This document shows, one piece after another, positions 1 through 64,000 of a stretch of 64,000 nt of DNA. The DNA lies in contig JAYRRP010000003.1 of assembly GCA_041910055.1 (NCBI GenBank), forward strand, positions 173,973 through 237,972. Direction: 5' to 3'. Origin of the DNA: Candidatus Saccharimonadales bacterium. Its GTDB lineage: Bacteria; Patescibacteriota; Saccharimonadia; Saccharimonadales; JAYRRP01. The notes under the pieces were generated by a model that saw nothing but the letters and a program-made list of their open reading frames with translations, made no database searches and was not told the DNA's origin. Position numbers and translations under genes: made by a program. How positions within the stretch are numbered: position 1 is the stretch's first letter; each line of letters begins with the position of its first letter.

Positions 1-2
1 GC

Positions 3-1049
<1,047 letters not shown>

Positions 1050-1050
1050 C

Positions 1051-1632
1051 ATGGCCGAATTTAATCCTAACAATCACCAAAAATTAGCGGTCCACGAAAC
1101 AAAAATTCCTGGTCTGCTTGAAATTGATCTCGCAGTGCATGGCGATAACCGCGGCTGGTTCAAGGAAAACTACCAACAGCAGAAACTTCAGGACTTAGGC
1201 TTGCCGGCCGATTTTGAGGTAGTACAAAACAATATTTCGTTTAACGAAAAGGCTGGTGTTACCCGAGGAATACACGCTGAGCCCTGGGAAAAATTCATAT
1301 CCATTGGCTTTGGCAGAGTCTTTGCGGCAATCGTAGATTTCCGGCAAGGTGATAACTTTGGTGCATTAGAAACTTTTGAGCTGCACCCCGGGAAAGCTAT
1401 ATTCGTGCCGCGGGGCTGTGGTAACTCTTTCCAAACCTTGGAACCTAATACAGTCTATACATATCTCGTGAACGAACACTGGTATCCTGAGGCACAATAT
1501 ACGCTGGTGAACCTGGCTGACGAGCAACTTGGTATCAACTGGCCTATTCCGCTCAATCAAGCTGAAGTATCCGAAAAAGACCGCAATCATCCCCTGCTCG
1601 CACAAATAAAGCCAATGAGTTCTGACTCGTGA
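1051..1632 (+). CDS. rfbC: dTDP-4-dehydrorhamnose 3,5-epimerase
   Basis: This 193-aa cupin-type RmlC carries DNRGWF...ENY and RGIHAEPW motifs. A GGAGG RBS sits just upstream, and the gene lies between rfbB and rfbD. Confidence 0.9.
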   Translation: MAEFNPNNHQKLAVHETKIPGLLEIDLAVHGDNRGWFKENYQQQKLQDLGLPADFEVVQNNISFNEKAGVTRGIHAEPWEKFISIGFGRVFAAIVDFRQGDNFGALETFELHPGKAIFVPRGCGNSFQTLEPNTVYTYLVNEHWYPEAQYTLVNLADEQLGINWPIPLNQAEVSEKDRNHPLLAQIKPMSSDS

Positions 1633-2486
1633 ATCAAAAACGAATACTTATACTCGGTGCCAACGGCCAACTAGGTAGAGCACTGCAAGCCAAATATCCT
1701 GATGCCCGCACAGCAGATATTCAGGAGCTGGATATTAGCGACCCTCAATCTGTTGCTGCATATGATTGGAGCGCGATTGATACTATCCTCAACGCCGCTG
1801 CTTACACAAATGTTGACGGCGCGGAAACCCCAGAAGGAAGGTTAACTGCCTGGCAGGTCAATGCGGTAGCTGTCTCCTACCTTGCAAAAGCCGCCTCAGC
1901 GCACAAGCTTACACTCGTGCATATATCAACCGATTACGTATTTGACGGCACACGAAACCCTCACACAGAAGACGAGCCATTTTCGCCACTTAGTGTATAC
2001 GGCACAAGCAAAGCTGCCGGTGACTTAGCTGCTTCCACAGTGCCTAATCATTACATTCTGCGCACCTCGTGGGTTATTGGTGAAGGCAAAAACTTTGTCC
2101 GCACGATGCTTGATATTGGTGCCAAAGGGATATCGCCAAAGGTGGTCAATGACCAAATTGGCCGTCTGACCTTCACATCCGAACTTGTTCGAGCCATTGA
2201 CCATCTACTCACGCACAAGGCTGATGCAGGTACATACAATGTATCAAACAGCGGTAAGCCAGCTTCTTGGGCAGAGATTACAAGAATAATTTTTCAGCTG
2301 GCTGGGTATCACCAGTTATCAGTTACCGATACTTCTACTGACGAGTATTTTGCCGGCAAGGATAATATCGCTCCGCGCCCTCTCCAGAGTACGCTTGACC
2401 TGAACAAAATACACCAAACCGGCTTTGAGAGTCATAATTGGCACGAGGATCTACAAAAATATATCACTAGTCTAAAAGACCTTTAG
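1629..2486 (+). CDS. rfbD: dTDP-4-dehydrorhamnose reductase
   Basis: The GTG start overlaps the rfbC stop (GTGA). The protein has an ILGANGQLG nucleotide-binding N-terminus, a YGTSKAAGD (YxxxK) motif and RmlD length (285 aa). Confidence 0.9.
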   Translation: MNQKRILILGANGQLGRALQAKYPDARTADIQELDISDPQSVAAYDWSAIDTILNAAAYTNVDGAETPEGRLTAWQVNAVAVSYLAKAASAHKLTLVHISTDYVFDGTRNPHTEDEPFSPLSVYGTSKAAGDLAASTVPNHYILRTSWVIGEGKNFVRTMLDIGAKGISPKVVNDQIGRLTFTSELVRAIDHLLTHKADAGTYNVSNSGKPASWAEITRIIFQLAGYHQLSVTDTSTDEYFAGKDNIAPRPLQSTLDLNKIHQTGFESHNWHEDLQKYITSLKDL

Positions 2487-4175
2487 TGGCACGCGGCCAA
2501 TAAGATCAGCGCCCGATGTCCAAAGACCCCCTGCGGTAGTTTGCCAAGTAGAGCTGATATAGCCGGCGCTATTAGGCCCATATTGAGAAGCAGTATTGTT
2601 ATAGCTTGCTTTTAGCATACTTGGAGTTCCTGTGGCGCTACCACCAATAGGAGAAGAGTACCAACCGCTGCCGACCGCCCATTGCCAACTAGTCATCAGT
2701 TGTCCATTCTCCGCCACATAATAAATACTCATCTCACCGCTATCTTCAATAGTTACTGTTACACCCGAATTTGTCCGTACAGTATTCATTGGTACCCACG
2801 GTCGCCACGTACTGCCTGGTGCCCACTGCCAAGTATGGGAAATTCCTCCGCTTGCATCGCGGGCAAAAACAACACCAATGCCTGATTTATTCATTATAAA
2901 ACTGGGAGAACTTGTTAGGTTGCCTCCTAAGGCTGTCCACGGTGCCCAGCCTCCACCTGGTGTGGTCTGCCAGGTTGTCCATAGTTGGTTATCCGAGCCA
3001 CGCACAAATGCCCCTAATGACCCGTCAGTGGCGCGCATCACTTCTGGGTCACCAGCAAAGTTACCGCCTAAGCTGTACCACGGTGTCCAGGTACTGCCAA
3101 TCTGCGGCTGCCAGGAATGAATGAGTTCACCGCGAGAGTTGCGGGCAAACAGCACACTGGAACCCATAATTGTTTTGTTTACTTCTAGGTTGCTTGCGAT
3201 GTCACCACCCAGATCTGCCCATAGCCATGTGCCGCTGCCCATTTCTGGTTGCCAGGCAGTATAGGCGTGATTATCCACACCACGAGCAAAGATAGCCTGT
3301 GCGCCGTTGCTCTCATTCACTAGTGCAATGGGTGCCCCGACTATCCGGATATCACCAAGTGGTACCCAGCCTTCCCAGCTACTGCCCGGTGAATTTTGCC
3401 AAGAAGTGTATACACGACCATCTGCGCCGCGCGTATAGGCCGCGCCCGTGCTGTTGGCACTCATGACTGTTGCCACTAAAGGCTGGCCATCCGGACACCC
3501 ATCTACACTGCCGGCAATACGGGGACATTTATCGACTGCGTCTGGAACCCGATCACCATCCGAATCTGCTACCGGCTCACTACTACCAGTGTATTTATTT
3601 ATTCCTAAGCCATCAAAATCCACGTAAATGTCGGCCCGTAAACGAGCACGTGTACCATAGTTACCATCCATGCCGTGGTTATATTCGCTCACATTCACCG
3701 TGCCGTCTGCGTTTACACTTTCAACGAAAGCCACATGTCCACTGTTCCAGACTGCAGCATTGCCGGGCTCTGGTATAGCAGTTGTTCTATATCCTTTCGC
3801 CGCCGCGTAGTCATCCCACGTTCCAGCGTTCCCTAATCCGGTCGGGCTTTTACCGAGGTAACTCTGCACTTTCCAGGCAACCCAATCGGTGCAGTTCCGA
3901 AATCCATAGCCACGCGGAGAATTTTCAACTTTCGTAGTTAGATTACCCCACCGGTAACCACTGCACCAATATCCCGTCCCTGTGGTTTTCCCATAAGAAG
4001 AACCAGTTGTGATGCAGGGCATGTTCCAGTCAGGGTATCCACCAGTATCTGCCGCTCTTGTTTTCGGCATATTTGCCATATTTACTACCGTCAAGGCAAT
4101 TGCGGTCATTAGCAAGAAAGTTATAAATAGGCGGCAGGATATTGCAAAAGATTTAGGAGAATCGTTGGTCGCCAA
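2472..4175 (-). CDS. Secreted or anchored CHAP-domain cell-wall hydrolase fused to a seven-repeat W-rich beta-propeller (lectin-like)
   Basis: There is an N-terminal hydrophobic signal/anchor (LFITFLLMTAIALTVV). The CHAP catalytic Cys context is FRNCTDWVAW and the His context is GHVAFVESV. One thrombospondin-type-3-like Ca motif is present (DSDGDRVPDAVDKCP). Seven repeats of ~45-50 aa follow, each with a [ST/H][STA]WQ...W..W core. The start (TTG at 4175) is uncertain. Confidence 0.7.
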   Translation of the reverse strand: MATNDSPKSFAISCRLFITFLLMTAIALTVVNMANMPKTRAADTGGYPDWNMPCITTGSSYGKTTGTGYWCSGYRWGNLTTKVENSPRGYGFRNCTDWVAWKVQSYLGKSPTGLGNAGTWDDYAAAKGYRTTAIPEPGNAAVWNSGHVAFVESVNADGTVNVSEYNHGMDGNYGTRARLRADIYVDFDGLGINKYTGSSEPVADSDGDRVPDAVDKCPRIAGSVDGCPDGQPLVATVMSANSTGAAYTRGADGRVYTSWQNSPGSSWEGWVPLGDIRIVGAPIALVNESNGAQAIFARGVDNHAYTAWQPEMGSGTWLWADLGGDIASNLEVNKTIMGSSVLFARNSRGELIHSWQPQIGSTWTPWYSLGGNFAGDPEVMRATDGSLGAFVRGSDNQLWTTWQTTPGGGWAPWTALGGNLTSSPSFIMNKSGIGVVFARDASGGISHTWQWAPGSTWRPWVPMNTVRTNSGVTVTIEDSGEMSIYYVAENGQLMTSWQWAVGSGWYSSPIGGSATGTPSMLKASYNNTASQYGPNSAGYISSTWQTTAGGLWTSGADLIGRVPLKVF

Positions 4176-4360
4176 ATCAAAATCCTATCCCCCACCAGTA
4201 ATTGTTACCTCTCCACTCACTACGATCGATGGCCAGTATAGTCAGCATGGCAAAGTCTATGCAAGCACAGCCGTTTTTCTTCTGTGGAAGCAATGTGGAA
4301 AAGCTGTGTACAGACGCCACCTACTGGACTTGAGGAAGGGCTCTCTGTACTATTTATACT

Positions 4361-5221
4361 GTGAAAGGTATCATCCTCGCCGGTGGATCAGGCACACGAC
4401 TGTATCCTATTACCAAGGCAATCTCCAAACAGCTCATACCAATTTACGACAAGCCAATGGTCTACTATCCACTGAGCACCCTTATGAGCGCAGGAATTCG
4501 CGAGATTCTCATTATCACCACTCCCCACGATCAAGCTCAATTTCAAAGACTGCTCGGTGATGGATCCGATTGGGGCATACACCTCACCTATGCTGCCCAA
4601 CCCAGACCCGAAGGTCTTGCTCAAGCCTTTCTTATCGGAGAAGAGTTTATTGGTAATGACAAAGTTGCACTTGTTCTTGGGGATAATATTTTCTACGGTC
4701 ATACATTCAGTGAGAGTTTAGAGGAATGTACTGACCCAGATGGTGCCGTGATATTTGCCTACCAAGTATCTGATCCGGAACGTTATGGCGTCGTAGAATT
4801 CGATGAAAATATGCAGGCTCGATCTATTGAGGAAAAGCCCAATTCTCCGAAATCTAATTACGCAGTTACTGGATTGTACTTCTACGATAACGATGTGGTT
4901 GAGATTGCTAAGAACGTCACTCCCAGTGGACGAGGTGAGCTAGAAATAACAAGCGTCAATGAAGCTTACCTACACCGTGGCAAGTTGAAGGTACAGGTTA
5001 TGGATCGCGGTTCAGCCTGGCTTGACACTGGTACATTCGGCTCAATGAGTGACGCCGGCGAATACATTCGCGTGATTGAAAAACGGACAGGCCTTAAAAT
5101 TGGCTGTCCCGAAGAAGCCGCTTACCAACGTGGGTTCATCAGTAAAGAAAAGCTCATTGAGATTGCAGGACCTCTAGAAAAAAGCGGCTACGGCAAATAC
5201 CTTACAAAATTACAAATTTAG
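4361..5221 (+). CDS. rfbA: Glucose-1-phosphate thymidylyltransferase
   Basis: A GTG start gives the canonical RmlA N-terminus [18 protein letters not shown]. Family similarity runs the full length (286 aa). Confidence 0.92.
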
Positions 5222-5224
5222 TTT

Positions 5225-5665
5225 TTATTGTATGACTAAACCCTCAAGTTCACCTTGATTGGGTCTCTTTGAAAAAATAACAAATCGGAATAACAGAAAA
5301 TTCCACGCAGCAATAAGTGCCGTTACAAAGCCTTTCGCAAGACCAATTTTAAGTGTTCCGGATCCTACAATTAATTGCATTAATACGCCAGTAACAATTA
5401 AGTTGAATAAACTTAAAAACATATACATACTTACTTGGGCTTTCATGCTGAAGCGATCATGCACCGAGTGATTAAATACATGCTTTCTGTTAACGGGAAA
5501 GTTAAAGAAAAAAGCCGACAAAAAGCCGATAGTACCCGCAAGGAATGGCGGTGCATGAAAGAAATTATACAAAGATGTTGTCACAAGTAAATCAATCAAA
5601 AAAGAAATACCACCGACAACCCCGAATAAAAAGAGTTGCTTTACAATCTTTGAACGCCTTCCCAT
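5225..5665 (-). CDS. GtrA-family small polytopic membrane protein (putative polyprenol-P-sugar flippase component)
   Basis: The protein is 146 aa with four predicted hydrophobic helices and GtrA-like size and pattern (FLLFRFVIF C-terminus). It is divergently paired with a GtrB-like GT2. Confidence 0.65.
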   Translation of the reverse strand: MGRRSKIVKQLFLFGVVGGISFLIDLLVTTSLYNFFHAPPFLAGTIGFLSAFFFNFPVNRKHVFNHSVHDRFSMKAQVSMYMFLSLFNLIVTGVLMQLIVGSGTLKIGLAKGFVTALIAAWNFLLFRFVIFSKRPNQGELEGLVIQ

Positions 5666-5719
5666 TTGTCTTATTATAGTAAACGATGACTCAATTAATA
5701 AGTTTTGTGGGATTAAATA

Positions 5720-6664
5720 GTGTATAGAAACCTACGTATTGCAGTTGTAATACCATGTTACAACGAAGAGAAACTCATTAAAAAAACTGTAGATACGTTG
5801 CCTAAAGAGGTCGACCATATTATTGCTGTCAACGATGCAAGTAAGGATAATACTCTGCAGAGACTAAAGACGATCGCAAAATCAAATAAAAAAGTAGTCG
5901 TACTTAACAATGAACGGAATGGTGGTATTGGCTATTCACTCATGCAAGGCTATCAATACGCACTTGAGCACACACAGTCTGATGCAATCGGCATTGTTGC
6001 AGGAGACGCACAATGTGATCCCAAATATATACTGCCTATGCTAGATGTCATGTCTGATGAAAAACTTGACTATATTAAAGCAAACCGGTTTTTTCATCGT
6101 GACGCCTTAAAAGCTATGCCGACTTACCGAAAGATTGGCAATATTTTTATCTCTCTTTTAACGAAATTCTCAACAGGATACTACACAATATCCGACACAC
6201 AGAATGGTTATGGATTTCTCAGTCGGCACATATTGCAAACAGTAAACTATTCATTTGTGAAAGAACGGTACGATTATGAAAATACTATGCTTGTAGCACT
6301 TTCTATTGCAGGAGCAAAAATAAAAGACCACCCGGTACCAGCGATTTATGGTGACGAAACCTCAACTATCAACTTTATGCCTACTGCAATTAGGGCACTA
6401 CGAGCAGTCTGGGTAGGTTTCTGGAGACGTATATACTATAAATACATACTTTATAGCTTCCATCCAATCGCCTTATTCCTTTTTGGAGGCTTGTTTTTGT
6501 TTGGAGGTGGACTAATAGCTGGGGTTCTTCTAATTGTGGATCGCCTACTAACTGGTGTATCTCCAAGCACAGGCACAGTAATGCTTGTAGCTATCCCTCT
6601 CCTTGTAGGTTTTCAACTACTGTTGACCGCTATTACCATGGATATGAATAATGAGGGAAGATAG
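5720..6664 (+). CDS. Family-2 glycosyltransferase with C-terminal TM helices (GtrB/CsbB/DPM1-like polyprenol-phosphate sugar synthase)
   Basis: It starts with GTG. The N-terminus IAVVIPCYNEE...VNDASKDNT is a GT-A motif. Two C-terminal hydrophobic helices match GtrB-like enzymes. Confidence 0.75.
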   Translation: MYRNLRIAVVIPCYNEEKLIKKTVDTLPKEVDHIIAVNDASKDNTLQRLKTIAKSNKKVVVLNNERNGGIGYSLMQGYQYALEHTQSDAIGIVAGDAQCDPKYILPMLDVMSDEKLDYIKANRFFHRDALKAMPTYRKIGNIFISLLTKFSTGYYTISDTQNGYGFLSRHILQTVNYSFVKERYDYENTMLVALSIAGAKIKDHPVPAIYGDETSTINFMPTAIRALRAVWVGFWRRIYYKYILYSFHPIALFLFGGLFLFGGGLIAGVLLIVDRLLTGVSPSTGTVMLVAIPLLVGFQLLLTAITMDMNNEGR

Positions 6665-7297
6665 CTAGGCCAGTAGCTTTGGCAATTCAGCTACAGTTCC
6701 TATAATGTAGTCAGCCTCAAGATTGCTGAGTATATCTTTATTACGAATCCCCGATAGAACTCCCACAGTTATAAGCCCGAGTTGTTTGCCGGCTATAATA
6801 TCAGATTCGGTGTCGCCAACAATCATTGAGTGTTCTCCTACAGTGATATCTTTTATTAGTCTTTTCTTTAATTCGAATCCTTCTTTCTGTGTATGACCAG
6901 AGATAACTTTTGTAAAATAAGATTTTAAGCCAAGCTCTTCGACTTCCTGTTGAAAAACACGGCTATTGCGTCGAAGACTAACAAGAAAAAGTTGGTGTCT
7001 TTTCGACCCTAGTTCGATTAGTGTCTTATCGACACCCGGAATAAGTTGATCAAGCTTAGTCATCTCAGCGGTTTCAATATTATTGATAAAATTATTCATA
7101 AATATTTTCCTCGCTGACTTCGCAATCCTGCTTCGGTCTAATATGTCCTCCCATGGTGTATTGGACCGCTTCATGCTCCAATAGATATTTCTATCTAAGA
7201 TGTCACCGTTACTTTTCTTGCAGCACAATCTATAAACTGTGTAGTGTTTTTCAGAAATATCTATAAGTGTGCCGTCTAGATCAAAGATTATTTTCAT
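6665..7297 (-). CDS. HAD-superfamily phosphatase
   Basis: Motif I is IIFDLDGTLID, and motif IV-like is MIVGDTESDIIAG. It is the last gene of the minus-strand sugar-modification operon. Confidence 0.75.
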   Translation of the reverse strand: MKIIFDLDGTLIDISEKHYTVYRLCCKKSNGDILDRNIYWSMKRSNTPWEDILDRSRIAKSARKIFMNNFINNIETAEMTKLDQLIPGVDKTLIELGSKRHQLFLVSLRRNSRVFQQEVEELGLKSYFTKVISGHTQKEGFELKKRLIKDITVGEHSMIVGDTESDIIAGKQLGLITVGVLSGIRNKDILSNLEADYIIGTVAELPKLLA

Positions 7298-8186
7298 GCT
7301 TTAGCCAATTTATGTAATTCTTTATACCCTCATCAAATGGAGTTAGTTGTTTTATTAAACCCAGAGTTCTTGCTTTTTCTATTTCAAGTGTATTATCAGG
7401 GGGAATACCTTCATTAAGTGGTTCACTAAATAATACGGCTGGATGATGAGTTGTCAGCTTTTTGACTGCCGAAGATATTGTTTCTCCTACCTCCTGAATT
7501 GATATCGCCTCACCACTTCCGACGTTTATGTCCTCTGAACCAGAGAAATCAGTATTCAGCAGTGCCCTAATAGTATTTACAAAATCATCAATATATAAAT
7601 AGTCACGCTTCGTAGACTTGGCATTAAGTGTAATATCTCCGCCGACAAGTGCTTTTTTACTAACATTTGGTATAAGACCAGGAGTATTCTGTCCGGGGCC
7701 ATAGATCGATGCCAAGCGTAGGTTGAGTACTTGAATTGATCCTGAATATTGCTTTAGGTATACCTCTGTGGCCTTTTTACTTTCACCGTACGGAGTTGAG
7801 GGCAGGAGAGGGGTGTTTGCTTCGTTATAAGGAGGGCTGCTTGTGTTGTCATAGACAACCCAGCCTGATATAAAAATAAGTTTATTGATCTTTAGGAAAT
7901 GACAAAGTCTTAGTACATTCTTAGCCATTTTAATATCTTGTGAATAATCAGGATTAGCGCCCCACGGTGTTATCGCAGCACAATGAATAAACGCTTCGGG
8001 CAATGATGTACTATTTTTCTCTTTTGCAATAAAAGCATCAACTTGGTTGACATCAGTAATATCGAGCTCAATCTGCTCAAATATTGAATTTGGCATATGT
8101 TGACGAACAATACCTTTTGATGATTTGGGCATTGAGTTAGCAATAGCCTTTCCTAAAAAACCGGAGGCTCCGCTGATAAGTATCAT
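7281..8186 (-). CDS. NAD-dependent epimerase/dehydratase (SDR) family protein
   Basis: The N-terminus is ILISGASGFLGKA and a YGESKKATE (YxxxK) motif is present. It has 4-nt overlaps with its neighbours. Confidence 0.75.
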   Translation of the reverse strand: MILISGASGFLGKAIANSMPKSSKGIVRQHMPNSIFEQIELDITDVNQVDAFIAKEKNSTSLPEAFIHCAAITPWGANPDYSQDIKMAKNVLRLCHFLKINKLIFISGWVVYDNTSSPPYNEANTPLLPSTPYGESKKATEVYLKQYSGSIQVLNLRLASIYGPGQNTPGLIPNVSKKALVGGDITLNAKSTKRDYLYIDDFVNTIRALLNTDFSGSEDINVGSGEAISIQEVGETISSAVKKLTTHHPAVLFSEPLNEGIPPDNTLEIEKARTLGLIKQLTPFDEGIKNYINWLKHENNL

Positions 8187-9256
8187 GATAGGTGCTTTTT
8201 AAGTTCTTGTAGTTTCTTTACTTCGTTTTCAATTTCATTAGCCGACGCCAAGATAGGTTCAAAATCCATTCCACGTATCCAAATCATATGATTAGGTGCA
8301 GGGTTAAATTTTTGCTTGATTTTAGGTAACTCTTCACCAAATGCTAACTTAGTGAATACGAAAGGCATATTTACCCCTAGCTCAGTAAAGAACTGATGCG
8401 TGGTGAAGAAACGACCGATATTTATCTCGGTAGGGTTGGGAATACCAGCCTTATCATATGTAAGATCCACACCAAATAAACCCTCTGGCTTGTCATCGAT
8501 TGCTTTCACGGCTTTTTGCGCAATTTCATCCAATACAGGATCGGATACAGTCTCCCCGCCTCCTGTGGCTCCGGTAACTCCAGACGGTGAAAGTTTAGAA
8601 AGCTCCCAATATAGACGACGACGGCCTTGGGCAAGCACTAATTCCCCTTTGTGCCATATAGACATCCAGGTAATTGTATCTTTCTCCAGCAACTCAGAAG
8701 CAGTGAAAGTTCCGTCCCATCCGTTCTGGAAATCTAGCCATTTGATAGCAGTTTCCATATCGTGTACAGGCAGAGAGCCTCGGCCACCTGCTCCAGTAGT
8801 AGCACGGATCCAAAGCTTTCCATCGTTTGTAGCAAAGGCTTTTTCGAGATCCTTTTTAGTATTTATAATTCTCGTATCTGGCACCTTGATACCTGCTGCT
8901 TCCCACTTTTCAAACGACAAAAACTTATCCTGGCAAATACGCACTGTCTTTTTTGATGGAAGTAACACCCTTGCTTTAATCTTGTCGCGATTCTCACTTA
9001 GAAAATTTACCTCAACATCATTCTGCGCATGAACAAATTCAATCTTGTTGTCCTCAATAATCTTATTAAGCACCTTTATATAAAGAGGATCTCTTGCCAA
9101 AGGAACAAGGTAACGCTTATCAGTCTCTGCTCGCATTAAGTAATATTTATCAGCATCTGTTCCAACAATATAGAAATTTTCTGGCGCCCTGCGCAGTGAC
9201 CTAATAAAGTTTGCAGAAGGAGAGCCGCCTGCACCTGTAACTAAAATCCGCTTCAT
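8183..9256 (-). CDS. ATP-grasp ligase (carbamoyl-phosphate-synthase-like fold)
   Basis: The protein is 357 aa. It has an N-terminal pre-ATP-grasp Rossmann-like region (ILVTGAGGSPS), a central glycine-rich loop (ATTGAGGRGS) and a C-terminal EINIGRF segment typical of ATP-grasp enzymes. Confidence 0.65.
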   Translation of the reverse strand: MKRILVTGAGGSPSANFIRSLRRAPENFYIVGTDADKYYLMRAETDKRYLVPLARDPLYIKVLNKIIEDNKIEFVHAQNDVEVNFLSENRDKIKARVLLPSKKTVRICQDKFLSFEKWEAAGIKVPDTRIINTKKDLEKAFATNDGKLWIRATTGAGGRGSLPVHDMETAIKWLDFQNGWDGTFTASELLEKDTITWMSIWHKGELVLAQGRRRLYWELSKLSPSGVTGATGGGETVSDPVLDEIAQKAVKAIDDKPEGLFGVDLTYDKAGIPNPTEINIGRFFTTHQFFTELGVNMPFVFTKLAFGEELPKIKQKFNPAPNHMIWIRGMDFEPILASANEIENEVKKLQELKKHLS

Positions 9257-10260
9257 ACTTTCTTCTCCATTTTCTCAAATCCTAACTTATATTTTTCCAC
9301 TGCCTTTAATGCAGCTTGCAAAGCTTCTCGTGCATCTATTGGACTTACTATTTTCGCCTGTGGCTTGTCATTAATCGCATCAAGAAAATTTTGGAGCTCA
9401 ATTAAAAGCGGTTCTTGAATCTTTACTACAATATCGTGTTTCTTCGGCTCTCCGAGTGCATGTATGAAATTCTCAAACCCATTATTGACTCGTTTCATAT
9501 TATGTTCATAGTAAGTCAACTCCTGAGTAAGGTAGTTACCTTCTATATAGCCCTTTGAACCTGTAACTGAAATTGTTCTAATTTTTACCGGGGTAATCCA
9601 ATTTGCTTGCACAAAGCCAGAAGCACTTCCATAATCAATGAATATCTCAGCGGCATCAATTTCATTCGAGTGCAATGTGCGTGACCCGTGGCTATAAATT
9701 AACTTTGGATGCTGACCCAACAAGTAGCTCATTATATCAATATCGTGAACTGCGAGATCAATAATGACATCTGTTTTTGGTTCGCGTATAGGAAACCCTC
9801 CTACGCGTTTGCAGTTTATTGCAGTAATTTTGCCTACTTTCTTATTGCCAACCAGCTCTTTAAGCTTTACGATAAGCGGATTAAATCTCTCTATGTGACC
9901 TACTGTGAGAATAACTTTGTTCTTTTCTGCTAATGCCACAAGTCTATCAGCCTCGTGAACGGTGCTCGCAATTGGTTTCTCTATCAAGCAGTGTATGCCT
10001 CTTGCTAAGAGGTCGCTGCCAATGGAGAAATGGTAGGGTGTAGGTACAACAATAGATACTGCTTGAGGTCTTTCCTGCTCTATTAAGGTACTATAATCTT
10101 TGTAGTAAGAAATCCCATATTCATCTGCTAGTTTTTGTGTAGCTGGATTAACGTCTGCTACTGCTGTCAGCTTCGCGTCTTTTAACTTGCTATAGGTCCG
10201 GATATGGTTTTTACCCATATTTCCTGCTCCAATAACCGCAATTTTTATTGGTTCAACCAT
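9253..10260 (-). CDS. Gfo/Idh/MocA-family NAD(P)-dependent sugar oxidoreductase
   Basis: It has a KIAVIGAGNMGKNH Rossmann motif and an EKP motif (LIEKPIA). Length and layout fit WbpB/NtdC-like dehydrogenases. Confidence 0.85.
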   Translation of the reverse strand: MVEPIKIAVIGAGNMGKNHIRTYSKLKDAKLTAVADVNPATQKLADEYGISYYKDYSTLIEQERPQAVSIVVPTPYHFSIGSDLLARGIHCLIEKPIASTVHEADRLVALAEKNKVILTVGHIERFNPLIVKLKELVGNKKVGKITAINCKRVGGFPIREPKTDVIIDLAVHDIDIMSYLLGQHPKLIYSHGSRTLHSNEIDAAEIFIDYGSASGFVQANWITPVKIRTISVTGSKGYIEGNYLTQELTYYEHNMKRVNNGFENFIHALGEPKKHDIVVKIQEPLLIELQNFLDAINDKPQAKIVSPIDAREALQAALKAVEKYKLGFEKMEKKV

Positions 10261-11354
10261 TACACTGCATCCTTAAAAGCAGCTATGATAGTCTTTATAT
10301 CATCTTGAGTTACTTTGGGATGGATTGGAAGCGAGAGTACTTCCGCTGCCGCTAGTTCGGCATTTGGAAATTGACCAATTTTATAGCCATACTTAGCTAT
10401 ATGAGGAAAGAAGTGCAGTGGTTTAGGATAATAAACACCGCTAATGATTTCCCTTTCTCGTAAGAACTTAATTAGTTCATCGCGTGTCATAGAAAAGTTC
10501 TTTTTTATCCTGATTGTGTATTGATGAAAAACATGAGTGCGGTCAGATGCTAATTGTGGTAGTTCTATGCCTGGAATACCAACTAGGCCCTTGTTTAGGG
10601 TATTGGCATTTTTCTGGCGTGCCTCATTAAAATCGTCAACTTTTTTGATTTGTTCCAAAGCAATTGCTGCATGCAGGTCAGACATTCGATAGTTGTATCC
10701 AATATGCTCATATTGATACTGGGCGTTCATACCATGCTGACGAAACCGGCGAATAGCATCAGCTTGTTGCTGACTGTTAGTTGTTACCACACCTCCTTCG
10801 CCACTCATAATATTCTTGGTTGCATACAGCGAAAAGCAACCTAAATCTCCTAGATTACCGGCTTTCTTGTTACCGTATGTTGCGCCGATAGCTTGACAAG
10901 CATCTTCAATAATTCTTAGTTTACGCCGTTTTGCTATTGTTTGAATTTTTGTCATATCAGCTGGCTGGCCATACAAGTGAACAGGTAAAATAGCTCTCGT
11001 TTTGTTTGTAACAGCTTGTTCAATTTTAGTAGCATCAATGTTAAATGTATTCGATTCAACATCAACGAAGATTGGTTTCGCACCAAGCATCAAAATAGGA
11101 TTAACTGTTGCAATAAAGCTAAAAGGGGTCGTTATCACTTCATCACCAGGCTGAATGCCCGCTGCAAAGAGCGCACAGTGAATCGCAGCTGTACCGCTGT
11201 TTAAGGTCAGTGCATATTTTGTTCCACAATACTTCGCGAATGCTGCTTCAAGATCAACGACCTTGGGGCCTTGTGCTAACATGCCCGACGATAATACATC
11301 ATTGACAGCTTTTATTTCTTCTTCAGCAATAATTGGCTGAGCGATCCGAATCAT
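10260..11354 (-). CDS. DegT/DnrJ/EryC1/StrS-family PLP-dependent sugar aminotransferase
   Basis: The protein is 364 aa. The PLP-lysine context is FSLYATKNIMSGEGG, with family similarity across the full length. Confidence 0.9.
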   Translation of the reverse strand: MIRIAQPIIAEEEIKAVNDVLSSGMLAQGPKVVDLEAAFAKYCGTKYALTLNSGTAAIHCALFAAGIQPGDEVITTPFSFIATVNPILMLGAKPIFVDVESNTFNIDATKIEQAVTNKTRAILPVHLYGQPADMTKIQTIAKRRKLRIIEDACQAIGATYGNKKAGNLGDLGCFSLYATKNIMSGEGGVVTTNSQQQADAIRRFRQHGMNAQYQYEHIGYNYRMSDLHAAIALEQIKKVDDFNEARQKNANTLNKGLVGIPGIELPQLASDRTHVFHQYTIRIKKNFSMTRDELIKFLREREIISGVYYPKPLHFFPHIAKYGYKIGQFPNAELAAAEVLSLPIHPKVTQDDIKTIIAAFKDAV

Positions 11355-11433
11355 ACCTCTCCTGTATTTGATTTAAATATAGCAGTTACAGGGGAGACAC
11401 TCAAGCAACCAAAAGTGTAATATAATTGGCTGT

Positions 11434-13425
11434 ATGCGAAAAAAGTTGGGGGTACAGTATCTACGTCATTTAATGCTGTTATCAAAATCGGTGTGGCTTT
11501 TCCCCGCTTTATTGCTAATTGCACTTATCTGTTTAACCTTCCTGAAGATTAATGGTAGTTCTGTAGGGGTTAATCAAATTGTTTATGGTTCAGAAGGAAA
11601 AGATACAGATCTAATTTTCGGTGAACCACGTGGTGTCCGTTCTGATGAATGGTTAGTGGTAACACAAATGACAGTCGCCCAAGCCAATAACGGATTTAAA
11701 CGAGTCAATAATAATATCGGTAACGGCGAAGATATGTCGCTCATCGTTGATGTGCCTTATAAAGAATGGTCAGCCGCTTTCAAGCCACAAAATTTAGTGT
11801 TTTTTATCCTGCCACTTGAACAAGCCTTTGCATTGAAATGGTGGTTTTTACTTTTTCTGCTCATTTTAGCCTGTTACTTCTTTGTACTTGAGCTGTTTCC
11901 TAAAAAAATCGGGCGGGCTATTTTGGTATCTAGTTTGGTAGGCCTCTCTCCGTTTGTATTCTGGTGGTATCAAACGATTACGGTTCTGCCTTTGGCATAT
12001 AGTTTTTTGTTGTTGATATTCATTATGCGTCTTGTAAAAGCTACGTCTTTTAGAGCAAGATTGGGGTATTCTCTTGCAGCTACATACATATTAATTTGTT
12101 TTGGTCTGCTCCTTTACCCACCATTTCAGATTCCTTGCTTAATCGTCAGTGGAATATTCCTCATAGGTTGGATTCTTGATAATCAGTCTTCGCAAGTAAA
12201 GCTAAAAAACCTCTGGAAACTTTGGCCTTATATAACCATGATTTTACTTTTAGTCGGATTAGTAGGCGGATTATTCTACTACACACGCAAGAGTGTGATT
12301 AGCACCATTAATAATACTGTCTATCCGGGTACAAGGATAATCACAAGTGGAGGACCTACTCCTTTACTTTCTTTTTCTAGTTTCCTGTCTCCAAATCTAC
12401 AATATGACCAAAAGGCAGCTGTTGGATATCTAGGCAACCAAAGTGAAGCTTCTAACTTTATCTTTATGGCACCATTTTTGTTCTTGCCATCAATCTATGT
12501 GATTGTCCAACAAAAAAGGAAACACCACAAAATGTTATGGAGCCTTTTGCTCATTAATGCGTTACTGGCTTTCTTTTTAGCTAGAATGTACATTGCAACT
12601 CCCTCCTGGGTCGAGCCTATATATCGTGTATTTTTACTGCATAAAGTACCCAATACTCGCTTACTTATAGGTTTAGGATTTGCTGGTATTATTCAGCTTT
12701 TATTGTTCATGAGAGCTTTAGAAACCTCTGCACTTAAAAAGCGCGAGATTGGAGCCTTAGCAATAGTGGGAGGGCTTACCAGTATAACTACACTGCTATA
12801 CATAGGTATCTACACTATTCACCATTTCCCCATCTTTATATCAAGCTACCCAAAGGTCTTGTTATTCTCGTTATGGGTCACAGCTGGGGTGGTTCTCATT
12901 TTACTAAAACGATTTGGCCTTGGATTAAGTGTTCTGGTTCTATTTTCCTTGCTGTCTGTCTATAGGGTCAACCCTTTATATCACGGTCTCGCACCTCTCA
13001 CCAAAGCCAAAGCTATTACCACTATAAAATCTTACCCAAACAATGGTAATTGGGTAGTCCTGGATGATCGACTACTTATTAATTTTCCAGTAATTGCTGG
13101 TAAGCATTCTATTAACTCTGTCCAATTTTATCCTCAGCTAGATCTGTGGGCAAAACTTGATAAAAGTAAGCATTACCAAACCGTTTATAATCGATTTGCA
13201 CATATTGTATTTGTGACTGATCCGGAATTACATGAGCCTTTCTCTTTAAAATACGCAGATACTTTTTATGTAAAATTTGAGCCTTGTGGTGAATTCTTGC
13301 AGACTAACGCTAAGTATGTGCTTTCTGAGAAGCCACTCACTCAATCTTGTATGCAATTAGATAGGCTTATAGACTTAGAAAAACGTGACTTTTACATATA
13401 TAGACTAACTCCTGCCACCCCTTAG
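11434..13425 (+). CDS. Large polytopic membrane protein; possible GT-C-type (YfhO/ArnT-like) extracytoplasmic glycosyltransferase
   Basis: The protein is 663 aa with more than 10 hydrophobic segments followed by a ~150-aa soluble C-terminal domain. The functional call comes from context only (GtrA/GtrB-like pair nearby). Confidence 0.45.
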   Translation: MRKKLGVQYLRHLMLLSKSVWLFPALLLIALICLTFLKINGSSVGVNQIVYGSEGKDTDLIFGEPRGVRSDEWLVVTQMTVAQANNGFKRVNNNIGNGEDMSLIVDVPYKEWSAAFKPQNLVFFILPLEQAFALKWWFLLFLLILACYFFVLELFPKKIGRAILVSSLVGLSPFVFWWYQTITVLPLAYSFLLLIFIMRLVKATSFRARLGYSLAATYILICFGLLLYPPFQIPCLIVSGIFLIGWILDNQSSQVKLKNLWKLWPYITMILLLVGLVGGLFYYTRKSVISTINNTVYPGTRIITSGGPTPLLSFSSFLSPNLQYDQKAAVGYLGNQSEASNFIFMAPFLFLPSIYVIVQQKRKHHKMLWSLLLINALLAFFLARMYIATPSWVEPIYRVFLLHKVPNTRLLIGLGFAGIIQLLLFMRALETSALKKREIGALAIVGGLTSITTLLYIGIYTIHHFPIFISSYPKVLLFSLWVTAGVVLILLKRFGLGLSVLVLFSLLSVYRVNPLYHGLAPLTKAKAITTIKSYPNNGNWVVLDDRLLINFPVIAGKHSINSVQFYPQLDLWAKLDKSKHYQTVYNRFAHIVFVTDPELHEPFSLKYADTFYVKFEPCGEFLQTNAKYVLSEKPLTQSCMQLDRLIDLEKRDFYIYRLTPATP

Positions 13426-13503
13426 TCAGCTGAGGGAACTGATCTTGACTTTCAGCGGATGATATTTTAGAATGTAGGTACTGAATTTATAAAAATAAAT
13501 AGC

Positions 13504-14088
13504 ATGTATAAGAAAAGTGTTGGCACTCATAAGAAAAAAATGCTGACGCGAAAGCGCCTTGGTCTAATTGCAGTTACTCTTTTTTTGTTTGCGGCTATTC
13601 TTGCGGTACTTGACGTTGCTGGAGTTGTCAAGCTGCCCTTTATTCATAAAGCACCTCAAAAAACTTCTAGTAACGGTACCATTAACTACGGCCCCCCTAC
13701 CGAACAAGAAAAAAAGGAAACGGAAGAGTTTAAAGATCGACAAGGCACAAACTCCGGCACTACATCTCCCAGTACTCCAGGACAGAAGAAGTCAGTCGTC
13801 CCCGTTATAACTTCCTGGGGACAGGATCCAACTACAAAAATTGTTGACGCCAGTGGCTATGTAGCAGGGATCTATGAGGCTGGGGGTAACTGTACCTTAA
13901 CACTCGAGAAATCAGGTCAAAAAATAACTGAATCAAAAGAAGCGATAAAAGATGCACAAACTGTGAGTTGTGGTGTTATTAAAATTGACAGTGGTCGACT
14001 TAGTGCTGGAATATGGTCAGCCACACTGACCTATTCATCCAGCACCTCCCAAGGTACCTCACAAGCTGTTAATATAGAGGTGCAGTAA
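13504..14088 (+). CDS. N-terminally anchored or secreted hypothetical protein
   Basis: It has a basic N-terminus plus a hydrophobic helix (LGLIAVTLFLFAAILAVL), then an S/T/P-rich linker and a small C-terminal domain with two Cys. It lies immediately upstream of the secreted repeat protein. Confidence 0.5.
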   Translation: MYKKSVGTHKKKMLTRKRLGLIAVTLFLFAAILAVLDVAGVVKLPFIHKAPQKTSSNGTINYGPPTEQEKKETEEFKDRQGTNSGTTSPSTPGQKKSVVPVITSWGQDPTTKIVDASGYVAGIYEAGGNCTLTLEKSGQKITESKEAIKDAQTVSCGVIKIDSGRLSAGIWSATLTYSSSTSQGTSQAVNIEVQ

Positions 14089-14092
14089 GATT

Positions 14093-15829
14093 ATGTTTAG
14101 TAAAAAATGGGCTATACTTATCCTCCTTGTTGGCTTCTCGGCCTCTTTGTTTGCAGTCGCGATACCTAGCAAAGCAAAGGCTTTATCTGGCAGTGAGTTT
14201 CAAGCCGGTAGGATTATTGATGACTCAAAATTTTTTGCGGGTTCACCCATGTCAGTTGCCGACATCCAGAATTTCTTAAACGCAAAGGTACCCGTTTGTG
14301 ATACTTGGGGCACACAAATGCATTCCTCTGGACAGACAAGAGCTCAATATTCTGCCTCACACGGCGTTTCAACTCCATTCACATGCTTAAAAGATGCTCG
14401 CGACACAGTACCGGCTAAAAGTCCTGAAGCAGGCCTATGCAATGGTTTGCCGCCGGGCAGTGGCACAGCAGCAGAAATAATTTACTGGGTTGGCGTAAGC
14501 TGCGGCGTTAATCCACAGGTTTTAATTGTACTGCTTCAAAAGGAACAATCACTTATTACTGATGACTGGCCTTGGCCCATTCAGTATAGAAGCGCTACAG
14601 GTTATGGATGTCCTGATTCAGCACCTTGCGATACAGAATATTACGGCTTCTTTAATCAGGTATATAACGCAGCTCGTCAATTTAAGCGTTATGGTCGCGA
14701 TGCTGATTTATTTAATTACAGAGCTGGTCGAAATAACACCATTCTGTACAATCCAAATGCCGGATGTGGCAGCTCCGCAGTTTATATTCAAAATCAAGCC
14801 ACGGCTGGTCTATACAACTACACACCATATCAGCCTAATGCTGTAGCACTTAATAACCTTTACGGAACTGGAGATGGTTGTAGTTCTTATGGTAATCGGA
14901 ACTTTTGGCGCCTATTTAATGACTGGTTTGGTACAACATTCGGTCCGCCAGACTATTCATGTAAATTTGCTTCAAACGTTGGCGGCGCACCTTCTGGGGC
15001 TAAGGTCTTACCTAATCAACTAGTACCAAGCGGCAATATAAGTTTCTCTTTAACTTTCATGAACAATACTGGCTCAGCCTGTATGGAAGTTCATAATTGG
15101 GCATCTAATCTCCAGGGTTGGGTTTCAAATACCGCTACCAACCACCCCGCCTTTAATCCAGCAGATGGAGAAATAATATCAGGCAATCTTTACGGCGACG
15201 GTCGGTCAGAAATAATATTTGTGAAATATCGGAATACACAGAGTGGGCATATTGAAGTTCATGTCTGGGACTCTACCTATCAACGTTGGTTAAGTAATAC
15301 AGCCACAAACCATCCTGCAGTGGATCCCGCCGACAATAGAGTTATTACAGCCGACGTTAATGGTGACGGAATAGATGAACTACTTTTTGTTAAATATCGC
15401 AACAATGGGAGTGGGCACATAGAAGTACACACCTGGTATCCTGGACTACAGACTTGGTATAACAACATAGCCACAAACCATCCTGCAGTGGATCCCGCCG
15501 ACAATAGAGTTATTGGGGCAAATTTATATGGGGACAGCAAGGATGAGCTAGCATTGGTTAAATATCGCAACAATGGGAGTGGGCACATAGAAGTACACAC
15601 CTGGAATCCAGGACTACAGTCTTGGTATAACAACATAGCCACAAACCATCCTGCAGTGGATCCCGCCGACGCAGATGTGATAGCAGGAAATCTTTATGGT
15701 GGCAGCCCAGATGAGCTAAATCTTATTAAATACAGAACTACACAGAGTGGACGTATTGAAATACATACTTGGGCATCAGGTCAACAGTACTGGCTAAGCA
15801 ATATTGCAACCGGCTACCCTTCTATATAA
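14093..15829 (+). CDS. Secreted protein with a Cys-rich N-terminal domain (possibly lysozyme-like) plus FG-GAP/VCBS-like beta-propeller repeats
   Basis: The signal peptide is MFSKKWAILILLVGFSASLFAVAIPSKAKA. The N-terminal domain contains LLQKEQSL. The C-terminal half consists of 56-aa repeats containing DxNGDGxDE-like Ca-binding motifs (ADVNGDGIDELLFVKYRNNGSGHIEVHTW). Confidence 0.7.
   Translation: MFSKKWAILILLVGFSASLFAVAIPSKAKALSGSEFQAGRIIDDSKFFAGSPMSVADIQNFLNAKVPVCDTWGTQMHSSGQTRAQYSASHGVSTPFTCLKDARDTVPAKSPEAGLCNGLPPGSGTAAEIIYWVGVSCGVNPQVLIVLLQKEQSLITDDWPWPIQYRSATGYGCPDSAPCDTEYYGFFNQVYNAARQFKRYGRDADLFNYRAGRNNTILYNPNAGCGSSAVYIQNQATAGLYNYTPYQPNAVALNNLYGTGDGCSSYGNRNFWRLFNDWFGTTFGPPDYSCKFASNVGGAPSGAKVLPNQLVPSGNISFSLTFMNNTGSACMEVHNWASNLQGWVSNTATNHPAFNPADGEIISGNLYGDGRSEIIFVKYRNTQSGHIEVHVWDSTYQRWLSNTATNHPAVDPADNRVITADVNGDGIDELLFVKYRNNGSGHIEVHTWYPGLQTWYNNIATNHPAVDPADNRVIGANLYGDSKDELALVKYRNNGSGHIEVHTWNPGLQSWYNNIATNHPAVDPADADVIAGNLYGGSPDELNLIKYRTTQSGRIEIHTWASGQQYWLSNIATGYPSI
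15119..15826. repeat. In-frame tandem repeat with a 168-bp unit, about 4.2 copies
   Basis: Units begin at the TGG codons at 15119, 15287, 15455, 15623 and 15791. Units 2-4 share long identical stretches (for example acatagccacaaaccatcctgcagtggatcccgccgac and gttaaatatcgcaacaatgggagtgggcacatagaagtacacacctgg). Confidence 0.85.
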
Positions 15830-15851
15830 ATAATTCATTCACCGTCATTCT

Positions 15852-15860
15852 TGGTATAAT
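15852..15860 (+). promoter_or_regulatory. Putative extended -10 promoter (TGgTATAAT) for the downstream GT gene
   Basis: The motif ttGGTATAAT sits at 15852-15860, followed by a GAGAGG RBS at 15874-15879 and a TTG start at 15886. Confidence 0.35.
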
Positions 15861-15885
15861 TTGTTTATTGTATGAGAGGTTTAAC

Positions 15886-17205
15886 TTGAAAAAAAGAGTG
15901 CTCGTTCTATGTCATGATGTGGTGGGCGCCAAAATGTCTGGTTCGGGGATCAGATACTACAATATTGCTCAACAAATTAAAAAAATAGCAAACGTAAGCC
16001 TGGGTGTTTATTCAGAAGGTAAAGATCAAGTAATCCCTAAAGATGTGTTTCAAGTAAAAACAACAGGGGATGACTATAAGTCTTTGTTTGATCAGCACGA
16101 TATAATTTTTGCCCAATGGCTAAGTGGAGACATGCTTGCATATGCAAAATCCTCGGGCAAAATTGTCATCATTGATTTGTATGCTCCCGTTCCAGTCGAG
16201 TACTTAGCTAGCCTTGGTTTCGCAGCTCAAAAGGTAAACCCAGATAAAGATATAGAGTTTTCAGGCATTATAGAAACTTATTCGCAGTACTTAACTCTAG
16301 GTGACTATTTTGTTTGCTCAAACGATCGGCAACGTGACTATTGGCTGGGATTTATGACAGCAATTAAAGCCATAATGCCAACTAACTTTAATACTATTTC
16401 TAAAATGGAGCATTTCGCGCTATGTCCTATGGGTATCAGCTCTACTCCACCAACCAGAACTACGCTTCAACTACGCAAAAGAGCTGGTCTTGGTAAAGAT
16501 GACTTCGTGATGCTCTGGACTGGAGGAATCTGGGATTGGTTTGATGCACAGGTAGTCATCAGAGCAATAAAAAAACTTGATAATCCTCACATCAAGCTTG
16601 TCTTTTTAGGAACGCAACACCCCAACTCAAAAGTACCAGAAATGGACGAAAGTAAAGCTGCCCGTAAACTCTCTAAGAAGCTCGGGCTATTGGGGCAGTC
16701 TGTTTTTTTCCTCGACGGGTGGATAGATTATGAGAAACGAGCTAGCTATTTAATGGATGCCGACATTGCAATTTATGCTGATAAAGAATCTATAGAGACT
16801 AGATTCTCGCACCGTACCAGAGTACTCGATCACATATGGGTAGGGTTGCCAACTATTTGCAGCAAGGGCGACTACTTATCAGAAGTAATCAAGCAAAATA
16901 ACTTAGGGGATGTGGTAGATGATAGATCTTCAGACAGTTTTGCACGAGCCATTAACAAAGTATTTTCAAATCCTGAATTATTAGCAACAATGAAGAAAAA
17001 TATCGCACACGTTCGTCCTGAATTTACGTGGGATCAAGTTACCAAGGACCTGCTTGGGTTTATAGAAAAAAGTCATTCGAATACGGTATCTCACATAGCA
17101 ACCTCGCCGTCATCACTGCAACCAAAAAATCCGTCCTACAGTCAAAAAGTTAAACGTCGTGTTAAAAACTCCATTAAAGTGTTGCTAGGAAGAATCGATG
17201 TCTAA
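15886..17205 (+). CDS. GT-B fold glycosyltransferase (group 1 / GT4-like)
   Basis: The track ORF starts at 15769, which overlaps the previous gene. An in-frame TTG at 15886, preceded by GAGAGG, gives LKKRVLVLCHDVVGAKMSGSGIRYYN, a typical GT-B N-terminus. Confidence 0.7.
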   Translation: MKKRVLVLCHDVVGAKMSGSGIRYYNIAQQIKKIANVSLGVYSEGKDQVIPKDVFQVKTTGDDYKSLFDQHDIIFAQWLSGDMLAYAKSSGKIVIIDLYAPVPVEYLASLGFAAQKVNPDKDIEFSGIIETYSQYLTLGDYFVCSNDRQRDYWLGFMTAIKAIMPTNFNTISKMEHFALCPMGISSTPPTRTTLQLRKRAGLGKDDFVMLWTGGIWDWFDAQVVIRAIKKLDNPHIKLVFLGTQHPNSKVPEMDESKAARKLSKKLGLLGQSVFFLDGWIDYEKRASYLMDADIAIYADKESIETRFSHRTRVLDHIWVGLPTICSKGDYLSEVIKQNNLGDVVDDRSSDSFARAINKVFSNPELLATMKKNIAHVRPEFTWDQVTKDLLGFIEKSHSNTVSHIATSPSSLQPKNPSYSQKVKRRVKNSIKVLLGRIDV

Positions 17206-19006
17206 AGCTCCCCTCATCAGCTTTGTAGTGCTGAATTGGAATGGTCTTGAAGATACCAAACTATGCCTAGAATCATACAAGAAGCTCGTATACCCAAATA
17301 AGGAATTAATAATAGTAGATAATGGTTCGACTGATGGTTCGAAAGATTTCTTAGCCAAACTTAAAGATGTTAAGTTCATTGATCTACCTAAAAATACCGG
17401 ATTCACTGGTGGGCATATTGCAGGACGCGAGGTAGCAAAGGGTGAATACGTAGCACTGATAAATAATGATTTGGTACTAGATAAGCACTGGGCAACAAAC
17501 TGCTTAGCAACTTTTGAACGCCACCCAGACGCAGCCGTTGTTGGAGGGAAAGCATTTAAGTGGAACGATCAAAATCCAACTCACAATACCGATAACGATT
17601 TTTATAGCTATCAGGAAGTTGACCCTGAAACAGGCTACACTAGAACACTACTTGTTGGCGAAGAGGAATGTGTAGCTGACTCAATATCAGGTGCCGCTTT
17701 GTTGGTAAAACAATCCTGCCTAGAAAAAGTAGGCTACCTGGACAATGATTTTTTTGCTTATTACGAAGAGACTGACCTGATTGCACGACTCATGAGAGTA
17801 GGCCTAAAGGCATACTATAATCCTCAAGCTCACACCTGGCACAAGATAGCTGCGAGTACAAGTGAAGATTCAGATTTTTATCTCTACATGATGCATAGAA
17901 ATCGCTATTACTATGCTGTGAAGAATCTGGATGAGAAATATCTTAAACTTTTCTTGAAAAATTATAGACGAGAGGTTCGTGAGGCACGGTGGACTTATTG
18001 GTACAACCGAAATAATGGCGACGCCAAAAACCGTCTGAAAGCCTACCACTGGGTGCAGCAAAATAACAAAAAGATATACCAAGCTAGGGCGAAAGTACAA
18101 AAACTCGGTCACTCTTATACTGATCGCTTAAAGGCTGCTGAGCACAATGACGTGACGGTTATCATCCCTTGTTATAACTATGGTCAATATGTTGCGGAGG
18201 CAGTGCAATCTGCCCTAGATCAAACTGTATTGCCAAAAAAAATAATTGTCATTAATGACGGTTCCACTGATAATAGCAAAACGGTACTTAACACATTTAA
18301 AGATAATCCATTGGTCGAAGTTATGAATAAGCCAAACACTGGCGTAATTGATACAAAGAATCTAGGCATAACTTTGTCTAAGACATATTGGACAGTGTTT
18401 TTGGACGCTGATGATAAGTTATCCAAATCCTTTATAAAGAACACCTTGCATATGGCTAAGAACGGGGCGAAAGATATTGTTTATACAGATATGCGTCTGT
18501 TCGGTGCTGTAAATGACGTATTTAAATCAAAGGCATTTAGTACGCATACCTTACTTAAAACTAATTACATTAACAATTCAGCACTCATAAAAACTTCCTT
18601 GTTGAAACAAGTGGGTGGCTACAAAAAAGAAATGGATCATGGACTCGAAGACTGGGAGCTGTATATTACCCTTGTTGAGGCTGGTGCAAAACCACAATAC
18701 CTTCCCCTCGCTTTAGTGCAGTATCGACAGCACCAAGGAGCCATGAGCAGAAACACATCCGTGCTCACCAAGGAAAAAATATTAATAAAGCAAATCAAAC
18801 AACTACATCGTGGGTTTTACAAAAAGCATGGCTACTACAGAACAGTTACTTGGCATGGTATTAAGCTTATTGCTTATACGGTGCGGTATCCAGGCCTCAT
18901 ACTCGTCATTATAAAAGCAGTCCCAGCAGCCTTTAAACAGGCGCTGTCTCATATTTACGGCAAGGGCCTCGCGTACATTCAGAAGAAAATCGGCCTGCTT
19001 GACTGA
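17198..19006 (+). CDS. Bifunctional glycosyltransferase with two GT2 (GT-A) domains and a C-terminal hydrophobic segment
   Basis: Domain 1 reads ISFVVLNWNG...IIVDNGSTDGS. Domain 2 reads VTVIIPCYNYG...IIVINDGSTDNS...FLDADD. A hydrophobic helix lies near the C-terminus. Confidence 0.8.
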   Translation: MSKAPLISFVVLNWNGLEDTKLCLESYKKLVYPNKELIIVDNGSTDGSKDFLAKLKDVKFIDLPKNTGFTGGHIAGREVAKGEYVALINNDLVLDKHWATNCLATFERHPDAAVVGGKAFKWNDQNPTHNTDNDFYSYQEVDPETGYTRTLLVGEEECVADSISGAALLVKQSCLEKVGYLDNDFFAYYEETDLIARLMRVGLKAYYNPQAHTWHKIAASTSEDSDFYLYMMHRNRYYYAVKNLDEKYLKLFLKNYRREVREARWTYWYNRNNGDAKNRLKAYHWVQQNNKKIYQARAKVQKLGHSYTDRLKAAEHNDVTVIIPCYNYGQYVAEAVQSALDQTVLPKKIIVINDGSTDNSKTVLNTFKDNPLVEVMNKPNTGVIDTKNLGITLSKTYWTVFLDADDKLSKSFIKNTLHMAKNGAKDIVYTDMRLFGAVNDVFKSKAFSTHTLLKTNYINNSALIKTSLLKQVGGYKKEMDHGLEDWELYITLVEAGAKPQYLPLALVQYRQHQGAMSRNTSVLTKEKILIKQIKQLHRGFYKKHGYYRTVTWHGIKLIAYTVRYPGLILVIIKAVPAAFKQALSHIYGKGLAYIQKKIGLLD

Positions 19007-19032
19007 AATAATCGGTTTAATTTTGTAAGTAT

Positions 19033-20103
19033 TTATACAACAGTCTTGCCAAATAGTTTTGCTATCTTATTTCTAAGCTTCCAAAAACGTGAAGCTTTAA
19101 TAAGTCTCAATTCGTGTTGTAACTGATCTAAAGCTTGGTTCGCGGATTCGCTCGCTGCACGTAGATCCTTTATAGTATCGTCTTGATCTTTCAGTAAATG
19201 CTTTTTTGCTTTCAGCTCCTTATGTTGTCGCCCTACAAATCCATTAATATCATTTGGATATTTCTTTATTGCCTGCAAAAATAATTTACTGCCGTTTGTG
19301 GCTTCAACCTCTATAAAGCTATTAAAAAGTTCGTCTATTGATGACTGTACAATTTTGCTATATTCCGAATTACCACTGTAGAGTTTTAGAATTTCTTTAT
19401 ATAAATTGAGATGAGAAAAACCATGCCTTTGCCAGATGATAGCTAAATCTTTATCCGAATGCCACCACAGTCCGCCTGGGTGACGTCGATAAGCGCTCAT
19501 TACGTTATTAATAAAACCAATTTCCCCAAACTGGGCATGATATAAATGCATAAACCAATCACCTGGCATTATGTCTTTTGGCATGTTTTTATAGTCCTGT
19601 CGCCGGTATACCACTGAATTTGTTTGAATAAAATTGTGTTTTAGCAGCTCTTTAACGGTAAAATTATTTTTTTCAGTTTGATCTGGGTATATAAAAGATG
19701 GCTCTGCATCATTTTCGAAAAAAACTTTTACCGGATGAAAACATAGGGCATATTTAGGGTTATTGTCTAAAAAGCTAACTTGCTTCTGGAGCTTATCTGG
19801 AACCGTCCAAAAGTCGTCTCCTTCGCAAAGAGCAATATATTCACCTTTGGCATGTGAGAGAGTGTCAAGAAAATTTAGCCAACTACCTAGGTTTTTCTTG
19901 CGGAAAATCGGTTTAATTATTTTGGGGTATCGCTCGGCGTAATCATGAATGATATTTGCTGTGTGATCACTTGAATTATCATCTGCAACAATAGCCTCAA
20001 AATCAAAATCAGTCTTTTGGCTAATAAAACTTTCTAAGGCCTCTTTAATATACTTTTCTTGATTGAAGGTTATAGCGATAATACTGACTCGTGGTTTGCT
20101 CAT
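19033..20103 (-). CDS. GT2 glycosyltransferase with a C-terminal coiled-coil/amphipathic tail
   Basis: The GT-A motif is VSIIAITFNQEKYI...IVADDNSSDHT. The C-terminal ~70 aa are heptad-like (LKDQDDTIKDLRAASESANQALDQLQHELRLIKASRFWKLRNKI). Confidence 0.8.
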   Translation of the reverse strand: MSKPRVSIIAITFNQEKYIKEALESFISQKTDFDFEAIVADDNSSDHTANIIHDYAERYPKIIKPIFRKKNLGSWLNFLDTLSHAKGEYIALCEGDDFWTVPDKLQKQVSFLDNNPKYALCFHPVKVFFENDAEPSFIYPDQTEKNNFTVKELLKHNFIQTNSVVYRRQDYKNMPKDIMPGDWFMHLYHAQFGEIGFINNVMSAYRRHPGGLWWHSDKDLAIIWQRHGFSHLNLYKEILKLYSGNSEYSKIVQSSIDELFNSFIEVEATNGSKLFLQAIKKYPNDINGFVGRQHKELKAKKHLLKDQDDTIKDLRAASESANQALDQLQHELRLIKASRFWKLRNKIAKLFGKTVV

Positions 20104-20106
20104 AGC

Positions 20107-20760
20107 CTATTTCTTGATTATATAAGCCTGCCCATTGAGATTGCTAATGAAAATTTTGTCTTTATCAGCCTTAATTTCATTGACAAATTTTGAGATTCCG
20201 GCACATGCAGAAAGCATACCGTAGTCATCAAAAGCTACAATCCCGGATTTTGAAACTTTATCCCACACAAAGTTAAAAGCATCTTTCGTTGATAAATATA
20301 CGTCCAGGTCAAGATACACAAAAGCTAGTTTCTGGCTTACTATTTCTTGACCAGTTTCCTCGGGAAATATACCTTTCAGAATACGATAGTTCGTAACCCC
20401 AATTTGTTTACTTAAAAAACTCTTCACAAGGTTTTCGTCAGTATCAGCATGGGCTTTATCTATATAATGCTCCCAGGCTGCTGATTTGACTACACCCGTA
20501 AAGGTATCAGCCAGGAAGACTGTTTTACTGGGTAACATCTTGGTAAATATACCTGCTGTGCCACCTCGCCATGTCCCTACTTCTAGAACATTTCCAGGTA
20601 TATTTTTAATCTGTTCCATCAACAAATAGAGCGCGTAACAACGTGGTCGGTCAACTAAAGTGTTCTTTCGTATGGCTTGATAAATTTTATTGAACTTTTT
20701 GTCCAGGAACCAAGGCGCGTCATATGGATAACTATGGACAGGCCCATCATCATAATGCAA
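20107..20760 (-). CDS. TylF/MycF-like SAM-dependent (O-)methyltransferase
   Basis: It has an LEVGTWRGGTAG SAM-binding loop and a metal-binding-like YLDLDVY...FDDY pattern. The start is uncertain: a TTG at 20760, but protein-like sequence continues upstream in frame. Confidence 0.65.
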   Translation of the reverse strand: MHYDDGPVHSYPYDAPWFLDKKFNKIYQAIRKNTLVDRPRCYALYLLMEQIKNIPGNVLEVGTWRGGTAGIFTKMLPSKTVFLADTFTGVVKSAAWEHYIDKAHADTDENLVKSFLSKQIGVTNYRILKGIFPEETGQEIVSQKLAFVYLDLDVYLSTKDAFNFVWDKVSKSGIVAFDDYGMLSACAGISKFVNEIKADKDKIFISNLNGQAYIIKK

Positions 20761-20823
20761 CAGAGCATAGCCCTTTTCCTTATAATCAACTCTGATTTTA
20801 TCTACATCTTTCGTGATACTACC

Positions 20824-22110
20824 TCAAAACTTCTCTATTAAACTTTCAATCATGTGCGCATCGAATACTGGAATTTTACGTTTCTCATAAACCATTTTTC
20901 TCTCCGCAAATGAATCATCAATAAAGATAGCGTCTTTTTCGGTAATATAGCTATATTTTTCGGTATCATCCTGTATCCATATCAAATCGTCAAAGACACT
21001 TGTTAATCTATACCGCTTAAGACTGTCCTCAAGCTGCTTTTTGTGTTTCGTGAGCAAGTGAATTTTGATTTTTTTATTCATGCATTGATACACAAAAGCC
21101 ATTACCATAGGGTTTACCTGGCCTTCAAAGATAACAAGGTCATCAAAATCTAAATAAACGTGTTTATAGGATAGGTCGTGGTGGTAGAGGTTATAGAGAG
21201 CACGGTCAATCGTTATATTGTAGTTGTTCTCAAAGATAGTTACGTCCTGCCCTAGTGCATCAAATAAGCTTAGCAACGCAAGATTTACACCCTTACTTCT
21301 TACTAACCCCATGGTACCGGCAACCCGTGGTGCTATTTCCATTAAGATGAGTTCATTATCATTGTTTTCTTTCACTTGGAAAAACCACACACCCCGAAAT
21401 TGTAGCTGTGCGTTAATTGTGTGCGCCATACGTGTAAATCGTTCATCATTAACTGTTTCAGAACTCACACTAATGCCATTAGATATTCGTTTTCTTTCTC
21501 GCCCCTCGCTAAACAATAGCTTGCCATCTTTGTTTGTAAAGCAGTCTACAGTGTATTCTTTGCCCGGAAGGTATTCCAACATTAATAAAGTAGGGTCTTG
21601 TTGCAAATAAAAAGTTACATCTTCTAGCGTTTTTGCCAAAAAAGTACCCTTCGAGCCCTGACCAATATCAGGTTTCATAAAAATCGGGAAATCCTTTTGA
21701 GTAAGTTCTTGCACATCTTTGTACAGCTTGGGCGTTGGTAAAAGTTGCTGAAAGGTTTCTAGGGTCTTTCGTTTTGAGCGAGCTATTTCGCAAGTTGCTA
21801 GCGGCGAACCGACTACTTTACAGCGCAAACTTCCATCTGACTTAGCTCTAGCTAGCTTGACTGCCACACTATCATGGGCCGGAAACACAAAATCAATTTT
21901 ATTTTGGTCTATTATTCCGTTGAGCCTATCAATAAAGCTACCCTCATCAACGTGGGGAATATTTTCAATGTAATTTCTGTATACAAAGCGGGCATGATCA
22001 GGTACAGAGGATCCTCCAAATATTGAGAAATGCGTCGATAAATGAAGAGACCTATAAATTTCCAACCCGATTTCTGAGCCAGCTGGAAATACCAAAACAT
22101 TATATTTCAT
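20824..22110 (-). CDS. ATP-grasp ligase with a C-terminal HAD-like extension
   Basis: The protein is 428 aa. The ATP-grasp core runs FPIFMKPDIGQGSKGT...LMLEYLPGKEYTVDCF...EIAPRVAG. The C-terminal ~100 aa end with an IFIDDSFAER HAD-motif-like segment. Confidence 0.65.
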   Translation of the reverse strand: MKYNVLVFPAGSEIGLEIYRSLHLSTHFSIFGGSSVPDHARFVYRNYIENIPHVDEGSFIDRLNGIIDQNKIDFVFPAHDSVAVKLARAKSDGSLRCKVVGSPLATCEIARSKRKTLETFQQLLPTPKLYKDVQELTQKDFPIFMKPDIGQGSKGTFLAKTLEDVTFYLQQDPTLLMLEYLPGKEYTVDCFTNKDGKLLFSEGRERKRISNGISVSSETVNDERFTRMAHTINAQLQFRGVWFFQVKENNDNELILMEIAPRVAGTMGLVRSKGVNLALLSLFDALGQDVTIFENNYNITIDRALYNLYHHDLSYKHVYLDFDDLVIFEGQVNPMVMAFVYQCMNKKIKIHLLTKHKKQLEDSLKRYRLTSVFDDLIWIQDDTEKYSYITEKDAIFIDDSFAERKMVYEKRKIPVFDAHMIESLIEKF

Positions 22111-22715
22111 TTTTCAACCTCGGCTATCAAGTTTGATTCTTCCCGGGTTTCCAAATTGCGTAAGAGAGGATATTTACTCTGATTGAGTTTACACCGGCTG
22201 ATCTTTCCCTGGTCAAAACCAGCCTCTACTAGACGTCGCTTTAGTTCCTCAAAGTCGTACAACCACTGATGTCCCCACCACCGAAAGGACATATTTATCC
22301 ATTCTGCCTTGGTCTGGATAAAAGTTAGTTTCCGTCTTTTTATGACCGGGTCTTTATCAAGTGATAATTTAACGTAATTGTTTGTGATAACTTCAAGGTC
22401 AGGCATAGCTATTCGTAGCACACCTCCAGGTTCTAAAACCCTCATGAAATCTTTTAATATTTTTTGACCATCTTCAACGCTAAAATGCTCCATGAAGTGT
22501 TCGTTGTATATAAACTTTATGCTATTATCAGCAAAAGGTAATGGCTTCATTAGATCCCAATTGAGATCTAAGTTTTCAATATTATTATCCGAATTATTGT
22601 CGATATTTATCCAGCCTCGTTTGTAATCAGTACCACACCCAATATTTAACTTAAGGTCATCACGGTGACGCTTTAAGAATAATCTTAATTTTTGCCTGTC
22701 CAAGATCTGCTTCAT
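22107..22715 (-). CDS. Class I SAM-dependent methyltransferase
   Basis: It has an LNIGCGTD SAM motif I and an LEPGGVLRIAMPD motif. It has 4-nt overlaps with both neighbours. Confidence 0.75.
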   Translation of the reverse strand: MKQILDRQKLRLFLKRHRDDLKLNIGCGTDYKRGWINIDNNSDNNIENLDLNWDLMKPLPFADNSIKFIYNEHFMEHFSVEDGQKILKDFMRVLEPGGVLRIAMPDLEVITNNYVKLSLDKDPVIKRRKLTFIQTKAEWINMSFRWWGHQWLYDFEELKRRLVEAGFDQGKISRCKLNQSKYPLLRNLETREESNLIAEVEK

Positions 22716-23788
22716 GATTTAAGTACCTCACATATTTTGTGAATTATATCTGTATCAAGTTCACTATAGAGGGGTAAACACATAATACGTGTAGCGATAT
22801 CTTCAGCAACGGGACATGATTGATGGTCGTCCTTCAAATAAGGTAAGGTGTTGAGTGCTGGATAGAAATAGCGCCTAGGATAAATGTGCTTTTTGTTCAG
22901 ATCCTTTATCTTTTGCTGCAGCTGTGCGTGGTTATCTAGAATAATAGGGTAGTATGCGTAATTGCTGGCTGTACCGTTCGCAACAAGTGGGCGCTCGAAA
23001 GTATCCTTGAGCAAACTATCATAAAGCTCTACACGAACTTTTCGTTCTTTTATTATTTTATCAATGTATTTTAGATTACAGAGACCCATGGCAGCATGAA
23101 ATTCAGAAGCTTTAGCATTGATACCTAGTCTGAGATGATCATCACCGTTATGCCCAAATCTTTTTATAAGATCTATTTTCTCGTTTATAGCTTTATCAGG
23201 TGAAATAATACAGCCGCCCTCAATTGTATGGAATAGTTTTGTGGCGTGAAAACTGCAGGTAGAAATGTCCCCGTAGCTAAGTAATGGCTTGCCACCATAA
23301 TTTGTTCCAAAGGCATGCGCCCCATCATAAATTACTTTAAGGTTGTACCTTTTCGAAATCTTTTCAATTTGTTCAATATCACATGGATTACCGAAAATAT
23401 GCACCGGCATGAGTGCTTTCGTATCTTTCGTGATAGCAGCCTCTATTTTAGATGGGTCTATGCATAAAGTCCGGGGATCGATGTCAACAAACACTGGGCT
23501 ACATCCTTCCCATAGAATAGCAGAGGTAGTTGCTACATAGGAAAAGGGTGTAGTGATAATTTCTCCAGATGTAAGGTTGAAGGCTCTCAACGCAATTTGC
23601 AAAGCTAAGGTGCCATTGGTAACAAATTGTAAGTTTGGCACTCCTAGGTATTGTTCCAGTCGACGCTCCAATACGCTTAAGAGTGGGCCTTGGTTAGTTA
23701 CTTGTCCGTTATCCCATATCTGAGCCAGGTAATTTTGGTATTCGGTAATAGGCGGCAAGAAAGTTTTGGTTACATTAACTTTTTCCAC
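22712..23788 (-). CDS. DegT/DnrJ/EryC1-family aminotransferase (WecE/QdtB-like, probably acting on a dTDP-keto-deoxyhexose)
   Basis: The protein is 358 aa. The PLP-lysine context is CSFHATKLFHTIEGG. The substrate is inferred from linkage to rfbA/rfbB. Confidence 0.85.
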   Translation of the reverse strand: MEKVNVTKTFLPPITEYQNYLAQIWDNGQVTNQGPLLSVLERRLEQYLGVPNLQFVTNGTLALQIALRAFNLTSGEIITTPFSYVATTSAILWEGCSPVFVDIDPRTLCIDPSKIEAAITKDTKALMPVHIFGNPCDIEQIEKISKRYNLKVIYDGAHAFGTNYGGKPLLSYGDISTCSFHATKLFHTIEGGCIISPDKAINEKIDLIKRFGHNGDDHLRLGINAKASEFHAAMGLCNLKYIDKIIKERKVRVELYDSLLKDTFERPLVANGTASNYAYYPIILDNHAQLQQKIKDLNKKHIYPRRYFYPALNTLPYLKDDHQSCPVAEDIATRIMCLPLYSELDTDIIHKICEVLKS

Positions 23789-23885
23789 TGTTATATCAGA
23801 ACCTCCCGATACGGTCTCTATACAATCATATCATTAAGTAACCCTTAAAGACGAAAGACAATATAGCGCACAAACACAAGTAAGC

Positions 23886-25034
23886 TTATGTACTATCCCA
23901 ATTATTCTCGAGCTTAAGGGCGCCGCCTTTGGTTGGGTCATTTTGCTTCACCACAAACTCAGCCTTTGTTTTGCCAATGGCTACAATTTCTCTGTTTTTT
24001 GCCCTAAACAAAGCTACTGCAACTTGATACATGCCACCGTTTAAGTGAGTAGTATCAAGCCTATATGTAATTTTGCCTTCCTTTATTAGCTTTAGAGCAT
24101 TAAGTGTGTTTATCTCGGCAATAGATGCTCCATCTTTCAAAACAGCTATACCCACGTATAACTCTTCGGTTTTCTCTGCCCCAAACTTAACTTGAAGCGT
24201 AAGGGATTCTTCTGTTTGCCTGACAGTTTTTATTGATATTTTATGAAGGGACGAAAGACCATCTGGTTCGTGGTTTGTTTTAGCTTTAGCAGCAGATTCA
24301 ATATTATCCTGTGCATAGGTATCGGCTATCTCGGATGGATTACCTATTTGCGTAAGTCTGCCGTTGCGAATGTAAACAGCCCGATTGCAGAACCTCCTGA
24401 CCGCTGCCATGTCATGCGAGACAAAAACTACAGTCTTTTTTTGCTCCTTTAGCTGTTCAAAATAATCAAAACATTTTTGCTGGAAAGCCGCGTCACCCAC
24501 CGCCAGGACCTCGTCAATAAGCAAGATGTCGCTGTTCGCCCTAATAGCTATAGAGAATGCAAGACGAACCTGCATGCCAGATGAGTAATTCTTAAGCTTT
24601 TGGTCCATGAATCTCTCTAGTTCGGCAAAGTCGACGATCTCCTTATACATTCCTTCCATTTGTTTTCGAGTGAAGCCAAGTAACGCCCCATTCAAGTACA
24701 CATTTTCTCTACCCGTCAACTCATGATTAAATCCTACGCCTAGTTCAATAAAAGGGGTAAGTCTGCCATTTACGTGAATTGTACCTTGCGAGGGCGCATA
24801 AATACCCGCTAACAATTTGAGTAAAGTACTTTTGCCACTACCATTGCGACCAACTATGCCAAAAAATTCACCCTTGTTAACTTCAAAAGAGATATTTTTT
24901 AGTGCTTTTTGCTGCTCGTAGGTACGGCTAGCATTAAATAAACTCGTAAATAAACTTTTTATTGACGACTGCTTCTCATGGGGTAATTTAAACGACTTGC
25001 TAACCCCTTCAATTTGTACCGAATACTCACTCAC
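23886..25034 (-). CDS. Polysaccharide ABC-exporter ATPase (Wzt/TagH-like) with a C-terminal extra domain
   Basis: Walker A is GRNGSGKST, the signature is YSSGMQVRL and Walker B is ILLIDEVLAVGD. About 130 extra C-terminal residues have beta-rich character. Confidence 0.85.
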   Translation of the reverse strand: MSEYSVQIEGVSKSFKLPHEKQSSIKSLFTSLFNASRTYEQQKALKNISFEVNKGEFFGIVGRNGSGKSTLLKLLAGIYAPSQGTIHVNGRLTPFIELGVGFNHELTGRENVYLNGALLGFTRKQMEGMYKEIVDFAELERFMDQKLKNYSSGMQVRLAFSIAIRANSDILLIDEVLAVGDAAFQQKCFDYFEQLKEQKKTVVFVSHDMAAVRRFCNRAVYIRNGRLTQIGNPSEIADTYAQDNIESAAKAKTNHEPDGLSSLHKISIKTVRQTEESLTLQVKFGAEKTEELYVGIAVLKDGASIAEINTLNALKLIKEGKITYRLDTTHLNGGMYQVAVALFRAKNREIVAIGKTKAEFVVKQNDPTKGGALKLENNWDST

Positions 25035-25835
25035 TTATAGATTCTCCGCAAAGTTAGGGGCTTCTTTTTTGAAATAAAGTATGCCACAAATGAGCAGTAG
25101 GAGCGTGATTCCATAAGGAATAATCCAAGCAGCGTTTGACCCATACACTTGGCCAATAGTTTGCGTAGAATGCGTAACTGCTGCATAGCGTGCATCCTGA
25201 ATTGCTACAGCAACTGGATTCAGTAAAAGTATCTTTTGAAAAGTAACATTTGTTATGCGACTCAGGGGATATAATATGGGAGTCAGGTAAAAGAGAGCTT
25301 GTAGACATACTTCCCAAATGTGCGTTACATCACGGTATTTTACAAATAGTGCAGCTAAAAATAATGAAACGCCGAGGGCACATAAATAAAGTTGAATAAA
25401 TATAATAGGCAGCCACAGACCAGTTCGAAGTAAATCAACATGGTTGAACAGCATAAATACAGCGACCACTATTAGGTTAAGGCCAAAATTTATCAGCGCA
25501 GTGACACTGCTTGATAGCACAATAATCCAACGTGGAATCCTTATTTTTCGAATAAGATCTCCTCTTCCAACGATTGAACCTAAGCTAAGGCTTGTCATCT
25601 CAGCAAAGAAATTCCACATTACAATGCCGAGTAACAGATAGATGGGATAATGTGGTACCCCAGTCCCAAGTTTTAAAAATTTCACAAATACAATATATAA
25701 GATCAGAAACAATAAAAGGGGGCGCAGCAGCGACCATGTATAGCCAAGCACGGAACCCTGGTAACGCAGCTTAAAGTCGGTTCTAACGAGCTCTGCCAAT
25801 AATGAGCGGTTCTTTTGAGACCAAATCTGTTTCAT
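25035..25835 (-). CDS. ABC-2 type polysaccharide exporter permease (Wzm/TagG-like)
   Basis: The protein is 266 aa with six hydrophobic segments. It directly abuts the ATPase gene with no gap. Confidence 0.85.
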   Translation of the reverse strand: MKQIWSQKNRSLLAELVRTDFKLRYQGSVLGYTWSLLRPLLLFLILYIVFVKFLKLGTGVPHYPIYLLLGIVMWNFFAEMTSLSLGSIVGRGDLIRKIRIPRWIIVLSSSVTALINFGLNLIVVAVFMLFNHVDLLRTGLWLPIIFIQLYLCALGVSLFLAALFVKYRDVTHIWEVCLQALFYLTPILYPLSRITNVTFQKILLLNPVAVAIQDARYAAVTHSTQTIGQVYGSNAAWIIPYGITLLLLICGILYFKKEAPNFAENL

Positions 25836-25895
25836 GAAAGCTGGTTCATATTATAAACCAAACCTATCCCTTAGGTGCGTTATACTTAAAAAATA

Positions 25896-26903
25896 ATGAA
25901 AGTTGCTGTAGTAATCCCAAACTGGAATGGGGCTGAGCTTATAACAACTTGCCTTCACTCACTTGAAAAACAAACTATTAAGGCTGAAATAATAGTGGTC
26001 GATAACGGTTCTCACGACGAATCAGTACAAATCATTAAGTCTACATTCCCAAAAACTCTACTCCAAGAGAATCATAAGAATCTTGGATTTGCCAGGGGTG
26101 TAAACCAAGGCATTAAAAAAGCCATGGCGCTTGATGTGCAATATGTCGCTTTGTTTAATAATGATGCGGAGGCAGATGCACAATGGTTGGAACGACTTGT
26201 GCGCTGCCTTGACGAGCATCCAGATACCGCCATTGCAACATGTAAATTTTTGAATTCAGATGGTAAAAAAATTGATAGTACTAGTGAGAGGTATACCATC
26301 TGGGGATTGTCTTATCCACGTGGACGTGACGAGCCGGTTTCCGATAAATATGATAATCAAAAACTGGTGTTTGGTGCAAGCGGTGGTGCAAGCCTATATC
26401 GAGTTGAAGCACTGAAGGAAATTGGTTTGTTTGATGAAGGATTTTTTGCCTACTATGAAGATGTTGACATTAGCTTCCGCGCCCAGCTGGCTGGTTGGAA
26501 AGTGCGTTATGTGCCCGAAGCAATCGCCACTCACCAAATCAGCGCCACAACCGGCAAAATTAAAGGTTTTGCCACCTATCACACCATTAAGAACTTGCCT
26601 CTACTTTTATGGAAAAACGTTCCGAGAAAATTATTGCCCACCCTGTTACCCCGATTTATCTTGGCCCATAAAGCGTTCGTATTCAGCGCCATTGCCCGCG
26701 GGGAAGTCTGGCCGGCTATCAAGGGGGTTGCGATGGCAACATGGTTACTTCCTGGGGCGCTGGTGCAACGACACCGTATCCAACGAAAATGCAAAGTAAG
26801 TCCAGCCTATATTGCCTCTATTCTAGTATGGGACTTGCCTCCCAACGCCTATAAACTGCGCCGATTGCGCGCTAAATGGTGGCACTTGGTAGGCCGCAGT
26901 TAG
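25896..26903 (+). CDS. GT2 glycosyltransferase (rhamnosyltransferase-like)
   Basis: The GT-A pattern is VAVVIPNWNG...IIVVDNGSHDES...FNNDAE...YYEDVD. Confidence 0.8.
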   Translation: MKVAVVIPNWNGAELITTCLHSLEKQTIKAEIIVVDNGSHDESVQIIKSTFPKTLLQENHKNLGFARGVNQGIKKAMALDVQYVALFNNDAEADAQWLERLVRCLDEHPDTAIATCKFLNSDGKKIDSTSERYTIWGLSYPRGRDEPVSDKYDNQKLVFGASGGASLYRVEALKEIGLFDEGFFAYYEDVDISFRAQLAGWKVRYVPEAIATHQISATTGKIKGFATYHTIKNLPLLLWKNVPRKLLPTLLPRFILAHKAFVFSAIARGEVWPAIKGVAMATWLLPGALVQRHRIQRKCKVSPAYIASILVWDLPPNAYKLRRLRAKWWHLVGRS

Positions 26904-28225
26904 GCCGGTTGCCTGTGCTTACTATCTAATCTGTATTTTTCTTTGGTACTGAGACCTAATATTGTTCCCGCTACTAACCACCATTGGGCCGCTACAGCCT
27001 CATTACTCCAAGTTAGTAGCAACAAACTGCACAAGAAAATACCAATGAAAGTGGTGGTGAGCGCCATAGCTGCTGGCCCACGGATTTGCACTAGCCACTG
27101 GAGCATCAGGCCCATAATTAGCAACAGCAATATCAGACCGAGAATACCCACCTCATAGCCAATTTGAATATAGTAATTCTCAGTGAGCACTACTGCTGTT
27201 CTAGTGCGGATTGACACTAAGCCGGCTGTGCCCGGCCCGTGGCCTAGTGGTTTCCCGACGATTCCCTCGAGGCCTTGTCGCGCTAGCTCTACGTGCAAAT
27301 TGTTCGAGTCAGTCAGTTTTGTGTTCTCATCTGCGTGAAAAACTACATTCTGCACTACGTATTGATCTCGCAGTAGAAAAATGCTCACTAATAACCCTAC
27401 CATCGTTAGCGCGATAAGTGGCGCATATTTTCTTGTAAATATCGCCAAACGCTGTTTGAAATGCCAGACTACCACCAGAAAGACACTCACCACACAACCA
27501 AGCCACGCACTTCTTGAAAAGGTCAACAATAGTACCCAGCCATGCAACAGTAATAATCCTCCCACGAGTATTTTTGAACCTGCTCGGCGTAGCCAGGCTA
27601 CTACTAACAAAGTGATGGGGAATATAAGGTAGGCGCCTAATGAATTCGGATCACGCAAAGTTGACATGATACGGGGCAGATCCGGCTTGTTATCGATAAA
27701 AAAGGCTGGCCGTGCCCCACGTTCTAGTGAGTATCCAACATGAACAAGGATATCTTTGGGTAACAGGTACTGAATGATGCCCAGTAAACAAACCAAGCTG
27801 CTCATCGCAACTGCCACCCGTAGCAGAGACTGAATGCGTACTTTGCCAGGATAGATCAGTACGGCTCCCCATGCCAAAAGCGCAAAGCCCGGCAGTCGAC
27901 AATTATAAGCTGTCGCTAGTAAGGCATTGCCTGTATCCACGGCCGGATTTTGCCGCCATACCAGCAAATGAATAAGACCATAGGTAAGACTTAATATAAG
28001 CAGCCATTTATACCGGCTATCTTTTTTGTAAGCCCCAGTGTAAAGCACAAGTCCAATGGTCAACGCGAGTCCACCAAGGAGTACGAAATCTTTGGCCACT
28101 TTCCATACTTCTAATCCTCCAGTAACCAAGCTTGCCGATTGGGCAATAAAAATATGCAGCGGCATATAGATGAGCAAGCCTATTACCAAGTAGTAGGGCA
28201 ACTGGCGAAGTTTATTCATCACCAA
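26900..28225 (-). CDS. O-antigen ligase/polymerase-like (Wzy_C-type) polytopic membrane protein
   Basis: The protein is 441 aa with about 11 hydrophobic segments and a larger loop (HADENTKLTDSNNLHVELARQGLEG...GHGPGTAG) typical of WaaL/Wzy-like proteins. Confidence 0.6.
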   Translation of the reverse strand: MVMNKLRQLPYYLVIGLLIYMPLHIFIAQSASLVTGGLEVWKVAKDFVLLGGLALTIGLVLYTGAYKKDSRYKWLLILSLTYGLIHLLVWRQNPAVDTGNALLATAYNCRLPGFALLAWGAVLIYPGKVRIQSLLRVAVAMSSLVCLLGIIQYLLPKDILVHVGYSLERGARPAFFIDNKPDLPRIMSTLRDPNSLGAYLIFPITLLVVAWLRRAGSKILVGGLLLLHGWVLLLTFSRSAWLGCVVSVFLVVVWHFKQRLAIFTRKYAPLIALTMVGLLVSIFLLRDQYVVQNVVFHADENTKLTDSNNLHVELARQGLEGIVGKPLGHGPGTAGLVSIRTRTAVVLTENYYIQIGYEVGILGLILLLLIMGLMLQWLVQIRGPAAMALTTTFIGIFLCSLLLLTWSNEAVAAQWWLVAGTILGLSTKEKYRLDSKHRQPA

Positions 28226-28245
28226 TAATTGTATAGACTTATGCT

Positions 28246-29364
28246 ATGGCTCACCAGCCTTTCCATATCGTCATCGATGCGCGCCTGCGCCGTAGCAGTA
28301 CCGGCCGGTACGTGGATCGTCTTATTGAATACCTGCAAACTCTTGATACAACGAATCACTACACCTTATTGCTTGAGCCTGATGATCCCTTTCAGCCTAC
28401 GGCTGAAAACTTTGCGACCCAGCCTTGCCACTTTAAGCAATTTTCTTTTAATCCTTGGCAGCAAATTGCCTTTAGTTGGCAACTTTACCGGCTGAAACCC
28501 GATCTGGTTCACTTTACTATGAGTGGGCAGGAACCGCTGTTTTACTTTGGGCGGCAGGTTACCACCACCCACGATCTAACAATGTTTAAGTATGCCCGCC
28601 GTGGACGCCTGCCCCGCTGGCTGCACTGGGTGCGAATGAAGGGCTATAAGCTGCTTATATGGCAAAGCCACCGTAAGGCAAAAATGATCCTGGTACCGAC
28701 TGAGTTTGTGAGAGATGACGTTGCAAAATTCCACCTTTTCACTAACCGCAAAATTTTTATTACCCCCGAAGCGGCTGATCTGCCCCATTCTGAGACAGCT
28801 GAACCGCCTGATTTCTACTCAAGCGGTGAGTTCATTCTGTACGTTGGCACAGCCTTTCCGCATAAAAACCTCCGTCGGTTAGTGCGGGCGTTTGGGCACT
28901 TGCAGGCGTCATACCCCACTCTCAAACTTTTTTTGGTTGGCAAGAAAGAGTATCACGCTCATAAGCTTGAGCGTTGGGTGAAAAGCCAAAGCATCAGCGG
29001 AGTAATATTTACTGGTAGAGCTAGTGATGGCCAATTAAAGTGGCTCTATGACCATGCTGCGGTATACGTTTTCCCTTCACTGAGCGAAGGTTTCGGTCTA
29101 CCCGGACTTGAAGCTATGACATATGGCTGCCCGGTCGCATCAAGTAATGCTACCTGTCTACCCGAGGTTTATGGCGAGGCAGCTGTCTATTTTGACCCGA
29201 AAGATATTGGTGACATGACACAGGCTATCACCCAAGTGCTGGCCGATAAAAAGTTGCGCCGGAATCTAGTCAAACGCGGACATAATCAAGTAAAGAAATA
29301 TTCTTGGAAACGTATGGCTGACCAGACTCTTTCGGTCTATTTACAAACGATTGATCAGACTTGA
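28246..29364 (+). CDS. GT4 (GT-B) glycosyltransferase
   Basis: The C-terminal EX7E-type region is FPSLSEGFGLPGLEAMTYGCPV. The protein is 372 aa. Confidence 0.8.
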   Translation: MAHQPFHIVIDARLRRSSTGRYVDRLIEYLQTLDTTNHYTLLLEPDDPFQPTAENFATQPCHFKQFSFNPWQQIAFSWQLYRLKPDLVHFTMSGQEPLFYFGRQVTTTHDLTMFKYARRGRLPRWLHWVRMKGYKLLIWQSHRKAKMILVPTEFVRDDVAKFHLFTNRKIFITPEAADLPHSETAEPPDFYSSGEFILYVGTAFPHKNLRRLVRAFGHLQASYPTLKLFLVGKKEYHAHKLERWVKSQSISGVIFTGRASDGQLKWLYDHAAVYVFPSLSEGFGLPGLEAMTYGCPVASSNATCLPEVYGEAAVYFDPKDIGDMTQAITQVLADKKLRRNLVKRGHNQVKKYSWKRMADQTLSVYLQTIDQT

Positions 29365-29846
29365 GCCTCGATTGCCTCACTTGCTTCACCATTAGCTGGC
29401 GGTTTTAGCACAATGTGTCGATCCCGACCTTCGCCTTCAGAAACTGTTTCGAGGCCATATTCGCCGGCCAGTTTATGGATGGTGCGTCGATCAGCCGCAT
29501 TCATTGGGTTAAGATGCTTCGGCTGCTTGGAAGCAACTACCTCATCAATCCACTCTTTGGCTTTGGCACTTAGCCGGTCGGCTCTCGCCTTTTTGTAATC
29601 AGCAATATCAACGTTCACCCGCACAATGGGGTATTGGTTATTTTTCAAGGCACTGCTTACCATATACTGCATGGCCCGCATTGTCTCACCGCGTTGGCCA
29701 ATTAAAAAACCGTTGAGGTGGGTCGATGGCACGTGAAGTTCAACCACTTCGTCATCGCTACTGGTCGCATAAACATCGGTGTTTAGCCCAAAAAACGACA
29801 ACAGGTCTTCCATGTATTTTTTGGCAAAAGTGATGGATTCTTCCAT
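29355..29846 (-). CDS. jag: Jag/KhpB-like KH + R3H RNA-binding protein
   Basis: The KH segment is LIGQRGETMRAMQYMV and the R3H segment is MNAADRRTIHKLAGEYGLETVSEGEG. It occupies the conserved position after yidC. Confidence 0.8.
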   Translation of the reverse strand: MEESITFAKKYMEDLLSFFGLNTDVYATSSDDEVVELHVPSTHLNGFLIGQRGETMRAMQYMVSSALKNNQYPIVRVNVDIADYKKARADRLSAKAKEWIDEVVASKQPKHLNPMNAADRRTIHKLAGEYGLETVSEGEGRDRHIVLKPPANGEASEAIEAQV

Positions 29847-30772
29847 CAGCGCTTCCTTTTCTTTTTAGAAGCACCTGACTTTTTATTCTTTGCCTTGTTT
29901 TTTGGCGGAATGACTTCACCTTCAATAATTTTTTTGCTATTTTTATCAGTTACTTCTTCAAGTTCTTCTGTATCTTTGCCAAGCACCTTTGCCTGCTGTA
30001 TGTACGCTACCACTCCACTGGTTAACCAATATAACGATATAGCAGAGGCAATATTGACTGTAATAAGGAAGATCATACCGGGCAGCAAAAATCGTGTACT
30101 ACGACCTATCGCCGCGTTGACTTCGCTCTGGTCGGCCGATTTGCCGCCACCTGCCTCTTTCAGTATTTTGCGCAAGCTTCGCCCATCTTTCGTGTCAGGC
30201 ATGAGTTGTTTGCTTTGGTAATACTGGACTACTACACTGGCGATAACAATCACCATGGCCGGCCAGTAAATTCCACCGCCTTTAGCAATGGCGCTTTTCG
30301 TCAGGTCAACTACTCCAAAGAGTGTGCTGTCGAACTTTGAAATATCGGCAGCCAGTGTTTTCATCCAGCTCAAGTTGTGGAGTATGGGGTAGGAGAAATC
30401 GAGTATGGCCTGGGGGTTTTCCACGACTCGGCGCAATCCGCTATAGAGGGCAATAAATACTGGAATCTGAACAATAAGCAAGCCAATGCTGGCAAAGGGG
30501 TTAATTTCCCGCTCTTTATACAGTTCCATCACCATGGCCGACTCTTTCTGACGATTGCCTTTGGCAGCTGCTTTGATGCGCTTGAGCTCTGGTTGTAGTT
30601 CCCGCATTGCTTTGGCGTGATGAAGTTGCTTCTTGACTAGGGGCCACATCAAAAGCCGAACCAAAACAGTAAAGAGAATAATGGCCACGCCGAAGTTGTG
30701 TCCAGGCAGCAGGGCATAGATAAGTACCAACAGGTTAAAAATCGGTTGGACGATTAAAGTCGTGAACATCAA
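29846..30772 (-). CDS. yidC: Membrane protein insertase YidC (short Gram-positive/Oxa1 type) with a Lys-rich C-terminal tail
   Basis: It carries LVRLLMWPLVKKQ...MRELQPELKRIK and YKEREINPF motifs and has five hydrophobic segments. The tail reads KNKAKNKKSGASKKKRKR. Confidence 0.9.
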   Translation of the reverse strand: MMFTTLIVQPIFNLLVLIYALLPGHNFGVAIILFTVLVRLLMWPLVKKQLHHAKAMRELQPELKRIKAAAKGNRQKESAMVMELYKEREINPFASIGLLIVQIPVFIALYSGLRRVVENPQAILDFSYPILHNLSWMKTLAADISKFDSTLFGVVDLTKSAIAKGGGIYWPAMVIVIASVVVQYYQSKQLMPDTKDGRSLRKILKEAGGGKSADQSEVNAAIGRSTRFLLPGMIFLITVNIASAISLYWLTSGVVAYIQQAKVLGKDTEELEEVTDKNSKKIIEGEVIPPKNKAKNKKSGASKKKRKR

Positions 30773-31161
30773 TTCTCCTTTTTGTCTATGATAGCATGGC
30801 TGTTGTCAGTTGATGGTAGCTTTGCCAACTTCGTCAGCTTCATTTGTTTGTGGAATTCAAGTCTTAGTTCATCAGCAGGCATAGAGGCTACTTGGTCACT
30901 AAACACGCTGCAAACCACATCAAAAGGAGTTTGTTCATCAAGGTAGAGACGGAATAGCTCGTAGAGTCGGCGGCGAATGCGGTTTCGAACCACGGCGGAT
31001 TTACTGACTTTTTTACTTACCACAACAGCACAGCGATAATTGTCGCCTTTTGAGCGACGGATATATTTAAGCGAGAAGAGCGGTCCGCGAACAACTTGGC
31101 CGCTCCGGTAGACGTGATTCAGACTCCTGCGCCCATGAAAACGATATCGCTTCGACAACAT
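30769..31161 (-). CDS. rnpA: Ribonuclease P protein component
   Basis: The protein is small and basic, with LSKRYRFHGRRSLNHVY and VSKKVSKSAVVRNRIRRRL (RNR motif). It lies between rpmH and yidC. Confidence 0.85.
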   Translation of the reverse strand: MLSKRYRFHGRRSLNHVYRSGQVVRGPLFSLKYIRRSKGDNYRCAVVVSKKVSKSAVVRNRIRRRLYELFRLYLDEQTPFDVVCSVFSDQVASMPADELRLEFHKQMKLTKLAKLPSTDNSHAIIDKKEN

Positions 31162-31190
31162 ACCAACTTAGTTATGTACCGTGCGAAACC

Positions 31191-31328
31191 TCAGTGGGTC
31201 AGGCGAGCACGTCCTTTAAGACGGCGGGCTTTTAAGACACGTCGGCCAGCGCGGTTAGCCATTCGTTTAAAAAATCCGTGCTCCCGGGAACGCTGTCTTT
31301 TTTTTGGTTGGTAGGTTCGTTTTGGCAT
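31191..31328 (-). CDS. rpmH: 50S ribosomal protein L34 (absent from the ORF track, translated by hand)
   Basis: The reverse complement reads ATG CCA AAA CGA ACC TAC CAA ... = [45 protein letters not shown]. This is a canonical L34 sequence in the canonical position. Confidence 0.92.
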
Positions 31329-31639
31329 ACTGCTCCTTTGGTTGGTCTGTCACTTAGTATATAAAGCTCTGTGCTCTTTTTACCACTATCCCGTCTTTGA
31401 TTACGCAAAGGGCGGTGAGCGATGTAAGTGAAATTAACAATATTTACCCCCTAATCTTAACAACTTTTCCACTGCTGACCAAGTATTATCCACAGATTTT
31501 AAGGTGGTACGAATCTCTGTGTAAAAATATTTCCCTGTTTGTGAATTTTTCTACCGACCAACAATTTTGCTAATTTTTACATGTGGAAAACTATCGAAAA
31601 TCGATATATAGTAGGTAACTACCATAACAAAAAGAGGGT
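31329..31639. promoter_or_regulatory. oriC / dnaA promoter region (rpmH-dnaA intergenic) with DnaA boxes
   Basis: There is a perfect TTATCCACA at 31486-31494. Related boxes are TTTTCCACT at 31465-31473 and TGTGGAAAA (the complement of TTTTCCACA) at 31582-31590, plus a TGTGTAAAA-type match near 31518. AT-rich tracts flank the boxes, and gene orientation diverges on either side. Confidence 0.7.
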
Positions 31640-33010
31640 GTGATGGACGAGAGTGTGTGGCAAGCGGTACTGGGAGAGGTTGAGCTGTCTGTTTCTCGGG
31701 CGAGCTACCTGACTTGGTTTAAAAACACCCGCATGTTGCAATTTAAAGATGACGTACTGGTGATTGGGGTTGCAAATATCTTTGTCAAGCAGCAGCTTGA
31801 GCATAAGTTTAATGAGCTGGTGACAGAAACCCTCAAAAATAACGGCGTAGATCCTACCCGTATCGAATACAAGATTCACGCAGGTATTGCCAAGCCAAAA
31901 TCAGATGAATCGGTGATTAATTTTAACACCCGCCCCCGCTCAGCTAAACCAGAGAGCCAGAAAACCCCCTTAAAAGGTCTGTCGCATGCTTATCGCCAGG
32001 GCCTTAACGAACGCTACACGTTTGAAAATTTTATTGTTGGCTCAGGGAATGAACTTGCTTACGCAGCCTGCCAGGCGATTGCCCAAAACCCAGGCAAAAA
32101 ATACAATCCATTGTTTGTGTATGGGGGAGTCGGTATCGGCAAAACTCATCTTATCCAAGCTGTTGGCAACGCTTTGCTAGCCCGAAAGTCTGCCGCGCAC
32201 GTGGTGTACGTTTCTACTGAGCAATTTGTCCAGGAATTTATAGACGCGGTGCGCTTTAAGAAAAATACTGATTTCGCTGGATATTATCGGAACGCTGACG
32301 TGCTTATTTTGGACGATATCCAGTTTATTTCCGGCAAAGATAAAACGCAGGAAGAATTTTTTCATACTTTTAATGCACTCTATCAAGCAAACAAACAGAT
32401 TATTATTAGCAGCGACAAACCACCCAAGGATATACCAACCTTGGAAGAACGCCTCCGGTCACGTTTCGCGTGGGGCATGAGTATTGACATGCAAAGCCCT
32501 GATTTTGAAACGCGGTGCGCAATTATTCAGACAAAGGCAAGTGGACACGAAGTGGAGCTACCCCAATCAGTCGTAGAGTATCTTGCTACGCACGTTCAAA
32601 CGAATGTGCGCGAGCTTGAAGGCGCTCTTAATCAATTACTCGCGTATTGTGAAATGAGGGGGCTGGCGCCAGATATTCACACTGCTACTGGGCTACTAGG
32701 CAGCACGAAGAATCGCCCCAAACACCTTAGCCCGAAACAAATAATTGAGCGTACCGCGAAGCATTTCCAAGTACCGCTTGACGAGATGCTGGGCCCAAAA
32801 CGTGATAAAGATATTGTGGTGCCCAGGCAAATTGCTATGTACATGCTCCGAAGCGAGCTGCACCTCAGCTTTCCAAAGATCGCGAAAGAACTTGGTCGAA
32901 AAGATCACACTACTGCCATTCACTCAGTCGAAAAAATTGAGAAAGAATCTTCACTTGATGCCGATATGCGTTCAGCGATTGCTGAAATTAAGGATCGTCT
33001 CTATGCCTAA
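31640..33010 (+). CDS. dnaA: Chromosomal replication initiator protein DnaA
   Basis: Walker A is GGVGIGKTHL, Walker B is LILDDIQF, and the C-terminal DNA-binding signature is DHTTAIHSVEKI. The start is either GTG at 31640 or ATG at 31643, preceded by an AGAGGG RBS. Confidence 0.95.
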   Translation: MMDESVWQAVLGEVELSVSRASYLTWFKNTRMLQFKDDVLVIGVANIFVKQQLEHKFNELVTETLKNNGVDPTRIEYKIHAGIAKPKSDESVINFNTRPRSAKPESQKTPLKGLSHAYRQGLNERYTFENFIVGSGNELAYAACQAIAQNPGKKYNPLFVYGGVGIGKTHLIQAVGNALLARKSAAHVVYVSTEQFVQEFIDAVRFKKNTDFAGYYRNADVLILDDIQFISGKDKTQEEFFHTFNALYQANKQIIISSDKPPKDIPTLEERLRSRFAWGMSIDMQSPDFETRCAIIQTKASGHEVELPQSVVEYLATHVQTNVRELEGALNQLLAYCEMRGLAPDIHTATGLLGSTKNRPKHLSPKQIIERTAKHFQVPLDEMLGPKRDKDIVVPRQIAMYMLRSELHLSFPKIAKELGRKDHTTAIHSVEKIEKESSLDADMRSAIAEIKDRLYA

Positions 33011-33280
33011 ATTATTACTTTCTCTTTGTGGACAGACTGTGAATAGTAGTGAGCAAAACTACCCAACTTTGTACACATTTTTTGCACACGTATTGCAAAA
33101 ATCACAGTATTTATTCCCATTTTCATTATTTTATTCACATGTTTTCCCAAATGTTTTCACACCCTTTTCCTCATATTATTCTGGTATTTCTAACCTGTTT
33201 TTCACTACTTTTTCCCACTTTCCACAAACCTTAATAACTAAAACAACTACATATAAATAAATTGTTTAGGAGTTTTGTTT
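33011..33280. promoter_or_regulatory. dnaA-dnaN intergenic DnaA-box cluster with AT-rich stretch (candidate second oriC half / unwinding region)
   Basis: TTATTCACA at 33131-33139 matches the consensus 8/9. CTTTCCACA at 33218-33226, TGTGGACAG at 33027-33035 and TGTGAATAG near 33038 are weaker matches. T-rich runs fill the rest, and the 270-nt spacer is unusually long. Confidence 0.5.
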
Positions 33281-34366
33281 ATGAAGCTGCAAATTACTCA
33301 GGAAAACCTTACAAAAGCACTACACACGGTTGCGCGAGTGGCCAATACCCGGAATACCTTACCTATCCTGGCAAACATTATGATAAAGACAGTTGGGACA
33401 AGGGTTGCCATAGCCGCCACAAACCTGGATATTGCGATTACTCAGTTTGTTGGGTCAAAAGTCAGCGAACAGGGATCTATTACTGTACCTGCCCGACTTA
33501 CCCAAGAATTTGTGAGCAGCTTACCAGAAGGAATCATTAGCCTTTCGCTTGAAGATAATAAATTACACATATCAACTGACAAATATCAGTCGGTCATTAA
33601 TGGGATTGCCGCCGAAGAATTTCCAGTTATGCCAGCAATCAAGGAAGGAAAAAAATGGAAGGTTGCGGCGGGAACCCTTCACAGAGGCTTACAACAAGTA
33701 GTGTTTGCGGCCAGTAATGACGAAGCTCGCCCCACCCTTACTGGTGTCTATTTTCATACCCGACAAGGGGAGCTGATTATTGCGGCTACCGACAGTTATC
33801 GTTTGGCTGAGAAAAAGCTTACAAAAACCGCCCAAGAAGTAGACTTGCTTGTGCCGGCTTCAGCCATGCAGGATCTACTAAGAATACTGGCAGACACTGA
33901 TGATGAAGTACAGATTACCAGCGATGATCAACAAGCATTATTTAAGGTAAATGATGTCGAGCTCATGACTAGGTTAATTGAAGGGAAATATCCAGATTAC
34001 ACCAAACTCATTCCTTCAAAATTTGCGATAAGTGCGACCATTAAAAGAAATGACTTTGCGAATATCACTAAAGTTTCCAGTCTTTTCGCCCGTGAGAGCG
34101 CTGGTAGCGTGACACTTCACATCACTGAAAACCAGGCAAGTATTCGTTCGGTTGCCTCCCAGCTTGGTGAAAACACTGCCAACGCAGATGCGCGTACCAA
34201 GGGGACAGGCGAGGTCACCCTTAACTCACGCTATCTTCTCGATGCCCTTGGTGCTACTACGAGCGATGAAGTAACCTTCGGCTTTAATGGAAAGCTTGAT
34301 CCGTGTGTGCTCCAGGAAGTTGGTAGCAAAGACTACACCCATGTCATTATGCCCTTAAAAAGCTAA
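33281..34366 (+). CDS. dnaN: DNA polymerase III beta sliding clamp
   Basis: The ATG at 33281 follows an AGGAG RBS; the track start at 33275 is a TTG two codons upstream. The N-terminus is MKLQITQENL...LPILANIMI, and the length fits a three-domain clamp. Confidence 0.93.
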   Translation: MKLQITQENLTKALHTVARVANTRNTLPILANIMIKTVGTRVAIAATNLDIAITQFVGSKVSEQGSITVPARLTQEFVSSLPEGIISLSLEDNKLHISTDKYQSVINGIAAEEFPVMPAIKEGKKWKVAAGTLHRGLQQVVFAASNDEARPTLTGVYFHTRQGELIIAATDSYRLAEKKLTKTAQEVDLLVPASAMQDLLRILADTDDEVQITSDDQQALFKVNDVELMTRLIEGKYPDYTKLIPSKFAISATIKRNDFANITKVSSLFARESAGSVTLHITENQASIRSVASQLGENTANADARTKGTGEVTLNSRYLLDALGATTSDEVTFGFNGKLDPCVLQEVGSKDYTHVIMPLKS

Positions 34367-34376
34367 AATAAGAGGT

Positions 34377-35435
34377 ATGATCCGCAACATTCGGTTGCAA
34401 AACTACCGTTCTTATAAAGACGAGAGTTTTGAATTTAGCAATAGGGTAAACATTGTCGTTGGTCCAAATGCGAGTGGAAAAACCAACCTACTGGAAGCTT
34501 TGCAGGTGGTGTTAACTGGTGAGGCATATCGCGGTAAAGACAGTCTCCTAATTCGTGACGGGGCAAATTGGGCGAAACTAAACGCGGCCACTACCTCATC
34601 TGAAAGAAGTGTGTTGCTCACTAAAGTGAACGAGACTACTACCAGCAAGGTAGTTACTATTAATGATCAAGAAATACGCCGGATCAAACTCGAGCACACT
34701 CTGCCGCTAGTTTTATTTGAGCCAAACGATCTTATGCTCATTAGCGGCTCCCCAGAGAGAAGACGAGATTATTTGGATGAGCTGCTTGAAAGAACGGTAA
34801 GTGGTTACCGGCAGCTACGGCGGCAGTATGCCCGAGCCCTGCAACAACGGAATGCGCTACTAAAAAGAGGTGTCGATCAGCCTGATAAATTGTTTCCTTG
34901 GAATATTCGGCTTAGCGAACTTGGTGGCAGCATCGCTAGTTACCGTAGCCAACTAATCGATAAATTTGCGGCTCAGCTGTCGGTTGTGTATAGCGACCTT
35001 GCCTCAAATAAGGTAATAGTAGGTGTACATTACCAGAGTATTCACAATCTTCATGCTTACGGCAGCGATCTGCTCCACAAGCTGGAACAGAACACACGCG
35101 TTGATATTGCTCGTGGTTATACAGGATGTGGGCCACACCGGGACGACTTTGCCCTTCAAATTAACGATCGATCAGCCCAAAACCACGCTTCACGCGGTGA
35201 AGCCCGAACATTAGTACTCTCACTGAAGATTGTCGAACTTGGACTGTCAGAAAAAGCCAGAGATAAACAGCCGATTATGTTACTCGATGATGTATTTAGT
35301 GAATTAGACGGTGCCCGCCGCCACGCCTTAACTAATCACCTACAAAACTATCAAACCTTTATCACCACCACAGACGCCGACGCAATCCTAGGGCGCTTTT
35401 TGGATAAAGCCCTGATAATTCCTACCGAAAAATAA
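34377..35435 (+). CDS. recF: DNA replication and repair protein RecF
   Basis: The N-terminus is IRNIRLQNYRSY, Walker A is GPNASGKTN, an SMC-like signature SRGEARTLVLSLK is present, and Walker B is MLLDDVFSELD. Confidence 0.9.
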   Translation: MIRNIRLQNYRSYKDESFEFSNRVNIVVGPNASGKTNLLEALQVVLTGEAYRGKDSLLIRDGANWAKLNAATTSSERSVLLTKVNETTTSKVVTINDQEIRRIKLEHTLPLVLFEPNDLMLISGSPERRRDYLDELLERTVSGYRQLRRQYARALQQRNALLKRGVDQPDKLFPWNIRLSELGGSIASYRSQLIDKFAAQLSVVYSDLASNKVIVGVHYQSIHNLHAYGSDLLHKLEQNTRVDIARGYTGCGPHRDDFALQINDRSAQNHASRGEARTLVLSLKIVELGLSEKARDKQPIMLLDDVFSELDGARRHALTNHLQNYQTFITTTDADAILGRFLDKALIIPTEK

Positions 35436-35436
35436 T

Positions 35437-36825
35437 TTATTCAATATTAGTGGTATCAATGATAAATACAAGCATATCAGGGTTTACCCCTTTGCTTTTA
35501 ATATACGCATTTACTTTATTCATTGTAGCCTCGAGAGGTGGAGTAAGGATAGAAATCATTACACGCTTGTCTTTGTATTGGATGAGCAAATAACCGTCCT
35601 TTCCTCCTGGATCACCCGAGGGGACACTTACCGGAGGGTTCGTAACTTTTATTTCATCTTTTGATAAATAGCGAATTCCATCCTCTGTAGTGAAGGCAGT
35701 AAAGCCATTATCGAGTGACGTGAGTGCTATAACTTTGTTGGGTGGGATTTTTAAAGAGGGGGAGATTAGCTTCGCGGCGTTGTCTTCCACCCCATATTGC
35801 CTGAACACTGTGAGGTCAACTTCTTTTTGACTTTTGTTCTCGCTGGGTTTTTCGAGGGTAACTAAAAACTTACTGTCTTTCGTAAAACTAGCGATATTGC
35901 GGGCCACATTATCGTGAGTTACCTTATGGGCCTTTGATTTATTCTGGGTCGATTGAAGATAAAATGTGCCCGTATTAGCAGTCGCAGGATCGTCCCTCTC
36001 GACCTTTTTATTAAGAATAAAATAAGCTGCCTGTGTACCATCTCCGGAGACCAGAATATCGCTCGCGCCATTCGTTAAAATCTGGTTCTCGCTTCCTGCC
36101 TTGTCTCGTCGGTAAAGAATGTATTTATTATCTTTAAAACGGGTATAGTACAGATCATCTGTACGAGTGTCATAAATTTTGCCCAGTGCCTTGATTTCGT
36201 CAACGCTTATTTTGAAGAGCTCTCGGCTCGAGCCGTCTTGGGTGCTTACTGCGTTAATGGATAGATTGCTGCCTACTGTGGCTGCATCATCAGGGTCATA
36301 GGCGCTTGTGTCTGGAATGGTCACCAGTTCATCACGGTGCCAAAAAACTTCCCGAAGTTGCTTATTAATAGGGTGAAAAATTTGATCGCCCCGAAGACTT
36401 ATGTACCACCAACTAGTTTGCGATAGATCCAGCTTATTTTGCGTTAAAATTTTTCCTAGATATGAGTTGGGGGACTGAGGTCCTGCCTTAAATGCAACTT
36501 TATTGCCATCACTAGACCAGCGAAAATCTTTCAGGCTTGCAAGTGTATAAATATCCGTCGGTAATAACTTGGTTGTTTGGTTGGCCACCGGATCGAAAGA
36601 GATAAAATTTCTCCCGTTAAAGAAACGGACGTCGTTTTTACTGAGTAACAGCGGATCTTTTATGTTTGACCCAAATGAATCAGTGGCCCGATAGGTTATT
36701 TTTTTGGCTTTGTCTGATCTAATAAAGTGAACAACAAAAACAAGTAACGCAATCAAAAGTAGAGCAGCTACACCGATTACGGCTATCTTTTTTGTTGGCA
36801 ACTGGGGCGTATTAGGTGGCTCCAT
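35437..36825 (-). CDS. N-terminally anchored hypothetical protein (possible TolB/PD40-like beta-propeller); last gene of the T4SS-like operon
   Basis: There is a single N-terminal TM helix (IAVIGVAALLLIALLVFVV). The beta-rich ectodomain includes a WSSDGNKVAF-type motif. No confident family assignment can be made. Confidence 0.5.
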   Translation of the reverse strand: MEPPNTPQLPTKKIAVIGVAALLLIALLVFVVHFIRSDKAKKITYRATDSFGSNIKDPLLLSKNDVRFFNGRNFISFDPVANQTTKLLPTDIYTLASLKDFRWSSDGNKVAFKAGPQSPNSYLGKILTQNKLDLSQTSWWYISLRGDQIFHPINKQLREVFWHRDELVTIPDTSAYDPDDAATVGSNLSINAVSTQDGSSRELFKISVDEIKALGKIYDTRTDDLYYTRFKDNKYILYRRDKAGSENQILTNGASDILVSGDGTQAAYFILNKKVERDDPATANTGTFYLQSTQNKSKAHKVTHDNVARNIASFTKDSKFLVTLEKPSENKSQKEVDLTVFRQYGVEDNAAKLISPSLKIPPNKVIALTSLDNGFTAFTTEDGIRYLSKDEIKVTNPPVSVPSGDPGGKDGYLLIQYKDKRVMISILTPPLEATMNKVNAYIKSKGVNPDMLVFIIDTTNIE

Positions 36826-36842
36826 CGGATTCCTCTCTACTT

Positions 36843-38759
36843 TTAAGGCAGTGTGTTGTACGTTTCATATAATTTTTCAGGGAGCTGTATTTTGTCGCTA
36901 CCCTGTTGAAAAATTGCAGCGTTTGCCGGCGGACAGTTTTCTCTTTTACATCCCGGTCTGTCGTGTCCTGCAGCAGCATCTATGTGGAGATGTGGATCGC
37001 CACAGCCGGCACTCGGAGGACCTACAATTCCGATTTGCTGCCCGGCTTGGATAGCCTGTCCATCACTCACCATAGTATTTGTGTTCATGTGTAAATAAGA
37101 AATCACTACGTCGTTTTCTGCGTTATATATAGAGATTAATCGTCCACCGCATTTATCTTCACCAATATGGGTCACAGTGCCTCCCAATGCAGCCACCACT
37201 GGTATATCTGAAGCCTCCATTATGTCGTAAGCGGCATAGGGGTGTCCTCCCTGGGCCGTTTTTCCATCCTTAAGCTGATTACCGTTTCTGGAAGTCATAT
37301 CTGCTTTGGTGGTTTTTAGAGGGAAGACAAACCCGCCGGCTCCTCCACCACCACAACCAGATCCAGTTGAAGCTGGCGCACCGTTGGTGCTGCCGGTTGG
37401 TGCAGCGGAGGCACTAGTGGGCCCAACTTGAGCATTTTGGTCTGGTGCCCAAGCGTAAAGCAACTCATCACCTTCTCCATGCACCCATGTAACTGCCCCT
37501 AATGAATCAATAGCTTCTTGTGTCATGCCGGAAACCCGGCCGTTGTAGCCACTTCCGTCGGGTAGTGGCTCTTCCTGGGGATCATGCCAGTATGGCGGCA
37601 CTGAACCTGGATTATTTTCAGGAGTACCTGTCCAGGCTGCGGGCCCATAATCTGCAATTACTAGTATCACGCTTTTCTGGGTTTTGGGGTTAGTAACGAG
37701 AACTTTACGTGGTGCTGCTGAATACCATCCGCCGTCTTCCGGACCTGGTGACGAGGTGTGTCCATTCCACAGAGCCTTAACATAACGCCAACGCATGTTG
37801 ATGTAGTAGTATCCACCATCGGGCCCCGTCATATCAGCTGCACCAATTTTGCCAAAGATGGCTGCACCATGGCCTCTTGCTTCGACTTCCGTCATTGTGC
37901 CGCCTTTAGCAGCCGGTAATTTATGCCCTTCTAATTCTGAAACTCCACTTCCACCAGCAGAGCAACAGCTGGCTTGGTCGGCGGGTAACGATGAGGCGCC
38001 TGAGCCTGGATCGGCAGTGCCAAGATCTGCCCTAATTTTTGCTAAGAAGTTATTTCCTGGATCACTGTTTCCGGGCATTACTTCAGAGTGGCCAAATATA
38101 CCCTTATGATTTGCAGCATCTTTTTCATTTTTAATGCCATATTTAGTCATTAATTCTTTTACTACTCCTAGATAAGTTTGATATTCAGGACTCGACATAA
38201 TATCTTTCTCGTACCCGGAAGCTTCAATACCAATACTGGATTGGTTCCAAGGATCCTCTGGGCCGCCTGGCATACTCTGAATAGGTTTTGTTTCGAGCGT
38301 TTCAGATAGCTGCCATAAGCTACCATCCACCATTATTCCCAACTGCACTGCTCTTCCATTTGGATATTTTGCGCGATTGTCAGTTCGACCCCGGAGAATA
38401 CCAACTAGTTCATCACCAGTCTTTGGATGCCCTTCTGTAAAATGAAGAATAATCGCTGTCGGTTTGATTTGTGGACCCCTGAAGGGATCACTGACTTTTT
38501 TTGCCCCAGACAGTAAGGGGCCTGAGGTACCAGCTCCCCCGGAGGCCTCACCACCGCCACCGGTTGCGCAGTATGTTTTATGATGAACGCTGTCATAATC
38601 TGCTGCGTGTAAGTCGTCTTGAGGTAAGGGAGCAGCAAAAACAGGGTTTATTAACACAGCAGTATTCAAGAATGTGAAGAATAATGCACAAGCAAAAACA
38701 AGTATCCTCAAAAAGTAGCTATTATTACCCACTTTTTTTATCATGTATCTGGTCCGCAT
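36843..38759 (-). CDS. Secreted multidomain peptidoglycan hydrolase: amidase_2 (N-acetylmuramoyl-L-alanine amidase) + possible RlpA-like DPBB + M23 (LytM-type) endopeptidase
   Basis: A signal peptide is present. The amidase_2 pattern is AIILHFTEG...IGIEASGYE...IFGHSEV.PGNSDPG. The middle segment RKVLVTNPKTQKSVILVIADYGP...GRVSGMTQEAIDSLG resembles a double-psi beta-barrel. The C-terminal region ISYLHM...GQQIGIVG...GDPHLHID is M23-like. Confidence 0.75.
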   Translation of the reverse strand: MRTRYMIKKVGNNSYFLRILVFACALFFTFLNTAVLINPVFAAPLPQDDLHAADYDSVHHKTYCATGGGGEASGGAGTSGPLLSGAKKVSDPFRGPQIKPTAIILHFTEGHPKTGDELVGILRGRTDNRAKYPNGRAVQLGIMVDGSLWQLSETLETKPIQSMPGGPEDPWNQSSIGIEASGYEKDIMSSPEYQTYLGVVKELMTKYGIKNEKDAANHKGIFGHSEVMPGNSDPGNNFLAKIRADLGTADPGSGASSLPADQASCCSAGGSGVSELEGHKLPAAKGGTMTEVEARGHGAAIFGKIGAADMTGPDGGYYYINMRWRYVKALWNGHTSSPGPEDGGWYSAAPRKVLVTNPKTQKSVILVIADYGPAAWTGTPENNPGSVPPYWHDPQEEPLPDGSGYNGRVSGMTQEAIDSLGAVTWVHGEGDELLYAWAPDQNAQVGPTSASAAPTGSTNGAPASTGSGCGGGGAGGFVFPLKTTKADMTSRNGNQLKDGKTAQGGHPYAAYDIMEASDIPVVAALGGTVTHIGEDKCGGRLISIYNAENDVVISYLHMNTNTMVSDGQAIQAGQQIGIVGPPSAGCGDPHLHIDAAAGHDRPGCKRENCPPANAAIFQQGSDKIQLPEKLYETYNTLP

Positions 38760-41700
38760 CGGTTACTTACTTGCATAGGATCCCAGTGCCAAGATTCAGC
38801 AGAGTATTGTTTATAGCCATATTTATCAGCATTATCATGTAGCCATTGCCATACATTGCTAGACGGGTCGCGGGCGCGTGAGCTACATGACCCTCCACCC
38901 TTTACGTTAGTACCAGCAAAATCAATTGCCAAACCCATCTGGTGATTTGAATTACCTGGATGGGCTACGTACGCAGGGTCGGGATGCTTATCCCATAACG
39001 CTTGTTGATGTGCCATTGTTCTAAAGGAACTATTTGCACTAAAGGTGATGCCGGCTGTCTTTGCATCATTAAACATAGACAAGATTGCGCCGGAAACACG
39101 TGAATTAACTAAAACTCGCCCATTTGCATTCTCCACGTACCAGCTACCGCCAGGTGTACTCTCATCACTACTGCTGTTAAAACCGGGTATGGCACAAAGC
39201 CGGATTTTCACTAATACACCATCATGGTATCCGTCATTGATACCTGCATCGTCAGTGCCAGTCGCACAAGCTACATCTACGGATGACTCATAAATATCGC
39301 CAACAATACCACCGGGGTTATTGCCTGTAGCCTGTCCTGAGCTAACGCCACCAGGATCCTGAAGATCTTCAGGGCGCAAAACGTCAGTGCTGAACAGTCC
39401 GCCGGCACTGCCGGTGGCAGCCCTCTCTAATAAGCACGGACTAACATCGTTATGCTCATCTAAGTGGGTGTCAGGATTTTCCGTGGCACTATCGGCCCAA
39501 GTCTGGATTTGCTCATCACAATATGCATCGGTGTACTTATCGCCATCTGCGTTAATTGCTGGATCACCTAGCGGATATCCATATTGTGGTACCCCAAATG
39601 GATCAGCGGTGGTAGCGGCTTTGGTTTTTGGAGTCATAAATAACGAACTGAAACCAGTTTGAATTTTGCCAATCGGGTTAGAGAATAATGATGCAACAGA
39701 GGATTGAGATAGTTTACTGAAATTCATAGGCATGCTCATGGCTAACTGGCTCACCATAGATTTAGAGTCTTCTTTGTCAAACATGCGTGCAAACAGGCTT
39801 TTATGCGAGAAAGTTTCTTGTTCTTCCTGCATACGGTCAGTGCGGATAGCGGCAACTTCGGCATCACTCAACTTTTTGCCGCCTAGTGCATAGTGGGCAT
39901 AATCATTACCAGACACATCAGCACCACCGGCTGCCATATTGAAGGTTCGGGCACCGCTCATACCGTCATACATTGGTGAGGGAATGAAATATTTTGTAAC
40001 CCTCTCCACCAAGCCCTGTACCATTTCTCCTAATTTAGCTTCAATGGTACTGTAGCCGGGTATCAAACCGGCGACGTAGCTTATCCCATCTCCTATTGCT
40101 CCAGTTATTCCATTTATTACCCAACCAATTGAGTTATTCCACCAGTCCGCGGCAGTGCCGAGTGTGGCGAGTGGTTCGTCTTTAAAGAATTCTGAAGCTC
40201 TCGTGACAAAGTTATTCGGAATCAACTTTTCCTCGGGGCAAACCAATTCACCGGCAGCTATTGGCTGACCATCGTCACAGGTGTACTTGGCCTGTGTGCC
40301 TTGAGCATATGCACTTGGCGACAAGAGGTTTAAGAAAGATGTTTTGACTGGAGCAGGTGTGGCCATAAGGTTGTCGTACAAAGGGCTGACTTCGGCTGAT
40401 TGGCCTTTATGCTGGTCATTGCCTGCGGCGTCACTGAGGGTATCAACACTGCCACCGAGCATCTCTACGTCGATGTCTGCATTCTTTAGCTCATCCGCGT
40501 GGCTTCGGTACAATTGATAGAGTGTGGCCATAGACGTTCCATTTATCAAAAACGTCCATCGTTTTACCTGAGGCCCCGCACCCTTTATTGTCTTGATAAA
40601 TTTTGCAGCTGTATCGATATACCCCACGACCGGGAGAACCTTTCCCGTTGCTTCTTTTACATATTCCTGGGTGGCTTCTTTGGTAAACACTTTCTCAATA
40701 GATTTATCGAGCAGGTATTTGCTTATGCCCCCCTTGGTATCGAGTATTTTTTCTACCTCATCTGTTAATTCTTTGGCAGAATACTTCAAAAAATCTCCAC
40801 CTTGGCTTTCGACATAAGAGGCAACTTTCTTTTCAAGCGCATCCCGGCGTTTCTCATGGTCTTTGCCCTCATCAGTATCGCTACCGTCATCGACGCATTT
40901 TCCTGAAATAATACAGCCCATTGCTTCCTGAACAAGATCGTTATGAGGCAAAATTACCCGTTTAACAATCATTATCCTGGCGGCTTGCTTCTTTTTGTCT
41001 TTCCAGTCGTCAAATTTGTCGGTTGTCTTGCAAAAGAACATACAACGCCTAACTCCGTACTTGCGTTCCATTAACCGCCCTACCTTAAAACGGTACATAA
41101 TTTGCCGGATCTTCGTTTCGTCCTTAAAGGCGTCTTTAACTGCAGATCGAATATTAGAGCGGCTTTTTATCGTCGCTACGTCATCCAGTGTCGCGGCTTT
41201 TCCATTTGCCAAGTCGCTGACATCGATCCCACTCTTCTCACCCTTCACAAACATTTTTATTCCACTTCCATCTGATTGAAACGTCAGGCCATAGTTGGTC
41301 GCTAGTTTGTTTTCTAATCTGTTTTCACTCCACGCTTTATACAAACGTTTAGAAGGTGTGTCGGTTATATCAATCTTAACGCAGTCTTTGTTGGTCAGAG
41401 TGGATTTACAGTTAGGTTTACCTTTCATAGAGGGAAACACGTGTTTGCGTAAATAATCGGCAAATAGCTTATCACCGCGTTTCTCAACGGCGGATTCCCC
41501 ACTGGAATAATAGTGCTTTTGTAGGTTTTCGGCGATATGGTTTACCTTCAATGGCAAGAAAGACAGAAAAGATCCAACTAAGATACCGCCAATTCCGGCA
41601 CCAATCCCACCACCAATGATAATTTTTTTTCGCCGCGACCCGGCTACCTTATGCTTCAGGCGACTTAAGCGTCCACCGTCATCGCTGTCGTTGTAGCCTT

Positions 41701-41968
41701 CCCCGATTTGTTTCTCGTGCTGACCAAGTGCTCCAGCCTCGGCAGCTTCGGCCTTACTTTTTGCACCAGCACCGCCACCTTCCTCGGCTGATTTTAATTG
41801 ATCCGGGCTTTTTGTGCCTTTGTCTGCTTTTTTGCTTGCCTTCCGCGAACGCTCAAAAGTATCATCATATACTGATTTTTTATCATCACCATTGAATAAC
41901 GGCTCCTTAATCTCTTCACCGTGTTCATTCAATTCTTCTGTTGGTGTTGGTTTGTCCTCTTCGGGCAA
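38741..41968 (-). CDS. 1075-aa membrane-anchored protein with a C-terminal M15B/VanY-type D,D- or L,D-carboxypeptidase domain
   Basis: The N-terminus is charged and low-complexity. One Gly-rich TM helix follows (IIIGGGIGAGIGGILVGSFLSFLPL), then a ~750-aa region of unknown fold. The C-terminus carries SNHQMGLAIDF (SxHxxGxAxD) and ESWHW (ExWH) motifs. Confidence 0.7.
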   Translation of the reverse strand: MPEEDKPTPTEELNEHGEEIKEPLFNGDDKKSVYDDTFERSRKASKKADKGTKSPDQLKSAEEGGGAGAKSKAEAAEAGALGQHEKQIGEGYNDSDDGGRLSRLKHKVAGSRRKKIIIGGGIGAGIGGILVGSFLSFLPLKVNHIAENLQKHYYSSGESAVEKRGDKLFADYLRKHVFPSMKGKPNCKSTLTNKDCVKIDITDTPSKRLYKAWSENRLENKLATNYGLTFQSDGSGIKMFVKGEKSGIDVSDLANGKAATLDDVATIKSRSNIRSAVKDAFKDETKIRQIMYRFKVGRLMERKYGVRRCMFFCKTTDKFDDWKDKKKQAARIMIVKRVILPHNDLVQEAMGCIISGKCVDDGSDTDEGKDHEKRRDALEKKVASYVESQGGDFLKYSAKELTDEVEKILDTKGGISKYLLDKSIEKVFTKEATQEYVKEATGKVLPVVGYIDTAAKFIKTIKGAGPQVKRWTFLINGTSMATLYQLYRSHADELKNADIDVEMLGGSVDTLSDAAGNDQHKGQSAEVSPLYDNLMATPAPVKTSFLNLLSPSAYAQGTQAKYTCDDGQPIAAGELVCPEEKLIPNNFVTRASEFFKDEPLATLGTAADWWNNSIGWVINGITGAIGDGISYVAGLIPGYSTIEAKLGEMVQGLVERVTKYFIPSPMYDGMSGARTFNMAAGGADVSGNDYAHYALGGKKLSDAEVAAIRTDRMQEEQETFSHKSLFARMFDKEDSKSMVSQLAMSMPMNFSKLSQSSVASLFSNPIGKIQTGFSSLFMTPKTKAATTADPFGVPQYGYPLGDPAINADGDKYTDAYCDEQIQTWADSATENPDTHLDEHNDVSPCLLERAATGSAGGLFSTDVLRPEDLQDPGGVSSGQATGNNPGGIVGDIYESSVDVACATGTDDAGINDGYHDGVLVKIRLCAIPGFNSSSDESTPGGSWYVENANGRVLVNSRVSGAILSMFNDAKTAGITFSANSSFRTMAHQQALWDKHPDPAYVAHPGNSNHQMGLAIDFAGTNVKGGGSCSSRARDPSSNVWQWLHDNADKYGYKQYSAESWHWDPMQVSNRCGPDT

Positions 41969-41993
41969 TGTATTATTCCTTTAGCGGTTGTAT

Positions 41994-43907
41994 CTAGCTA
42001 CCTGGATAGAGCCGGTTATTGAGGTCTATAGTCCCCTCCGGCTTGTCTAAATCCCCTTGTTGTTCAAGCTGCTTAATTTGCTCTGGATTAGTCGTTATAA
42101 GTCCAGTCTCGGTCGGGCTGGCAGCCACTTGTATGTGCACGTGGCTTTGACCGGCAAAAAACAAGCCTTGGCCGATGGGGAACTGACTCAAGCGCTTTCT
42201 TTCCTCACTGGTAAGTTTAAACACGTCTGTTAACACATCAACTGAAGAAGTAGACTGCTTCAGCAATAACTGCATGCTAGCATTCGCTACAATTGCCCGG
42301 CCCATTCGCGAACCCATAAAGTCCTCGACGTCTTGGCTGATAGTTGTGATGCCAAGGTTATACTTACGGGCTCGCTTGGCTAGGCTGAACATAAAGTTGG
42401 CCGAGTCCTCATACTTCATTAGTTGCCAAGCTTCATCTATAACGAGTATGCGGCGCTTTTTATCTGATTTGGTTTTGTTCCAAATGAAGTTCAAGACGAT
42501 GTACATTGCCACTGGCCGTAGCTCGTCTTCCAAATCGCGGATATTAAATACCACCATGGGATTATTAATGTCGATATTTGATTGTTGGGAGAAAATACCT
42601 GCGAAAGTTCCGGAAGTGTACTTACGCAAGCGTTGGCCGAGTGACGGACCGCTGCCACCCATATGCAGAAGGGTGTCGTATAAGTCGGCAATAGTTGGCG
42701 GCACGGCGGTGTGAGTCAGCGGATCGTTGGTAATACCAGCCTTGGCGTAAGTTTCAATTAGGGCTGCATCCAGATCAGCTTCTTCAACGGGGCTTAGCGC
42801 TGGCATGGCCGCGACGCCACCTGATACCATCTGCGCCTGAGCGCCCCCCATCATTAACCTCAATAAGCCGTGTAGAGTAATTAGATTGCTGCGCAAGGCG
42901 TTATCCGCTTCTTCGGGGTCGACTACCGTGGGCAGTTCAAACGGATTAATACGAGTGGCCGAGTTGAGGCTCAACCGCACGTAGGCGCCCCCCACCGCGT
43001 CGCACATTCGTTGGTACTCGTTCTCTGGGTCGATAATGAATATTTCCGTGCCAAACATCATACTGCGCAAAGCCTCGAGCTTGACGGCGAACGACTTGCC
43101 TGCCCCTGATTTGGCAAACACTACTGAGTTACCGTTTTCCAACGTGAAACGGTCAAATATCACCAGCCCTGAGTTATGCATGTTAATGCCATAGAGGATG
43201 CCGTTATCCTGGCTGAGGTCAGCGCTGGTAAAAGGGAAGCTGGTGCTTATAGCACCGGTATTCATGTTGCGCCGGATTAGCAATTGGTCGATTAGTTGTG
43301 GCACGGTGCTGTTAAAGCCTTGCTCTTGCTGGGCCGACGCTACTTTGGAATACACTAATTGCTGGCCAAGCAGTGACTCGACTTTGTGGGTGACAAAGTC
43401 CAACTCTTCCAATGAGTTAGCGTAGAGAGTGAAGTAAAGCCCGAAACGGAAGAATCGCTCCTCGCCCACCTGCAATTTGTCACGCATCTCTTCGGCGTCC
43501 TGGATGGCAGCCTGTTTGCCCGGATCACGAACCCGTCCCTTTTCGCTGTCTATCTGGATACCTGCCTCGAGCTGGGAAACTTTTTTACGCAGATTTTCTA
43601 GGATTACCTGACTGTCTACCGGATACACATACATGGTCAGATCTATTACTTCATCCAGATTCACCATACTGCTGAGCCAGCCGGTCATGACCTGACGCGG
43701 ATAGCCATACACATACATGGTACGGGCAAAGCGAGTTCCTAAATGAAAGAAGCCATTTTCATATACCAGCGAACTTGGGGCGATAAAGTCGCGGAGTGCC
43801 GTGACTCCCTTTTGGAAAGCGGCCTGGACCTCTTGCTCCTCCTGAAGTCGTTGGGCTGCGGCAATTGCCGCCGGATCCGCAGGCTGATTCTTTTTACCGA
43901 ACGCCAT
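41994..43907 (-). CDS. virB4: VirB4/TrbE-family type IV secretion ATPase
   Basis: Walker A is VFAKSGAGKSF and Walker B is RILVIDEAWQL. The N-terminal domain pattern is RTMYVYGYPRQV...MYVYPVD, and the protein is 637 aa. Its start overlaps the upstream stop (TAATG). Confidence 0.9.
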   Translation of the reverse strand: MAFGKKNQPADPAAIAAAQRLQEEQEVQAAFQKGVTALRDFIAPSSLVYENGFFHLGTRFARTMYVYGYPRQVMTGWLSSMVNLDEVIDLTMYVYPVDSQVILENLRKKVSQLEAGIQIDSEKGRVRDPGKQAAIQDAEEMRDKLQVGEERFFRFGLYFTLYANSLEELDFVTHKVESLLGQQLVYSKVASAQQEQGFNSTVPQLIDQLLIRRNMNTGAISTSFPFTSADLSQDNGILYGINMHNSGLVIFDRFTLENGNSVVFAKSGAGKSFAVKLEALRSMMFGTEIFIIDPENEYQRMCDAVGGAYVRLSLNSATRINPFELPTVVDPEEADNALRSNLITLHGLLRLMMGGAQAQMVSGGVAAMPALSPVEEADLDAALIETYAKAGITNDPLTHTAVPPTIADLYDTLLHMGGSGPSLGQRLRKYTSGTFAGIFSQQSNIDINNPMVVFNIRDLEDELRPVAMYIVLNFIWNKTKSDKKRRILVIDEAWQLMKYEDSANFMFSLAKRARKYNLGITTISQDVEDFMGSRMGRAIVANASMQLLLKQSTSSVDVLTDVFKLTSEERKRLSQFPIGQGLFFAGQSHVHIQVAASPTETGLITTNPEQIKQLEQQGDLDKPEGTIDLNNRLYPGS

Positions 43908-44851
43908 TACTGCAGCTCCTTTTCGAGGTTTGGCTGCGGAGCCATGCCTTCACCTTTGGTCACAACTGGTGCGGTCAGGTCGTTAAAATTCTTAAGCTGC
44001 TGACGGGTGGCAGTGTCTGGGTTGTAGGTGTCGTAGTACAGTTCTATCAGTTCCTGAGTATCAAGTGGCAAGCCTTGGATACCGCACTGCAGGAGTCCAT
44101 TCAATACTGCCTGGACACGGTTGCGCAGCTCGGCTTTACCTTTCTCCAGATCAGCCTCATTAATAACTACGTGTTGGGGTTTCTTTTTCTCGCCAAAACT
44201 ACCGAATATCTTTTTGCCGGCATCAAGCGCTTTTTGGACGTCTTGCGAAGGATAATAAGGAATTATCACGTAGAATTTCTTATCCATAATATTCGTTTCG
44301 GCAGCCAAGCCATCCATGTAGGTGATGTAATCTTCCATCAAAAGTGCCAGGAGCATGTTCTCGTGCTCACTGCGAATTTTGTCGAGTTTTTGCAAGTAAG
44401 GGGTGAGGTCTACCTTTTGGGAGCGGATAAAAATTTGAATCGGGAAATACAAAGAATTCAAAAAGCCTTGATAGGCAAACTCGACTGCCTCGCGTTCTTC
44501 CGGGCTCATGAGGTCAAAGTTGATAGATTTTACCATCAGTACAGAGCGGAACGACCCATCATTCATAATCACAATGCCATCCCGTACTTCGGCGATTTGC
44601 AATGAATTCTGGGTACTGTTGGGATTTTTCTTGGCTTTATCGAGTTTGGGTGAAGAAACCTGACCTTGGCCTATTTGCTCAGGAGGAGGTGTGGCAGTAG
44701 CCGGCGGGTAGTTTCCTTGCGGCGACGCTGAACTATAACCCGGTGGTGGGGGCATCATTTGATTAGGTGGCATACCAGGCTGGCCAGGTGGCGGATATGG
44801 GCCCGCGCCTTGAGGACCCTGTGGGGGTTGGTATGGTGATGACGGATTCAT
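43907..44851 (-). CDS. T4SS-associated hypothetical protein: Pro/Gln-rich N-terminus + domain resembling the VirB4 N-terminal region (no ATPase motifs)
   Basis: The N-terminal ~70 aa are P/G/Q-rich. They are followed by IAEVRDGIVIMNDGSFRSVLMVKSINFDLMSPEEREAVEFAYQGFLNSL...KFYVIIPYYPS. This pattern echoes the N-terminal half of Gram-positive VirB4 proteins. The assignment is tentative. Confidence 0.45.
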   Translation of the reverse strand: MNPSSPYQPPQGPQGAGPYPPPGQPGMPPNQMMPPPPGYSSASPQGNYPPATATPPPEQIGQGQVSSPKLDKAKKNPNSTQNSLQIAEVRDGIVIMNDGSFRSVLMVKSINFDLMSPEEREAVEFAYQGFLNSLYFPIQIFIRSQKVDLTPYLQKLDKIRSEHENMLLALLMEDYITYMDGLAAETNIMDKKFYVIIPYYPSQDVQKALDAGKKIFGSFGEKKKPQHVVINEADLEKGKAELRNRVQAVLNGLLQCGIQGLPLDTQELIELYYDTYNPDTATRQQLKNFNDLTAPVVTKGEGMAPQPNLEKELQ

Positions 44852-44891
44852 ATGTTAGTTAGCCCACCCTCCAAAAGATATTGCTCGATCA

Positions 44892-45980
44892 CTAATGCAA
44901 CGAAACCACGATTTCATCCGTCGACTGCCTTTTGGTCTTGTGCTTTTGGTTTGCTTCTCGCTCCAGGCTAGCCACGGACCGGTCGTTGTTTCTCGCCAGC
45001 CTTATTTTATCAGGAACACTGCCCCCTGTCATTCCGTTAGTGCTTTTGGATTGGGGAGGTTTTGTACCTAGCGGGTCAATAACTTTCATATGGGCATAAC
45101 CGGTTAAAGTGTCCTGCTTGTCTTTCCGTACTTTTGCCAGCAAGGCTTGTTCGTCTGCGCTTGCTGGTTCGGCCGCGAAAGGGCTGGGCGGCGGAGGCTC
45201 AGACACGTGAGTAGTGAAGGTTACCAGATCCGCCGGTGGCAGAGGCGGTGTATTCATAAACCAATAATTCGGGGCGGGTGTTGGCTCGGTTTTTCCGGGT
45301 GGGGCCGTGGAGGCTTCCCGGGCCTGTTCTACCCGTTCTATGGCAGCGGCACGGTGTTGCTTGGCGGCTGCATTAATCATATTGTCGAGTTTTTGGGCGG
45401 TGGGGTTGGATTGTGCGTCCATGATATCGTCGGCTGCTCCCACATCAACCGCTGGTACTGCCGGTGCGACGGCTGCTGGGTCTAACAAACGGTCCGTTTG
45501 TTGTTGGTAAGCACTGCTGGCATAAGCTGGCTGTGTATACATATTCAGGGCCGCGTTTTTGATAGCCCAACCACGACTGTCCAGGGTCGTCGATAATGCC
45601 TGCAGCCGGCTGCGCACTTCAGTTTCGCTCAGTTCGTTGGAAGTATAGGGATTTTCTATTTTTGGGGCAGTTATAGTAACTAATTCTTCGATGCCGTCTT
45701 GATCCCACACCCGTTTGCGGGGTTTGAACATAAAACGCAGTTTGGCAGCCAGCCAAACCTCGGTGGGCTGATCACGTCCCCACGGAAAGGCCAAAAAACC
45801 AAAACTCACCACGAAAGGTACGAGGACTAACGCCACATACCACAGCTTTTTGGTAAACAAAAAGAACGCCACATACGCACAAATGGCGGTAATAGCGGCA
45901 AAGATAAATTGCTTAAGCGTGAGAGGGCCTAAGAATTTATCCTCGGCCTCGATATCCTGGATAACCTTATACGTCGACAT
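44892..45980 (-). CDS. PrgI/VirB3-like two-TM T4SS membrane protein with a long Ala/Pro-rich C-terminal extension
   Basis: The N-terminus EAEDKFLGPLTLKQFIFAAITAICAYVAFFLF...WYVALVLVPFVVSFGFLAFPWGRDQPTEVW matches the PrgI-family hairpin architecture. The gene lies immediately upstream of the VirB4 region. Confidence 0.55.
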   Translation of the reverse strand: MSTYKVIQDIEAEDKFLGPLTLKQFIFAAITAICAYVAFFLFTKKLWYVALVLVPFVVSFGFLAFPWGRDQPTEVWLAAKLRFMFKPRKRVWDQDGIEELVTITAPKIENPYTSNELSETEVRSRLQALSTTLDSRGWAIKNAALNMYTQPAYASSAYQQQTDRLLDPAAVAPAVPAVDVGAADDIMDAQSNPTAQKLDNMINAAAKQHRAAAIERVEQAREASTAPPGKTEPTPAPNYWFMNTPPLPPADLVTFTTHVSEPPPPSPFAAEPASADEQALLAKVRKDKQDTLTGYAHMKVIDPLGTKPPQSKSTNGMTGGSVPDKIRLARNNDRSVASLEREANQKHKTKRQSTDEIVVSLH

Positions 45981-46120
45981 AATCTTACACTAAAGTATAA
46001 GCGTTAATCAGATAAGAGCAAGCGGTCTCTTCGCTAGGCATTAAGTACTAAGGACTGGGTACTATGAAGTGTGGCCTAGAAATCTTGCCCATTTGGGGGT
46101 TTAAGCTCCTAAGTCTGTGC

Positions 46121-46972
46121 CTAAGTTCTTCGCGCGTGACGGGGAGTGTAACCCTTTGATGCCCTCTGGTGTTGGCGACTTCTTTTCTTTTGCTCATGTT
46201 GTTCAGAGAGTTCGGTAAGCCTATCCTGCAAATCTTGTTGACGCAGATTATGCTCATGTGCCTTGTGACGATGGCGCACCATTCTTTTACCCATGCGCAA
46301 TCCTGTTGTGTCTCTTCCACGTAGAGCCTTAAGATTCCGCTCCTCTTTTCTGTCTAAAACCCTTTGGTGTCGCATGTTACTGATGGCGCCCTGTCTCTCA
46401 CTTCTTCGCTCAGCTCTAGTGTATCGTCCTGTACGTATCCTATCCCAATGATCATCACTACCAACATCGTCCCCGTGTACATATCCGAGACGCCATTGCT
46501 TATATGATCTTTTTACAGCGCGCGCATTTCTTCGCGAAGTTTTGTATGCAATCCTTCTCTCTTGGTGGGTAGCAAGAACATAGGCAGGGTCTCTGGGATT
46601 GCTAGGCCTTTCTTTTACCTTTGCAAGCTGTACTTTTACTATATGTTTACGTTCTTTCCTTGTCTCAAATAATTCACGTGCGTCAGCGTCATGATCAGCG
46701 GCCGCTCTCTCATGATGCCTGATACGCAATTTTGTAACTAATTTTCGCAAGCCAGTAAGTGCGGGTGAGGAAGGCTCAATTGCTCTGTGTTGAGGAGTAT
46801 AATCTTCAGGAGTTGAGGGAGGAGCGACTGTTGCCGCTATTTCTTCCAGTCCTAACGCGGGATCAATTGCAGGAGTGGGTAGCCCGCTATTTTCCTCCTG
46901 ATATTTCTCAGGAACTGGAGGTGTATTCGGGGGAAGCGGAAATGATTCTGGAGTGTTTGTGTTTTCTGACAT
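46121..46972 (-). CDS. Highly basic (Arg/Lys/His-rich) soluble hypothetical protein with an acidic/Pro-rich N-terminus
   Basis: The protein is 283 aa with no hydrophobic segment. The C-terminal 200 aa are dominated by R/K/H/Q/E (for example RHRHKAHEHNLRQQ, KKRSRQHQRASKGYTPRHARRT). It sits between the VirB6-like and PrgI-like genes. Confidence 0.5.
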   Translation of the reverse strand: MSENTNTPESFPLPPNTPPVPEKYQEENSGLPTPAIDPALGLEEIAATVAPPSTPEDYTPQHRAIEPSSPALTGLRKLVTKLRIRHHERAAADHDADARELFETRKERKHIVKVQLAKVKERPSNPRDPAYVLATHQERRIAYKTSRRNARAVKRSYKQWRLGYVHGDDVGSDDHWDRIRTGRYTRAERRSERQGAISNMRHQRVLDRKEERNLKALRGRDTTGLRMGKRMVRHRHKAHEHNLRQQDLQDRLTELSEQHEQKKRSRQHQRASKGYTPRHARRT

Positions 46973-47036
46973 TATTATTAAACACTAGCATAATATATGT
47001 AAAACGTCAATTTTTATGTTTAGTATTGTTTTTGGT

Positions 47037-50000
47037 TTATTTTTTGCAGTGGCGGGCTAGGTTATTTTCTTTCCATTTCTCTAATGTGACCATCTGTATA
47101 CCTAGAATGTCGTAGTCCACTTCATAGAAACCGGTTTCATTAACATATACTGCGTGTGGGTGGGTAAGCAGGAGTTCTTGGGCAATCACTCCCACATATA
47201 TTTGGTCGCTCCACAGGTATTGGAAGCTATATAGATTAATGTTGTAAATATAATCAATACGTGTAATATTGCGCTTAAGTCGTCGATCAGATGGAGTGAT
47301 GGATGGCCCTGGTGGTCCTGCTGCAGGACCACCGCCAGCGGGTGGAGTTGGGGGGGCTCCACCACCCACGCTTCCACTAGTAGATTGTTGGGCACTAAGC
47401 TCACGTCGCATGTCCAGGTATGCTTGATTGTTTGGACCATATCGCCGACTTTCCATTACTTCTCGCAGTGTCGCTCCAGCAATACCAGGAGGTAGTGCTG
47501 TAGGTGGCAGAGACAGTAACTCATCTGCAAGTATGTCTGCCTTGTTGGGGGAAGTAGCCGCCATAGTATCGTAAAGATTTGCCACTCGAGCCAATTCTCT
47601 GTCGTAAGCGGCCCCTCCCTGGCTGGCTGCCTGAGTAAGTCTGTCCCGCATTTCGGGTATAAGTGCTCTAACTGCTGCAGGCTTCATACTTGCGTGTGCT
47701 ATAGTGCCTGCCGCCTGTGAGTTGACAACGTCTCTGGAAACATCAACTGTTGCAGCTCTTGCATCATAGGCAGGACCTGCGGGCGTTCTGCCTGTTTGCA
47801 GGTTTTCCATAGCGGTGGCCATAGTTGCAAAACCAGCTCCACCAAGGTCGACTCTACCAGATCCCATTGCCCCACCTCGCATTTCCGCGAGCATTCTGCC
47901 AGCTACGCTTCTATCTCCTCCAGATGCGGCATTAATGGCCTCAAGCATTTCACCTGAATCTGAGAAACCCGTACCAGTAGCTGCCTGCGCTCTCGTGGCA
48001 GCAACACGAGCAACAGAATCACTCGTTTCTCTTTTGGCTCTCATCACTTCACCAACAGCTTCATCTAATACTCGTGGGTCACTAAATCTTTGGGGCGCTC
48101 TTCTTTGCAGTACTGATCGTATACTTGCCTCGTCTGTGCCAGTCATCAGTGCCCAGAGCTTATCATCGTCACCCTTTATTGCTCCAAATGATGCGCTTTC
48201 TTCCATATATTTACTCGCTAAATCGAAATCTGCTGACCCTCTTGCAGTGGCCATATTCCTGCGCCACTTGCTTGGCCGGAGGCCAGCCTTAGGTACTAGT
48301 GTAGCACCCATTAGAAATGAACTAGCCCCTCTAGATACTGCATTGTTGCCCTTAAATCTGTTGCCAGCTTTCGTATCTTGCCAATTTTGGGCGGTTTGTT
48401 GCTTTCTGAAGCCCTTGAGGCGGTCGAAGGCGCCGCGCGAGCGGTCGTTTACGATGCCACCAATTTGCCCAACCGCACCGCCAGCCAGGCGGAAGGCAAA
48501 CGGCAAAGCAAAGTAAGGCCCAAAATATGCAGCAAACGCAATAAGTGAAGCCAGCGTATCGTGGAGCGTTGAATCACTCCCGGGTACAGTAGTAGAATAT
48601 GATGCTACTTTTGCAAAGGCATGTCCCGTTGCAATAAATGCTGAGATTATAGGAAAGGCGACCAAAGCTCGCCAAAAGAAATCCCACCACATTTTCCAAA
48701 CTCGTTCTGTATTGGGCAGTATGTAACAGGCTATGGCAATGGGAGCAACTATCACCAGCATCAGAATTAATAGTTGCCGAGCTGTTAGTACCAGAAATGC
48801 TATGAGTACCGCAAGTATGGCTGTTCCCATGAGGCTGAGTATTCCCAGGAAACCAAGTGATAATCCCGCTGCACCAACAGCAACGGTTCCTATCGTCAGT
48901 GCGCCATTATTAAATGTTACCCCATTACTAAAATTAGCATCAAATAACCTCTCAATTAATTCTCTAATACCTACTCCTGCCACATTTGAGAATTCAATCA
49001 TTATACGCAAGATTGGTAGTGAAATTGAGATAAATATCACCGCAAATACAAGACGAGGCATCACCTTTTTGATCGTATAAGCATCAAATGGTCCCCAGCT
49101 GACAGCTTGCGAAATAACCATTACAAGACCGGCAATTACCAGTAAGCCAAGCGAAAGGTTGCGCATACTTCCCCACGCATTCCCGAGACTGTTGTTACTA
49201 TTGTCGAAATAGTCCGAAGTAGGGAACGTCAACATATAGGTAATGAGATTATCTAGTTGTCTAACTGCGCTTTCCGCTAAGTGTAACAGCGGACACATGA
49301 ACCACTTAAGTGGATTCCAAGAGACAGCATCACAATCTATACCAGTTTTGCTATCACTGCTGCCGTTAGTGCTCCCTGTATCCTTGCCCGGCCCAAACTG
49401 TTCTGCCTTTTTAGCGACGCAAGCCTTTAGTGCTTCTTCGGTAAGGTCTTCGTTCGGATGCTCGTTAATACAATCATCCTCGTATTCCAACATATTTGCT
49501 GCATCTTGGGAATAAATATGCAACCGGAGTGCTTCGTTTACGATATTTCCACAAGAAACTTGTCCATCATCTCCTCCATCAAAGTCATAATCATGCCCGA
49601 CCGGAACTCTCTGTGCTGCTCCACCGTCATCATAGACAAATTTCCTACCATCTATCTCAAAACCGCCTGCGCTTGGATTCTTGTCTCCCTCTACTGCGCA
49701 CATATTAGTCAGGTTCCACCTTATACGCCTAATCATTTCTGAATACGTTAAAGGCATGCGCTCCGTAACGAAATCTTCAGCTTTGTTTCTTACTTCATCT
49801 ACTTTTTCATTTATAAGAATCCAGTCTGAGCCGCTTTTTGTATAAAGTTCTTCTGTTTTAAACCCTAAGTATGATTCTACGGAACCGAGTTGATCGCATC
49901 GAACTATGCCATTTGAATAGCCTAAATCGTTCCCAATAGGTACTTCGCGGTGTGTGCCAAGTACGAACCCAGAATCATTCCATGCGGTTGCAAAAGTCGG

Positions 50001-50234
50001 AGCGTCAGTAAGTGATGGGGTTGTAGCTACTCTATTTCTTATGCCTATGTCTAAACAGTTTATGAACGCTCTTACTTCACGTCGTTTCTTCTGCTCTTCT
50101 TCAGAAATGCGTTGAGCGGCATCAGCCTCTACTTTTCCGGTATTTATTATCAAAAAAGAAAAAGTGTGTATACCTACAGAAACGGCGAACAATAACAGGA
50201 TACCTAATAAGGAAGTTTTAGTTTTTGCTTTCAT
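47037..50234 (-). CDS. VirB6/TrbL-like polytopic T4SS protein with large N-terminal ectodomain, Ala/Gly-rich C-terminal region and terminal peptidase-S74 intramolecular-chaperone (tail-fibre autoprocessing) domain
   Basis: There is an N-terminal signal/anchor. A TM cluster covers about nt 48435-49187 and includes a TrbL/VirB6-like segment (LTARQLLILMLVIVAPIAIACYILPNTERVWKMWWDFFWRALVAFP). The C-terminal 84 aa, SDRRLKRNITRI...VGVIAQELLLTHPHAV...EVDYDILG, match the S74 signature (SDxRLKxNI ... G.IAQE ... VDY). Confidence 0.7.
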   Translation of the reverse strand: MKAKTKTSLLGILLLFAVSVGIHTFSFLIINTGKVEADAAQRISEEEQKKRREVRAFINCLDIGIRNRVATTPSLTDAPTFATAWNDSGFVLGTHREVPIGNDLGYSNGIVRCDQLGSVESYLGFKTEELYTKSGSDWILINEKVDEVRNKAEDFVTERMPLTYSEMIRRIRWNLTNMCAVEGDKNPSAGGFEIDGRKFVYDDGGAAQRVPVGHDYDFDGGDDGQVSCGNIVNEALRLHIYSQDAANMLEYEDDCINEHPNEDLTEEALKACVAKKAEQFGPGKDTGSTNGSSDSKTGIDCDAVSWNPLKWFMCPLLHLAESAVRQLDNLITYMLTFPTSDYFDNSNNSLGNAWGSMRNLSLGLLVIAGLVMVISQAVSWGPFDAYTIKKVMPRLVFAVIFISISLPILRIMIEFSNVAGVGIRELIERLFDANFSNGVTFNNGALTIGTVAVGAAGLSLGFLGILSLMGTAILAVLIAFLVLTARQLLILMLVIVAPIAIACYILPNTERVWKMWWDFFWRALVAFPIISAFIATGHAFAKVASYSTTVPGSDSTLHDTLASLIAFAAYFGPYFALPFAFRLAGGAVGQIGGIVNDRSRGAFDRLKGFRKQQTAQNWQDTKAGNRFKGNNAVSRGASSFLMGATLVPKAGLRPSKWRRNMATARGSADFDLASKYMEESASFGAIKGDDDKLWALMTGTDEASIRSVLQRRAPQRFSDPRVLDEAVGEVMRAKRETSDSVARVAATRAQAATGTGFSDSGEMLEAINAASGGDRSVAGRMLAEMRGGAMGSGRVDLGGAGFATMATAMENLQTGRTPAGPAYDARAATVDVSRDVVNSQAAGTIAHASMKPAAVRALIPEMRDRLTQAASQGGAAYDRELARVANLYDTMAATSPNKADILADELLSLPPTALPPGIAGATLREVMESRRYGPNNQAYLDMRRELSAQQSTSGSVGGGAPPTPPAGGGPAAGPPGPSITPSDRRLKRNITRIDYIYNINLYSFQYLWSDQIYVGVIAQELLLTHPHAVYVNETGFYEVDYDILGIQMVTLEKWKENNLARHCKK

Positions 50235-50317
50235 GAATTTAATGCATAAGAACTATAGGGTGCATTATAGACTACTATTCCAAAGAAAAGAATAGAACAG
50301 GCTTTCACGCTACCAGC

Positions 50318-50346
50318 TTGCCGTAATCGCCAAATAACGCTATAGT
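50318..50346 (+). promoter_or_regulatory. Putative sigma70-type promoter of the pilin array (TTGCCG-17 nt-TATAGT)
   Basis: TTGCCG lies at 50318-50323 and TATAGT at 50341-50346, with a 17-nt spacer. It sits 32 nt upstream of the first pilin ATG, in the divergent intergenic region. Confidence 0.35.
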
Positions 50347-50377
50347 TTAAATATCTAAAGCTTGTTTTGCTAGAAAC

Positions 50378-50860
50378 ATGAAACAAAAAATAACACTGAA
50401 CATTCGTTTGCTAGGAGTAATTCTTGTCAGTGCATTTGTAGCTACAATGTTACTCATTCCTGGTAGCGCACAGGCCCACTCTAACTATTTAGTTCCACCA
50501 CGAATTGTTGCCCAAGCCTCTACCCCTGATCAGCAAGCGCAGCAGGATCCAGAGAAAACACCCGTAAAAGAATTGCCAAGATCTGAGGGTTCAAGGGAGT
50601 GTAATAAAGACGTCGCAGGAGAGTGTGTTTCCAAAATGTTTGACTACATCAATTATGCTATTGCTGCCATAGCGGCACTTACGGGGGTAGTGATAATAAT
50701 TGCAATCATTGCAGCTGGGATCGAGTATGCTTCTGCCGGGGGGGACCCGCAAAAGGTAGCCAGCGCCAAAAATCGCATCCGAAACGCAATTATCGGATTA
50801 ATTGCCTTTGGGCTATTGTTTGGATTCTTAAGTTGGCTCGTGCCTGGAGGGATAGGCTAA
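50378..50860 (+). CDS. VirB2/TrbC-like T4SS pilin paralog 1
   Basis: It has a signal peptide (LLGVILVSAFVATMLLIPGSAQA), a Cys pair (CNKDVAGEC), then two hydrophobic helices flanking the loop GIEYASAGGDPQKVASAKNRI. Confidence 0.7.
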   Translation: MKQKITLNIRLLGVILVSAFVATMLLIPGSAQAHSNYLVPPRIVAQASTPDQQAQQDPEKTPVKELPRSEGSRECNKDVAGECVSKMFDYINYAIAAIAALTGVVIIIAIIAAGIEYASAGGDPQKVASAKNRIRNAIIGLIAFGLLFGFLSWLVPGGIG

Positions 50861-50861
50861 G

Positions 50862-51236
50862 ATGCTCCAATATCTTCATTTATTTGCGGCAGCATGTAAT
50901 AGCAAAAATTTCTTAGGTATTTTACCCACTTGGTATAAATATCTGCCAACCTCACCAGGTAACGGGCTAGAATGTAATGTGAACTTTGACCCTAGGCAAG
51001 CTGACCAGTGGGGTTTCATAGCCTTAGCATTTGTGGATATTTTGGTACGCGTAGCCGGAATAGTCGCCTTGGGTTTTATCATATATGGCGGTATACGATA
51101 TATCACTAGCCAGGGAGAACCGGATGCGACCCGTGAGGCGCAGCATACAGTTACAAATGCAGTGATTGGCCTTGTCATTGCCATAATCGGCGCTACCGTT
51201 ATAGCGTTCATTGGCAAAACCTTGGGAGGGTCATAA
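50862..51236 (+). CDS. VirB2/TrbC-like T4SS pilin paralog 2
   Basis: Two hydrophobic helices flank GGIRYITSQGEPDATREAQHTV. The gene starts 2 nt after paralog 1. Confidence 0.65.
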   Translation: MLQYLHLFAAACNSKNFLGILPTWYKYLPTSPGNGLECNVNFDPRQADQWGFIALAFVDILVRVAGIVALGFIIYGGIRYITSQGEPDATREAQHTVTNAVIGLVIAIIGATVIAFIGKTLGGS

Positions 51237-51239
51237 ATC

Positions 51240-51521
51240 ATGCTACCTGCCATGTTTACAATTATTTCCCAGATATCTACCGCACCATTGCCGAAAGTTG
51301 ACGACAGTACGACGGTTACGGTGTTACTTCAACTAACTTTTGGTATTGCGGGTGCGCTAACAGTGTTGTTTCTTGTGTGGGGCGGCTTTAAGTATGTGAC
51401 CAGCCAGGGCGAGCCAGATCGGATTGCCAAAGCCAAAGATACAATATTATATTCGGTTATTGGGCTGGTAGTTACCATTGCATCATATGGAATAGTAGCG
51501 TACGTGACGAGGTGGCTATGA
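51240..51521 (+). CDS. VirB2/TrbC-like T4SS pilin paralog 3 (shortest, 93 aa)
   Basis: Two hydrophobic helices flank GGFKYVTSQGEPDRIAKAKDTI. Confidence 0.65.
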   Translation: MLPAMFTIISQISTAPLPKVDDSTTVTVLLQLTFGIAGALTVLFLVWGGFKYVTSQGEPDRIAKAKDTILYSVIGLVVTIASYGIVAYVTRWL

Positions 51522-51898
51522 GACATAGAGCAATAGTTGCATCAGTAATTGTACTTTTGAGCATGAGCGTGGTGACATTTGCGCTGGTGCCGACAGCAAG
51601 AGCTTTTTCACCAGTCAAAACTGCTTGCCCAGCGGAATCAGCGGGCTGCCCAGCAAATCCATCCAACCCTTTTTATGGCCCTAATGGGCTTATTACCAAG
51701 CTTACCACTGTAGTAGCAATTTTTACTGGAGTGGCGGCGGTGTTTGTGCTGGTAATTGCCGGTATATCATTTATGACCTCTGGCGGTGAACCGAATAAAA
51801 TTGCCACGGCACGACGCATGGTGCTCTACGCAATAGTCGGTATTGTCGTCGCAGTACTAGCGCAAGGTATCGCAAGTTTTGTATTATCTAAGCTATGA
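51512..51898 (+). CDS. VirB2/TrbC-like T4SS pilin paralog 4
   Basis: It has a signal peptide, a Cys pair (CPAESAGC), and helices flanking GISFMTSGGEPNKIATARRMV. It overlaps paralog 3 by 10 nt. Confidence 0.65.
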   Translation: MAMRHRAIVASVIVLLSMSVVTFALVPTARAFSPVKTACPAESAGCPANPSNPFYGPNGLITKLTTVVAIFTGVAAVFVLVIAGISFMTSGGEPNKIATARRMVLYAIVGIVVAVLAQGIASFVLSKL

Positions 51899-52299
51899 GC
51901 AACAAAATAAAACAATTTAACAGATTTTTGGTAGCTGGCTTATTGGTAAGCGTGTTCTTCAGTAGCTTTGCATTAGCTACCCCCCAACATTCTTATGCAC
52001 AAGACGCAAAAAATGCCGCCTGTGAGGGGGCGCAGCTAACAAATTGCAATGTGCAAAATGGCGGTCTGACTGTAGACAAGGTGCTGAGGTTTGCCTTGAA
52101 CACCCTCAGCATTGCTGCCGGCATCGTCGCGGTAGTGATGATTATTGTCGGTGGATTTAAGTATATGACTTCGCAAGGAGACGCCAACCAAACGGCAGCG
52201 GCCAAGAACACCATATTATATGCTGTGGTTGGCGTTATAATTGCGGTACTGGCGCAGGTGATTGTGCATTTCGTGCTCAGCCGAGTCAATAAAACGTGA
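51895..52299 (+). CDS. VirB2/TrbC-like T4SS pilin paralog 5
   Basis: It has a signal peptide, a Cys pair (CEGAQLTNC), and helices flanking GGFKYMTSQGDANQTAAAKNTI. It has a 4-nt overlap with paralog 4. Confidence 0.65.
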   Translation: MSNKIKQFNRFLVAGLLVSVFFSSFALATPQHSYAQDAKNAACEGAQLTNCNVQNGGLTVDKVLRFALNTLSIAAGIVAVVMIIVGGFKYMTSQGDANQTAAAKNTILYAVVGVIIAVLAQVIVHFVLSRVNKT

Positions 52300-52368
52300 C
52301 CCCTTCTTGAATAAATATAAGCATATATGGTATAACCAAAAGCAAGATAAGAAAGGCCAAAAATAATT

Positions 52369-52779
52369 ATGATCAAGAAAATCAAGACACTATTGCTTAC
52401 CGCCAGTTTAGTGGGAAGTGTGCTCGTACCGGCTGTGGTGCCTATAGCGGCGCACGCTCAAGAGCTGATTAGCCCCACCCGATGCGGTACTGATTTAACA
52501 GCTAACAACGTAAACTGTGAAGCCAATGATCCTACTTCTGAAGAGCGAGTCAACAACATTATTAAATTGGCGATTAATACTTTCTCTATCCTTGTCGGTA
52601 TCGTTTCGGTGGTCATGATAATTGTCGGCGGCCTGAAGTACATCACCTCTGGTGGTGAATCAGCCAACGTCACCAGTGCCAAGAATACGATTCTTTACGC
52701 GGTCATTGGTCTGGTTATTGTGGCGCTAGCCCAGATAATCGTGCGCTTTGTTCTATCTCGAACTGCCAGCGCCGGCTAG
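52369..52779 (+). CDS. VirB2/TrbC-like T4SS pilin paralog 6
   Basis: It has a signal peptide, a Cys pair (CGTDLTANNVNC), and helices flanking GGLKYITSGGESANVTSAKNTI. Confidence 0.65.
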   Translation: MIKKIKTLLLTASLVGSVLVPAVVPIAAHAQELISPTRCGTDLTANNVNCEANDPTSEERVNNIIKLAINTFSILVGIVSVVMIIVGGLKYITSGGESANVTSAKNTILYAVIGLVIVALAQIIVRFVLSRTASAG

Positions 52780-52879
52780 CCAAAATTAGTCCTTCGAACC
52801 TAGTCCGTAGCGTTTAGAAGTTTGCAGTAAGTGCAAGTGGATATAGGCAATTCCCAAATGAGGACTATAGACTAAGGAC

Positions 52880-53365
52880 TTACAGGACTTGGATTTTCTT
52901 GACTGTGTCTTGCTTGAGTTTCTTAAACGATACAGTTAGCACGCCATCTTTAAGGACGGCTTCAATCTCATCTTCTTTTACAGGTACCGGTAGGGCAATG
53001 CTGCGTGAAAACTCACCCCAATAGCATTCCTGAATAAAGTAGTTCTCTACATCATCTTCATTCCCGGCCGAAAGTGTGCCGCGGATACTTAGAGTGTTGT
53101 CAGCAATACTTACGTCAAGCTCGTTCTTATTCACTCCGGCGGTGCGAGCCTTGACTACCAGTTTTTCTTTCGTTTCGTATACATCTAGTGCCAACTGGCC
53201 AGGAACTGCTTCTTCCTCATCCCACTGCTCTTCGGCAGGTGTAGATGGTGTTTCGGCTTGTGGTGTCTCTTCTTGTGCGGCAGCTGGTGTGTCTTCTTCA
53301 CCCAAAAACGCAGCGGTCAGTTCATCTTCCATCAACAAATCTTCATCGCGATTTCGTCGCGCCAT
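52880..53365 (-). CDS. Hsp20/alpha-crystallin family small heat-shock protein
   Basis: The alpha-crystallin domain is LALDVYETKEKLVVKARTAGVNKNELDVSIADNTLSIRG...GEFSRSIALP...LKDGVLTVSF, preceded by an acidic N-terminal extension. Confidence 0.85.
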   Translation of the reverse strand: MARRNRDEDLLMEDELTAAFLGEEDTPAAAQEETPQAETPSTPAEEQWDEEEAVPGQLALDVYETKEKLVVKARTAGVNKNELDVSIADNTLSIRGTLSAGNEDDVENYFIQECYWGEFSRSIALPVPVKEDEIEAVLKDGVLTVSFKKLKQDTVKKIQVL

Positions 53366-53484
53366 AGTTGTTACCCTCCGCTTTAGTCATTAAACTTGCG
53401 TTTTTGTGTTATCAGCAGTATAGCTTAGGTTATAATAGCCAGCAACCGGTGGGGGTACATATTTACAACGGTAGTAATTACAAC

Positions 53485-54159
53485 ATGCTAGTGTTTGAAC
53501 CCTTTCTGAAATTGTTTGCCCCGTATTCCTGCTTGATTTGCGGACAGGAAGGAGTATTAGTATGCAAAGAGTGTCGGCCCGACTTGAGCCTCCCCTTGCC
53601 TTCGCGCTGCTACTGCTGTCAGGCGGCGAGCCAGGAGTTTGCCGTTTGTGAGCGATGTCGCCCTCAGAGCAAACTCCGTCACGTCTGGATTTACACAGAG
53701 TACACTGGGCAGGCAAAAGAGTTGGTGCGAGTGCTGAAATACCACTTTGCCCGTGATGCGGCCAAAATTATGGCTGAATGTATGGTTGAAACGCTACCGC
53801 ACTTCAAGCCAGAGGATGTACTGCTTGTTCCCGTTCCCACTGCTACCAGCCGTCGGCGGGCACGTGGCTTTGACCAGGCGCAGCTTCTTGCCAAACATAT
53901 TGCCCGTGCCACAGGCTGGCAATATATGGATGCACTAGGCCGCCGCGGGCAATCACGACAAGTAGGCAATAAACGAGACCAGCGGCTGAGGCAACTACAT
54001 TCTTCATTCTATCGACGCGCATCTATGCCAGCTGGGAAACATATTATCTTAGTGGATGATGTGGTGACGACAGGAGCGACAATTGAAACCGCGGCGCGAG
54101 TAATGAGGAGTGCCGGAGCGGCGACAGTTGATGCCGTACTGTTTGCCCAGGCTAATTGA
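53485..54159 (+). CDS. comF: ComF-family protein (ComFC-like phosphoribosyltransferase-fold competence protein)
   Basis: The start was moved to the ATG at 53485 (MLVFEPFLKLFAPYSCLICG). It has an N-terminal four-Cys zinc-finger pattern (CLIC...CKEC) and a PRT motif (IILVDDVVTTGATI). Confidence 0.75.
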   Translation: MLVFEPFLKLFAPYSCLICGQEGVLVCKECRPDLSLPLPSRCYCCQAASQEFAVCERCRPQSKLRHVWIYTEYTGQAKELVRVLKYHFARDAAKIMAECMVETLPHFKPEDVLLVPVPTATSRRRARGFDQAQLLAKHIARATGWQYMDALGRRGQSRQVGNKRDQRLRQLHSSFYRRASMPAGKHIILVDDVVTTGATIETAARVMRSAGAATVDAVLFAQAN

Positions 54160-54199
54160 GGCTATCCTTAGAAGTTAGGTATACTATTAGTTGGTATAG

Positions 54200-54289
54200 G
54201 GAGAGGTGTCCGAGTGGTTGAAGGAACTGGTCTTGAAAACCAGCGGGCCGGCAACGGTCTCGTGGGTTCGAATCCCACCCTCTCCGCCA
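54200..54289 (+). tRNA. tRNA-Ser (anticodon UGA), CCA encoded
   Basis: Hand-folded. The acceptor pairs GGAGAGG/CCTCTCC. The anticodon stem CTGGT/ACCAG carries the loop CTTGAAA. A long variable arm and a T arm GTGGG-TTCGAAT-CCCAC are present, followed by discriminator G and CCA. Confidence 0.9.
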
Positions 54290-54453
54290 AGTTTTATAGC
54301 CAGGTTCAGGCCTGGTTATAAAACTTGTTGAAGTGATATGAGAACCCAATCTTTTGCGTAGCAAAAGGGGTTCGGTGGAGCGAAAGCTCTCGCAGAAACT
54401 TGTTTCGAGAAAGCGTGAACGGAAGAGGACGAAGTCCGCTATCCCACCTCTCT
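54290..54453 (+). other. tRNA-linked element E1 (structured RNA or miniature integrative element), ending in a degenerate copy of the tRNA-Ser 3' end
   Basis: A 14-bp hairpin spans 54291-54324. The ATGAGAACCC core lies at 54338-54347, followed by the hairpin CTTTTGC-GTA-GCAAAAG flanked by GAACCC/GGGTTC. Next come a GAGC-GAAA-GCTC hairpin, GAAAC-TT-GTTTC at 54395-54406, and the terminal ATCCCACCTCTCT at 54441-54453. The corresponding tRNA sequence is ATCCCACCCTCTCC. Confidence 0.4.
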
Positions 54454-54516
54454 AAGTTTAAGTGTACCCACGAGCGAGTTTTCAAATTAGCTTTTGAGCG
54501 TATAATAATTTCTACT

Positions 54517-54738
54517 ATGTCAGATGATTACACAGGTGTATTACTCGAGAAAATCCAAGATCAGCTGCAGCGGTTAGCAGAAGCTATGGCTGACGTGCCG
54601 ACTAAGGTAGATGATATTGATCAGCGTCTTCGTGAAGTGGAGTCAGACGTTAAAGTGATAAAAGCAGCTGTGACTGATCAAAGCCGCCAGCTCCAAGAGC
54701 AAAGTCAGCGCCTAAACACGCTTGAATCACATGCTTAG
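54517..54738 (+). CDS. Small coiled-coil hypothetical protein (73 aa)
   Basis: The track ORF starts at 54400, inside element E1. The ATG at 54517 is preceded by TATAAT at 54501-54506, so the transcript is possibly leaderless. The sequence is heptad-rich (LEKIQDQLQRLAEAMADVPTKVDDIDQRLREVESDVKVIKAAV). Confidence 0.45.
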   Translation: MSDDYTGVLLEKIQDQLQRLAEAMADVPTKVDDIDQRLREVESDVKVIKAAVTDQSRQLQEQSQRLNTLESHA

Positions 54739-54808
54739 TACTGGCATCTAATTATCGTAGCAATATATTATGGGGCGAGAGTTGATCATCTCCTATCTGT
54801 AATTATGT

Positions 54809-55411
54809 ATGTTTTTGGAACCGTTGTACAATACGCTTATGCCAGAGAGTCAAACCGATCCCGCTGTGGCGCCTCCTCAGGGGCAATGGCAGTTTCATGC
54901 CGAAGATGCCTCTACTGAAACGGGCGAAGCTGGAATTGAACCTTTAGCGGATATAGAACCAGTGACATGGACTGCCTCAGAGTTTATTGCGCACCATAAA
55001 TCTGCCGGTTGGTACGTCGTATTAGCGGTGGTCACAATTATCTTTAGTGGGCTAATTTTTTGGTTCACGAGGGACTTTATAACGGTTGGACTTATTGCGG
55101 TAGCGTCAGTGTTATTTGGTGTCATGGCTTCCAGAAAGCCGCGCGAGTTGCAGTACCAGATCGACGGTAGCGGCATCCAGGTTGGCGAGAAATTATACCC
55201 TTACAGCAGCTTTAAGTCATTTGCGGTTGTGCAAGAAGAAGGTATAGAGTCGATTTGGTTTATGCCACTCAAAAGGTTCATGCCAAGCCTAAGCATTTAC
55301 TTTGCTCCAGACGAAAAGGAGAAAATTGCGAACGCCCTTTCGGCGGCTCTGCCGTTTGAGAACCGACAACTTGACCCACTCGACAAGCTCATACACAAAA
55401 TTCGGTTTTAG
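54809..55411 (+). CDS. Hypothetical membrane protein (two TM helices + small PH-like C-terminal domain)
   Basis: Hydrophobic segments are WYVVLAVVTIIFSGLIFWF and VGLIAVASVLFGVMA. No enzymatic motif is present. An alternative start lies at the ATG at 54839. Confidence 0.5.
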   Translation: MFLEPLYNTLMPESQTDPAVAPPQGQWQFHAEDASTETGEAGIEPLADIEPVTWTASEFIAHHKSAGWYVVLAVVTIIFSGLIFWFTRDFITVGLIAVASVLFGVMASRKPRELQYQIDGSGIQVGEKLYPYSSFKSFAVVQEEGIESIWFMPLKRFMPSLSIYFAPDEKEKIANALSAALPFENRQLDPLDKLIHKIRF

Positions 55412-55467
55412 AACAGTAGTAACAAGAGAGGGTATGTGGTAAACTCTTCCCTGTTCTTTAAGGACGT

Positions 55468-55544
55468 GCACCCGTAGCTCAGCTGGATAGAGCGTTGGCT
55501 TGCGGAGCCAAAGGCCACAGGTTCGAATCCTGTCGGGTGTACCA
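55468..55544 (+). tRNA. tRNA-Arg (anticodon GCG by hand fold), CCA encoded
   Basis: The tRNA is 77 nt. The acceptor pairs GCACCCG/CGGGTGT and the D arm is GCTC-AGCTGGATA-GAGC (A20 present). The anticodon stem TTGGC/GCCAA carries the loop TTGCGGA. The T arm is ACAGG-TTCGAAT-CCTGT, followed by discriminator A and CCA. Confidence 0.85.
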
Positions 55545-55720
55545 CGCATGAACCCCACCTTGCGTGGGGTTTTTGCGTGGTTTGGTTGTCTCATGAATGA
55601 GAACCGTACGGCGTAGCCGAGGTTCGGCGAAGTGAGGGCACGCGCAGAAATGTATATTGCATTTCGAGCATGGCCGAATGAAGGAGCCGCGGAGGCGGCG
55701 ATATCCTGTCGGGTGTACCA
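55545..55720 (+). other. tRNA-linked element E2, ending in an exact 18-nt copy of the tRNA-Arg 3' end
   Basis: The ATGAGAACC core lies at 55597-55605. It is followed by the hairpin CGGC-GTA-GCCG flanked by GAACC/GGTTC, the hairpin GAAATG-n7-CATTTC at 55647-55665, and the GC hairpin GCCGC-GGAG-GCGGC. The element ends with ATCCTGTCGGGTGTACCA at 55703-55720, identical to the tRNA from the T-loop to CCA. Confidence 0.4.
55551..55575 (+). terminator. Rho-independent terminator immediately after tRNA-Arg
   Basis: The hairpin aaCCCCAC-cttgc-GTGGGGtt is followed by a T run (tttttg). Confidence 0.6.
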
Positions 55721-55734
55721 GACAAAATTTTAAG

Positions 55735-55756
55735 CCATCACGTGAGTGATGGTTTT
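55735..55756. terminator. Hairpin terminator (possibly bidirectional) after element E2 and after the convergent minus-strand gene
   Basis: The stem CCATCAC-GTGA-GTGATGG carries a GNRA loop, is followed by TTTT on the plus strand, and is preceded by AAAATTTT (a T run on the minus strand). Confidence 0.5.
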
Positions 55757-55815
55757 AAATTTAGGCTCGCAAAAAGTGAGCCATTCTATCTAAATAACTT
55801 ACTTGGGTTGCGTGA

Positions 55816-57105
55816 CTAAGCAGACTTGCGGCGTCGTATTGTAGAGTTTGCCTGTACCTGACCACCTATTAACTCGACGATCAATACAAGTAAAAGCAAA
55901 ATACCGAGATACACCAACAGGCTTCGAATGGTTAGGCGTGCCAGCAACATTAGGAGTGTTAAAAAGGCAACAATAAACCACTGGATTGTCCTTTTATGTT
56001 CATAAAAGAACCTAGTGATACGGTTTTCTTGTGAGAATAATCTTTGATGCAGTTTGCCACTAAACAGTAATGCTACTTGCTTTTTGATGGCGCTGGCGTA
56101 GCGCGAAGGGCCACTGACCCAGGCGATAATTCCAATAATAAGTAAGGCACATAAAATGGTGGTAGTTTGAACTGCCAACGGATTAAGTACAATTTGCAGT
56201 GCATTACGCACACCTGCTTGGTATTGGGAATCTGCTCGTCCAGTAATCGTCTCGATGGCAATGCGGCGGGCAATAAGGGTGGCTATCATCATGCCGGCTG
56301 AAGCCCAACAAAAGACATATAGAGTGCGCCGGCGATAACGGCTGAGCCACATTGCTCCTACTAAGGCCAGTACCATCAATGTAACTGCTAAAAATCTCCA
56401 TGTGTTTATATTTGTCACAACATTATGTGCTTCGGGCAGCCAGGAGGCAGTGACCACGTTTACATTCCCAATATTTGCAGGCAGAGTCTTATTAGCTAAA
56501 AACGACAACTTTGTATAAGATAATCGGCTGCTGAGTTGGTTATAGATGTCATTGAGTGAGATAGAACCATCACCTTCATACTTCGTGACAAAGCCGATAA
56601 GTCGTTGATGTTGGTTGGCTATGGCCGTATTCCAACGATCCTGAAAAGCCGGTCGGGCCAACACACTTTGCAGCGTGTTCTGGGTCTGTGTTTTTATTTG
56701 GCTGGTTAATTGCGGAGCCAAAAAATCAGCTCGTGGAGGCAGGACTTGTTCGGTAAATGCCTGGACATCTACCTGCGCAAATAAGTTATTCGTTACATAA
56801 AGAGCCATTGCCTGTTGCACTTCCGGGTCTTGAATAACTGGCTGAACAGAAGCCGTGAAACGGTCTTGTTTGACGAGAGTATTTCCAGTCCAGAAAAATA
56901 TATTGCCAACTCCCAGGGTCACAACTGCAATACTGATGAGTAGTACCACGGTTGCCTTGCGAAACCATTCGCCTATGTTTCTGCTTTTTTTGGTAGTTTT
57001 TTGGCTATTCTGGGTTCGCTGAAGCCGCTTGACCTCAGCTTTTAAGGCCGTGTTTTCAGATCGAAGTTTTTTCAGTTGCTCGGTGGTTGACAATCTCGCT
57101 GCCAT
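55816..57105 (-). CDS. Hypothetical polytopic membrane protein with an N-terminal coiled-coil
   Basis: The protein is 429 aa. The N-terminus is EQLKKLRSENTALKAEVKRLQRTQ, and one early TM helix plus about five C-terminal hydrophobic segments follow. Confidence 0.55.
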   Translation of the reverse strand: MAARLSTTEQLKKLRSENTALKAEVKRLQRTQNSQKTTKKSRNIGEWFRKATVVLLISIAVVTLGVGNIFFWTGNTLVKQDRFTASVQPVIQDPEVQQAMALYVTNNLFAQVDVQAFTEQVLPPRADFLAPQLTSQIKTQTQNTLQSVLARPAFQDRWNTAIANQHQRLIGFVTKYEGDGSISLNDIYNQLSSRLSYTKLSFLANKTLPANIGNVNVVTASWLPEAHNVVTNINTWRFLAVTLMVLALVGAMWLSRYRRRTLYVFCWASAGMMIATLIARRIAIETITGRADSQYQAGVRNALQIVLNPLAVQTTTILCALLIIGIIAWVSGPSRYASAIKKQVALLFSGKLHQRLFSQENRITRFFYEHKRTIQWFIVAFLTLLMLLARLTIRSLLVYLGILLLLVLIVELIGGQVQANSTIRRRKSA

Positions 57106-57256
57106 ATCGGTCCCTCCAGACTAATCCACCCTATTCCTTATTAATAACACGTAAACCTCAATAAAACCAACTTTCATGTTAATGTAAGCAGTTATTGGTA
57201 GTGTAGAATGAGTGATAGCAGGATATTGTGGGGCTGCATAACAGGAGAGGTTACCT

Positions 57257-58849
57257 ATGAAAAAGTGGCTGGTGATTGCAATTTTAGCTATTTCACAATT
57301 CGTGATGATCCTTGATAGCACAGTTATGAATGTGTCGATTAGTACGGTTGCCAAAGATCTAGGAACGACCATATCTGGTATGCAAGCCGCCATTACCTTC
57401 TATGCATTGACTATGGCTGCATTGATGCTGACTGGCGGGAAGATGGGTGATAAATGGGGCAGGCATAACGCGTTTAAGATAGGTTCTATAGTTTATGGGG
57501 TGGGTTCGCTCACGACAGCGCTTGCACCCAGCTTAGGTGTTTTACTGCTCGGATGGTCATTGGTGGAAGGCTTGGGAGCAGTCCTGGTGATACCTGCTAT
57601 CGCCGCTCTGGCGGCAATTAATTACAAAGGTAAAGACCGGGTAGTTGCATTTTCTATACTTGGCGCTGCCACAGGTCTGGCCGCCGCCGCTGGCCCGCTC
57701 ATCGGTGGCATGGTGACGACATACTTTTCCTGGCGTTATGTATTTGCTGCTGAAACGGTAGTTATGGCGGTGGTCTTACTCGTTAGCAATAAGATTTATG
57801 ACGTGAAACCAAAAAAGAAGACCAGCTTTGATATTTTGAGCACATTTTTATCTGCCATCGGCATGGCGCTATTAGTGTTTGGTGTTTTGCAAAGCAAAAC
57901 GTGGGGATGGATAAAGCCATTGGGCTACCCAGAAATTAATGGACACAAAATTGCGCCACTTGGCATATCACTTGTTTCCTATCTTGTTCTGTCCGGTATT
58001 GTGGTGTTGTGGATCTTTCTTCAGCGCCAGAAGAAACTCGAAGCAACAGGAGGCAACCCTTTGCTACGGGTATCTTTGCTAAGAATACCAACCTTGCGAA
58101 GTGGATTGAGTGTGCTGATGGGGCAATACTTTACTATTGCAGCTCTGTTTTTTGTCATTCCGGTTTACTTGCAAACTATTCTTGGTTACGATGCATTGCA
58201 AACCGGTATAAAAATTATTCCTTTATCAATCGGGCTGGTAGCGTTCTCAGCGCTTGGCTCCAGGATGTCGTCTAAGCGTTCGGCCAAACAAATTACAAGG
58301 CTTGGTCAGTTCATTATGGCACTTGGTGTATTGCTCACGCTTGCATCAGTTCAGCCAGAACTAAGAGGAGCCCTATTCTGGATAGGTATGCTTATCGTTG
58401 GTGCTGGTTTTGGTTTGCTGGCAAGCCAACTGGGGAATGTCAACATGTCGGCTGTTGAGAAAAAAGACACTGCAGAGGTGGGCGGACTACAAGGAACTTA
58501 CCAAAACCTTGGTTCATCGTTTGGCACCGCGATTGTAGGCTCTATATTCATGCTTTCATTGACGTCTGGTTTTATAGCTTCTGTTAACAGTAGCCCCAAT
58601 CTTTCTCAAACTGCAAAGCAACAGGTAGCTACTCAGGCCCAGTATGGTGTTCAAATTGTCTCACAATCCCAAGTCCAGCAGTATGTTGTAAAAAGTGGGG
58701 GTAGCAAACAAACGGCTGACACTATTGCAAACCTCTACCAGGAGTCTCAAATTGCTGCCCTCAAACAGGCTCTCTTTATTGTGTTCGCTGTCGGTATATT
58801 ATCAATATTATTTGCCCGCAATTTACCAATCACTATCCAAAACAAATAG
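57257..58849 (+). CDS. MFS transporter, DHA2 (EmrB/QacA-like, 14-TMS) drug:H+ antiporter family
   Basis: MFS motif A is LTGGKMGDKWGRHN. The protein is 530 aa with about 14 hydrophobic segments. An AGGAGAGG RBS is present. Confidence 0.85.
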   Translation: MKKWLVIAILAISQFVMILDSTVMNVSISTVAKDLGTTISGMQAAITFYALTMAALMLTGGKMGDKWGRHNAFKIGSIVYGVGSLTTALAPSLGVLLLGWSLVEGLGAVLVIPAIAALAAINYKGKDRVVAFSILGAATGLAAAAGPLIGGMVTTYFSWRYVFAAETVVMAVVLLVSNKIYDVKPKKKTSFDILSTFLSAIGMALLVFGVLQSKTWGWIKPLGYPEINGHKIAPLGISLVSYLVLSGIVVLWIFLQRQKKLEATGGNPLLRVSLLRIPTLRSGLSVLMGQYFTIAALFFVIPVYLQTILGYDALQTGIKIIPLSIGLVAFSALGSRMSSKRSAKQITRLGQFIMALGVLLTLASVQPELRGALFWIGMLIVGAGFGLLASQLGNVNMSAVEKKDTAEVGGLQGTYQNLGSSFGTAIVGSIFMLSLTSGFIASVNSSPNLSQTAKQQVATQAQYGVQIVSQSQVQQYVVKSGGSKQTADTIANLYQESQIAALKQALFIVFAVGILSILFARNLPITIQNK

Positions 58850-58911
58850 AAAAACGCAAGCAAAACCAATTTATTAGCTACAAATAGCATATAATAAAAA
58901 TAGATAGGACC

Positions 58912-60369
58912 TTGGAGGGTATGGAGAGTGATATATTAGAAATTGACAAGCCCCGTGAAGCCTGTGGAGTGTTTGGTATTTATGCGCCCGGTGAAGATGT
59001 AGTTGCTTCTGCCTACTTAGGAGCCGCGGCTTTGCAACATCGTGGGCAAGATGCTGCCGGTATAGCGGTGTGGAATGAGGGCAAATTGAATGGTTATAAA
59101 GATACTGGTCTTGTTTCAGAAGTGCTAACTCACGCGGTGCGGGAGAGCTTGGAGCCAGCTGAGGCAGCAATTGCGCACACACGTTATGGGACTGTTGAAG
59201 GTAAAGGATTTCAAGCAGCTCAACCAATTCCAAAAGAAGGGCCTGACGGAGAATATTTCGCACTTGCTCACAACGGCCATATTGCCATCGGGCCACCGAA
59301 ACTTTCGGCTCACACGACGGATTCGGAGTGGTTTGCTGATCAGGTTGCAAAGAGGTGGGCAGAGGGCGCACCGCTACCGCAAGCGTTGGCGGAAACAGCG
59401 CGCGGAGTGGTTGGAGCATATTCTATTGTTGTCTTAGGGCAAGGCCAGCTTATTGCCATGCGTGATCCTAATGGTTTTCGTCCGCTTGAACTAGGTAAGC
59501 TAGAAAATAAAGATGCCTATGTGGTGGCCAGTGAAAGCGTGGCTTTAGATCAAGTTGGCGCGACACATTTGCGAGAAATAAATCCCGGTGAACTGGTAGT
59601 GATTAACAATGAAGGAGTGCATAGCCGACAATTTGCCGAGCCAAATCCTAAGTTATGTTCCTTTGAGAACGTTTACTTTGCGCGCCCCGACAGCATTATC
59701 AATGGTGAGGTTGTGCAGGAAACTCGATTCCGCATGGGGGAGTATCTGGCAGAGCAAAATGAGGTCGAAGCTGATATGGTAATTGGAGTGCCTAATTCAG
59801 GATTAGCAGCTGCTGAAGGCTTTGCCGAAGCCAGCGGCATTCCTATGAGGCAAGCGTTAATTAAAAACCCGTATGTTACCAGGACATTTATCAAAGATAA
59901 TCAGGCAGACCGCGAAGCAGCTGTAAGAATGAAGCTTAATCCTCTCAAAAACAGAATTGCTGGCCAGCGGCTTATTATCATAGATGATTCGATTGTCCGC
60001 GGCACAACAACGAAGGCACTGGTTTCTATGTTCCGAAAAGCTGGCGCTAGTGAAATACACATGAAAGTATCGTCGCCGCCCTACTCATTTCCCTGTTATT
60101 ACGGCATGGACACAGGACGGACGTCAGAGTTGCTCGCGAACAGAATGGACAAAAGTGAAATGACTGAGTATCTGGGCCTTGATTCGCTTGATTTTTTGAG
60201 CCTAGATAATTTACAAAAAGCAATTGCTCGACCGGTGGGCACACTTTGCATGGCTTGTATGAACGGAGAATATCCGACGGAAATAGAAACACCACACTTA
60301 TTAATAAATCCCCAAAATATATTGAGAGTAATGGGGTCCCATGGGCCCTACCGCATAATGAATTTATAA
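58912..60369 (+). CDS. purF: Amidophosphoribosyltransferase (glutamine-PRPP amidotransferase), Fe-S/propeptide type
   Basis: The catalytic N-terminal nucleophile context is EACGVFGIY, after a ~17-aa propeptide. The PRPP loop is LIIIDDSIVRGTT. The Cys pattern (CSFENVYFARPDS, FPCYYG, CMACMNGEYP) matches the [4Fe-4S] class. Confidence 0.9.
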   Translation: MEGMESDILEIDKPREACGVFGIYAPGEDVVASAYLGAAALQHRGQDAAGIAVWNEGKLNGYKDTGLVSEVLTHAVRESLEPAEAAIAHTRYGTVEGKGFQAAQPIPKEGPDGEYFALAHNGHIAIGPPKLSAHTTDSEWFADQVAKRWAEGAPLPQALAETARGVVGAYSIVVLGQGQLIAMRDPNGFRPLELGKLENKDAYVVASESVALDQVGATHLREINPGELVVINNEGVHSRQFAEPNPKLCSFENVYFARPDSIINGEVVQETRFRMGEYLAEQNEVEADMVIGVPNSGLAAAEGFAEASGIPMRQALIKNPYVTRTFIKDNQADREAAVRMKLNPLKNRIAGQRLIIIDDSIVRGTTTKALVSMFRKAGASEIHMKVSSPPYSFPCYYGMDTGRTSELLANRMDKSEMTEYLGLDSLDFLSLDNLQKAIARPVGTLCMACMNGEYPTEIETPHLLINPQNILRVMGSHGPYRIMNL

Positions 60370-60384
60370 AGTAGACTACATCCC

Positions 60385-60475
60385 GGAGAGGTGCAGGAGT
60401 GGTTGAACTGGACGCTCTCGAAAAGCGTTGTGCCCTTTACGGGTACCGAGGGTTCGAATCCCTCTCTCTCCGCCA
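60385..60475 (+). tRNA. tRNA-Ser (anticodon CGA), CCA encoded
   Basis: The acceptor pairs GGAGAGG/TCTCTCC with one G-U. The anticodon stem ACGCT/AGCGT carries the loop CTCGAAA. A long variable arm and a T arm GAGGG-TTCGAAT-CCCTC are present, followed by discriminator G and CCA. Confidence 0.9.
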
Positions 60476-60652
60476 AGTTTTGCAGCCAAGTGCAGGCTTA
60501 GTTATAAAACTTGTTGAAGTGAAGTGATATGAGAACCCGATAGGGTGAGCAATGCCGGTGGCATTGTGCAAGGGAATCTTCCGATGAAAACTTGTTTTCA
60601 ATCGTGGAGTTCCGGGGTCGCCGGAGGTGACCGAATCCCTCTCTCTCCACCA
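60476..60652 (+). other. tRNA-linked element E3, ending in a 20/21-nt copy of the tRNA-Ser(CGA) 3' end
   Basis: By eye, the first ~60 nt are roughly 85 percent identical to E1 (AGTTTT..AGCC....CAGGC....GTTATAAAACTTGTTGAAGTGA..TATGAGAACCC). The core lies at 60529-60538. Hairpins follow: CAATGCC-GGT-GGCATTG, GAAAAC-TT-GTTTTC at 60586-60599, and TCCGG-GGTCG-CCGGA. The terminal CGAATCCCTCTCTCTCCACCA lies at 60632-60652. Confidence 0.4.
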
Positions 60653-60697
60653 GAATGATCATGCTACCTGCACGGGCCGGCAGTATAGGCAAAAAAC

Positions 60698-61414
60698 CTA
60701 TGCGACAGGTGGAGGCGGGGTAATGGTCGGTGGAGTTTCATTTGGTGGAGGAGTTGGGGTAGGTTGCCGATAAGAAGGAGTCGGTATCTGTTGCGATGGT
60801 TGAGGAGGGATAGGAACGGCTGGTGGTTGCGGCATTGGCGAAGTCACACCAGGACTAACTGGAGGGCTAACGGGTGTTGGAGGCATTTGCGGAGTAGGAG
60901 TATTAAGAACACTAGATACCGAACCAGTTACAGGAGACATCACAGGGGTTTGATTTGATGGCATTTGGGGTAAAACGGCATTTGCGGGCTGTGGCTTTTT
61001 GAGAATATTTATGATAATTCCAACCGCTGCAGCCAATAAGGCTAAGCTACCAACCATTGAGATCCAATATCCCGGGGCCACCGCTATATCATAATCCTTT
61101 AGCTTGCCGATTGATCTTAGATTGTTTAAGACGGCAAGGGCAATGAACCCGCTTAACGGCAAAATAATTATTGGCAAAAAAAGCTTGCGGAACCGAGCTG
61201 CCAGCACGACCAGTGCTAAACAAACAATACCCACGAACATGGATACGCCCTTTACGGCGTTGATGGTTTCCCGTAAAGCTTGATCGCTGCTTGTTAACTC
61301 CTGGAGATTGGGAGGAAAAGAAAACCACCCTATTAACCCTCCTAGAACTACCATAATACTGGCTACTAACCCGATAACAACAAAAACATTTTTAAAATTG
61401 TTTTTCATATGCAC
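60698..61414 (-). CDS. Hypothetical membrane protein with four TM helices and a Pro-rich C-terminal tail
   Basis: There are four hydrophobic segments. The C-terminal ~90 aa are P/T/S/Q-rich (PQMPPTPVSPPVSPGVTSPMPQPPAVPIPPQP...). Confidence 0.5.
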   Translation of the reverse strand: MHMKNNFKNVFVVIGLVASIMVVLGGLIGWFSFPPNLQELTSSDQALRETINAVKGVSMFVGIVCLALVVLAARFRKLFLPIIILPLSGFIALAVLNNLRSIGKLKDYDIAVAPGYWISMVGSLALLAAAVGIIINILKKPQPANAVLPQMPSNQTPVMSPVTGSVSSVLNTPTPQMPPTPVSPPVSPGVTSPMPQPPAVPIPPQPSQQIPTPSYRQPTPTPPPNETPPTITPPPPVA

Positions 61415-61550
61415 CAGTATAACTTCGATTTACCCAAATACGCTAATGCTTATCTACTTGGATCTAATTTTTGGTTATTAAAAGTAGCCAATTATTTTGG
61501 CAATCATAACGATAATTACCCTTCTAACGCCTCCAAGTCTTATTCTTACT

Positions 61551-62558
61551 TTAGCCTCTAGTTATGCGAGTATGGCGGCGGAAAAGGGCGATACCAATAA
61601 GAGCAAATAACCCAATTATTGCTGCGCCTGCGTAGTAGATGAGCATTTCCCGTTGTAGTTGTGCGAGAAAGGCGAGTGCTGCCCTCTGTACTGCGGCAGG
61701 TGCTTCGCTTGATAGATTTGCTTTTACTTCTGTAGCCGCGATTTTACTGGCAAGAGTGATGCCAATTGCACCCAGCAAACCAAATATCAGCAAAATATAA
61801 AAGACAGCTTTGGCACCTTTGAGCCTTTGTGGCGCAGTCAGCACTAATAATGCGGCCAGCACAATACTCAATATACCGGCAATCCATGGCAAACGCATAA
61901 GCCACCGGTAGCCATTCTTTATTGATTGGAATGATTGGGCAGGCTGGCTAGTTTTGGTCAGGTCGCCATTTTGCAGTGTGTCGACTGAAACGGTTGCTTG
62001 CGGCAAAAAGTCTTGATTACTCAGCACATTCTTTTTAATCGCTTCAGATTCAGTCTGGATATCTAAACCGGGCGGACGGCAAGTGATCTCGAAAGGATCG
62101 GTACTGCCTGTAACTGATTTGCACACTGGCAAGGTGTTTAATCTGGTGGTGACACGCTGAGCCAGGCTGTCAGCGAATGATTGCTTAACCTCACTGACGT
62201 CGAGGCTTATTTGAGGATTGCCGGATGGTGAAGCCAGTGAGGAGTAAAAAGTATCGATACTTGCCTCTGTGAGCTTTTGTAAGCGTGCTGGGGAGAGTGC
62301 TTCCAGAAAGGCTTCTTTGATCTCAGGCCTGCTTACTGGAGCACCCACAATGGTAGAGTCTGAGTTAAGGGATTTTTGAATTTTTGCGTAAAACTCTTCC
62401 GGTAAATCTTTGTAGAAACCACTCTTTAAGAGTTGTGCTTTCACATTGCTTGGTTGTCCGAGCACAGTACTAAGGCTACGGCTCACGACAAAGAGCGAAA
62501 TTGCAGACACAAATAATATGCCAAATAAGGCGACTAAAAAACGTCGTAAAACGAGCAT
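61551..62558 (-). CDS. Hypothetical membrane protein (N-terminal anchor, ~190-aa ectodomain, three C-terminal TM helices)
   Basis: The hydropathy pattern supports the topology. No recognisable catalytic motif is present. Confidence 0.5.
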   Translation of the reverse strand: MLVLRRFLVALFGILFVSAISLFVVSRSLSTVLGQPSNVKAQLLKSGFYKDLPEEFYAKIQKSLNSDSTIVGAPVSRPEIKEAFLEALSPARLQKLTEASIDTFYSSLASPSGNPQISLDVSEVKQSFADSLAQRVTTRLNTLPVCKSVTGSTDPFEITCRPPGLDIQTESEAIKKNVLSNQDFLPQATVSVDTLQNGDLTKTSQPAQSFQSIKNGYRWLMRLPWIAGILSIVLAALLVLTAPQRLKGAKAVFYILLIFGLLGAIGITLASKIAATEVKANLSSEAPAAVQRAALAFLAQLQREMLIYYAGAAIIGLFALIGIALFRRHTRITRG

Positions 62559-62617
62559 GAAACTTATTGTAAAGGCTGGCCTCGTCAGCTGGCAATGGGC
62601 TCGTTATACTAAAAGCT

Positions 62618-63013
62618 ATGCAAGACTCAATTTTCACAAGAATCATTAAGGGTGAAATTCCCTGTCACAAAATTTATGAAGATGAGAAAACCTTGGCTTT
62701 TCTGGATATCCATCCTATCCAGCCAGGCCATACCCTTGTGATCCCAAAAGTACAGATTGACCACCTCTGGGACCTACCAGATGAGGATTATCAAGAAGTC
62801 ATGATGACATGTAAAAAAGTTGCCTTACACCTGCGAGAGGTGTTAAAAGTGGCCCGGATTGGCGTGCAAGTTATTGGGGTAGATGTGCCGCATGCTCATG
62901 TGCAACTAATCCCCTTTGAACACATCGAGCAATTTAGAGCGCCGCAAGATGTGGAGACTTCACCTGACCACCCTTCCCTTTCCAAGCTTGCTGAGAAACT
63001 GCGTTTGCAATAG
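62618..63013 (+). CDS. HIT-family (Hint-like) nucleotide hydrolase/transferase with a variant triad
   Basis: The N-terminus is IFTRIIKGEIPCHKIYEDEKTLAFLDIHPIQPGHTLVIPK. The triad region reads VPHAHVQLIP (H-x-H-x-Q instead of H-x-H-x-H). Confidence 0.8.
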   Translation: MQDSIFTRIIKGEIPCHKIYEDEKTLAFLDIHPIQPGHTLVIPKVQIDHLWDLPDEDYQEVMMTCKKVALHLREVLKVARIGVQVIGVDVPHAHVQLIPFEHIEQFRAPQDVETSPDHPSLSKLAEKLRLQ

Positions 63014-63029
63014 TGCTACAATAATAACC

Positions 63030-63221
63030 ATGAGCAACTTCCTGGTGTCGTTATTTTTGGCGCTAGGCACTGGCGCCTGGGTTTATTCTTTTACCTACCA
63101 TCGAACCGGGGGTAACACACGCAATTCTTTAGTGGTAGCCGGGGTTTGCGGTGCGATTGTCTTCTTGGTGCTGTTTTTGATCCTTACTTACTCGTTATCT
63201 AACAACGGGAACTTCGTTTAA
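63030..63221 (+). CDS. Small two-TM hypothetical membrane protein (63 aa)
   Basis: The ATG at 63030 gives MSNFLVSLFLALGTGAWVYSF...VVAGVCGAIVFLVLFLILTY. The part of the track ORF upstream of this overlaps the HIT gene. Confidence 0.4.
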   Translation: MSNFLVSLFLALGTGAWVYSFTYHRTGGNTRNSLVVAGVCGAIVFLVLFLILTYSLSNNGNFV

Positions 63222-63284
63222 GTCTCTAGCCGCATAGTACTAATTATCTCGCATTTCTGAGTAATTATTGGTACTATATGGTCT

Positions 63285-64000
63285 ATGCAATCAGGTGGAG
63301 CCTCGGAAGAGAAGGGCTTGGGGCAGAGGCTGCAACAGGCTCGTCGTAAGGCTGGTTTAACACAGCAAGCGTTGTGTCAAAAAGCTGGTTTGAGTTACTC
63401 AACGCTGGCTAAAATCGAGCGCGGTGCCATCAAGTCGCCGTCTATTTTTACCATCAGCAATATCGCAGAAGTAGTCAGTATATCTTTAGATGAACTGATG
63501 GGAACAGCTGTTCCCAGCGCTGGACAGAAGAAACGTTCTAAAAGTGGTATAAGGTTTGTCTATTTTGATATTAACGGTTGCCTAGTACGATTCTTTCACC
63601 GGGCTTTTACCCGAATCGCCGAAGATACGGGTATAGCCTCAGATATAGTTGAAACTGCATTCTGGCATTTTAATGATGACGTTTGCAAAGGGGTAATGAG
63701 TACCAAAGAATTCAACAAAGCTTTTGCCAAACGTCTAGACATACCTACCATTGATTGGCAGCAGTATTATCTTAAAGCGGTTGATCCTATTAAGGAGATG
63801 CACGAGTTGGTGACATGGGTGGCTGAAAATTATCGGCTGGGGTTGCTCAGTAACATTGGTAGCGGATTTGTAGAAGATATGCGGCGCAACCATCTCATTC
63901 CGGATGTTCATTTTGATGCGGTAATTGATTCTTCAAAGGTCGGTGTTATTAAGCCCGACCCTAAGATTTATGAAATTGCCGAGGCTGCTACAGGGGTAAA
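63285..64000 (+). CDS. XRE-family helix-turn-helix domain fused to a HAD-like hydrolase domain (3' end truncated by the window edge; not in the ORF track)
   Basis: Hand translation from the ATG at 63285 stays open to nt 64000. The HTH segment is LGQRLQQARRKAGLTQQALCQKAGLSYSTLAKIERG. The HAD-like segments are VYFDINGCLV (motif I with D-x-N), LLSN (motif II) and SSKVGVIKPDPKIY (motif III Lys). Confidence 0.65.
   Translation, partial: MQSGGASEEKGLGQRLQQARRKAGLTQQALCQKAGLSYSTLAKIERGAIKSPSIFTISNIAEVVSISLDELMGTAVPSAGQKKRSKSGIRFVYFDINGCLVRFFHRAFTRIAEDTGIASDIVETAFWHFNDDVCKGVMSTKEFNKAFAKRLDIPTIDWQQYYLKAVDPIKEMHELVTWVAENYRLGLLSNIGSGFVEDMRRNHLIPDVHFDAVIDSSKVGVIKPDPKIYEIAEAATGV

Follow-up and report, generated by a model that had tools for sequence, protein, structure and literature searches.

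Six anciently diverged VirB2-like pilin types in a fixed tandem array beside the T4SS genes of a Saccharimonadales bacterium

Six plus-strand open reading frames encoding proteins of 160, 124, 93, 128, 134 and 136 aa (W1–W6) lie in tandem at positions 50378–52779 of the window, by which we mean the whole 64-kb stretch of DNA that was analysed. The coordinates and lengths of these frames, as well as their abutting or overlapping junctions, agreed with the original prediction when the open reading frames were checked. The genes are listed here with their orthologue types (P1–P6), together with the predicted promoters and the surrounding genes.

36843..41968, minus strand: two cell-wall hydrolase genes, for products of 1075 aa (C-terminal VanY) and 638 aa (Amidase_2 and M23)
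41994..43907, minus strand: VirB4-type ATPase, 637 aa (P-loop_TraG 96.9 bits, AAA_10)
43907..44851, minus strand: TraC/TrsD-like protein, 314 aa, resembling the N-terminal part of VirB4 (precomputed PF26593)
44892..45980, minus strand: PrgI-family (VirB3-like) protein, 362 aa (PF12666, 53.8 bits)
46121..46972, minus strand: 283-aa protein, matched to SEML1_0012 by position only
47037..50234, minus strand: extended VirB6/TrbL-like polytopic membrane protein, 1065 aa (TrbL_3 on the identical L003 protein)
50318..50346, plus strand: candidate sigma-70-type promoter for W1–W5, TTGCCG-17-TATAGT (motif present and conserved)
50378..50860, plus strand: W1, type P1 pilin-like protein, 160 aa (PF18895 36.5 bits)
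50862..51236, plus strand: W2, type P2, 124 aa (PF18895 31.1 bits)
51240..51521, plus strand: W3, type P3, 93 aa (PF18895 50.7 bits)
51518..51898, plus strand: W4, type P4, 126 aa from the ATG at 51518 (PF18895 34.1 bits)
51895..52299, plus strand: W5, type P5, 134 aa (PF18895 46.9 bits, TrbC 26.2 bits)
52307..52356, plus strand: predicted conserved W6 promoter and ribosome-binding site, in the P5–P6 gap
52369..52779, plus strand: W6, type P6, 136 aa, candidate major subunit (PF18895 48.6 bits)
52880..53365, minus strand: HSP20, downstream of the array
53368..54159, plus strand: phosphoribosyltransferase with a double zinc ribbon (comFC position)
54200: tRNA-Ser

W1 and W2 are separated by 1 nt and W2 and W3 by 3 nt, W3/W4 and W4/W5 overlap, and a 69-nt gap separates W5 from W6. 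Translation of W4 most likely starts at the ATG at 51518 (126 aa) and not at the GTG at 51512 (128 aa), because this ATG forms an ATGA overlap with the W3 stop, is preceded by GAGG and is the start in the independent L003 gene call (126 aa). A GGAGG ribosome-binding site of W2 lies within the 3′ end of W1; W2 and W3 share a frame, with TAA plus one codon between them and GGGAGG upstream of W3. From the gaps of −4 to +3 nt and the Shine-Dalgarno-like motifs (GGAGG, GGGAGG and GAGG) inside the upstream genes, we infer that translation of W1–W5 is coupled.

In a Pfam profile search, all six proteins matched PF18895 (T4SS_pilin) at 31.1–50.7 bits, above its gathering score of 26.6 bits, and six adjacent frames exceeding one curated cut-off are not explained by chance. 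Identical proteins carry precomputed PF18895 matches. Each of the six shows the architecture of that family, in which a short, conserved polar loop connects two hydrophobic helices. For PF04956 (TrbC/VirB2; gathering score 27.9 bits), W5 (26.2 bits, E 9.4e-6), W6 (24.5), W3 (18.9) and W4 (15.9) scored below the cut-off, the profile search returned no match for W1 and W2, and many P6 homologues carry a precomputed match. These scores indicate homology to TrbC/VirB2 pilins at the level of sequence profiles, outside strict membership. The Mbov_0395 family pilin-like protein (NF045849) is, as far as is known, single-copy in Mycoplasma ICEs; it shares the two-helix module and a monoderm, MPF-FATA-type system with the array, but the six proteins reached 23.8–39.3 bits (E 1e-9 to 3e-5) against an equivalog cut-off of 40 and hence are not members. 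The assignment to a pilin family made in the original prediction was therefore upheld by the PF18895 matches of all six proteins, by four scores just under the PF04956 cut-off and by the adjacent VirB6, PrgI/VirB3 and VirB4 genes.

The C-terminal motif that had been described as common to all six was present in its exact form in four; the first G is A in both W1 and W4, S-A replaces T-S in W1, and a slightly loosened form fits all six. Alignment of the six proteins (A1) revealed invariant G103, G114, G122, A130 and G140. The four Cys pairs quoted earlier were correct; besides them, W2 holds exactly two Cys and W3 none, and each protein contains either 0 or 2. By a heuristic call, an N-terminal hydrophobic segment with an AxA-type site is found in W1, W4, W5 and W6 and is absent from W2 and W3. 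W1 combines a signal-like N-terminus (…GSAQA/HS), a Pro/Gln-rich exposed region, the pair C75/C83, and the two-helix module followed by a conserved WLVPGG tail. W2, whose exact sequence is present in NCBI (P0121), has no signal-like segment in the studied genome and carries a conserved AAxC…FLGxPTWYKYL…C motif (C12, C38). W3, the shortest type, has no Cys and no predicted signal peptide. W4 has a signal-like N-terminus (…PTARA/FS) and CPAESAGC, and its orthologues carry an NPIYGPNG-like motif. W5, with a signal-like N-terminus and CEGAQLTNC, and W6, with the N-terminus MIKKIK, a signal-like segment (…AAHA/QE) and CGTDLTANNVNC, are the closest paralogues (49% aa identity). Homologues of W6 number 4,113, and NCBI calls some of them ‘pilin’.

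An AF2 model of W6 predicted a helical hairpin (residues 55–93 and 98–135) with helices of 38–39 residues, at a mean pLDDT of 79.5 and about 90–95 in the helices. The top Foldseek match in the PDB was the conjugation pilus of A. pernix (8dfu; probability 0.85, TM-score 0.64 on the target), which at E 0.92 is not significant; a fold as simple as a helical hairpin does not discriminate. No pilin emerged from profile searches against PDB sequences, and the compositionally generic nature of the two-helix module is apparent from weak spurious matches to helical membrane families, among them cytochrome bd subunit II.

Genes for VirB6/TrbL_3, PrgI and VirB4 lie within 9 kb of the pilin genes, and the array keeps its place beside VirB6 and VirB4 in more than 50 species loci. 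The VirB6-like gene is transcribed divergently from the array, and its product bears a C-terminal Peptidase_S74 intramolecular-chaperone domain (30.9 bits). The VirB4-type ATPase, which is 80–88% identical in related species, scored 20.6 bits for CagE_TrbE_VirB, just below the 21-bit cut-off, and the TraC/TrsD-like protein gave weak matches to NCBIfam TrsD and VirB4. The 283-aa protein matched no Pfam or NCBIfam family; by position only it is a VirB8-like candidate, SEML1_0012 being an NTF2-like, VirB8-like candidate in Southlakia epibionticum. The two hydrolases probably fill the VirB1 role. The cluster adjoins dnaA-dnaN-recF in a gene order conserved across species. Since no Pfam domain of a relaxase, a coupling protein (T4CP) or an integrase was found in any large open reading frame of the window, the locus does not have the make-up of a conjugative element (ICE or plasmid). 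As in VirB2/TrbC/TraA systems (PF04956), small proteins with two hydrophobic helices and a short polar loop are encoded here beside VirB3, VirB4 and VirB6. Those pilins have a leader, whereas two of the six types here are, by the heuristic call, without one, and such systems usually have one pilin gene, as opposed to six types scoring below the PF04956 gathering score. Unlike Gram-negative T4SSs, this monoderm system is without VirB5, VirB7, VirB9 and VirB10.

The VirB6-like gene and W1 diverge from a 143-nt gap, which holds a candidate promoter for W1–W5. In the single sequence, promoter-like matches were not above chance (8 vs 6.2 ± 1.9 expected). The proposed TTGCCG-17-TATAGT was confirmed as a motif and gained support from conservation: about 20 of 37 related genomes have TTGnnn-16-18-TA.A.T at the corresponding site before P1, mostly as TATAGT or TATAAT and usually with a 17-nt spacer. 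Upstream of W6, a −35 element TTGAAT (52307–52312), a TG (52328–52329) and a −10 element TATAAC (52331–52336) precede the Shine-Dalgarno sequence AAGAAAGG (52349–52356), which is conserved across the alignment. TTGnnn…TnnTATAA lies within the P5–P6 gap in 34 of the 37 genomes, and the median length of this gap is 74 nt, compared with −4 to +6 nt at the remaining junctions. These features suggest a conserved promoter and ribosome-binding site dedicated to P6, both promoters being predictions from conservation rather than mapped transcription starts.

Exactly six pilin genes, of the same types and in the same order, were found in 37 genomes, in which VirB4 identity is about 85%. The nearest neighbour in another genome occupied the same position for P1, P2 and P6 in 37/37 cases, for P3 in 36/37 and for P4 in 29/37. 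Within types, identity of the module is 38–63%, against 85% for VirB4, and falls to 19–33% in the exposed N-region; in P1 the mean values are 45% for the module and 19% for the exposed region. P1 orthologues range from 131 to 301 aa, and their exposed regions contain an even number of Cys (2–10) in 33 of the 35 scored; a signal-like segment was found in 0/37 P3 orthologues. Between strains, dN/dS is 0.03–0.17 across the six genes, consistent with purifying selection on all. The module of P6 is the most conserved across species (63%), and its dN/dS is the lowest (0.03). W5 is the most divergent of the six between strains (83.6% aa identity with L001, dS 0.69, dN/dS 0.17). Arrays of 7–9 copies exist; P5 and P6 show concerted evolution, and the additional copies, which are P5/P6-like, arise at the P5/P6 end, the only one to show duplication. 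This turnover and the strain divergence of W5 fit a role in variation for at least the P5/P6 pair. Within the window, pairwise aa identity among W1–W6 is 21–49%, and 28–49% in the comparison that also gave an inter-copy DNA identity of 42–55% over aligned codons, with repeated stretches of just 20–32 nt, which argues that the copies are old and not recent duplicates of the Bartonella Trw kind. The six genes are thus distinct, anciently diverged VirB2-like (PF18895) pilin types, as expected from the original view of moderately similar copies forming an old, maintained array. None of the outcomes that would have refuted that view and that computation could reveal was observed.

The array is a gene-for-gene match to the published essential six-pilin array SEML1_0014–0019 of S. 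epibionticum ML1, and the finding is not new. Each of those genes was essential in Tn-seq (GD/ES/ES; Wang et al. 2023, Cell, PMC10633639), with 11–15 insertion sites per gene, and the essentiality of P1–P4 could partly reflect polar effects; essentiality of the six is known in ML1 only. The purifying selection seen on all six genes here is in line with a need for each in epibiotic growth. Both loci have six tandem PF18895 genes divergent from a TrbL/VirB6 gene of about 1000 aa, a short third gene and a gap of roughly 70–85 nt before the sixth (69 nt here, about 84 nt in ML1), a flank of convergent Hsp20, comFC and tRNA-Ser (SEML1_0013–0022), and a T4SS that has PrgI and VirB4 but lacks a relaxase. 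Protein lengths are 160, 124, 93, 126, 134 and 136 aa in the window and 132, 185, 103, 126, 127 and 138 aa in ML1. The loci differ in that the window comes from an environmental Saccharimonadales MAG and ML1 is an oral isolate, in that P2 lacks a predicted signal peptide here, and slightly in how the T4SS genes and the large hydrolase genes are laid out around VirB4.

Arrays of this kind have also been surveyed more widely, in Saccharibacteria and Patescibacteria. McLean et al. 2018 (bioRxiv 10.1101/258137) reported saccharibacterial arrays of 4–6 divergent VirB2-like genes, and Quinonero-Coronel et al. 2025 (PMC12102498) covered 441 arrays of 2–11 genes. As far as their text was available, these surveys place the small genes near virB4 and often near dnaA, give a mean identity of about 25%, the range within the window being 21–49%, describe variability and suggest host-range versatility. 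The literature thus already holds the array and its interpretation; the position-specific groups, the P6 promoter and the fusions are not described in the text available from these surveys. Tandem virB2/trwL genes of Bartonella Trw and Anaplasma, as cited in PMC12102498, likewise comprise multiple VirB2-type copies in a host-interaction T4SS, but those are interpreted as antigenic or host-range variants, whereas here the types are distinct, ancient and fixed in order, and only the P5/P6 end behaves as an amplifiable copy.

Fusions of neighbouring types were found in nature. P2 is fused to P3 in L007, L025 and L059, none of which is the closest relative of another, and in the database protein P0124; P1 is fused to P2 in L071. 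Fusion of neighbouring types implies their simultaneous use, and P2 and P3 may be neighbours in the assembly.

We consider it probable, with moderate confidence, that the six VirB2-like types build one heteromeric tube or pilus with P6 as its major subunit. The proteins would enter the membrane as hairpins of two helices, by way of cleavable signal peptides for P1, P4, P5 and P6 and without one for P2 and P3, with the variable N-region facing outward and its Cys pairs probably forming disulphides. The VirB4/VirB6 machine would then pull the hairpins from the membrane and assemble them into a single structure reaching across the wall in the direction of the host. P6 is the likely major subunit, because it has a conserved predicted promoter of its own and a strong ribosome-binding site, is the best conserved of the six types and is the one that duplicates. 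P1–P5, co-transcribed and translationally coupled, would be specialised subunits of lower copy number, and P1, which is long, Cys-rich and fast-evolving, would be the best candidate for a distal subunit in contact with the host. A stricter version is more doubtful and is put forward tentatively, namely that the six are obligate, non-interchangeable subunits, with P1–P5 minor and in fixed proportion, P6 separately promoted, P2 and P3 direct neighbours and P1 a host-specific distal adhesin. An abundant subunit co-encoded with conserved, non-redundant low-copy subunits recalls type IV pili and type II secretion pseudopili; their fold and assembly machine are unrelated, and the likeness would be one of function only.

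The genes could instead encode interchangeable pilins of which one or a few serve at any moment, giving a homopolymeric pilus with a surface that varies to suit different host strains or to evade recognition by host or phage. Such a role has been suggested for the VirB2 paralogues of Bartonella Trw and Anaplasma, as cited in PMC12102498, and that survey suggests adaptation to different host strains. This reading would account for the rapid evolution of the exposed N-regions, for the low identity of W5 between strains with identical VirB4, and for concerted evolution of P5/P6 and the arrays of 7–9 copies. However, number, order and type are fixed in the 37 genomes, P1–P4 and P6 form clean position-specific groups, purifying selection acts on all six, and P2 and P3, without predicted signal peptides, are structurally unlike P5 and P6. 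Tight coupling of W1–W5 also sits badly with expression one at a time. We regard such alternation as improbable and favour a heteromeric structure, as suggested by the fixed copy set, the position-specific orthologues, the natural fusions and the essentiality of each S. epibionticum orthologue.

Less easily set aside, though still unlikely, is that the proteins are membrane-resident parts of a translocon or stalk, or Sec-secreted effectors, with no extracellular polymer. In no organism has a filament built from PF18895 proteins been seen, Gram-positive-type (MPF-FATA) T4SSs of monoderms are normally without a pilus, and the filaments isolated from the Saccharibacterium M. amalyticus consist of unrelated Ig-like Pam pilins, no VirB2-type filament having been recovered. 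Moreover, papers on TM7x named the array ‘putative effectors’, and the related pilin-like protein of the wall-less Mycoplasma ICEs (NF045849) need not form a long pilus. On the other hand, the proteins are homologous to VirB2/TrbC pilins, the two long hydrophobic helices of the model argue against soluble effectors, the separately promoted and presumably abundant P6 suggests a polymer, and a Saccharibacterium has been reported to bear a tube-like structure where it contacts its host. That these are ordinary small membrane proteins grouped by chance and unrelated to the T4SS, as the weak matches to helical families might suggest, is effectively refuted by the PF18895 scores of all six and the conserved VirB6/VirB4 context.

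Few systems have been shown to be essential for epibiotic life in Saccharibacteria, and the T4SS with its pilin array is one of them; the literature calls its function completely unknown. The window adds no new kind of element. The comparative results give a specific, testable model consisting of six fixed types, a separately promoted P6, coupled minor subunits and natural fusions, which could be tested in the cultivated, genetically tractable relatives S. epibionticum, TM7x and M. amalyticus. If the stricter version with obligate subunits is true, the array would encode the first heteropolymeric T4SS pilus, made by a monoderm, and this tube or pilus would serve as the physical route by which Saccharibacteria exploit the bacteria that host them.

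Six consecutive plus-strand open reading frames (W1–W6) encoding pilin-like proteins were found exactly where they had been predicted.

Genes of the pilin-like array
50378-50860, plus strand: W1, 160 aa
50862-51236, plus strand: W2, 124 aa
51240-51521, plus strand: W3, 93 aa
51512-51898, plus strand: W4 as originally listed, 128 aa; 126 aa from the likelier start, ATG 51518
51895-52299, plus strand: W5, 134 aa
52369-52779, plus strand: W6, 136 aa

Successive genes are separated by 1 nt and 3 nt, then by an overlap and a 4-nt overlap, and finally by a 69-nt gap before W6. Translation of W4 most likely starts at ATG 51518, because this codon forms an ATGA overlap with the W3 stop codon, is preceded by GAGG, and agrees with an independent 126-aa call on an identical contig. 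Alignment of the six proteins revealed a common C-terminal module in which certain Gly and Ala residues are invariant. The motif originally proposed for this two-helix module matches four of the six proteins as written, and all of them only when slightly loosened. W3 contains no Cys and the other five proteins contain exactly two each, every one N-terminal to the first helix; these include a pair in W2 (C12 and C38) that the original prediction had overlooked. DNA identity among the genes was 42–55% over aligned codons. Recent duplication or gene conversion among W1–W6 in this genome was rejected, since DNA repeats were limited to motif-level stretches of 20–32 nt.

All six proteins scored above the curated cut-off of the Pfam family T4SS_pilin, PF18895 (31.1–50.7 bits versus 26.6). 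Four matched TrbC/VirB2 PF04956, where E-values were significant but scores fell just short of the cut-off (best 26.2 versus 27.9 bits), and all six gave sub-threshold matches to NCBIfam NF045849, the Mycoplasma ICE Mbov_0395 pilin-like conjugal transfer protein (24–39 bits, cut-off 40). From the latter similarity, the VirB2-like hairpin protein may be an older component of monoderm MPF-FATA systems and not an acquisition of Patescibacteria only. W6 had 4,113 homologues in a large protein collection; among the matches listed, nearly all carry PF18895 and several bear the NCBI name 'pilin'. AlphaFold2, given a 56-sequence alignment, modelled W6 as a signal helix at the N-terminus, an exposed loop of low confidence that contains both Cys, and a helical hairpin predicted with confidence (residues 55–93 and 98–135); mean pLDDT was 79.5. 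The first Foldseek match of this model in the PDB was the Aeropyrum pernix conjugation pilus 8dfu (E 0.92, not significant), which is compatible with the pilin assignment, neither diagnostic nor proof. Profile searches of PDB sequences with the six-protein and the 56-sequence alignments found no pilin; their sole match, cytochrome bd subunit II, was judged spurious. Since all six proteins score in PF18895 and the array is conserved across the related loci that we retrieved, a chance origin is extremely improbable.

The window includes rnpA, yidC, jag, dnaA, dnaN, and recF, and a minus-strand type IV secretion system (T4SS) cluster comes next. The cluster begins with a 462-aa protein of unknown function, an Amidase_2+M23 hydrolase, a 1075-aa VanY-domain protein, and VirB4, followed by a TraC/TrsD-like protein, PrgI (VirB3-like), a 283-aa protein, and a 1065-aa TrbL/VirB6-like protein. 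W1–W6 diverge from the VirB6-like gene and are followed by a convergent gene for Hsp20, then by a ComF-type phosphoribosyltransferase gene and tRNA-Ser. Among all large ORFs of the window, none gave a match to a coupling-protein, relaxase, or integrase domain. Given this, together with the conserved gene order and a GC content near that of the flanks, a mobile-element origin was rejected. The VirB4 sequence occurs identically on several metagenome contigs and is 80–88% identical to that of 80 species-level Saccharibacteria/Saccharimonadales MAGs.

Several other features of the region were observed. At its C-terminus (47037-47360; …SDRRLKRNI…), the VirB6-like protein (gene 47037-50234, minus strand) carries a Peptidase_S74 domain, a self-cleaving intramolecular chaperone, preceded by a Gly/Pro-rich linker. 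Such domains are typical of phage tail spikes and fibres. Among the retrieved loci, only three other species (L009, L052, and L059) carry this tail on VirB6, and in the close strain L001/L002 VirB6 is 968/954 aa long without it. By blastn against this strain, 46025-50075, which takes in the 283-aa gene at the VirB8 position and most of the VirB6-like gene, is mostly unalignable except for 48385-49349, whereas its flanks are 90–93% identical and the VirB4 protein is identical; this segment is a strain-level hypervariable patch within the T4SS cluster. At 36843-41968, two very large cell-wall hydrolase genes of the cluster overlap by 19 nt, one encoding 1075 aa with a C-terminal VanY domain and the other 638 aa with Amidase_2 and M23; dS of the latter between strains was 0.81, far higher than in neighbouring genes. 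The remainder of the window outside the T4SS region is devoted to surface-glycan biosynthesis, with a large locus at 1-29400 containing genes for dTDP-rhamnose synthesis, several GT2 and GT4 glycosyltransferases, DegT aminotransferases, ATP-grasp enzymes, an ABC-2 exporter pair, a Wzy-like ligase, and a DUF7657/DUF7654 protein. Over 4–26 kb, GC content falls to 0.38–0.43, as against 0.44–0.51 elsewhere in the window.

An HMM built from the six window proteins was run on six-frame ORFs of all retrieved loci. An array of exactly six genes, alike in order and orientation, was present in 40 loci representing 37 distinct genomes, the window included. Loci with fewer matches were mostly cut at the locus edge or held fusions, and one (L073) has two matches elsewhere in the locus. 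Four loci (L023, L050, L055, and L070) contain 7–9 pilin genes, the extra copies all being P5/P6-like and at the distal end, where P1–P6 denote orthologue types by array position. The nearest protein in another genome occupied the same position for P1, P2, and P6 in 37/37 cases each, for P3 in 36/37, for P4 in 29/37, and for P5 in 22/37. Module identity between P5 and P6 within a genome was 61%, and that between P5 orthologues of different species only 48%, which points to concerted evolution of P5 and P6 or to their turnover by repeated duplication and loss. Mean identity was 38–63% in the module and 19–33% in the exposed N-terminal region, versus 85.5% for VirB4 in the same genomes; by this measure, the pilins evolve much faster than the machine. 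Between the window and strain L001, at about 93% nucleotide identity, dN/dS was 0.03–0.17 across the six genes and none is decaying. W6 was the most constrained (99.3% amino acid identity) and W5 the least (83.6%, dS 0.69). L001 also carries a two-gene insertion between Hsp20 and P6 (L001 795-1347), including a YafQ-type toxin gene, that is missing in the window.

The position types differ in recognizable features.

Features of the pilin types
P1: signal-like N-terminus; exposed region long and highly variable; conserved …W(I/L)VPGG tail
P2: signal-like N-terminus often absent; conserved AAxC…FLGFPTWYKYL…C motif
P3: signal-like N-terminus in 0/37; short, usually without Cys
P4: signal-like N-terminus; C-x(6-12)-C and an NPIYGPNG-like motif
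P5 and P6: signal-like N-terminus; C-x(5-21)-C in 35–36/37

The Cys count of P1 was even (2–10) in 33/35 scored orthologues. Across the types, strict Cys pairing in the predicted outer part suggests disulphide-bonded loops that would be extracellular. The short N-terminus of P2 (…FAAxC) was considered as that of a lipoprotein and dropped, since in long-form orthologues an ordinary AxA site precedes the Cys by several residues.

Gene fusions are classic evidence of partners acting jointly in one assembly. P2 and P3 are fused into one ORF with two pilin modules in three loci (L007 3702-4358, L025 1870-2523, and L059 520-1200). Their closest relatives, judged by VirB4 nearest-neighbour identity, have P2 and P3 as separate genes, so these fusions look independent of each other. 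A fourth such fusion, a protein of 215 aa, was called independently in an ENA assembly (P0124), and P1 and P2 are fused once (L071 2384-3319). W2 and W3 of the window are read in one frame, with only TAA and one codon between them. Two subunits can be fused only if the first ends on the side of the membrane on which the second begins, a requirement that fits leaderless P2 and P3.

A single-sequence promoter and terminator scan of the window gave nothing above chance, and promoters were therefore judged by cross-species conservation instead. The originally proposed promoter before W1 (TTGCCG-17-TATAGT, 50318-50346) is not significant alone, but gains support from a motif (TTGnnn-16-18-TA.A.T, mostly TATAGT or TATAAT) that about 20 of 37 genomes carry at the corresponding site before P1. 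In the P5–P6 gap (median 74 nt), a −35 element, an extended −10 element, and a Shine-Dalgarno sequence can be aligned between species, and 34/37 genomes have the promoter motif; the scan missed it because the −10 element ends in C.

Predicted expression signals of W6
52307-52312, plus strand: TTGAAT, −35 element of the predicted promoter, conserved motif
52328-52336, plus strand: TG-n-TATAAC, extended −10 element of the same promoter
52349-52356, plus strand: Shine-Dalgarno/ribosome-binding site AAGAAAGG, conserved in alignment

Ribosome-binding motifs of W2 (GGAGG), W3 (GGGAGG), and W4 (GAGG) lie within the 3′ end of the preceding gene, and the start of W5, like that of W4, forms an ATGA overlap with the preceding stop. 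No convincing terminator was found after W6 (fold z-score −1.0, zero terminator-like matches). The conserved promoter and ribosome-binding site in the P5–P6 gap imply separate, strong expression of the sixth pilin. We thus infer two transcription units, a translationally coupled P1–P5 and a separately promoted P6 that would be strongly translated.

The array has published counterparts. A preprint by McLean et al. (2018, bioRxiv 10.1101/258137) describes 4–6 small, arrayed, signal-peptide VirB2-related proteins across Saccharibacteria. In the supplementary tables of Wang et al. (2023, PMC10633639), SEML1_0014-0019 of Southlakia epibionticum ML1 are six plus-strand PF18895 genes (132, 185, 103, 126, 127, and 138 aa in order). 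They are transcribed away from a TrbL/VirB6 gene, with Hsp20, comFC, and tRNA-Ser next after the array, and each of the six was assigned GD/ES/ES by Tn-seq. The window has the identical layout, gene for gene. If S. epibionticum shares the P6 promoter, a polar effect on P6 cannot account for SEML1_0018 (P5) being essential. Quinonero-Coronel et al. (2025, PMC12102498) report 441 VirB2 arrays of 2–11 genes in 383 Patescibacteria assemblies, with a mean identity of 25%, proximity to dnaA, and a lack of relaxases. The array is therefore real and was correctly interpreted in the original prediction, as the ORFs, PF18895 scores, T4SS neighbours, and published counterpart attest, but it is an instance of a published, experimentally studied feature and not a discovery.

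Our data make it probable that the array encodes a heteromeric VirB2-type structure, which the VirB4/VirB6 machine would assemble with P6 as the major subunit and P1–P5 as fixed, non-redundant minor subunits, P1 being the likeliest to contact the host. The six pilins might instead be a repertoire of alternatives, as had also been proposed. This would account for the fast-evolving exposed regions and for P5/P6 turnover, but it leaves unexplained why the set of six types is fixed, why neighbouring types are fused, why translation is coupled, and why every gene is essential, and we consider it quite improbable. Somewhat less unlikely, though still doubtful, is that the proteins are membrane-resident translocon parts or secreted effectors: a filament of this pilin family has never been seen, and the filaments purified from the Saccharibacterium M. 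amalyticus consist of unrelated Pam pilins, whereas a tube-like contact structure reported in M. amalyticus speaks against this reading.

Within the available text of the published accounts of these arrays, we found no mention of position-specific orthologue groups, of P5/P6 concerted evolution, of a conserved promoter for P6, or of neighbouring types being fused repeatedly. As refinements of a known system, these four features sharpen the hypothesis that the pilins form a heteromer.

Follow-up and report, generated by a model that had tools for sequence, protein, structure and literature searches.

A candidate family of miniature structured integrative elements at the 3' ends of tRNA genes in Saccharibacteria

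Introduction

The genomes of CPR bacteria, Saccharibacteria among them, are tiny, and their mobile DNA is poorly known. The 64-kb stretch of Candidatus Saccharimonadales DNA analyzed here (the window) contains exactly three tRNA genes, as identified by ARAGORN and Rfam, and each of them (3/3) is followed on its 3' side by a non-coding insertion of ∼165–180 bases ending in a copy of that tRNA's tail. This raises the question of what the three insertions, E1, E2, and E3, are, and how the same arrangement came to stand behind three different tRNAs.

54200–54289, + strand: tRNA-Ser(UGA), target of E1 (ARAGORN; Rfam tRNA, 60.1 bits)
55468–55544, + strand: tRNA-Arg(GCG), target of E2 (ARAGORN; Rfam)
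60385–60475, + strand: tRNA-Ser(CGA), target of E3 (ARAGORN; Rfam)

Results

Architecture of the three insertions

An earlier note on this DNA had claimed that all three tRNA genes are followed by an element ending in a repeat of the gene's own 3' end. This was confirmed, and the terminal repeats it described were borne out, with 18/18 matching nucleotides in E2, 20/21 in E3, and a degenerate copy in E1. The layout after each window tRNA comprises a hairpin that starts inside the CCA, a core of the ATGAGAACC type, further hairpins, and the tRNA copy, which runs from T-loop position 59 to CCA. The ATGAGAACC motif has four matches in the window compared with 0.36 expected; three fall one per element (54338, 55597, and 60529) and the fourth, at 12891 on the minus strand, lies inside a gene and is unrelated. 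The architecture said to be shared by all three elements holds for E1 and E2 but not throughout E3, the right part of which belongs to another subfamily, as is reflected in the family-model scores of 110, 90, and 16.7 bits for E1, E2, and E3, respectively. Each element folded more stably than its shuffled sequence, with z values of −4.9, −3.7, and −1.9 in the same order.

E2 and its empty site

55545–55580, + strand: element-borne terminator hairpin (sequence, fold), missing from the empty site of L001
55597–55626, + strand: P1 module, ATGAGAACC, hairpin CGGC-GTA-GCCG, then AGGTTCG (motif search, fold, family model)
55627–55702, + strand: P3/P4 module, helix GCACGCG...CGAGCATG, GAAATG/CATTTC, and GCCGC-GGAG-GCGGC, last letters GAT (RNAalifold; pair counts)
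55703–55720, + strand: terminal repeat (ATCCTGTCGGGTGTACCA), 18/18 with tRNA-Arg positions 59–76 (55527–55544 = 55703–55720)
About 55732–55755, + strand: resident tRNA-Arg terminator, displaced by E2 and outside the element (same hairpin directly 3' of the L001 tRNA-Arg)

The closest relative (L001), whose ComF is 95% identical to that of the window and whose genome is about 90–95% identical, revealed an intact tRNA-Arg gene with an exact empty site bounded by the 18-nt repeat. The L001 junction, ...ATCCTGTCGGGTGTACCA/GACGAAATTTTAAGCCATCAC... (also written ...GGGTGTACCA/GACGAAATTTTAAGCCATCAC), equals the window sequence minus 55545–55720, and the unit of presence and absence is the whole 176-nt E2 rather than its P3/P4 module alone. 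Both of the terminator-like hairpins previously noted to bracket E2 are found, with the first (55545–55580) being part of the insertion and the second (∼55732–55755) being resident, as it is present at the L001 empty site. The outer stem of the element-borne hairpin, CCACGCA/TGCGTGG, takes in the CCA of the tRNA; its inner stem, GAACCCCAC/GTGGGGTT, is followed by a T-run, and a homologous hairpin (87%) follows tRNA-Arg in a second genome, L003. Because relatives differ, with an empty site in L001 and an E1-type body at another tRNA-Ser in L003, E1–E3 are insertions.

E1 and E3

54290–54325, + strand: E1 first hairpin, 16 bp (fold and sequence)
54338–54374, + strand: E1 P1 module, ATGAGAACC core and GAACCC/GGGTTC stem (motif search, fold, family model)
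54375–54440, + strand: E1 P3/P4 module, long helix GCTCTCG...CGAGAAAGC, apical GAAAC/GTTTC, and hairpin GGAC-GAA-GTCC, last letters GCT (RNAalifold; pair counts)
54441–54453, + strand: E1 degenerate copy of the tRNA-Ser(UGA) 3' end (ATCCCACC-TCTCT) (sequence comparison)
60476–60542, + strand: E3 left part, homologous to E1, with hairpin 60476–60511, spacer, and ATGAGAACCC at 60529–60538 (fold, alignment)
60543–60631, + strand: E3 right part, B-type core, GGTGAG, hairpin CAATGCC-GGT-GGCATTG, GCAAGG, GAAAAC/GTTTTC, and TCCGG/CCGGA (sequence; only 16.7 bits with the family model)
60632–60652, + strand: E3 terminal repeat (CGAATCCCTCTCTCTCCACCA), 20/21 with the tRNA-Ser(CGA) 3' end at 60455–60475 (sequence comparison)

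The outer stem of the first E1 hairpin can be extended to the CA of the tRNA's CCA (CAAG.../...CTTG). The P1 stem of E1 is capped by a variable hairpin, CTTTTGC-GTA-GCAAAAG, and ends in GGGTTCG, which resembles the 5' half of a T arm. Judged from its sequence, E3 is a chimera of two subfamilies, with an E1-type left part and a B-type right part that resembles the element after tRNA-Arg in L003 in its motifs, at 52.5% overall identity. The identity of E1 and E3 at their starts, previously put at ∼85%, was computed as 79% over hairpin and spacer, with 85% being reached over 86 nt only when the tRNA tail is included. A direct repeat reported to occur twice in each of these elements was found exactly twice in E3 (AAAACTTGTT), whereas E1 has one exact copy and one of 9/10.

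Family members in other genomes

Further copies were located after tRNA-Ser-GGA (L016 and L032), tRNA-Val-GAC (L017 and L018), tRNA-Asp-GUC (a second copy in L018), and a tRNA-Ser of unassigned anticodon (L031). All true matches lie in Saccharibacteria or related metagenome contigs, with family members behind at least six different tRNAs in several lineages. The E1 core is found at 94.5% identity after Ser-UGA in the window and L001 and after Ser-CGA in L003, whereas between the window and L003 comF DNA is 66.6%, purF 86.7%, and neighboring intergenic DNA 79.8% identical; the core is as conserved as the tRNAs between genomes with diverged genes. L003 contains two copies that are 89/90 identical over the parts present in both, the Ser-UGA copy having a 20-nt deletion. 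Tandem arrays adjoin the intact tRNA in L016 and L032, and modules are shuffled: at tRNA-Arg, the window and L003 have the hairpin in common and different cores, and at Ser-UGA the core is common and the hairpin differs. The elements also break metagenome assemblies exactly at tRNA ends.

The tail repeat is also seen at element ends in L003, L016, L018, and L031, and in 11 of the 12 copies its first nucleotide is at position 58/59 of the T-loop; its lengths are 18, 21, 25, and 55 nt. In L003 the local tRNA-Arg variant, ATCCTGCCGGG, is copied at the end of the element, so that the repeat tracks the local tRNA. At two acceptor-stem positions the displaced tail in L031 departs from the local tRNA, and it matches the common tRNA-Ser acceptor type; consequently, the tail can be element-borne, which argues against simple target-site duplication. 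The earlier suggestion of miniature non-autonomous elements that retarget to different tRNAs is supported by the empty site, the same body at different tRNAs, the further copies, the tandem arrays, and the lack of coding capacity.

Fold of the conserved core

The conserved ∼110-nt core consists of GAGAACC-hairpin-GGTTCG followed by two helices. Its nnGGTTCG stretch resembles the 5' half of a T arm and is separated from the ATCC... half by 61–76 nt of structured sequence. In an alignment of about 15 copies, some of them closely related, that was fitted to the family model, 90.7% of cells are paired compared with 70.8% in shuffles (0/500 shuffles) and 32–49% in slid controls; double changes occur at 12 of the 19 pairs, and compensatory changes, above both kinds of control, are seen in four helices. 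RNAalifold recovered the same helices from a MAFFT alignment. A structured module with a tRNA-like 3' end, as had also been proposed, is upheld in part, in its core by the compensatory changes but not in its tRNA-like end, where the tail copy has no 5' acceptor-strand partner. In Rfam 15 only the tRNAs gave matches above the gathering threshold, the core having none, in agreement with the note, which recognized no described RNA family; sub-threshold sX4, YrlA, and plastid matches overlap the tRNAs themselves. No promoter and no ORF were found inside the elements, which encode nothing, as had been stated.

Search for an enzyme or a parent element

The window has 54 ORFs of 150 aa or more; no integrase or recombinase was found among the ∼20 of these that were scanned, nor among the neighbors of the other copies. 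The elements are flanked by housekeeping genes. Neither a recombinase nor a nuclease gene was found near any copy, and no HUH transposase was seen among the genes scanned. Viral contigs, phage records, and plasmid records contained no autonomous parent with the same core. Derivation as a CIME, by deletion from an ICE or IME with the same att ends, was not supported, as no larger element with the core was found in these records and the island next to the L015 and L040 copies has different ends. A DDE-type MITE, with terminal inverted repeats and a fixed-length duplication, was likewise rejected, the 5' flank not being generally complementary to the terminal segment and the repeat length being variable.

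Discussion

The elements are insertions with exact boundaries that form tandem arrays and chimeras, and they make up a hitherto undescribed family of mobile elements that are miniature and structured. On balance, we would place E1–E3 in a family of non-coding, non-autonomous integrative elements of ∼150–215 nt at tRNA gene 3' ends, which in this analysis occurs only in Saccharibacteria. The circular form would carry, in order, a target-tRNA copy spanning T-loop nucleotide 59 through CCA, the element's own terminator hairpin with a stem starting inside the CCA, a short spacer, and the conserved core. Recombination with the resident tRNA tail would leave the tRNA gene intact and terminated by the element-borne end, while the original tail and its terminator would be pushed to the far side of the element, giving the direct repeat. 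A site-specific recombinase encoded elsewhere would move the elements in trans, with the machinery presumably recognizing the conserved fold, as RNA or single-stranded DNA, together with the T-arm-like GGTTCG segment. The exchange of the carried tail that a move to a new tRNA species would require is a difficulty for this reading, as are the negative outcomes of the searches for a recombinase and for a parent element and the small set of about 15 copies, some closely related, in an alignment fitted to the family model. In a classical double-strand attP, core-type binding sites lie directly beside the crossover, whereas the T-arm-like half of these elements is 61–76 nt away from the crossover side, which also counts against this reading. 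Moreover, compensatory changes would be meaningless for double-stranded arm sites, and something beyond a lambda-type attP is therefore involved. Whether it acts as RNA or as single-stranded DNA, the fold of the core probably serves movement of the element.

Alternatively, the core could be a functional or guide-like RNA, a 3' trailer read through from the tRNA promoter that would act either as a guide for insertion or cleavage at tRNA genes, like TnpB omega-RNA or IS110 bridge RNA, or as a cellular trailer small RNA. The compensatory changes in four helices, the core conservation equal to that of tRNAs where genes diverged, and an excess of G.U over A.C in stems on the tRNA-sense strand (8 to 2) would all fit such an RNA, and with no internal promoter its expression would depend on that of the tRNA. 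The DNA after the universal T-loop motif TTCGA, right after which the repeat starts, has the same sequence as the 3' segment AUCC...CCA, and a scaffold lies between the target-matched nnGGTTCG and ATCC..CCA, the L018 Asp copy having a match of 15 nt. However, a terminator-like hairpin, followed in E2 by its T-run, stands between tRNA and core, and neither a nuclease nor a recombinase gene was seen to accompany any of the copies. A guide matching the intact upstream tRNA would also target the element's own host, and older copies (E1, L017, and L032a) have a degenerate tail with an intact core, which is unexpected for a required guide. We consider this explanation unlikely.

A more speculative proposal, which we regard as doubtful, is that the element is a self-targeting device, a conserved scaffold with a mimic of the T-stem 5' half (nnGGTTCG) on one side and the tail of the tRNA (ATCC..CCA) on the other. 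Whether RNA or folded single-stranded DNA, it would pair with or mimic the T arm of the tRNA gene around 58/59 and direct a trans-acting enzyme to insert it at whichever tRNA matches.

It is quite improbable that the mobile unit is the 61–76-nt P3/P4 module alone, an IS200/IS605-PATE or REP type of element entering T-loops after TTCGA as single-stranded DNA, such that the visible copies would be those landed in harmless partial tRNA copies from earlier integrations. The sequence after tRNA-Asp in L018 would suit this: it reads AGATCGCCGGTTCGA, 61 nt, and ATCCGGTCGGGCCCGCCA, a partial copy of tRNA-Asp, 33 nt long, into which the 61 nt are set precisely at the junction of nucleotides 58 and 59; the module follows (G)GTTCG(A) directly in a split T-arm copy, carries hairpins at both ends, and is conserved more in structure than in sequence. 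Yet the indel relative to L001 is the whole 176-nt unit, the module is accompanied by GAGAACC-hairpin-GGTTCG whether the site is Ser, Arg, or Val, and a family-model search of about 330 kb of Saccharibacteria DNA revealed no solo P3/P4.

Even less probable are inert scars, in which larger integrated elements or prophages would have lost their interior, with any present function or mobility, and their left and right ends would have become fused. In favor of scars, integrative elements usually leave a partial tRNA copy next to the tRNA gene, decay is visible in some copies (the L003 Ser-UGA deletion and the degenerate tails of E1 and L017), and the elements in L015 and L040 adjoin the end of a large island. 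Against them, one core with compensatory changes recurs behind six tRNAs in different genomes, identity across genomes is 94.5% where genes are 67–87% identical, presence differs recently between genomes about 90–95% identical, and the searches gave no larger parent having these ends. Independent local tandem duplication of tRNA 3' regions (pseudo-tRNA) is largely refuted and scarcely credible, for although TGAGAACC in the core looks like the tRNA-Ser-UGA anticodon loop and stem, with a hairpin in the place of the variable arm and GGTTCG resembling the T arm, the same Ser-like core stands at tRNA-Arg and tRNA-Val sites, the element brings a foreign terminator, and nearly identical bodies occur at non-homologous loci.

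Under the preferred reading of integrative elements moved in trans, a ∼170-nt non-coding element at all three tRNA genes of the window is a compact case of an essential target gene kept working through a spare 3' end and terminator, and the conserved fold with its T-arm mimic suggests target recognition via nucleic-acid structure rather than a self-encoded protein. The machinery, if identified, could show tRNA genes to be targeted in a way that is new, and the elements would then serve to mark variation between strains in CPR genomes. Were the self-targeting device real, CPR bacteria would have a miniature mobile element that is programmable and protein-less.

Comparison with known systems

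Integration into tRNA genes was reportedly divided into sublocation classes by Williams in 2002. Islands and prophages that target tRNA genes by tyrosine integrases, and the non-autonomous cis-mobilizable elements (CIMEs) that lack an integrase of their own, as the present elements do, are reviewed in PMC5704250. The present elements share with tRNA-targeting integrative elements a direct repeat from inside the tRNA to its 3' end, a tRNA gene restored with sequence that the element brings, an empty site found precisely in a relative, and tandem accumulation at one site. They differ from these and from CIMEs in measuring 150–215 nt rather than kilobases, in having one core at many tRNAs with single-strand covariation, in a T-arm-like half-site set apart from the crossover side by a structured module, and in that the searches yielded neither an integrase nor a parent ICE, IME, or phage. 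Fragments of tRNA genes left as attachment-site scars (PMC9897764) are similarly partial 3' copies starting in the T-loop shortly downstream of an intact gene. Unlike in such scars, the intervening sequence here is a conserved structured family and not arbitrary remnant DNA.

PATEs derived from IS200/IS605 and REP/RAYT systems are hairpin-based miniature elements moved as single-stranded DNA. The present elements resemble them in being small and non-coding, with pairing-conserved hairpins, an apparent dependence on an enzyme in trans, and insertion beside a fixed short motif, here after T-loop TTCGA. PATEs and REP/RAYT, in contrast, have neither an 18–25-nt target duplication nor a replacement gene end and are not tRNA-specific, and no HUH transposase was seen here. 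Integron attC and CTX-phage attP(+) are folded single-strand recombination sites, likewise conserved more in structure than in sequence and with a variable apical hairpin, in which the folded strand mimics a double-stranded recombinase site, as is predicted here, where GAACC/GGTTC equals half a T arm. The R and L boxes of attC are missing (GAGAAC/GTTCGG does not fit RYYYAAC/GTTRRRY), the target is another one, and neither an integron integrase nor a dif site is involved.

Transposon-end guide RNAs include the omega-RNA of TnpB/IscB, the bridge RNA of IS110, and the homing guides of type V-K CAST that match tRNA genes. These likewise have a structured scaffold followed by a 3' target-identical segment beside a conserved motif, with retargeting that follows the flank; the present elements differ in having no effector gene in or near them and a tail that decays in old copies. 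Small RNAs also derive from tRNA 3' external transcribed spacers, for example 3'ETS-leuZ of Escherichia coli, which, like the present elements, is non-coding, lies immediately downstream of a tRNA, and has no promoter of its own, whereas the elements described here are mobile, are repeated behind many tRNAs, and are preceded by a terminator-like hairpin.

Elements Downstream of the Three tRNA Genes

The window contains exactly three tRNA genes, each of which is followed on its 3′ side by a non-coding stretch of 164–177 nt, the elements E1 to E3.

54200–54289: tRNA-Ser-UGA, carrying E1 (54290–54453)
55468–55544: tRNA-Arg-GCG, carrying E2 (55545–55720)
60385–60475: tRNA-Ser-CGA, carrying E3 (60476–60652)

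The features listed in the earlier note were found behind all three tRNAs, and the terminal repeats of each tRNA's own 3′ end were as claimed there (18/18 nt in E2, 20/21 in E3, and degenerate in E1). The motif ATGAGAACC is located at 54338, 55597, and 60529, and its sole further copy in the 64 kb is intragenic (4 observed against 0.36 expected). E1, E2, and E3 fold better than shuffled sequence, with z = −4.9, −3.7, and −1.9, respectively. A search of Rfam with gathering and E-value thresholds recognized the tRNAs and no other family in the elements. Matches to sX4, YrlA, and plastid families were rejected as being caused by the tRNAs themselves; the sub-threshold hits to sX4 (40.5 bits) and to the plastid psbI-rps4 3′UTR motif (55.7 bits, minus strand), at 54189–54383 and 60420–60472, are due to the tRNA-Ser sequences and are not separate RNAs.

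Judged by ComF, PurF, and other proteins that it encodes, and by the related records, the window belongs to Candidatus Saccharimonadales. It includes the dnaA-dnaN-recF region and is syntenic with loci of relatives that bear a type IV secretion cluster. At 50378–52779 (plus strand), six paralogous small membrane proteins are encoded in tandem next to a 1065-aa membrane protein (47037–50234, minus strand); in relatives, the annotation of the syntenic genes is T4SS pilins and a TrbL-like protein. The cluster lies directly upstream of the HSP20-ComF-tRNA-Ser block, an arrangement kept in L002–L005, L044, and L047 (L-numbers denote loci or contigs of relatives). Right after E1, at 54479–54506, a near-consensus promoter precedes a small ORF of ∼73 aa (MSDDYTGVLLEKIQDQLQRL..., 54518–54738, plus strand), which is also conserved in both L001 and L003. 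Elsewhere, positions 4000–26000 form a low-GC block (0.38–0.43 versus 0.45–0.51). As its two edges, where ORFs were scanned, bear sugar-nucleotide, glycosyltransferase, and ABC-2 transporter genes, the block may represent a foreign or variable cluster for surface polysaccharide.

Insertion at Orthologous tRNA Loci

Orthologous loci were fetched by way of ComF homologs. In the closest relative (L001), whose ComF is 95% identical to that of the window, GACGAAATTTTAAGCCATCACGTGAGTGATGG directly follows tRNA-Arg, and in the window the same sequence sits immediately past the terminal repeat of E2. Because the L001 tRNA runs straight into the post-E2 sequence, E2 is an insertion/deletion of 176 nt with the 18-nt repeat as its exact boundary, and L001 thus provides the empty site. 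The two terminator-like hairpins reported to bracket E2 are of different origin: that at 55545–55580 came with the element, but that at ∼55732–55755 is the resident tRNA-Arg terminator.

In L003 (ComF 63% identical), elements were found behind all three tRNAs. The tRNA-Arg element terminates in ATCCTGCCGGGTGTACCA, a copy of L003's own tRNA variant, the element body following tRNA-Ser-CGA is of E1 type and not E3 type, and the tRNA-Ser-UGA copy has an E1-type body with an internal 20-nt deletion; these two E1-type copies are identical at 89/90 positions across their common part. The E1 core of the window is 94.5% identical to that at the L003 Ser-CGA site, as compared with 90–95% for tRNAs, 86.7% for purF DNA, 66.6% for comF DNA, and 79.8% for the intergenic flank. 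Either strong constraint or recent copying of the core must therefore account for this identity, and the core has transferred from one tRNA-Ser locus to a different one, by movement or by conversion.

The CCA of tRNA-Ser(UGA) is the exact contig end in L002 (10840) and L042 (2215), as expected for repeated or polymorphic sequence, and other ComF contigs of relatives terminate 90–440 nt past this gene, which suggests that assemblies are broken by the elements or by their presence/absence polymorphism. Six more relatives obtained with ComF homologs (L042–L047) gave no new element copies, with several contigs ending at or near the tRNA. At L001:8226–10748, E3 is absent behind tRNA-Ser(CGA), and its place is taken by unrelated DNA that encodes a cytidylyltransferase-like protein, a large serine recombinase (Resolvase, Recombinase, and Zn_ribbon_recom domains), and an acetyltransferase, possibly another island that entered at this tRNA.

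Family Census

A strict pattern (TGAGAACC-N-GGTTCGG-N-GCAGAAA) scanned against one genome per species gave 12 matches, six with the full architecture, all in Saccharibacteria MAGs, and six within coding regions of unrelated phyla, roughly as many as chance would give. Metagenome contigs yielded two additional members (L031 and L032), viral contigs a chance match only, and no true element match was found in phage records, plasmid records, or three further viral-contig scans. A covariance model built on 10 copies regained all of them at 81–122 bits and newly detected a second tandem copy (L032) and a copy after tRNA-Asp (L018), with E3 scoring only 16.7 bits. Members of the family have now been found behind tRNA-Ser-UGA, -Ser-CGA, -Ser-GGA, -Arg-GCG, -Val-GAC, and -Asp-GUC, as well as a tRNA-Ser in L031. 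Tandem arrays adjoin the intact tRNA in L016 and L032. The census is an underestimate, since a still more divergent member after an island end in L040 is missed by the model. On the sequences searched, the family appears so far only in Saccharibacteria.

Anatomy and Fold of the Element

Every copy is composed of four parts: a two-tier hairpin, a variable spacer, a core of ∼110 nt, and a tRNA copy (the tail). The outer stem of the hairpin begins within the terminal CCA of the tRNA (CCACGCA...TGCGTGG in E2; CCAAGATAA...TTATCTTGG in L017) and the inner stem is GC-rich, with a T-run often next to it. Where a tRNA is empty, the resident terminator begins 5–11 nt later. The spacer (10–18 nt) often includes a second TGAGA-like motif. 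The core consists of P1, an invariant GAACC/GGTTC stem with a variable cap (reduced to a GAA loop in L040), P3, a long GCWCKCG...CGAGMWWGC helix that has a conserved internal loop and is topped by a GAAAY/RTTTC hairpin, and P4, one further hairpin. The tail extends to CCA, and its first nucleotide is number 59, in the T-loop (ATCC...), in 11 of the 12 copies. The architecture said to be shared by E1–E3 holds for E3 only on its left side, which is of E1 type; its right side is of a second (B) type, making E3 a chimera, and E3 together with the L003 tRNA-Arg element is the B subfamily. Further subtypes, C and D, are represented by L018-Asp with L032b and by L040, respectively.

RNAalifold on a plain MAFFT alignment found the P1, P3, and P4 helices, with compensatory changes at 12 of 23 pairs. 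In a model-based alignment, 90.7% of cells were paired, compared with 70.8% in shuffles (0/500), and double changes occurred at 12 of 19 pairs; pairing was 32–49% when partners were slid. The preserved pairing described earlier is accordingly borne out in the core, above both the shuffle and the slid controls. The excess of G·U over A·C in stems read on the tRNA-sense strand (8 versus 2) weakly favors this as the folding strand.

A first-guess P2 hairpin (GGAGC-GAAA-GCTCT) was dropped because the long P3 helix has covariation support. Complementarity between the tail and the spacer ahead of TGAGAACC, as terminal inverted repeats or a closing helix, was rejected as not general; L031 shows it strongly (−20.7 kcal/mol) and L008 and L016 in part, and cognate pairs were no better than non-cognate (−8.5 versus −7.3 kcal/mol; 3.4 versus 3.8 matches of 10). 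Neither the hammerhead nor the integron attC consensus motif fitted when compared by eye.

A Split T-arm Mimic

The 3′ strand of P1 (nnGGTTCG) has the sequence of the T-stem 5′ strand and the start of the T-loop. The one or two bases ahead of GG match the cognate tRNA (Arg and Val copies have A and Ser copies G; in L015, CTGG against CCAG), and the long-range pair with the tail is GC in six copies, AU in three, and CG, UA, and GU in one each. The mimic may reflect selection for T-stem-like pairing or copying from the tRNA, either of which gives the same covariation.

A scaffold followed by a target-identical 3′ segment beside the universal TTCGA motif makes a guide-like or otherwise functional RNA an attractive reading, weakened, however, by the terminator that intervenes, by tail decay in old copies, and by the failure to find an effector gene. 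In the L018 Asp copy, the T-arm match is lengthened to 15 nt and the order is AGATCGCCGGTTCGA, a 61-nt P3/P4 module, and ATCCGGTCGGGCCCGCCA, where AGATCGCCGGTTCGA and ATCCGGTCGGGCCCGCCA together form a 33-nt tRNA-Asp copy split between nucleotides 58 and 59. This copy fits a 61–76-nt T-loop-specific hairpin element lodged in partial tRNA copies, but the reading fits only in part, as the insertion/deletion at tRNA-Arg is of the whole element and no solo module was found in the ∼330 kb of Saccharibacteria DNA searched with the model. Inert scars and purely local duplication are both contradicted by the conservation, the covariation, and the recurrence at non-homologous loci.

Proposed Mechanism

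The best-supported reading of the family is a non-autonomous integrative element. The copies show exact-boundary insertion, repeats tracking the local tRNA, spread over several tRNAs, tandem accretion, module shuffling, and zero coding capacity, and no σ70-like promoter was found within them. At two covarying acceptor-stem positions, the displaced tail of L031 departs from the local tRNA and instead agrees with the usual tRNA-Ser acceptor type. An element can therefore carry the tail itself, which speaks against a plain duplication of the target site and puts the crossover close to the CCA end. A circular form carrying a replacement tRNA tail and terminator would be recombined by an enzyme encoded elsewhere. 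Since compensatory changes would be meaningless in double-stranded binding sites, the core probably acts as a folded single strand, which could be RNA (read through from the tRNA promoter) or, by analogy with integron attC or CTX attP sites, single-stranded DNA. Supply of the enzyme in trans, the molecule type of the folded core, and a tail swap on retargeting are inferences. A structure- or RNA-programmed targeting device is a minority possibility that we consider improbable; if true, it would be categorically new.

No integrase was found among the window ORFs scanned (dnaA/dnaN/recF, polysaccharide-synthesis, and other housekeeping genes; the T4SS genes, pilins and TrbL-like, are known from the syntenic loci of relatives) and no recombinase of any kind among the neighbors examined of other copies (aminoacyl-tRNA synthetases, TGT, PGI, and the like). 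An island encoding a conserved 482-aa Zn-ribbon protein came to light through the orphan copies of L008 and L015; the protein is not accounted for by any Pfam, PHROG, or NCBIfam family, and the 10 kb upstream are free of tRNAs. The island (L015:2365–3959, L036:6001–7598, L038:6001–8160, L040:6001–8386) is mobile-looking and common in Saccharibacteria. The 482-aa gene, with >200 homologs of 45–90% identity, is near its right end, with an FtsK/SpoIIIE gene, an HTH gene, and variable cargo (type I restriction, SMODS, LexA-like) upstream. The terminus reads ...GTTCCGTGACCTGTATGGGGAGCCA, and GTTCCGTGACC is repeated near it (in L038, two exact copies and one GTTCCATGACC variant). In L015 and L040, but in neither L036 nor L038, mini-elements of two subtypes directly follow the island end.

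Comparison with Known Systems

No description of such a family was found in literature searches directed at it or, more generally, at tRNA-integrating and non-autonomous elements. Its behavior matches that of tRNA-targeting integrative elements and their integrase-less derivatives, CIMEs (PMC5704250), and the tail copies are tRNA fragments of the kind discussed in PMC9897764. The family differs from known tRNA-targeting elements in its miniature size, in the single conserved structured core that serves many tRNAs, in the split T-arm mimic, in a hairpin that takes in the CCA, and in its confinement, so far, to Saccharibacteria.
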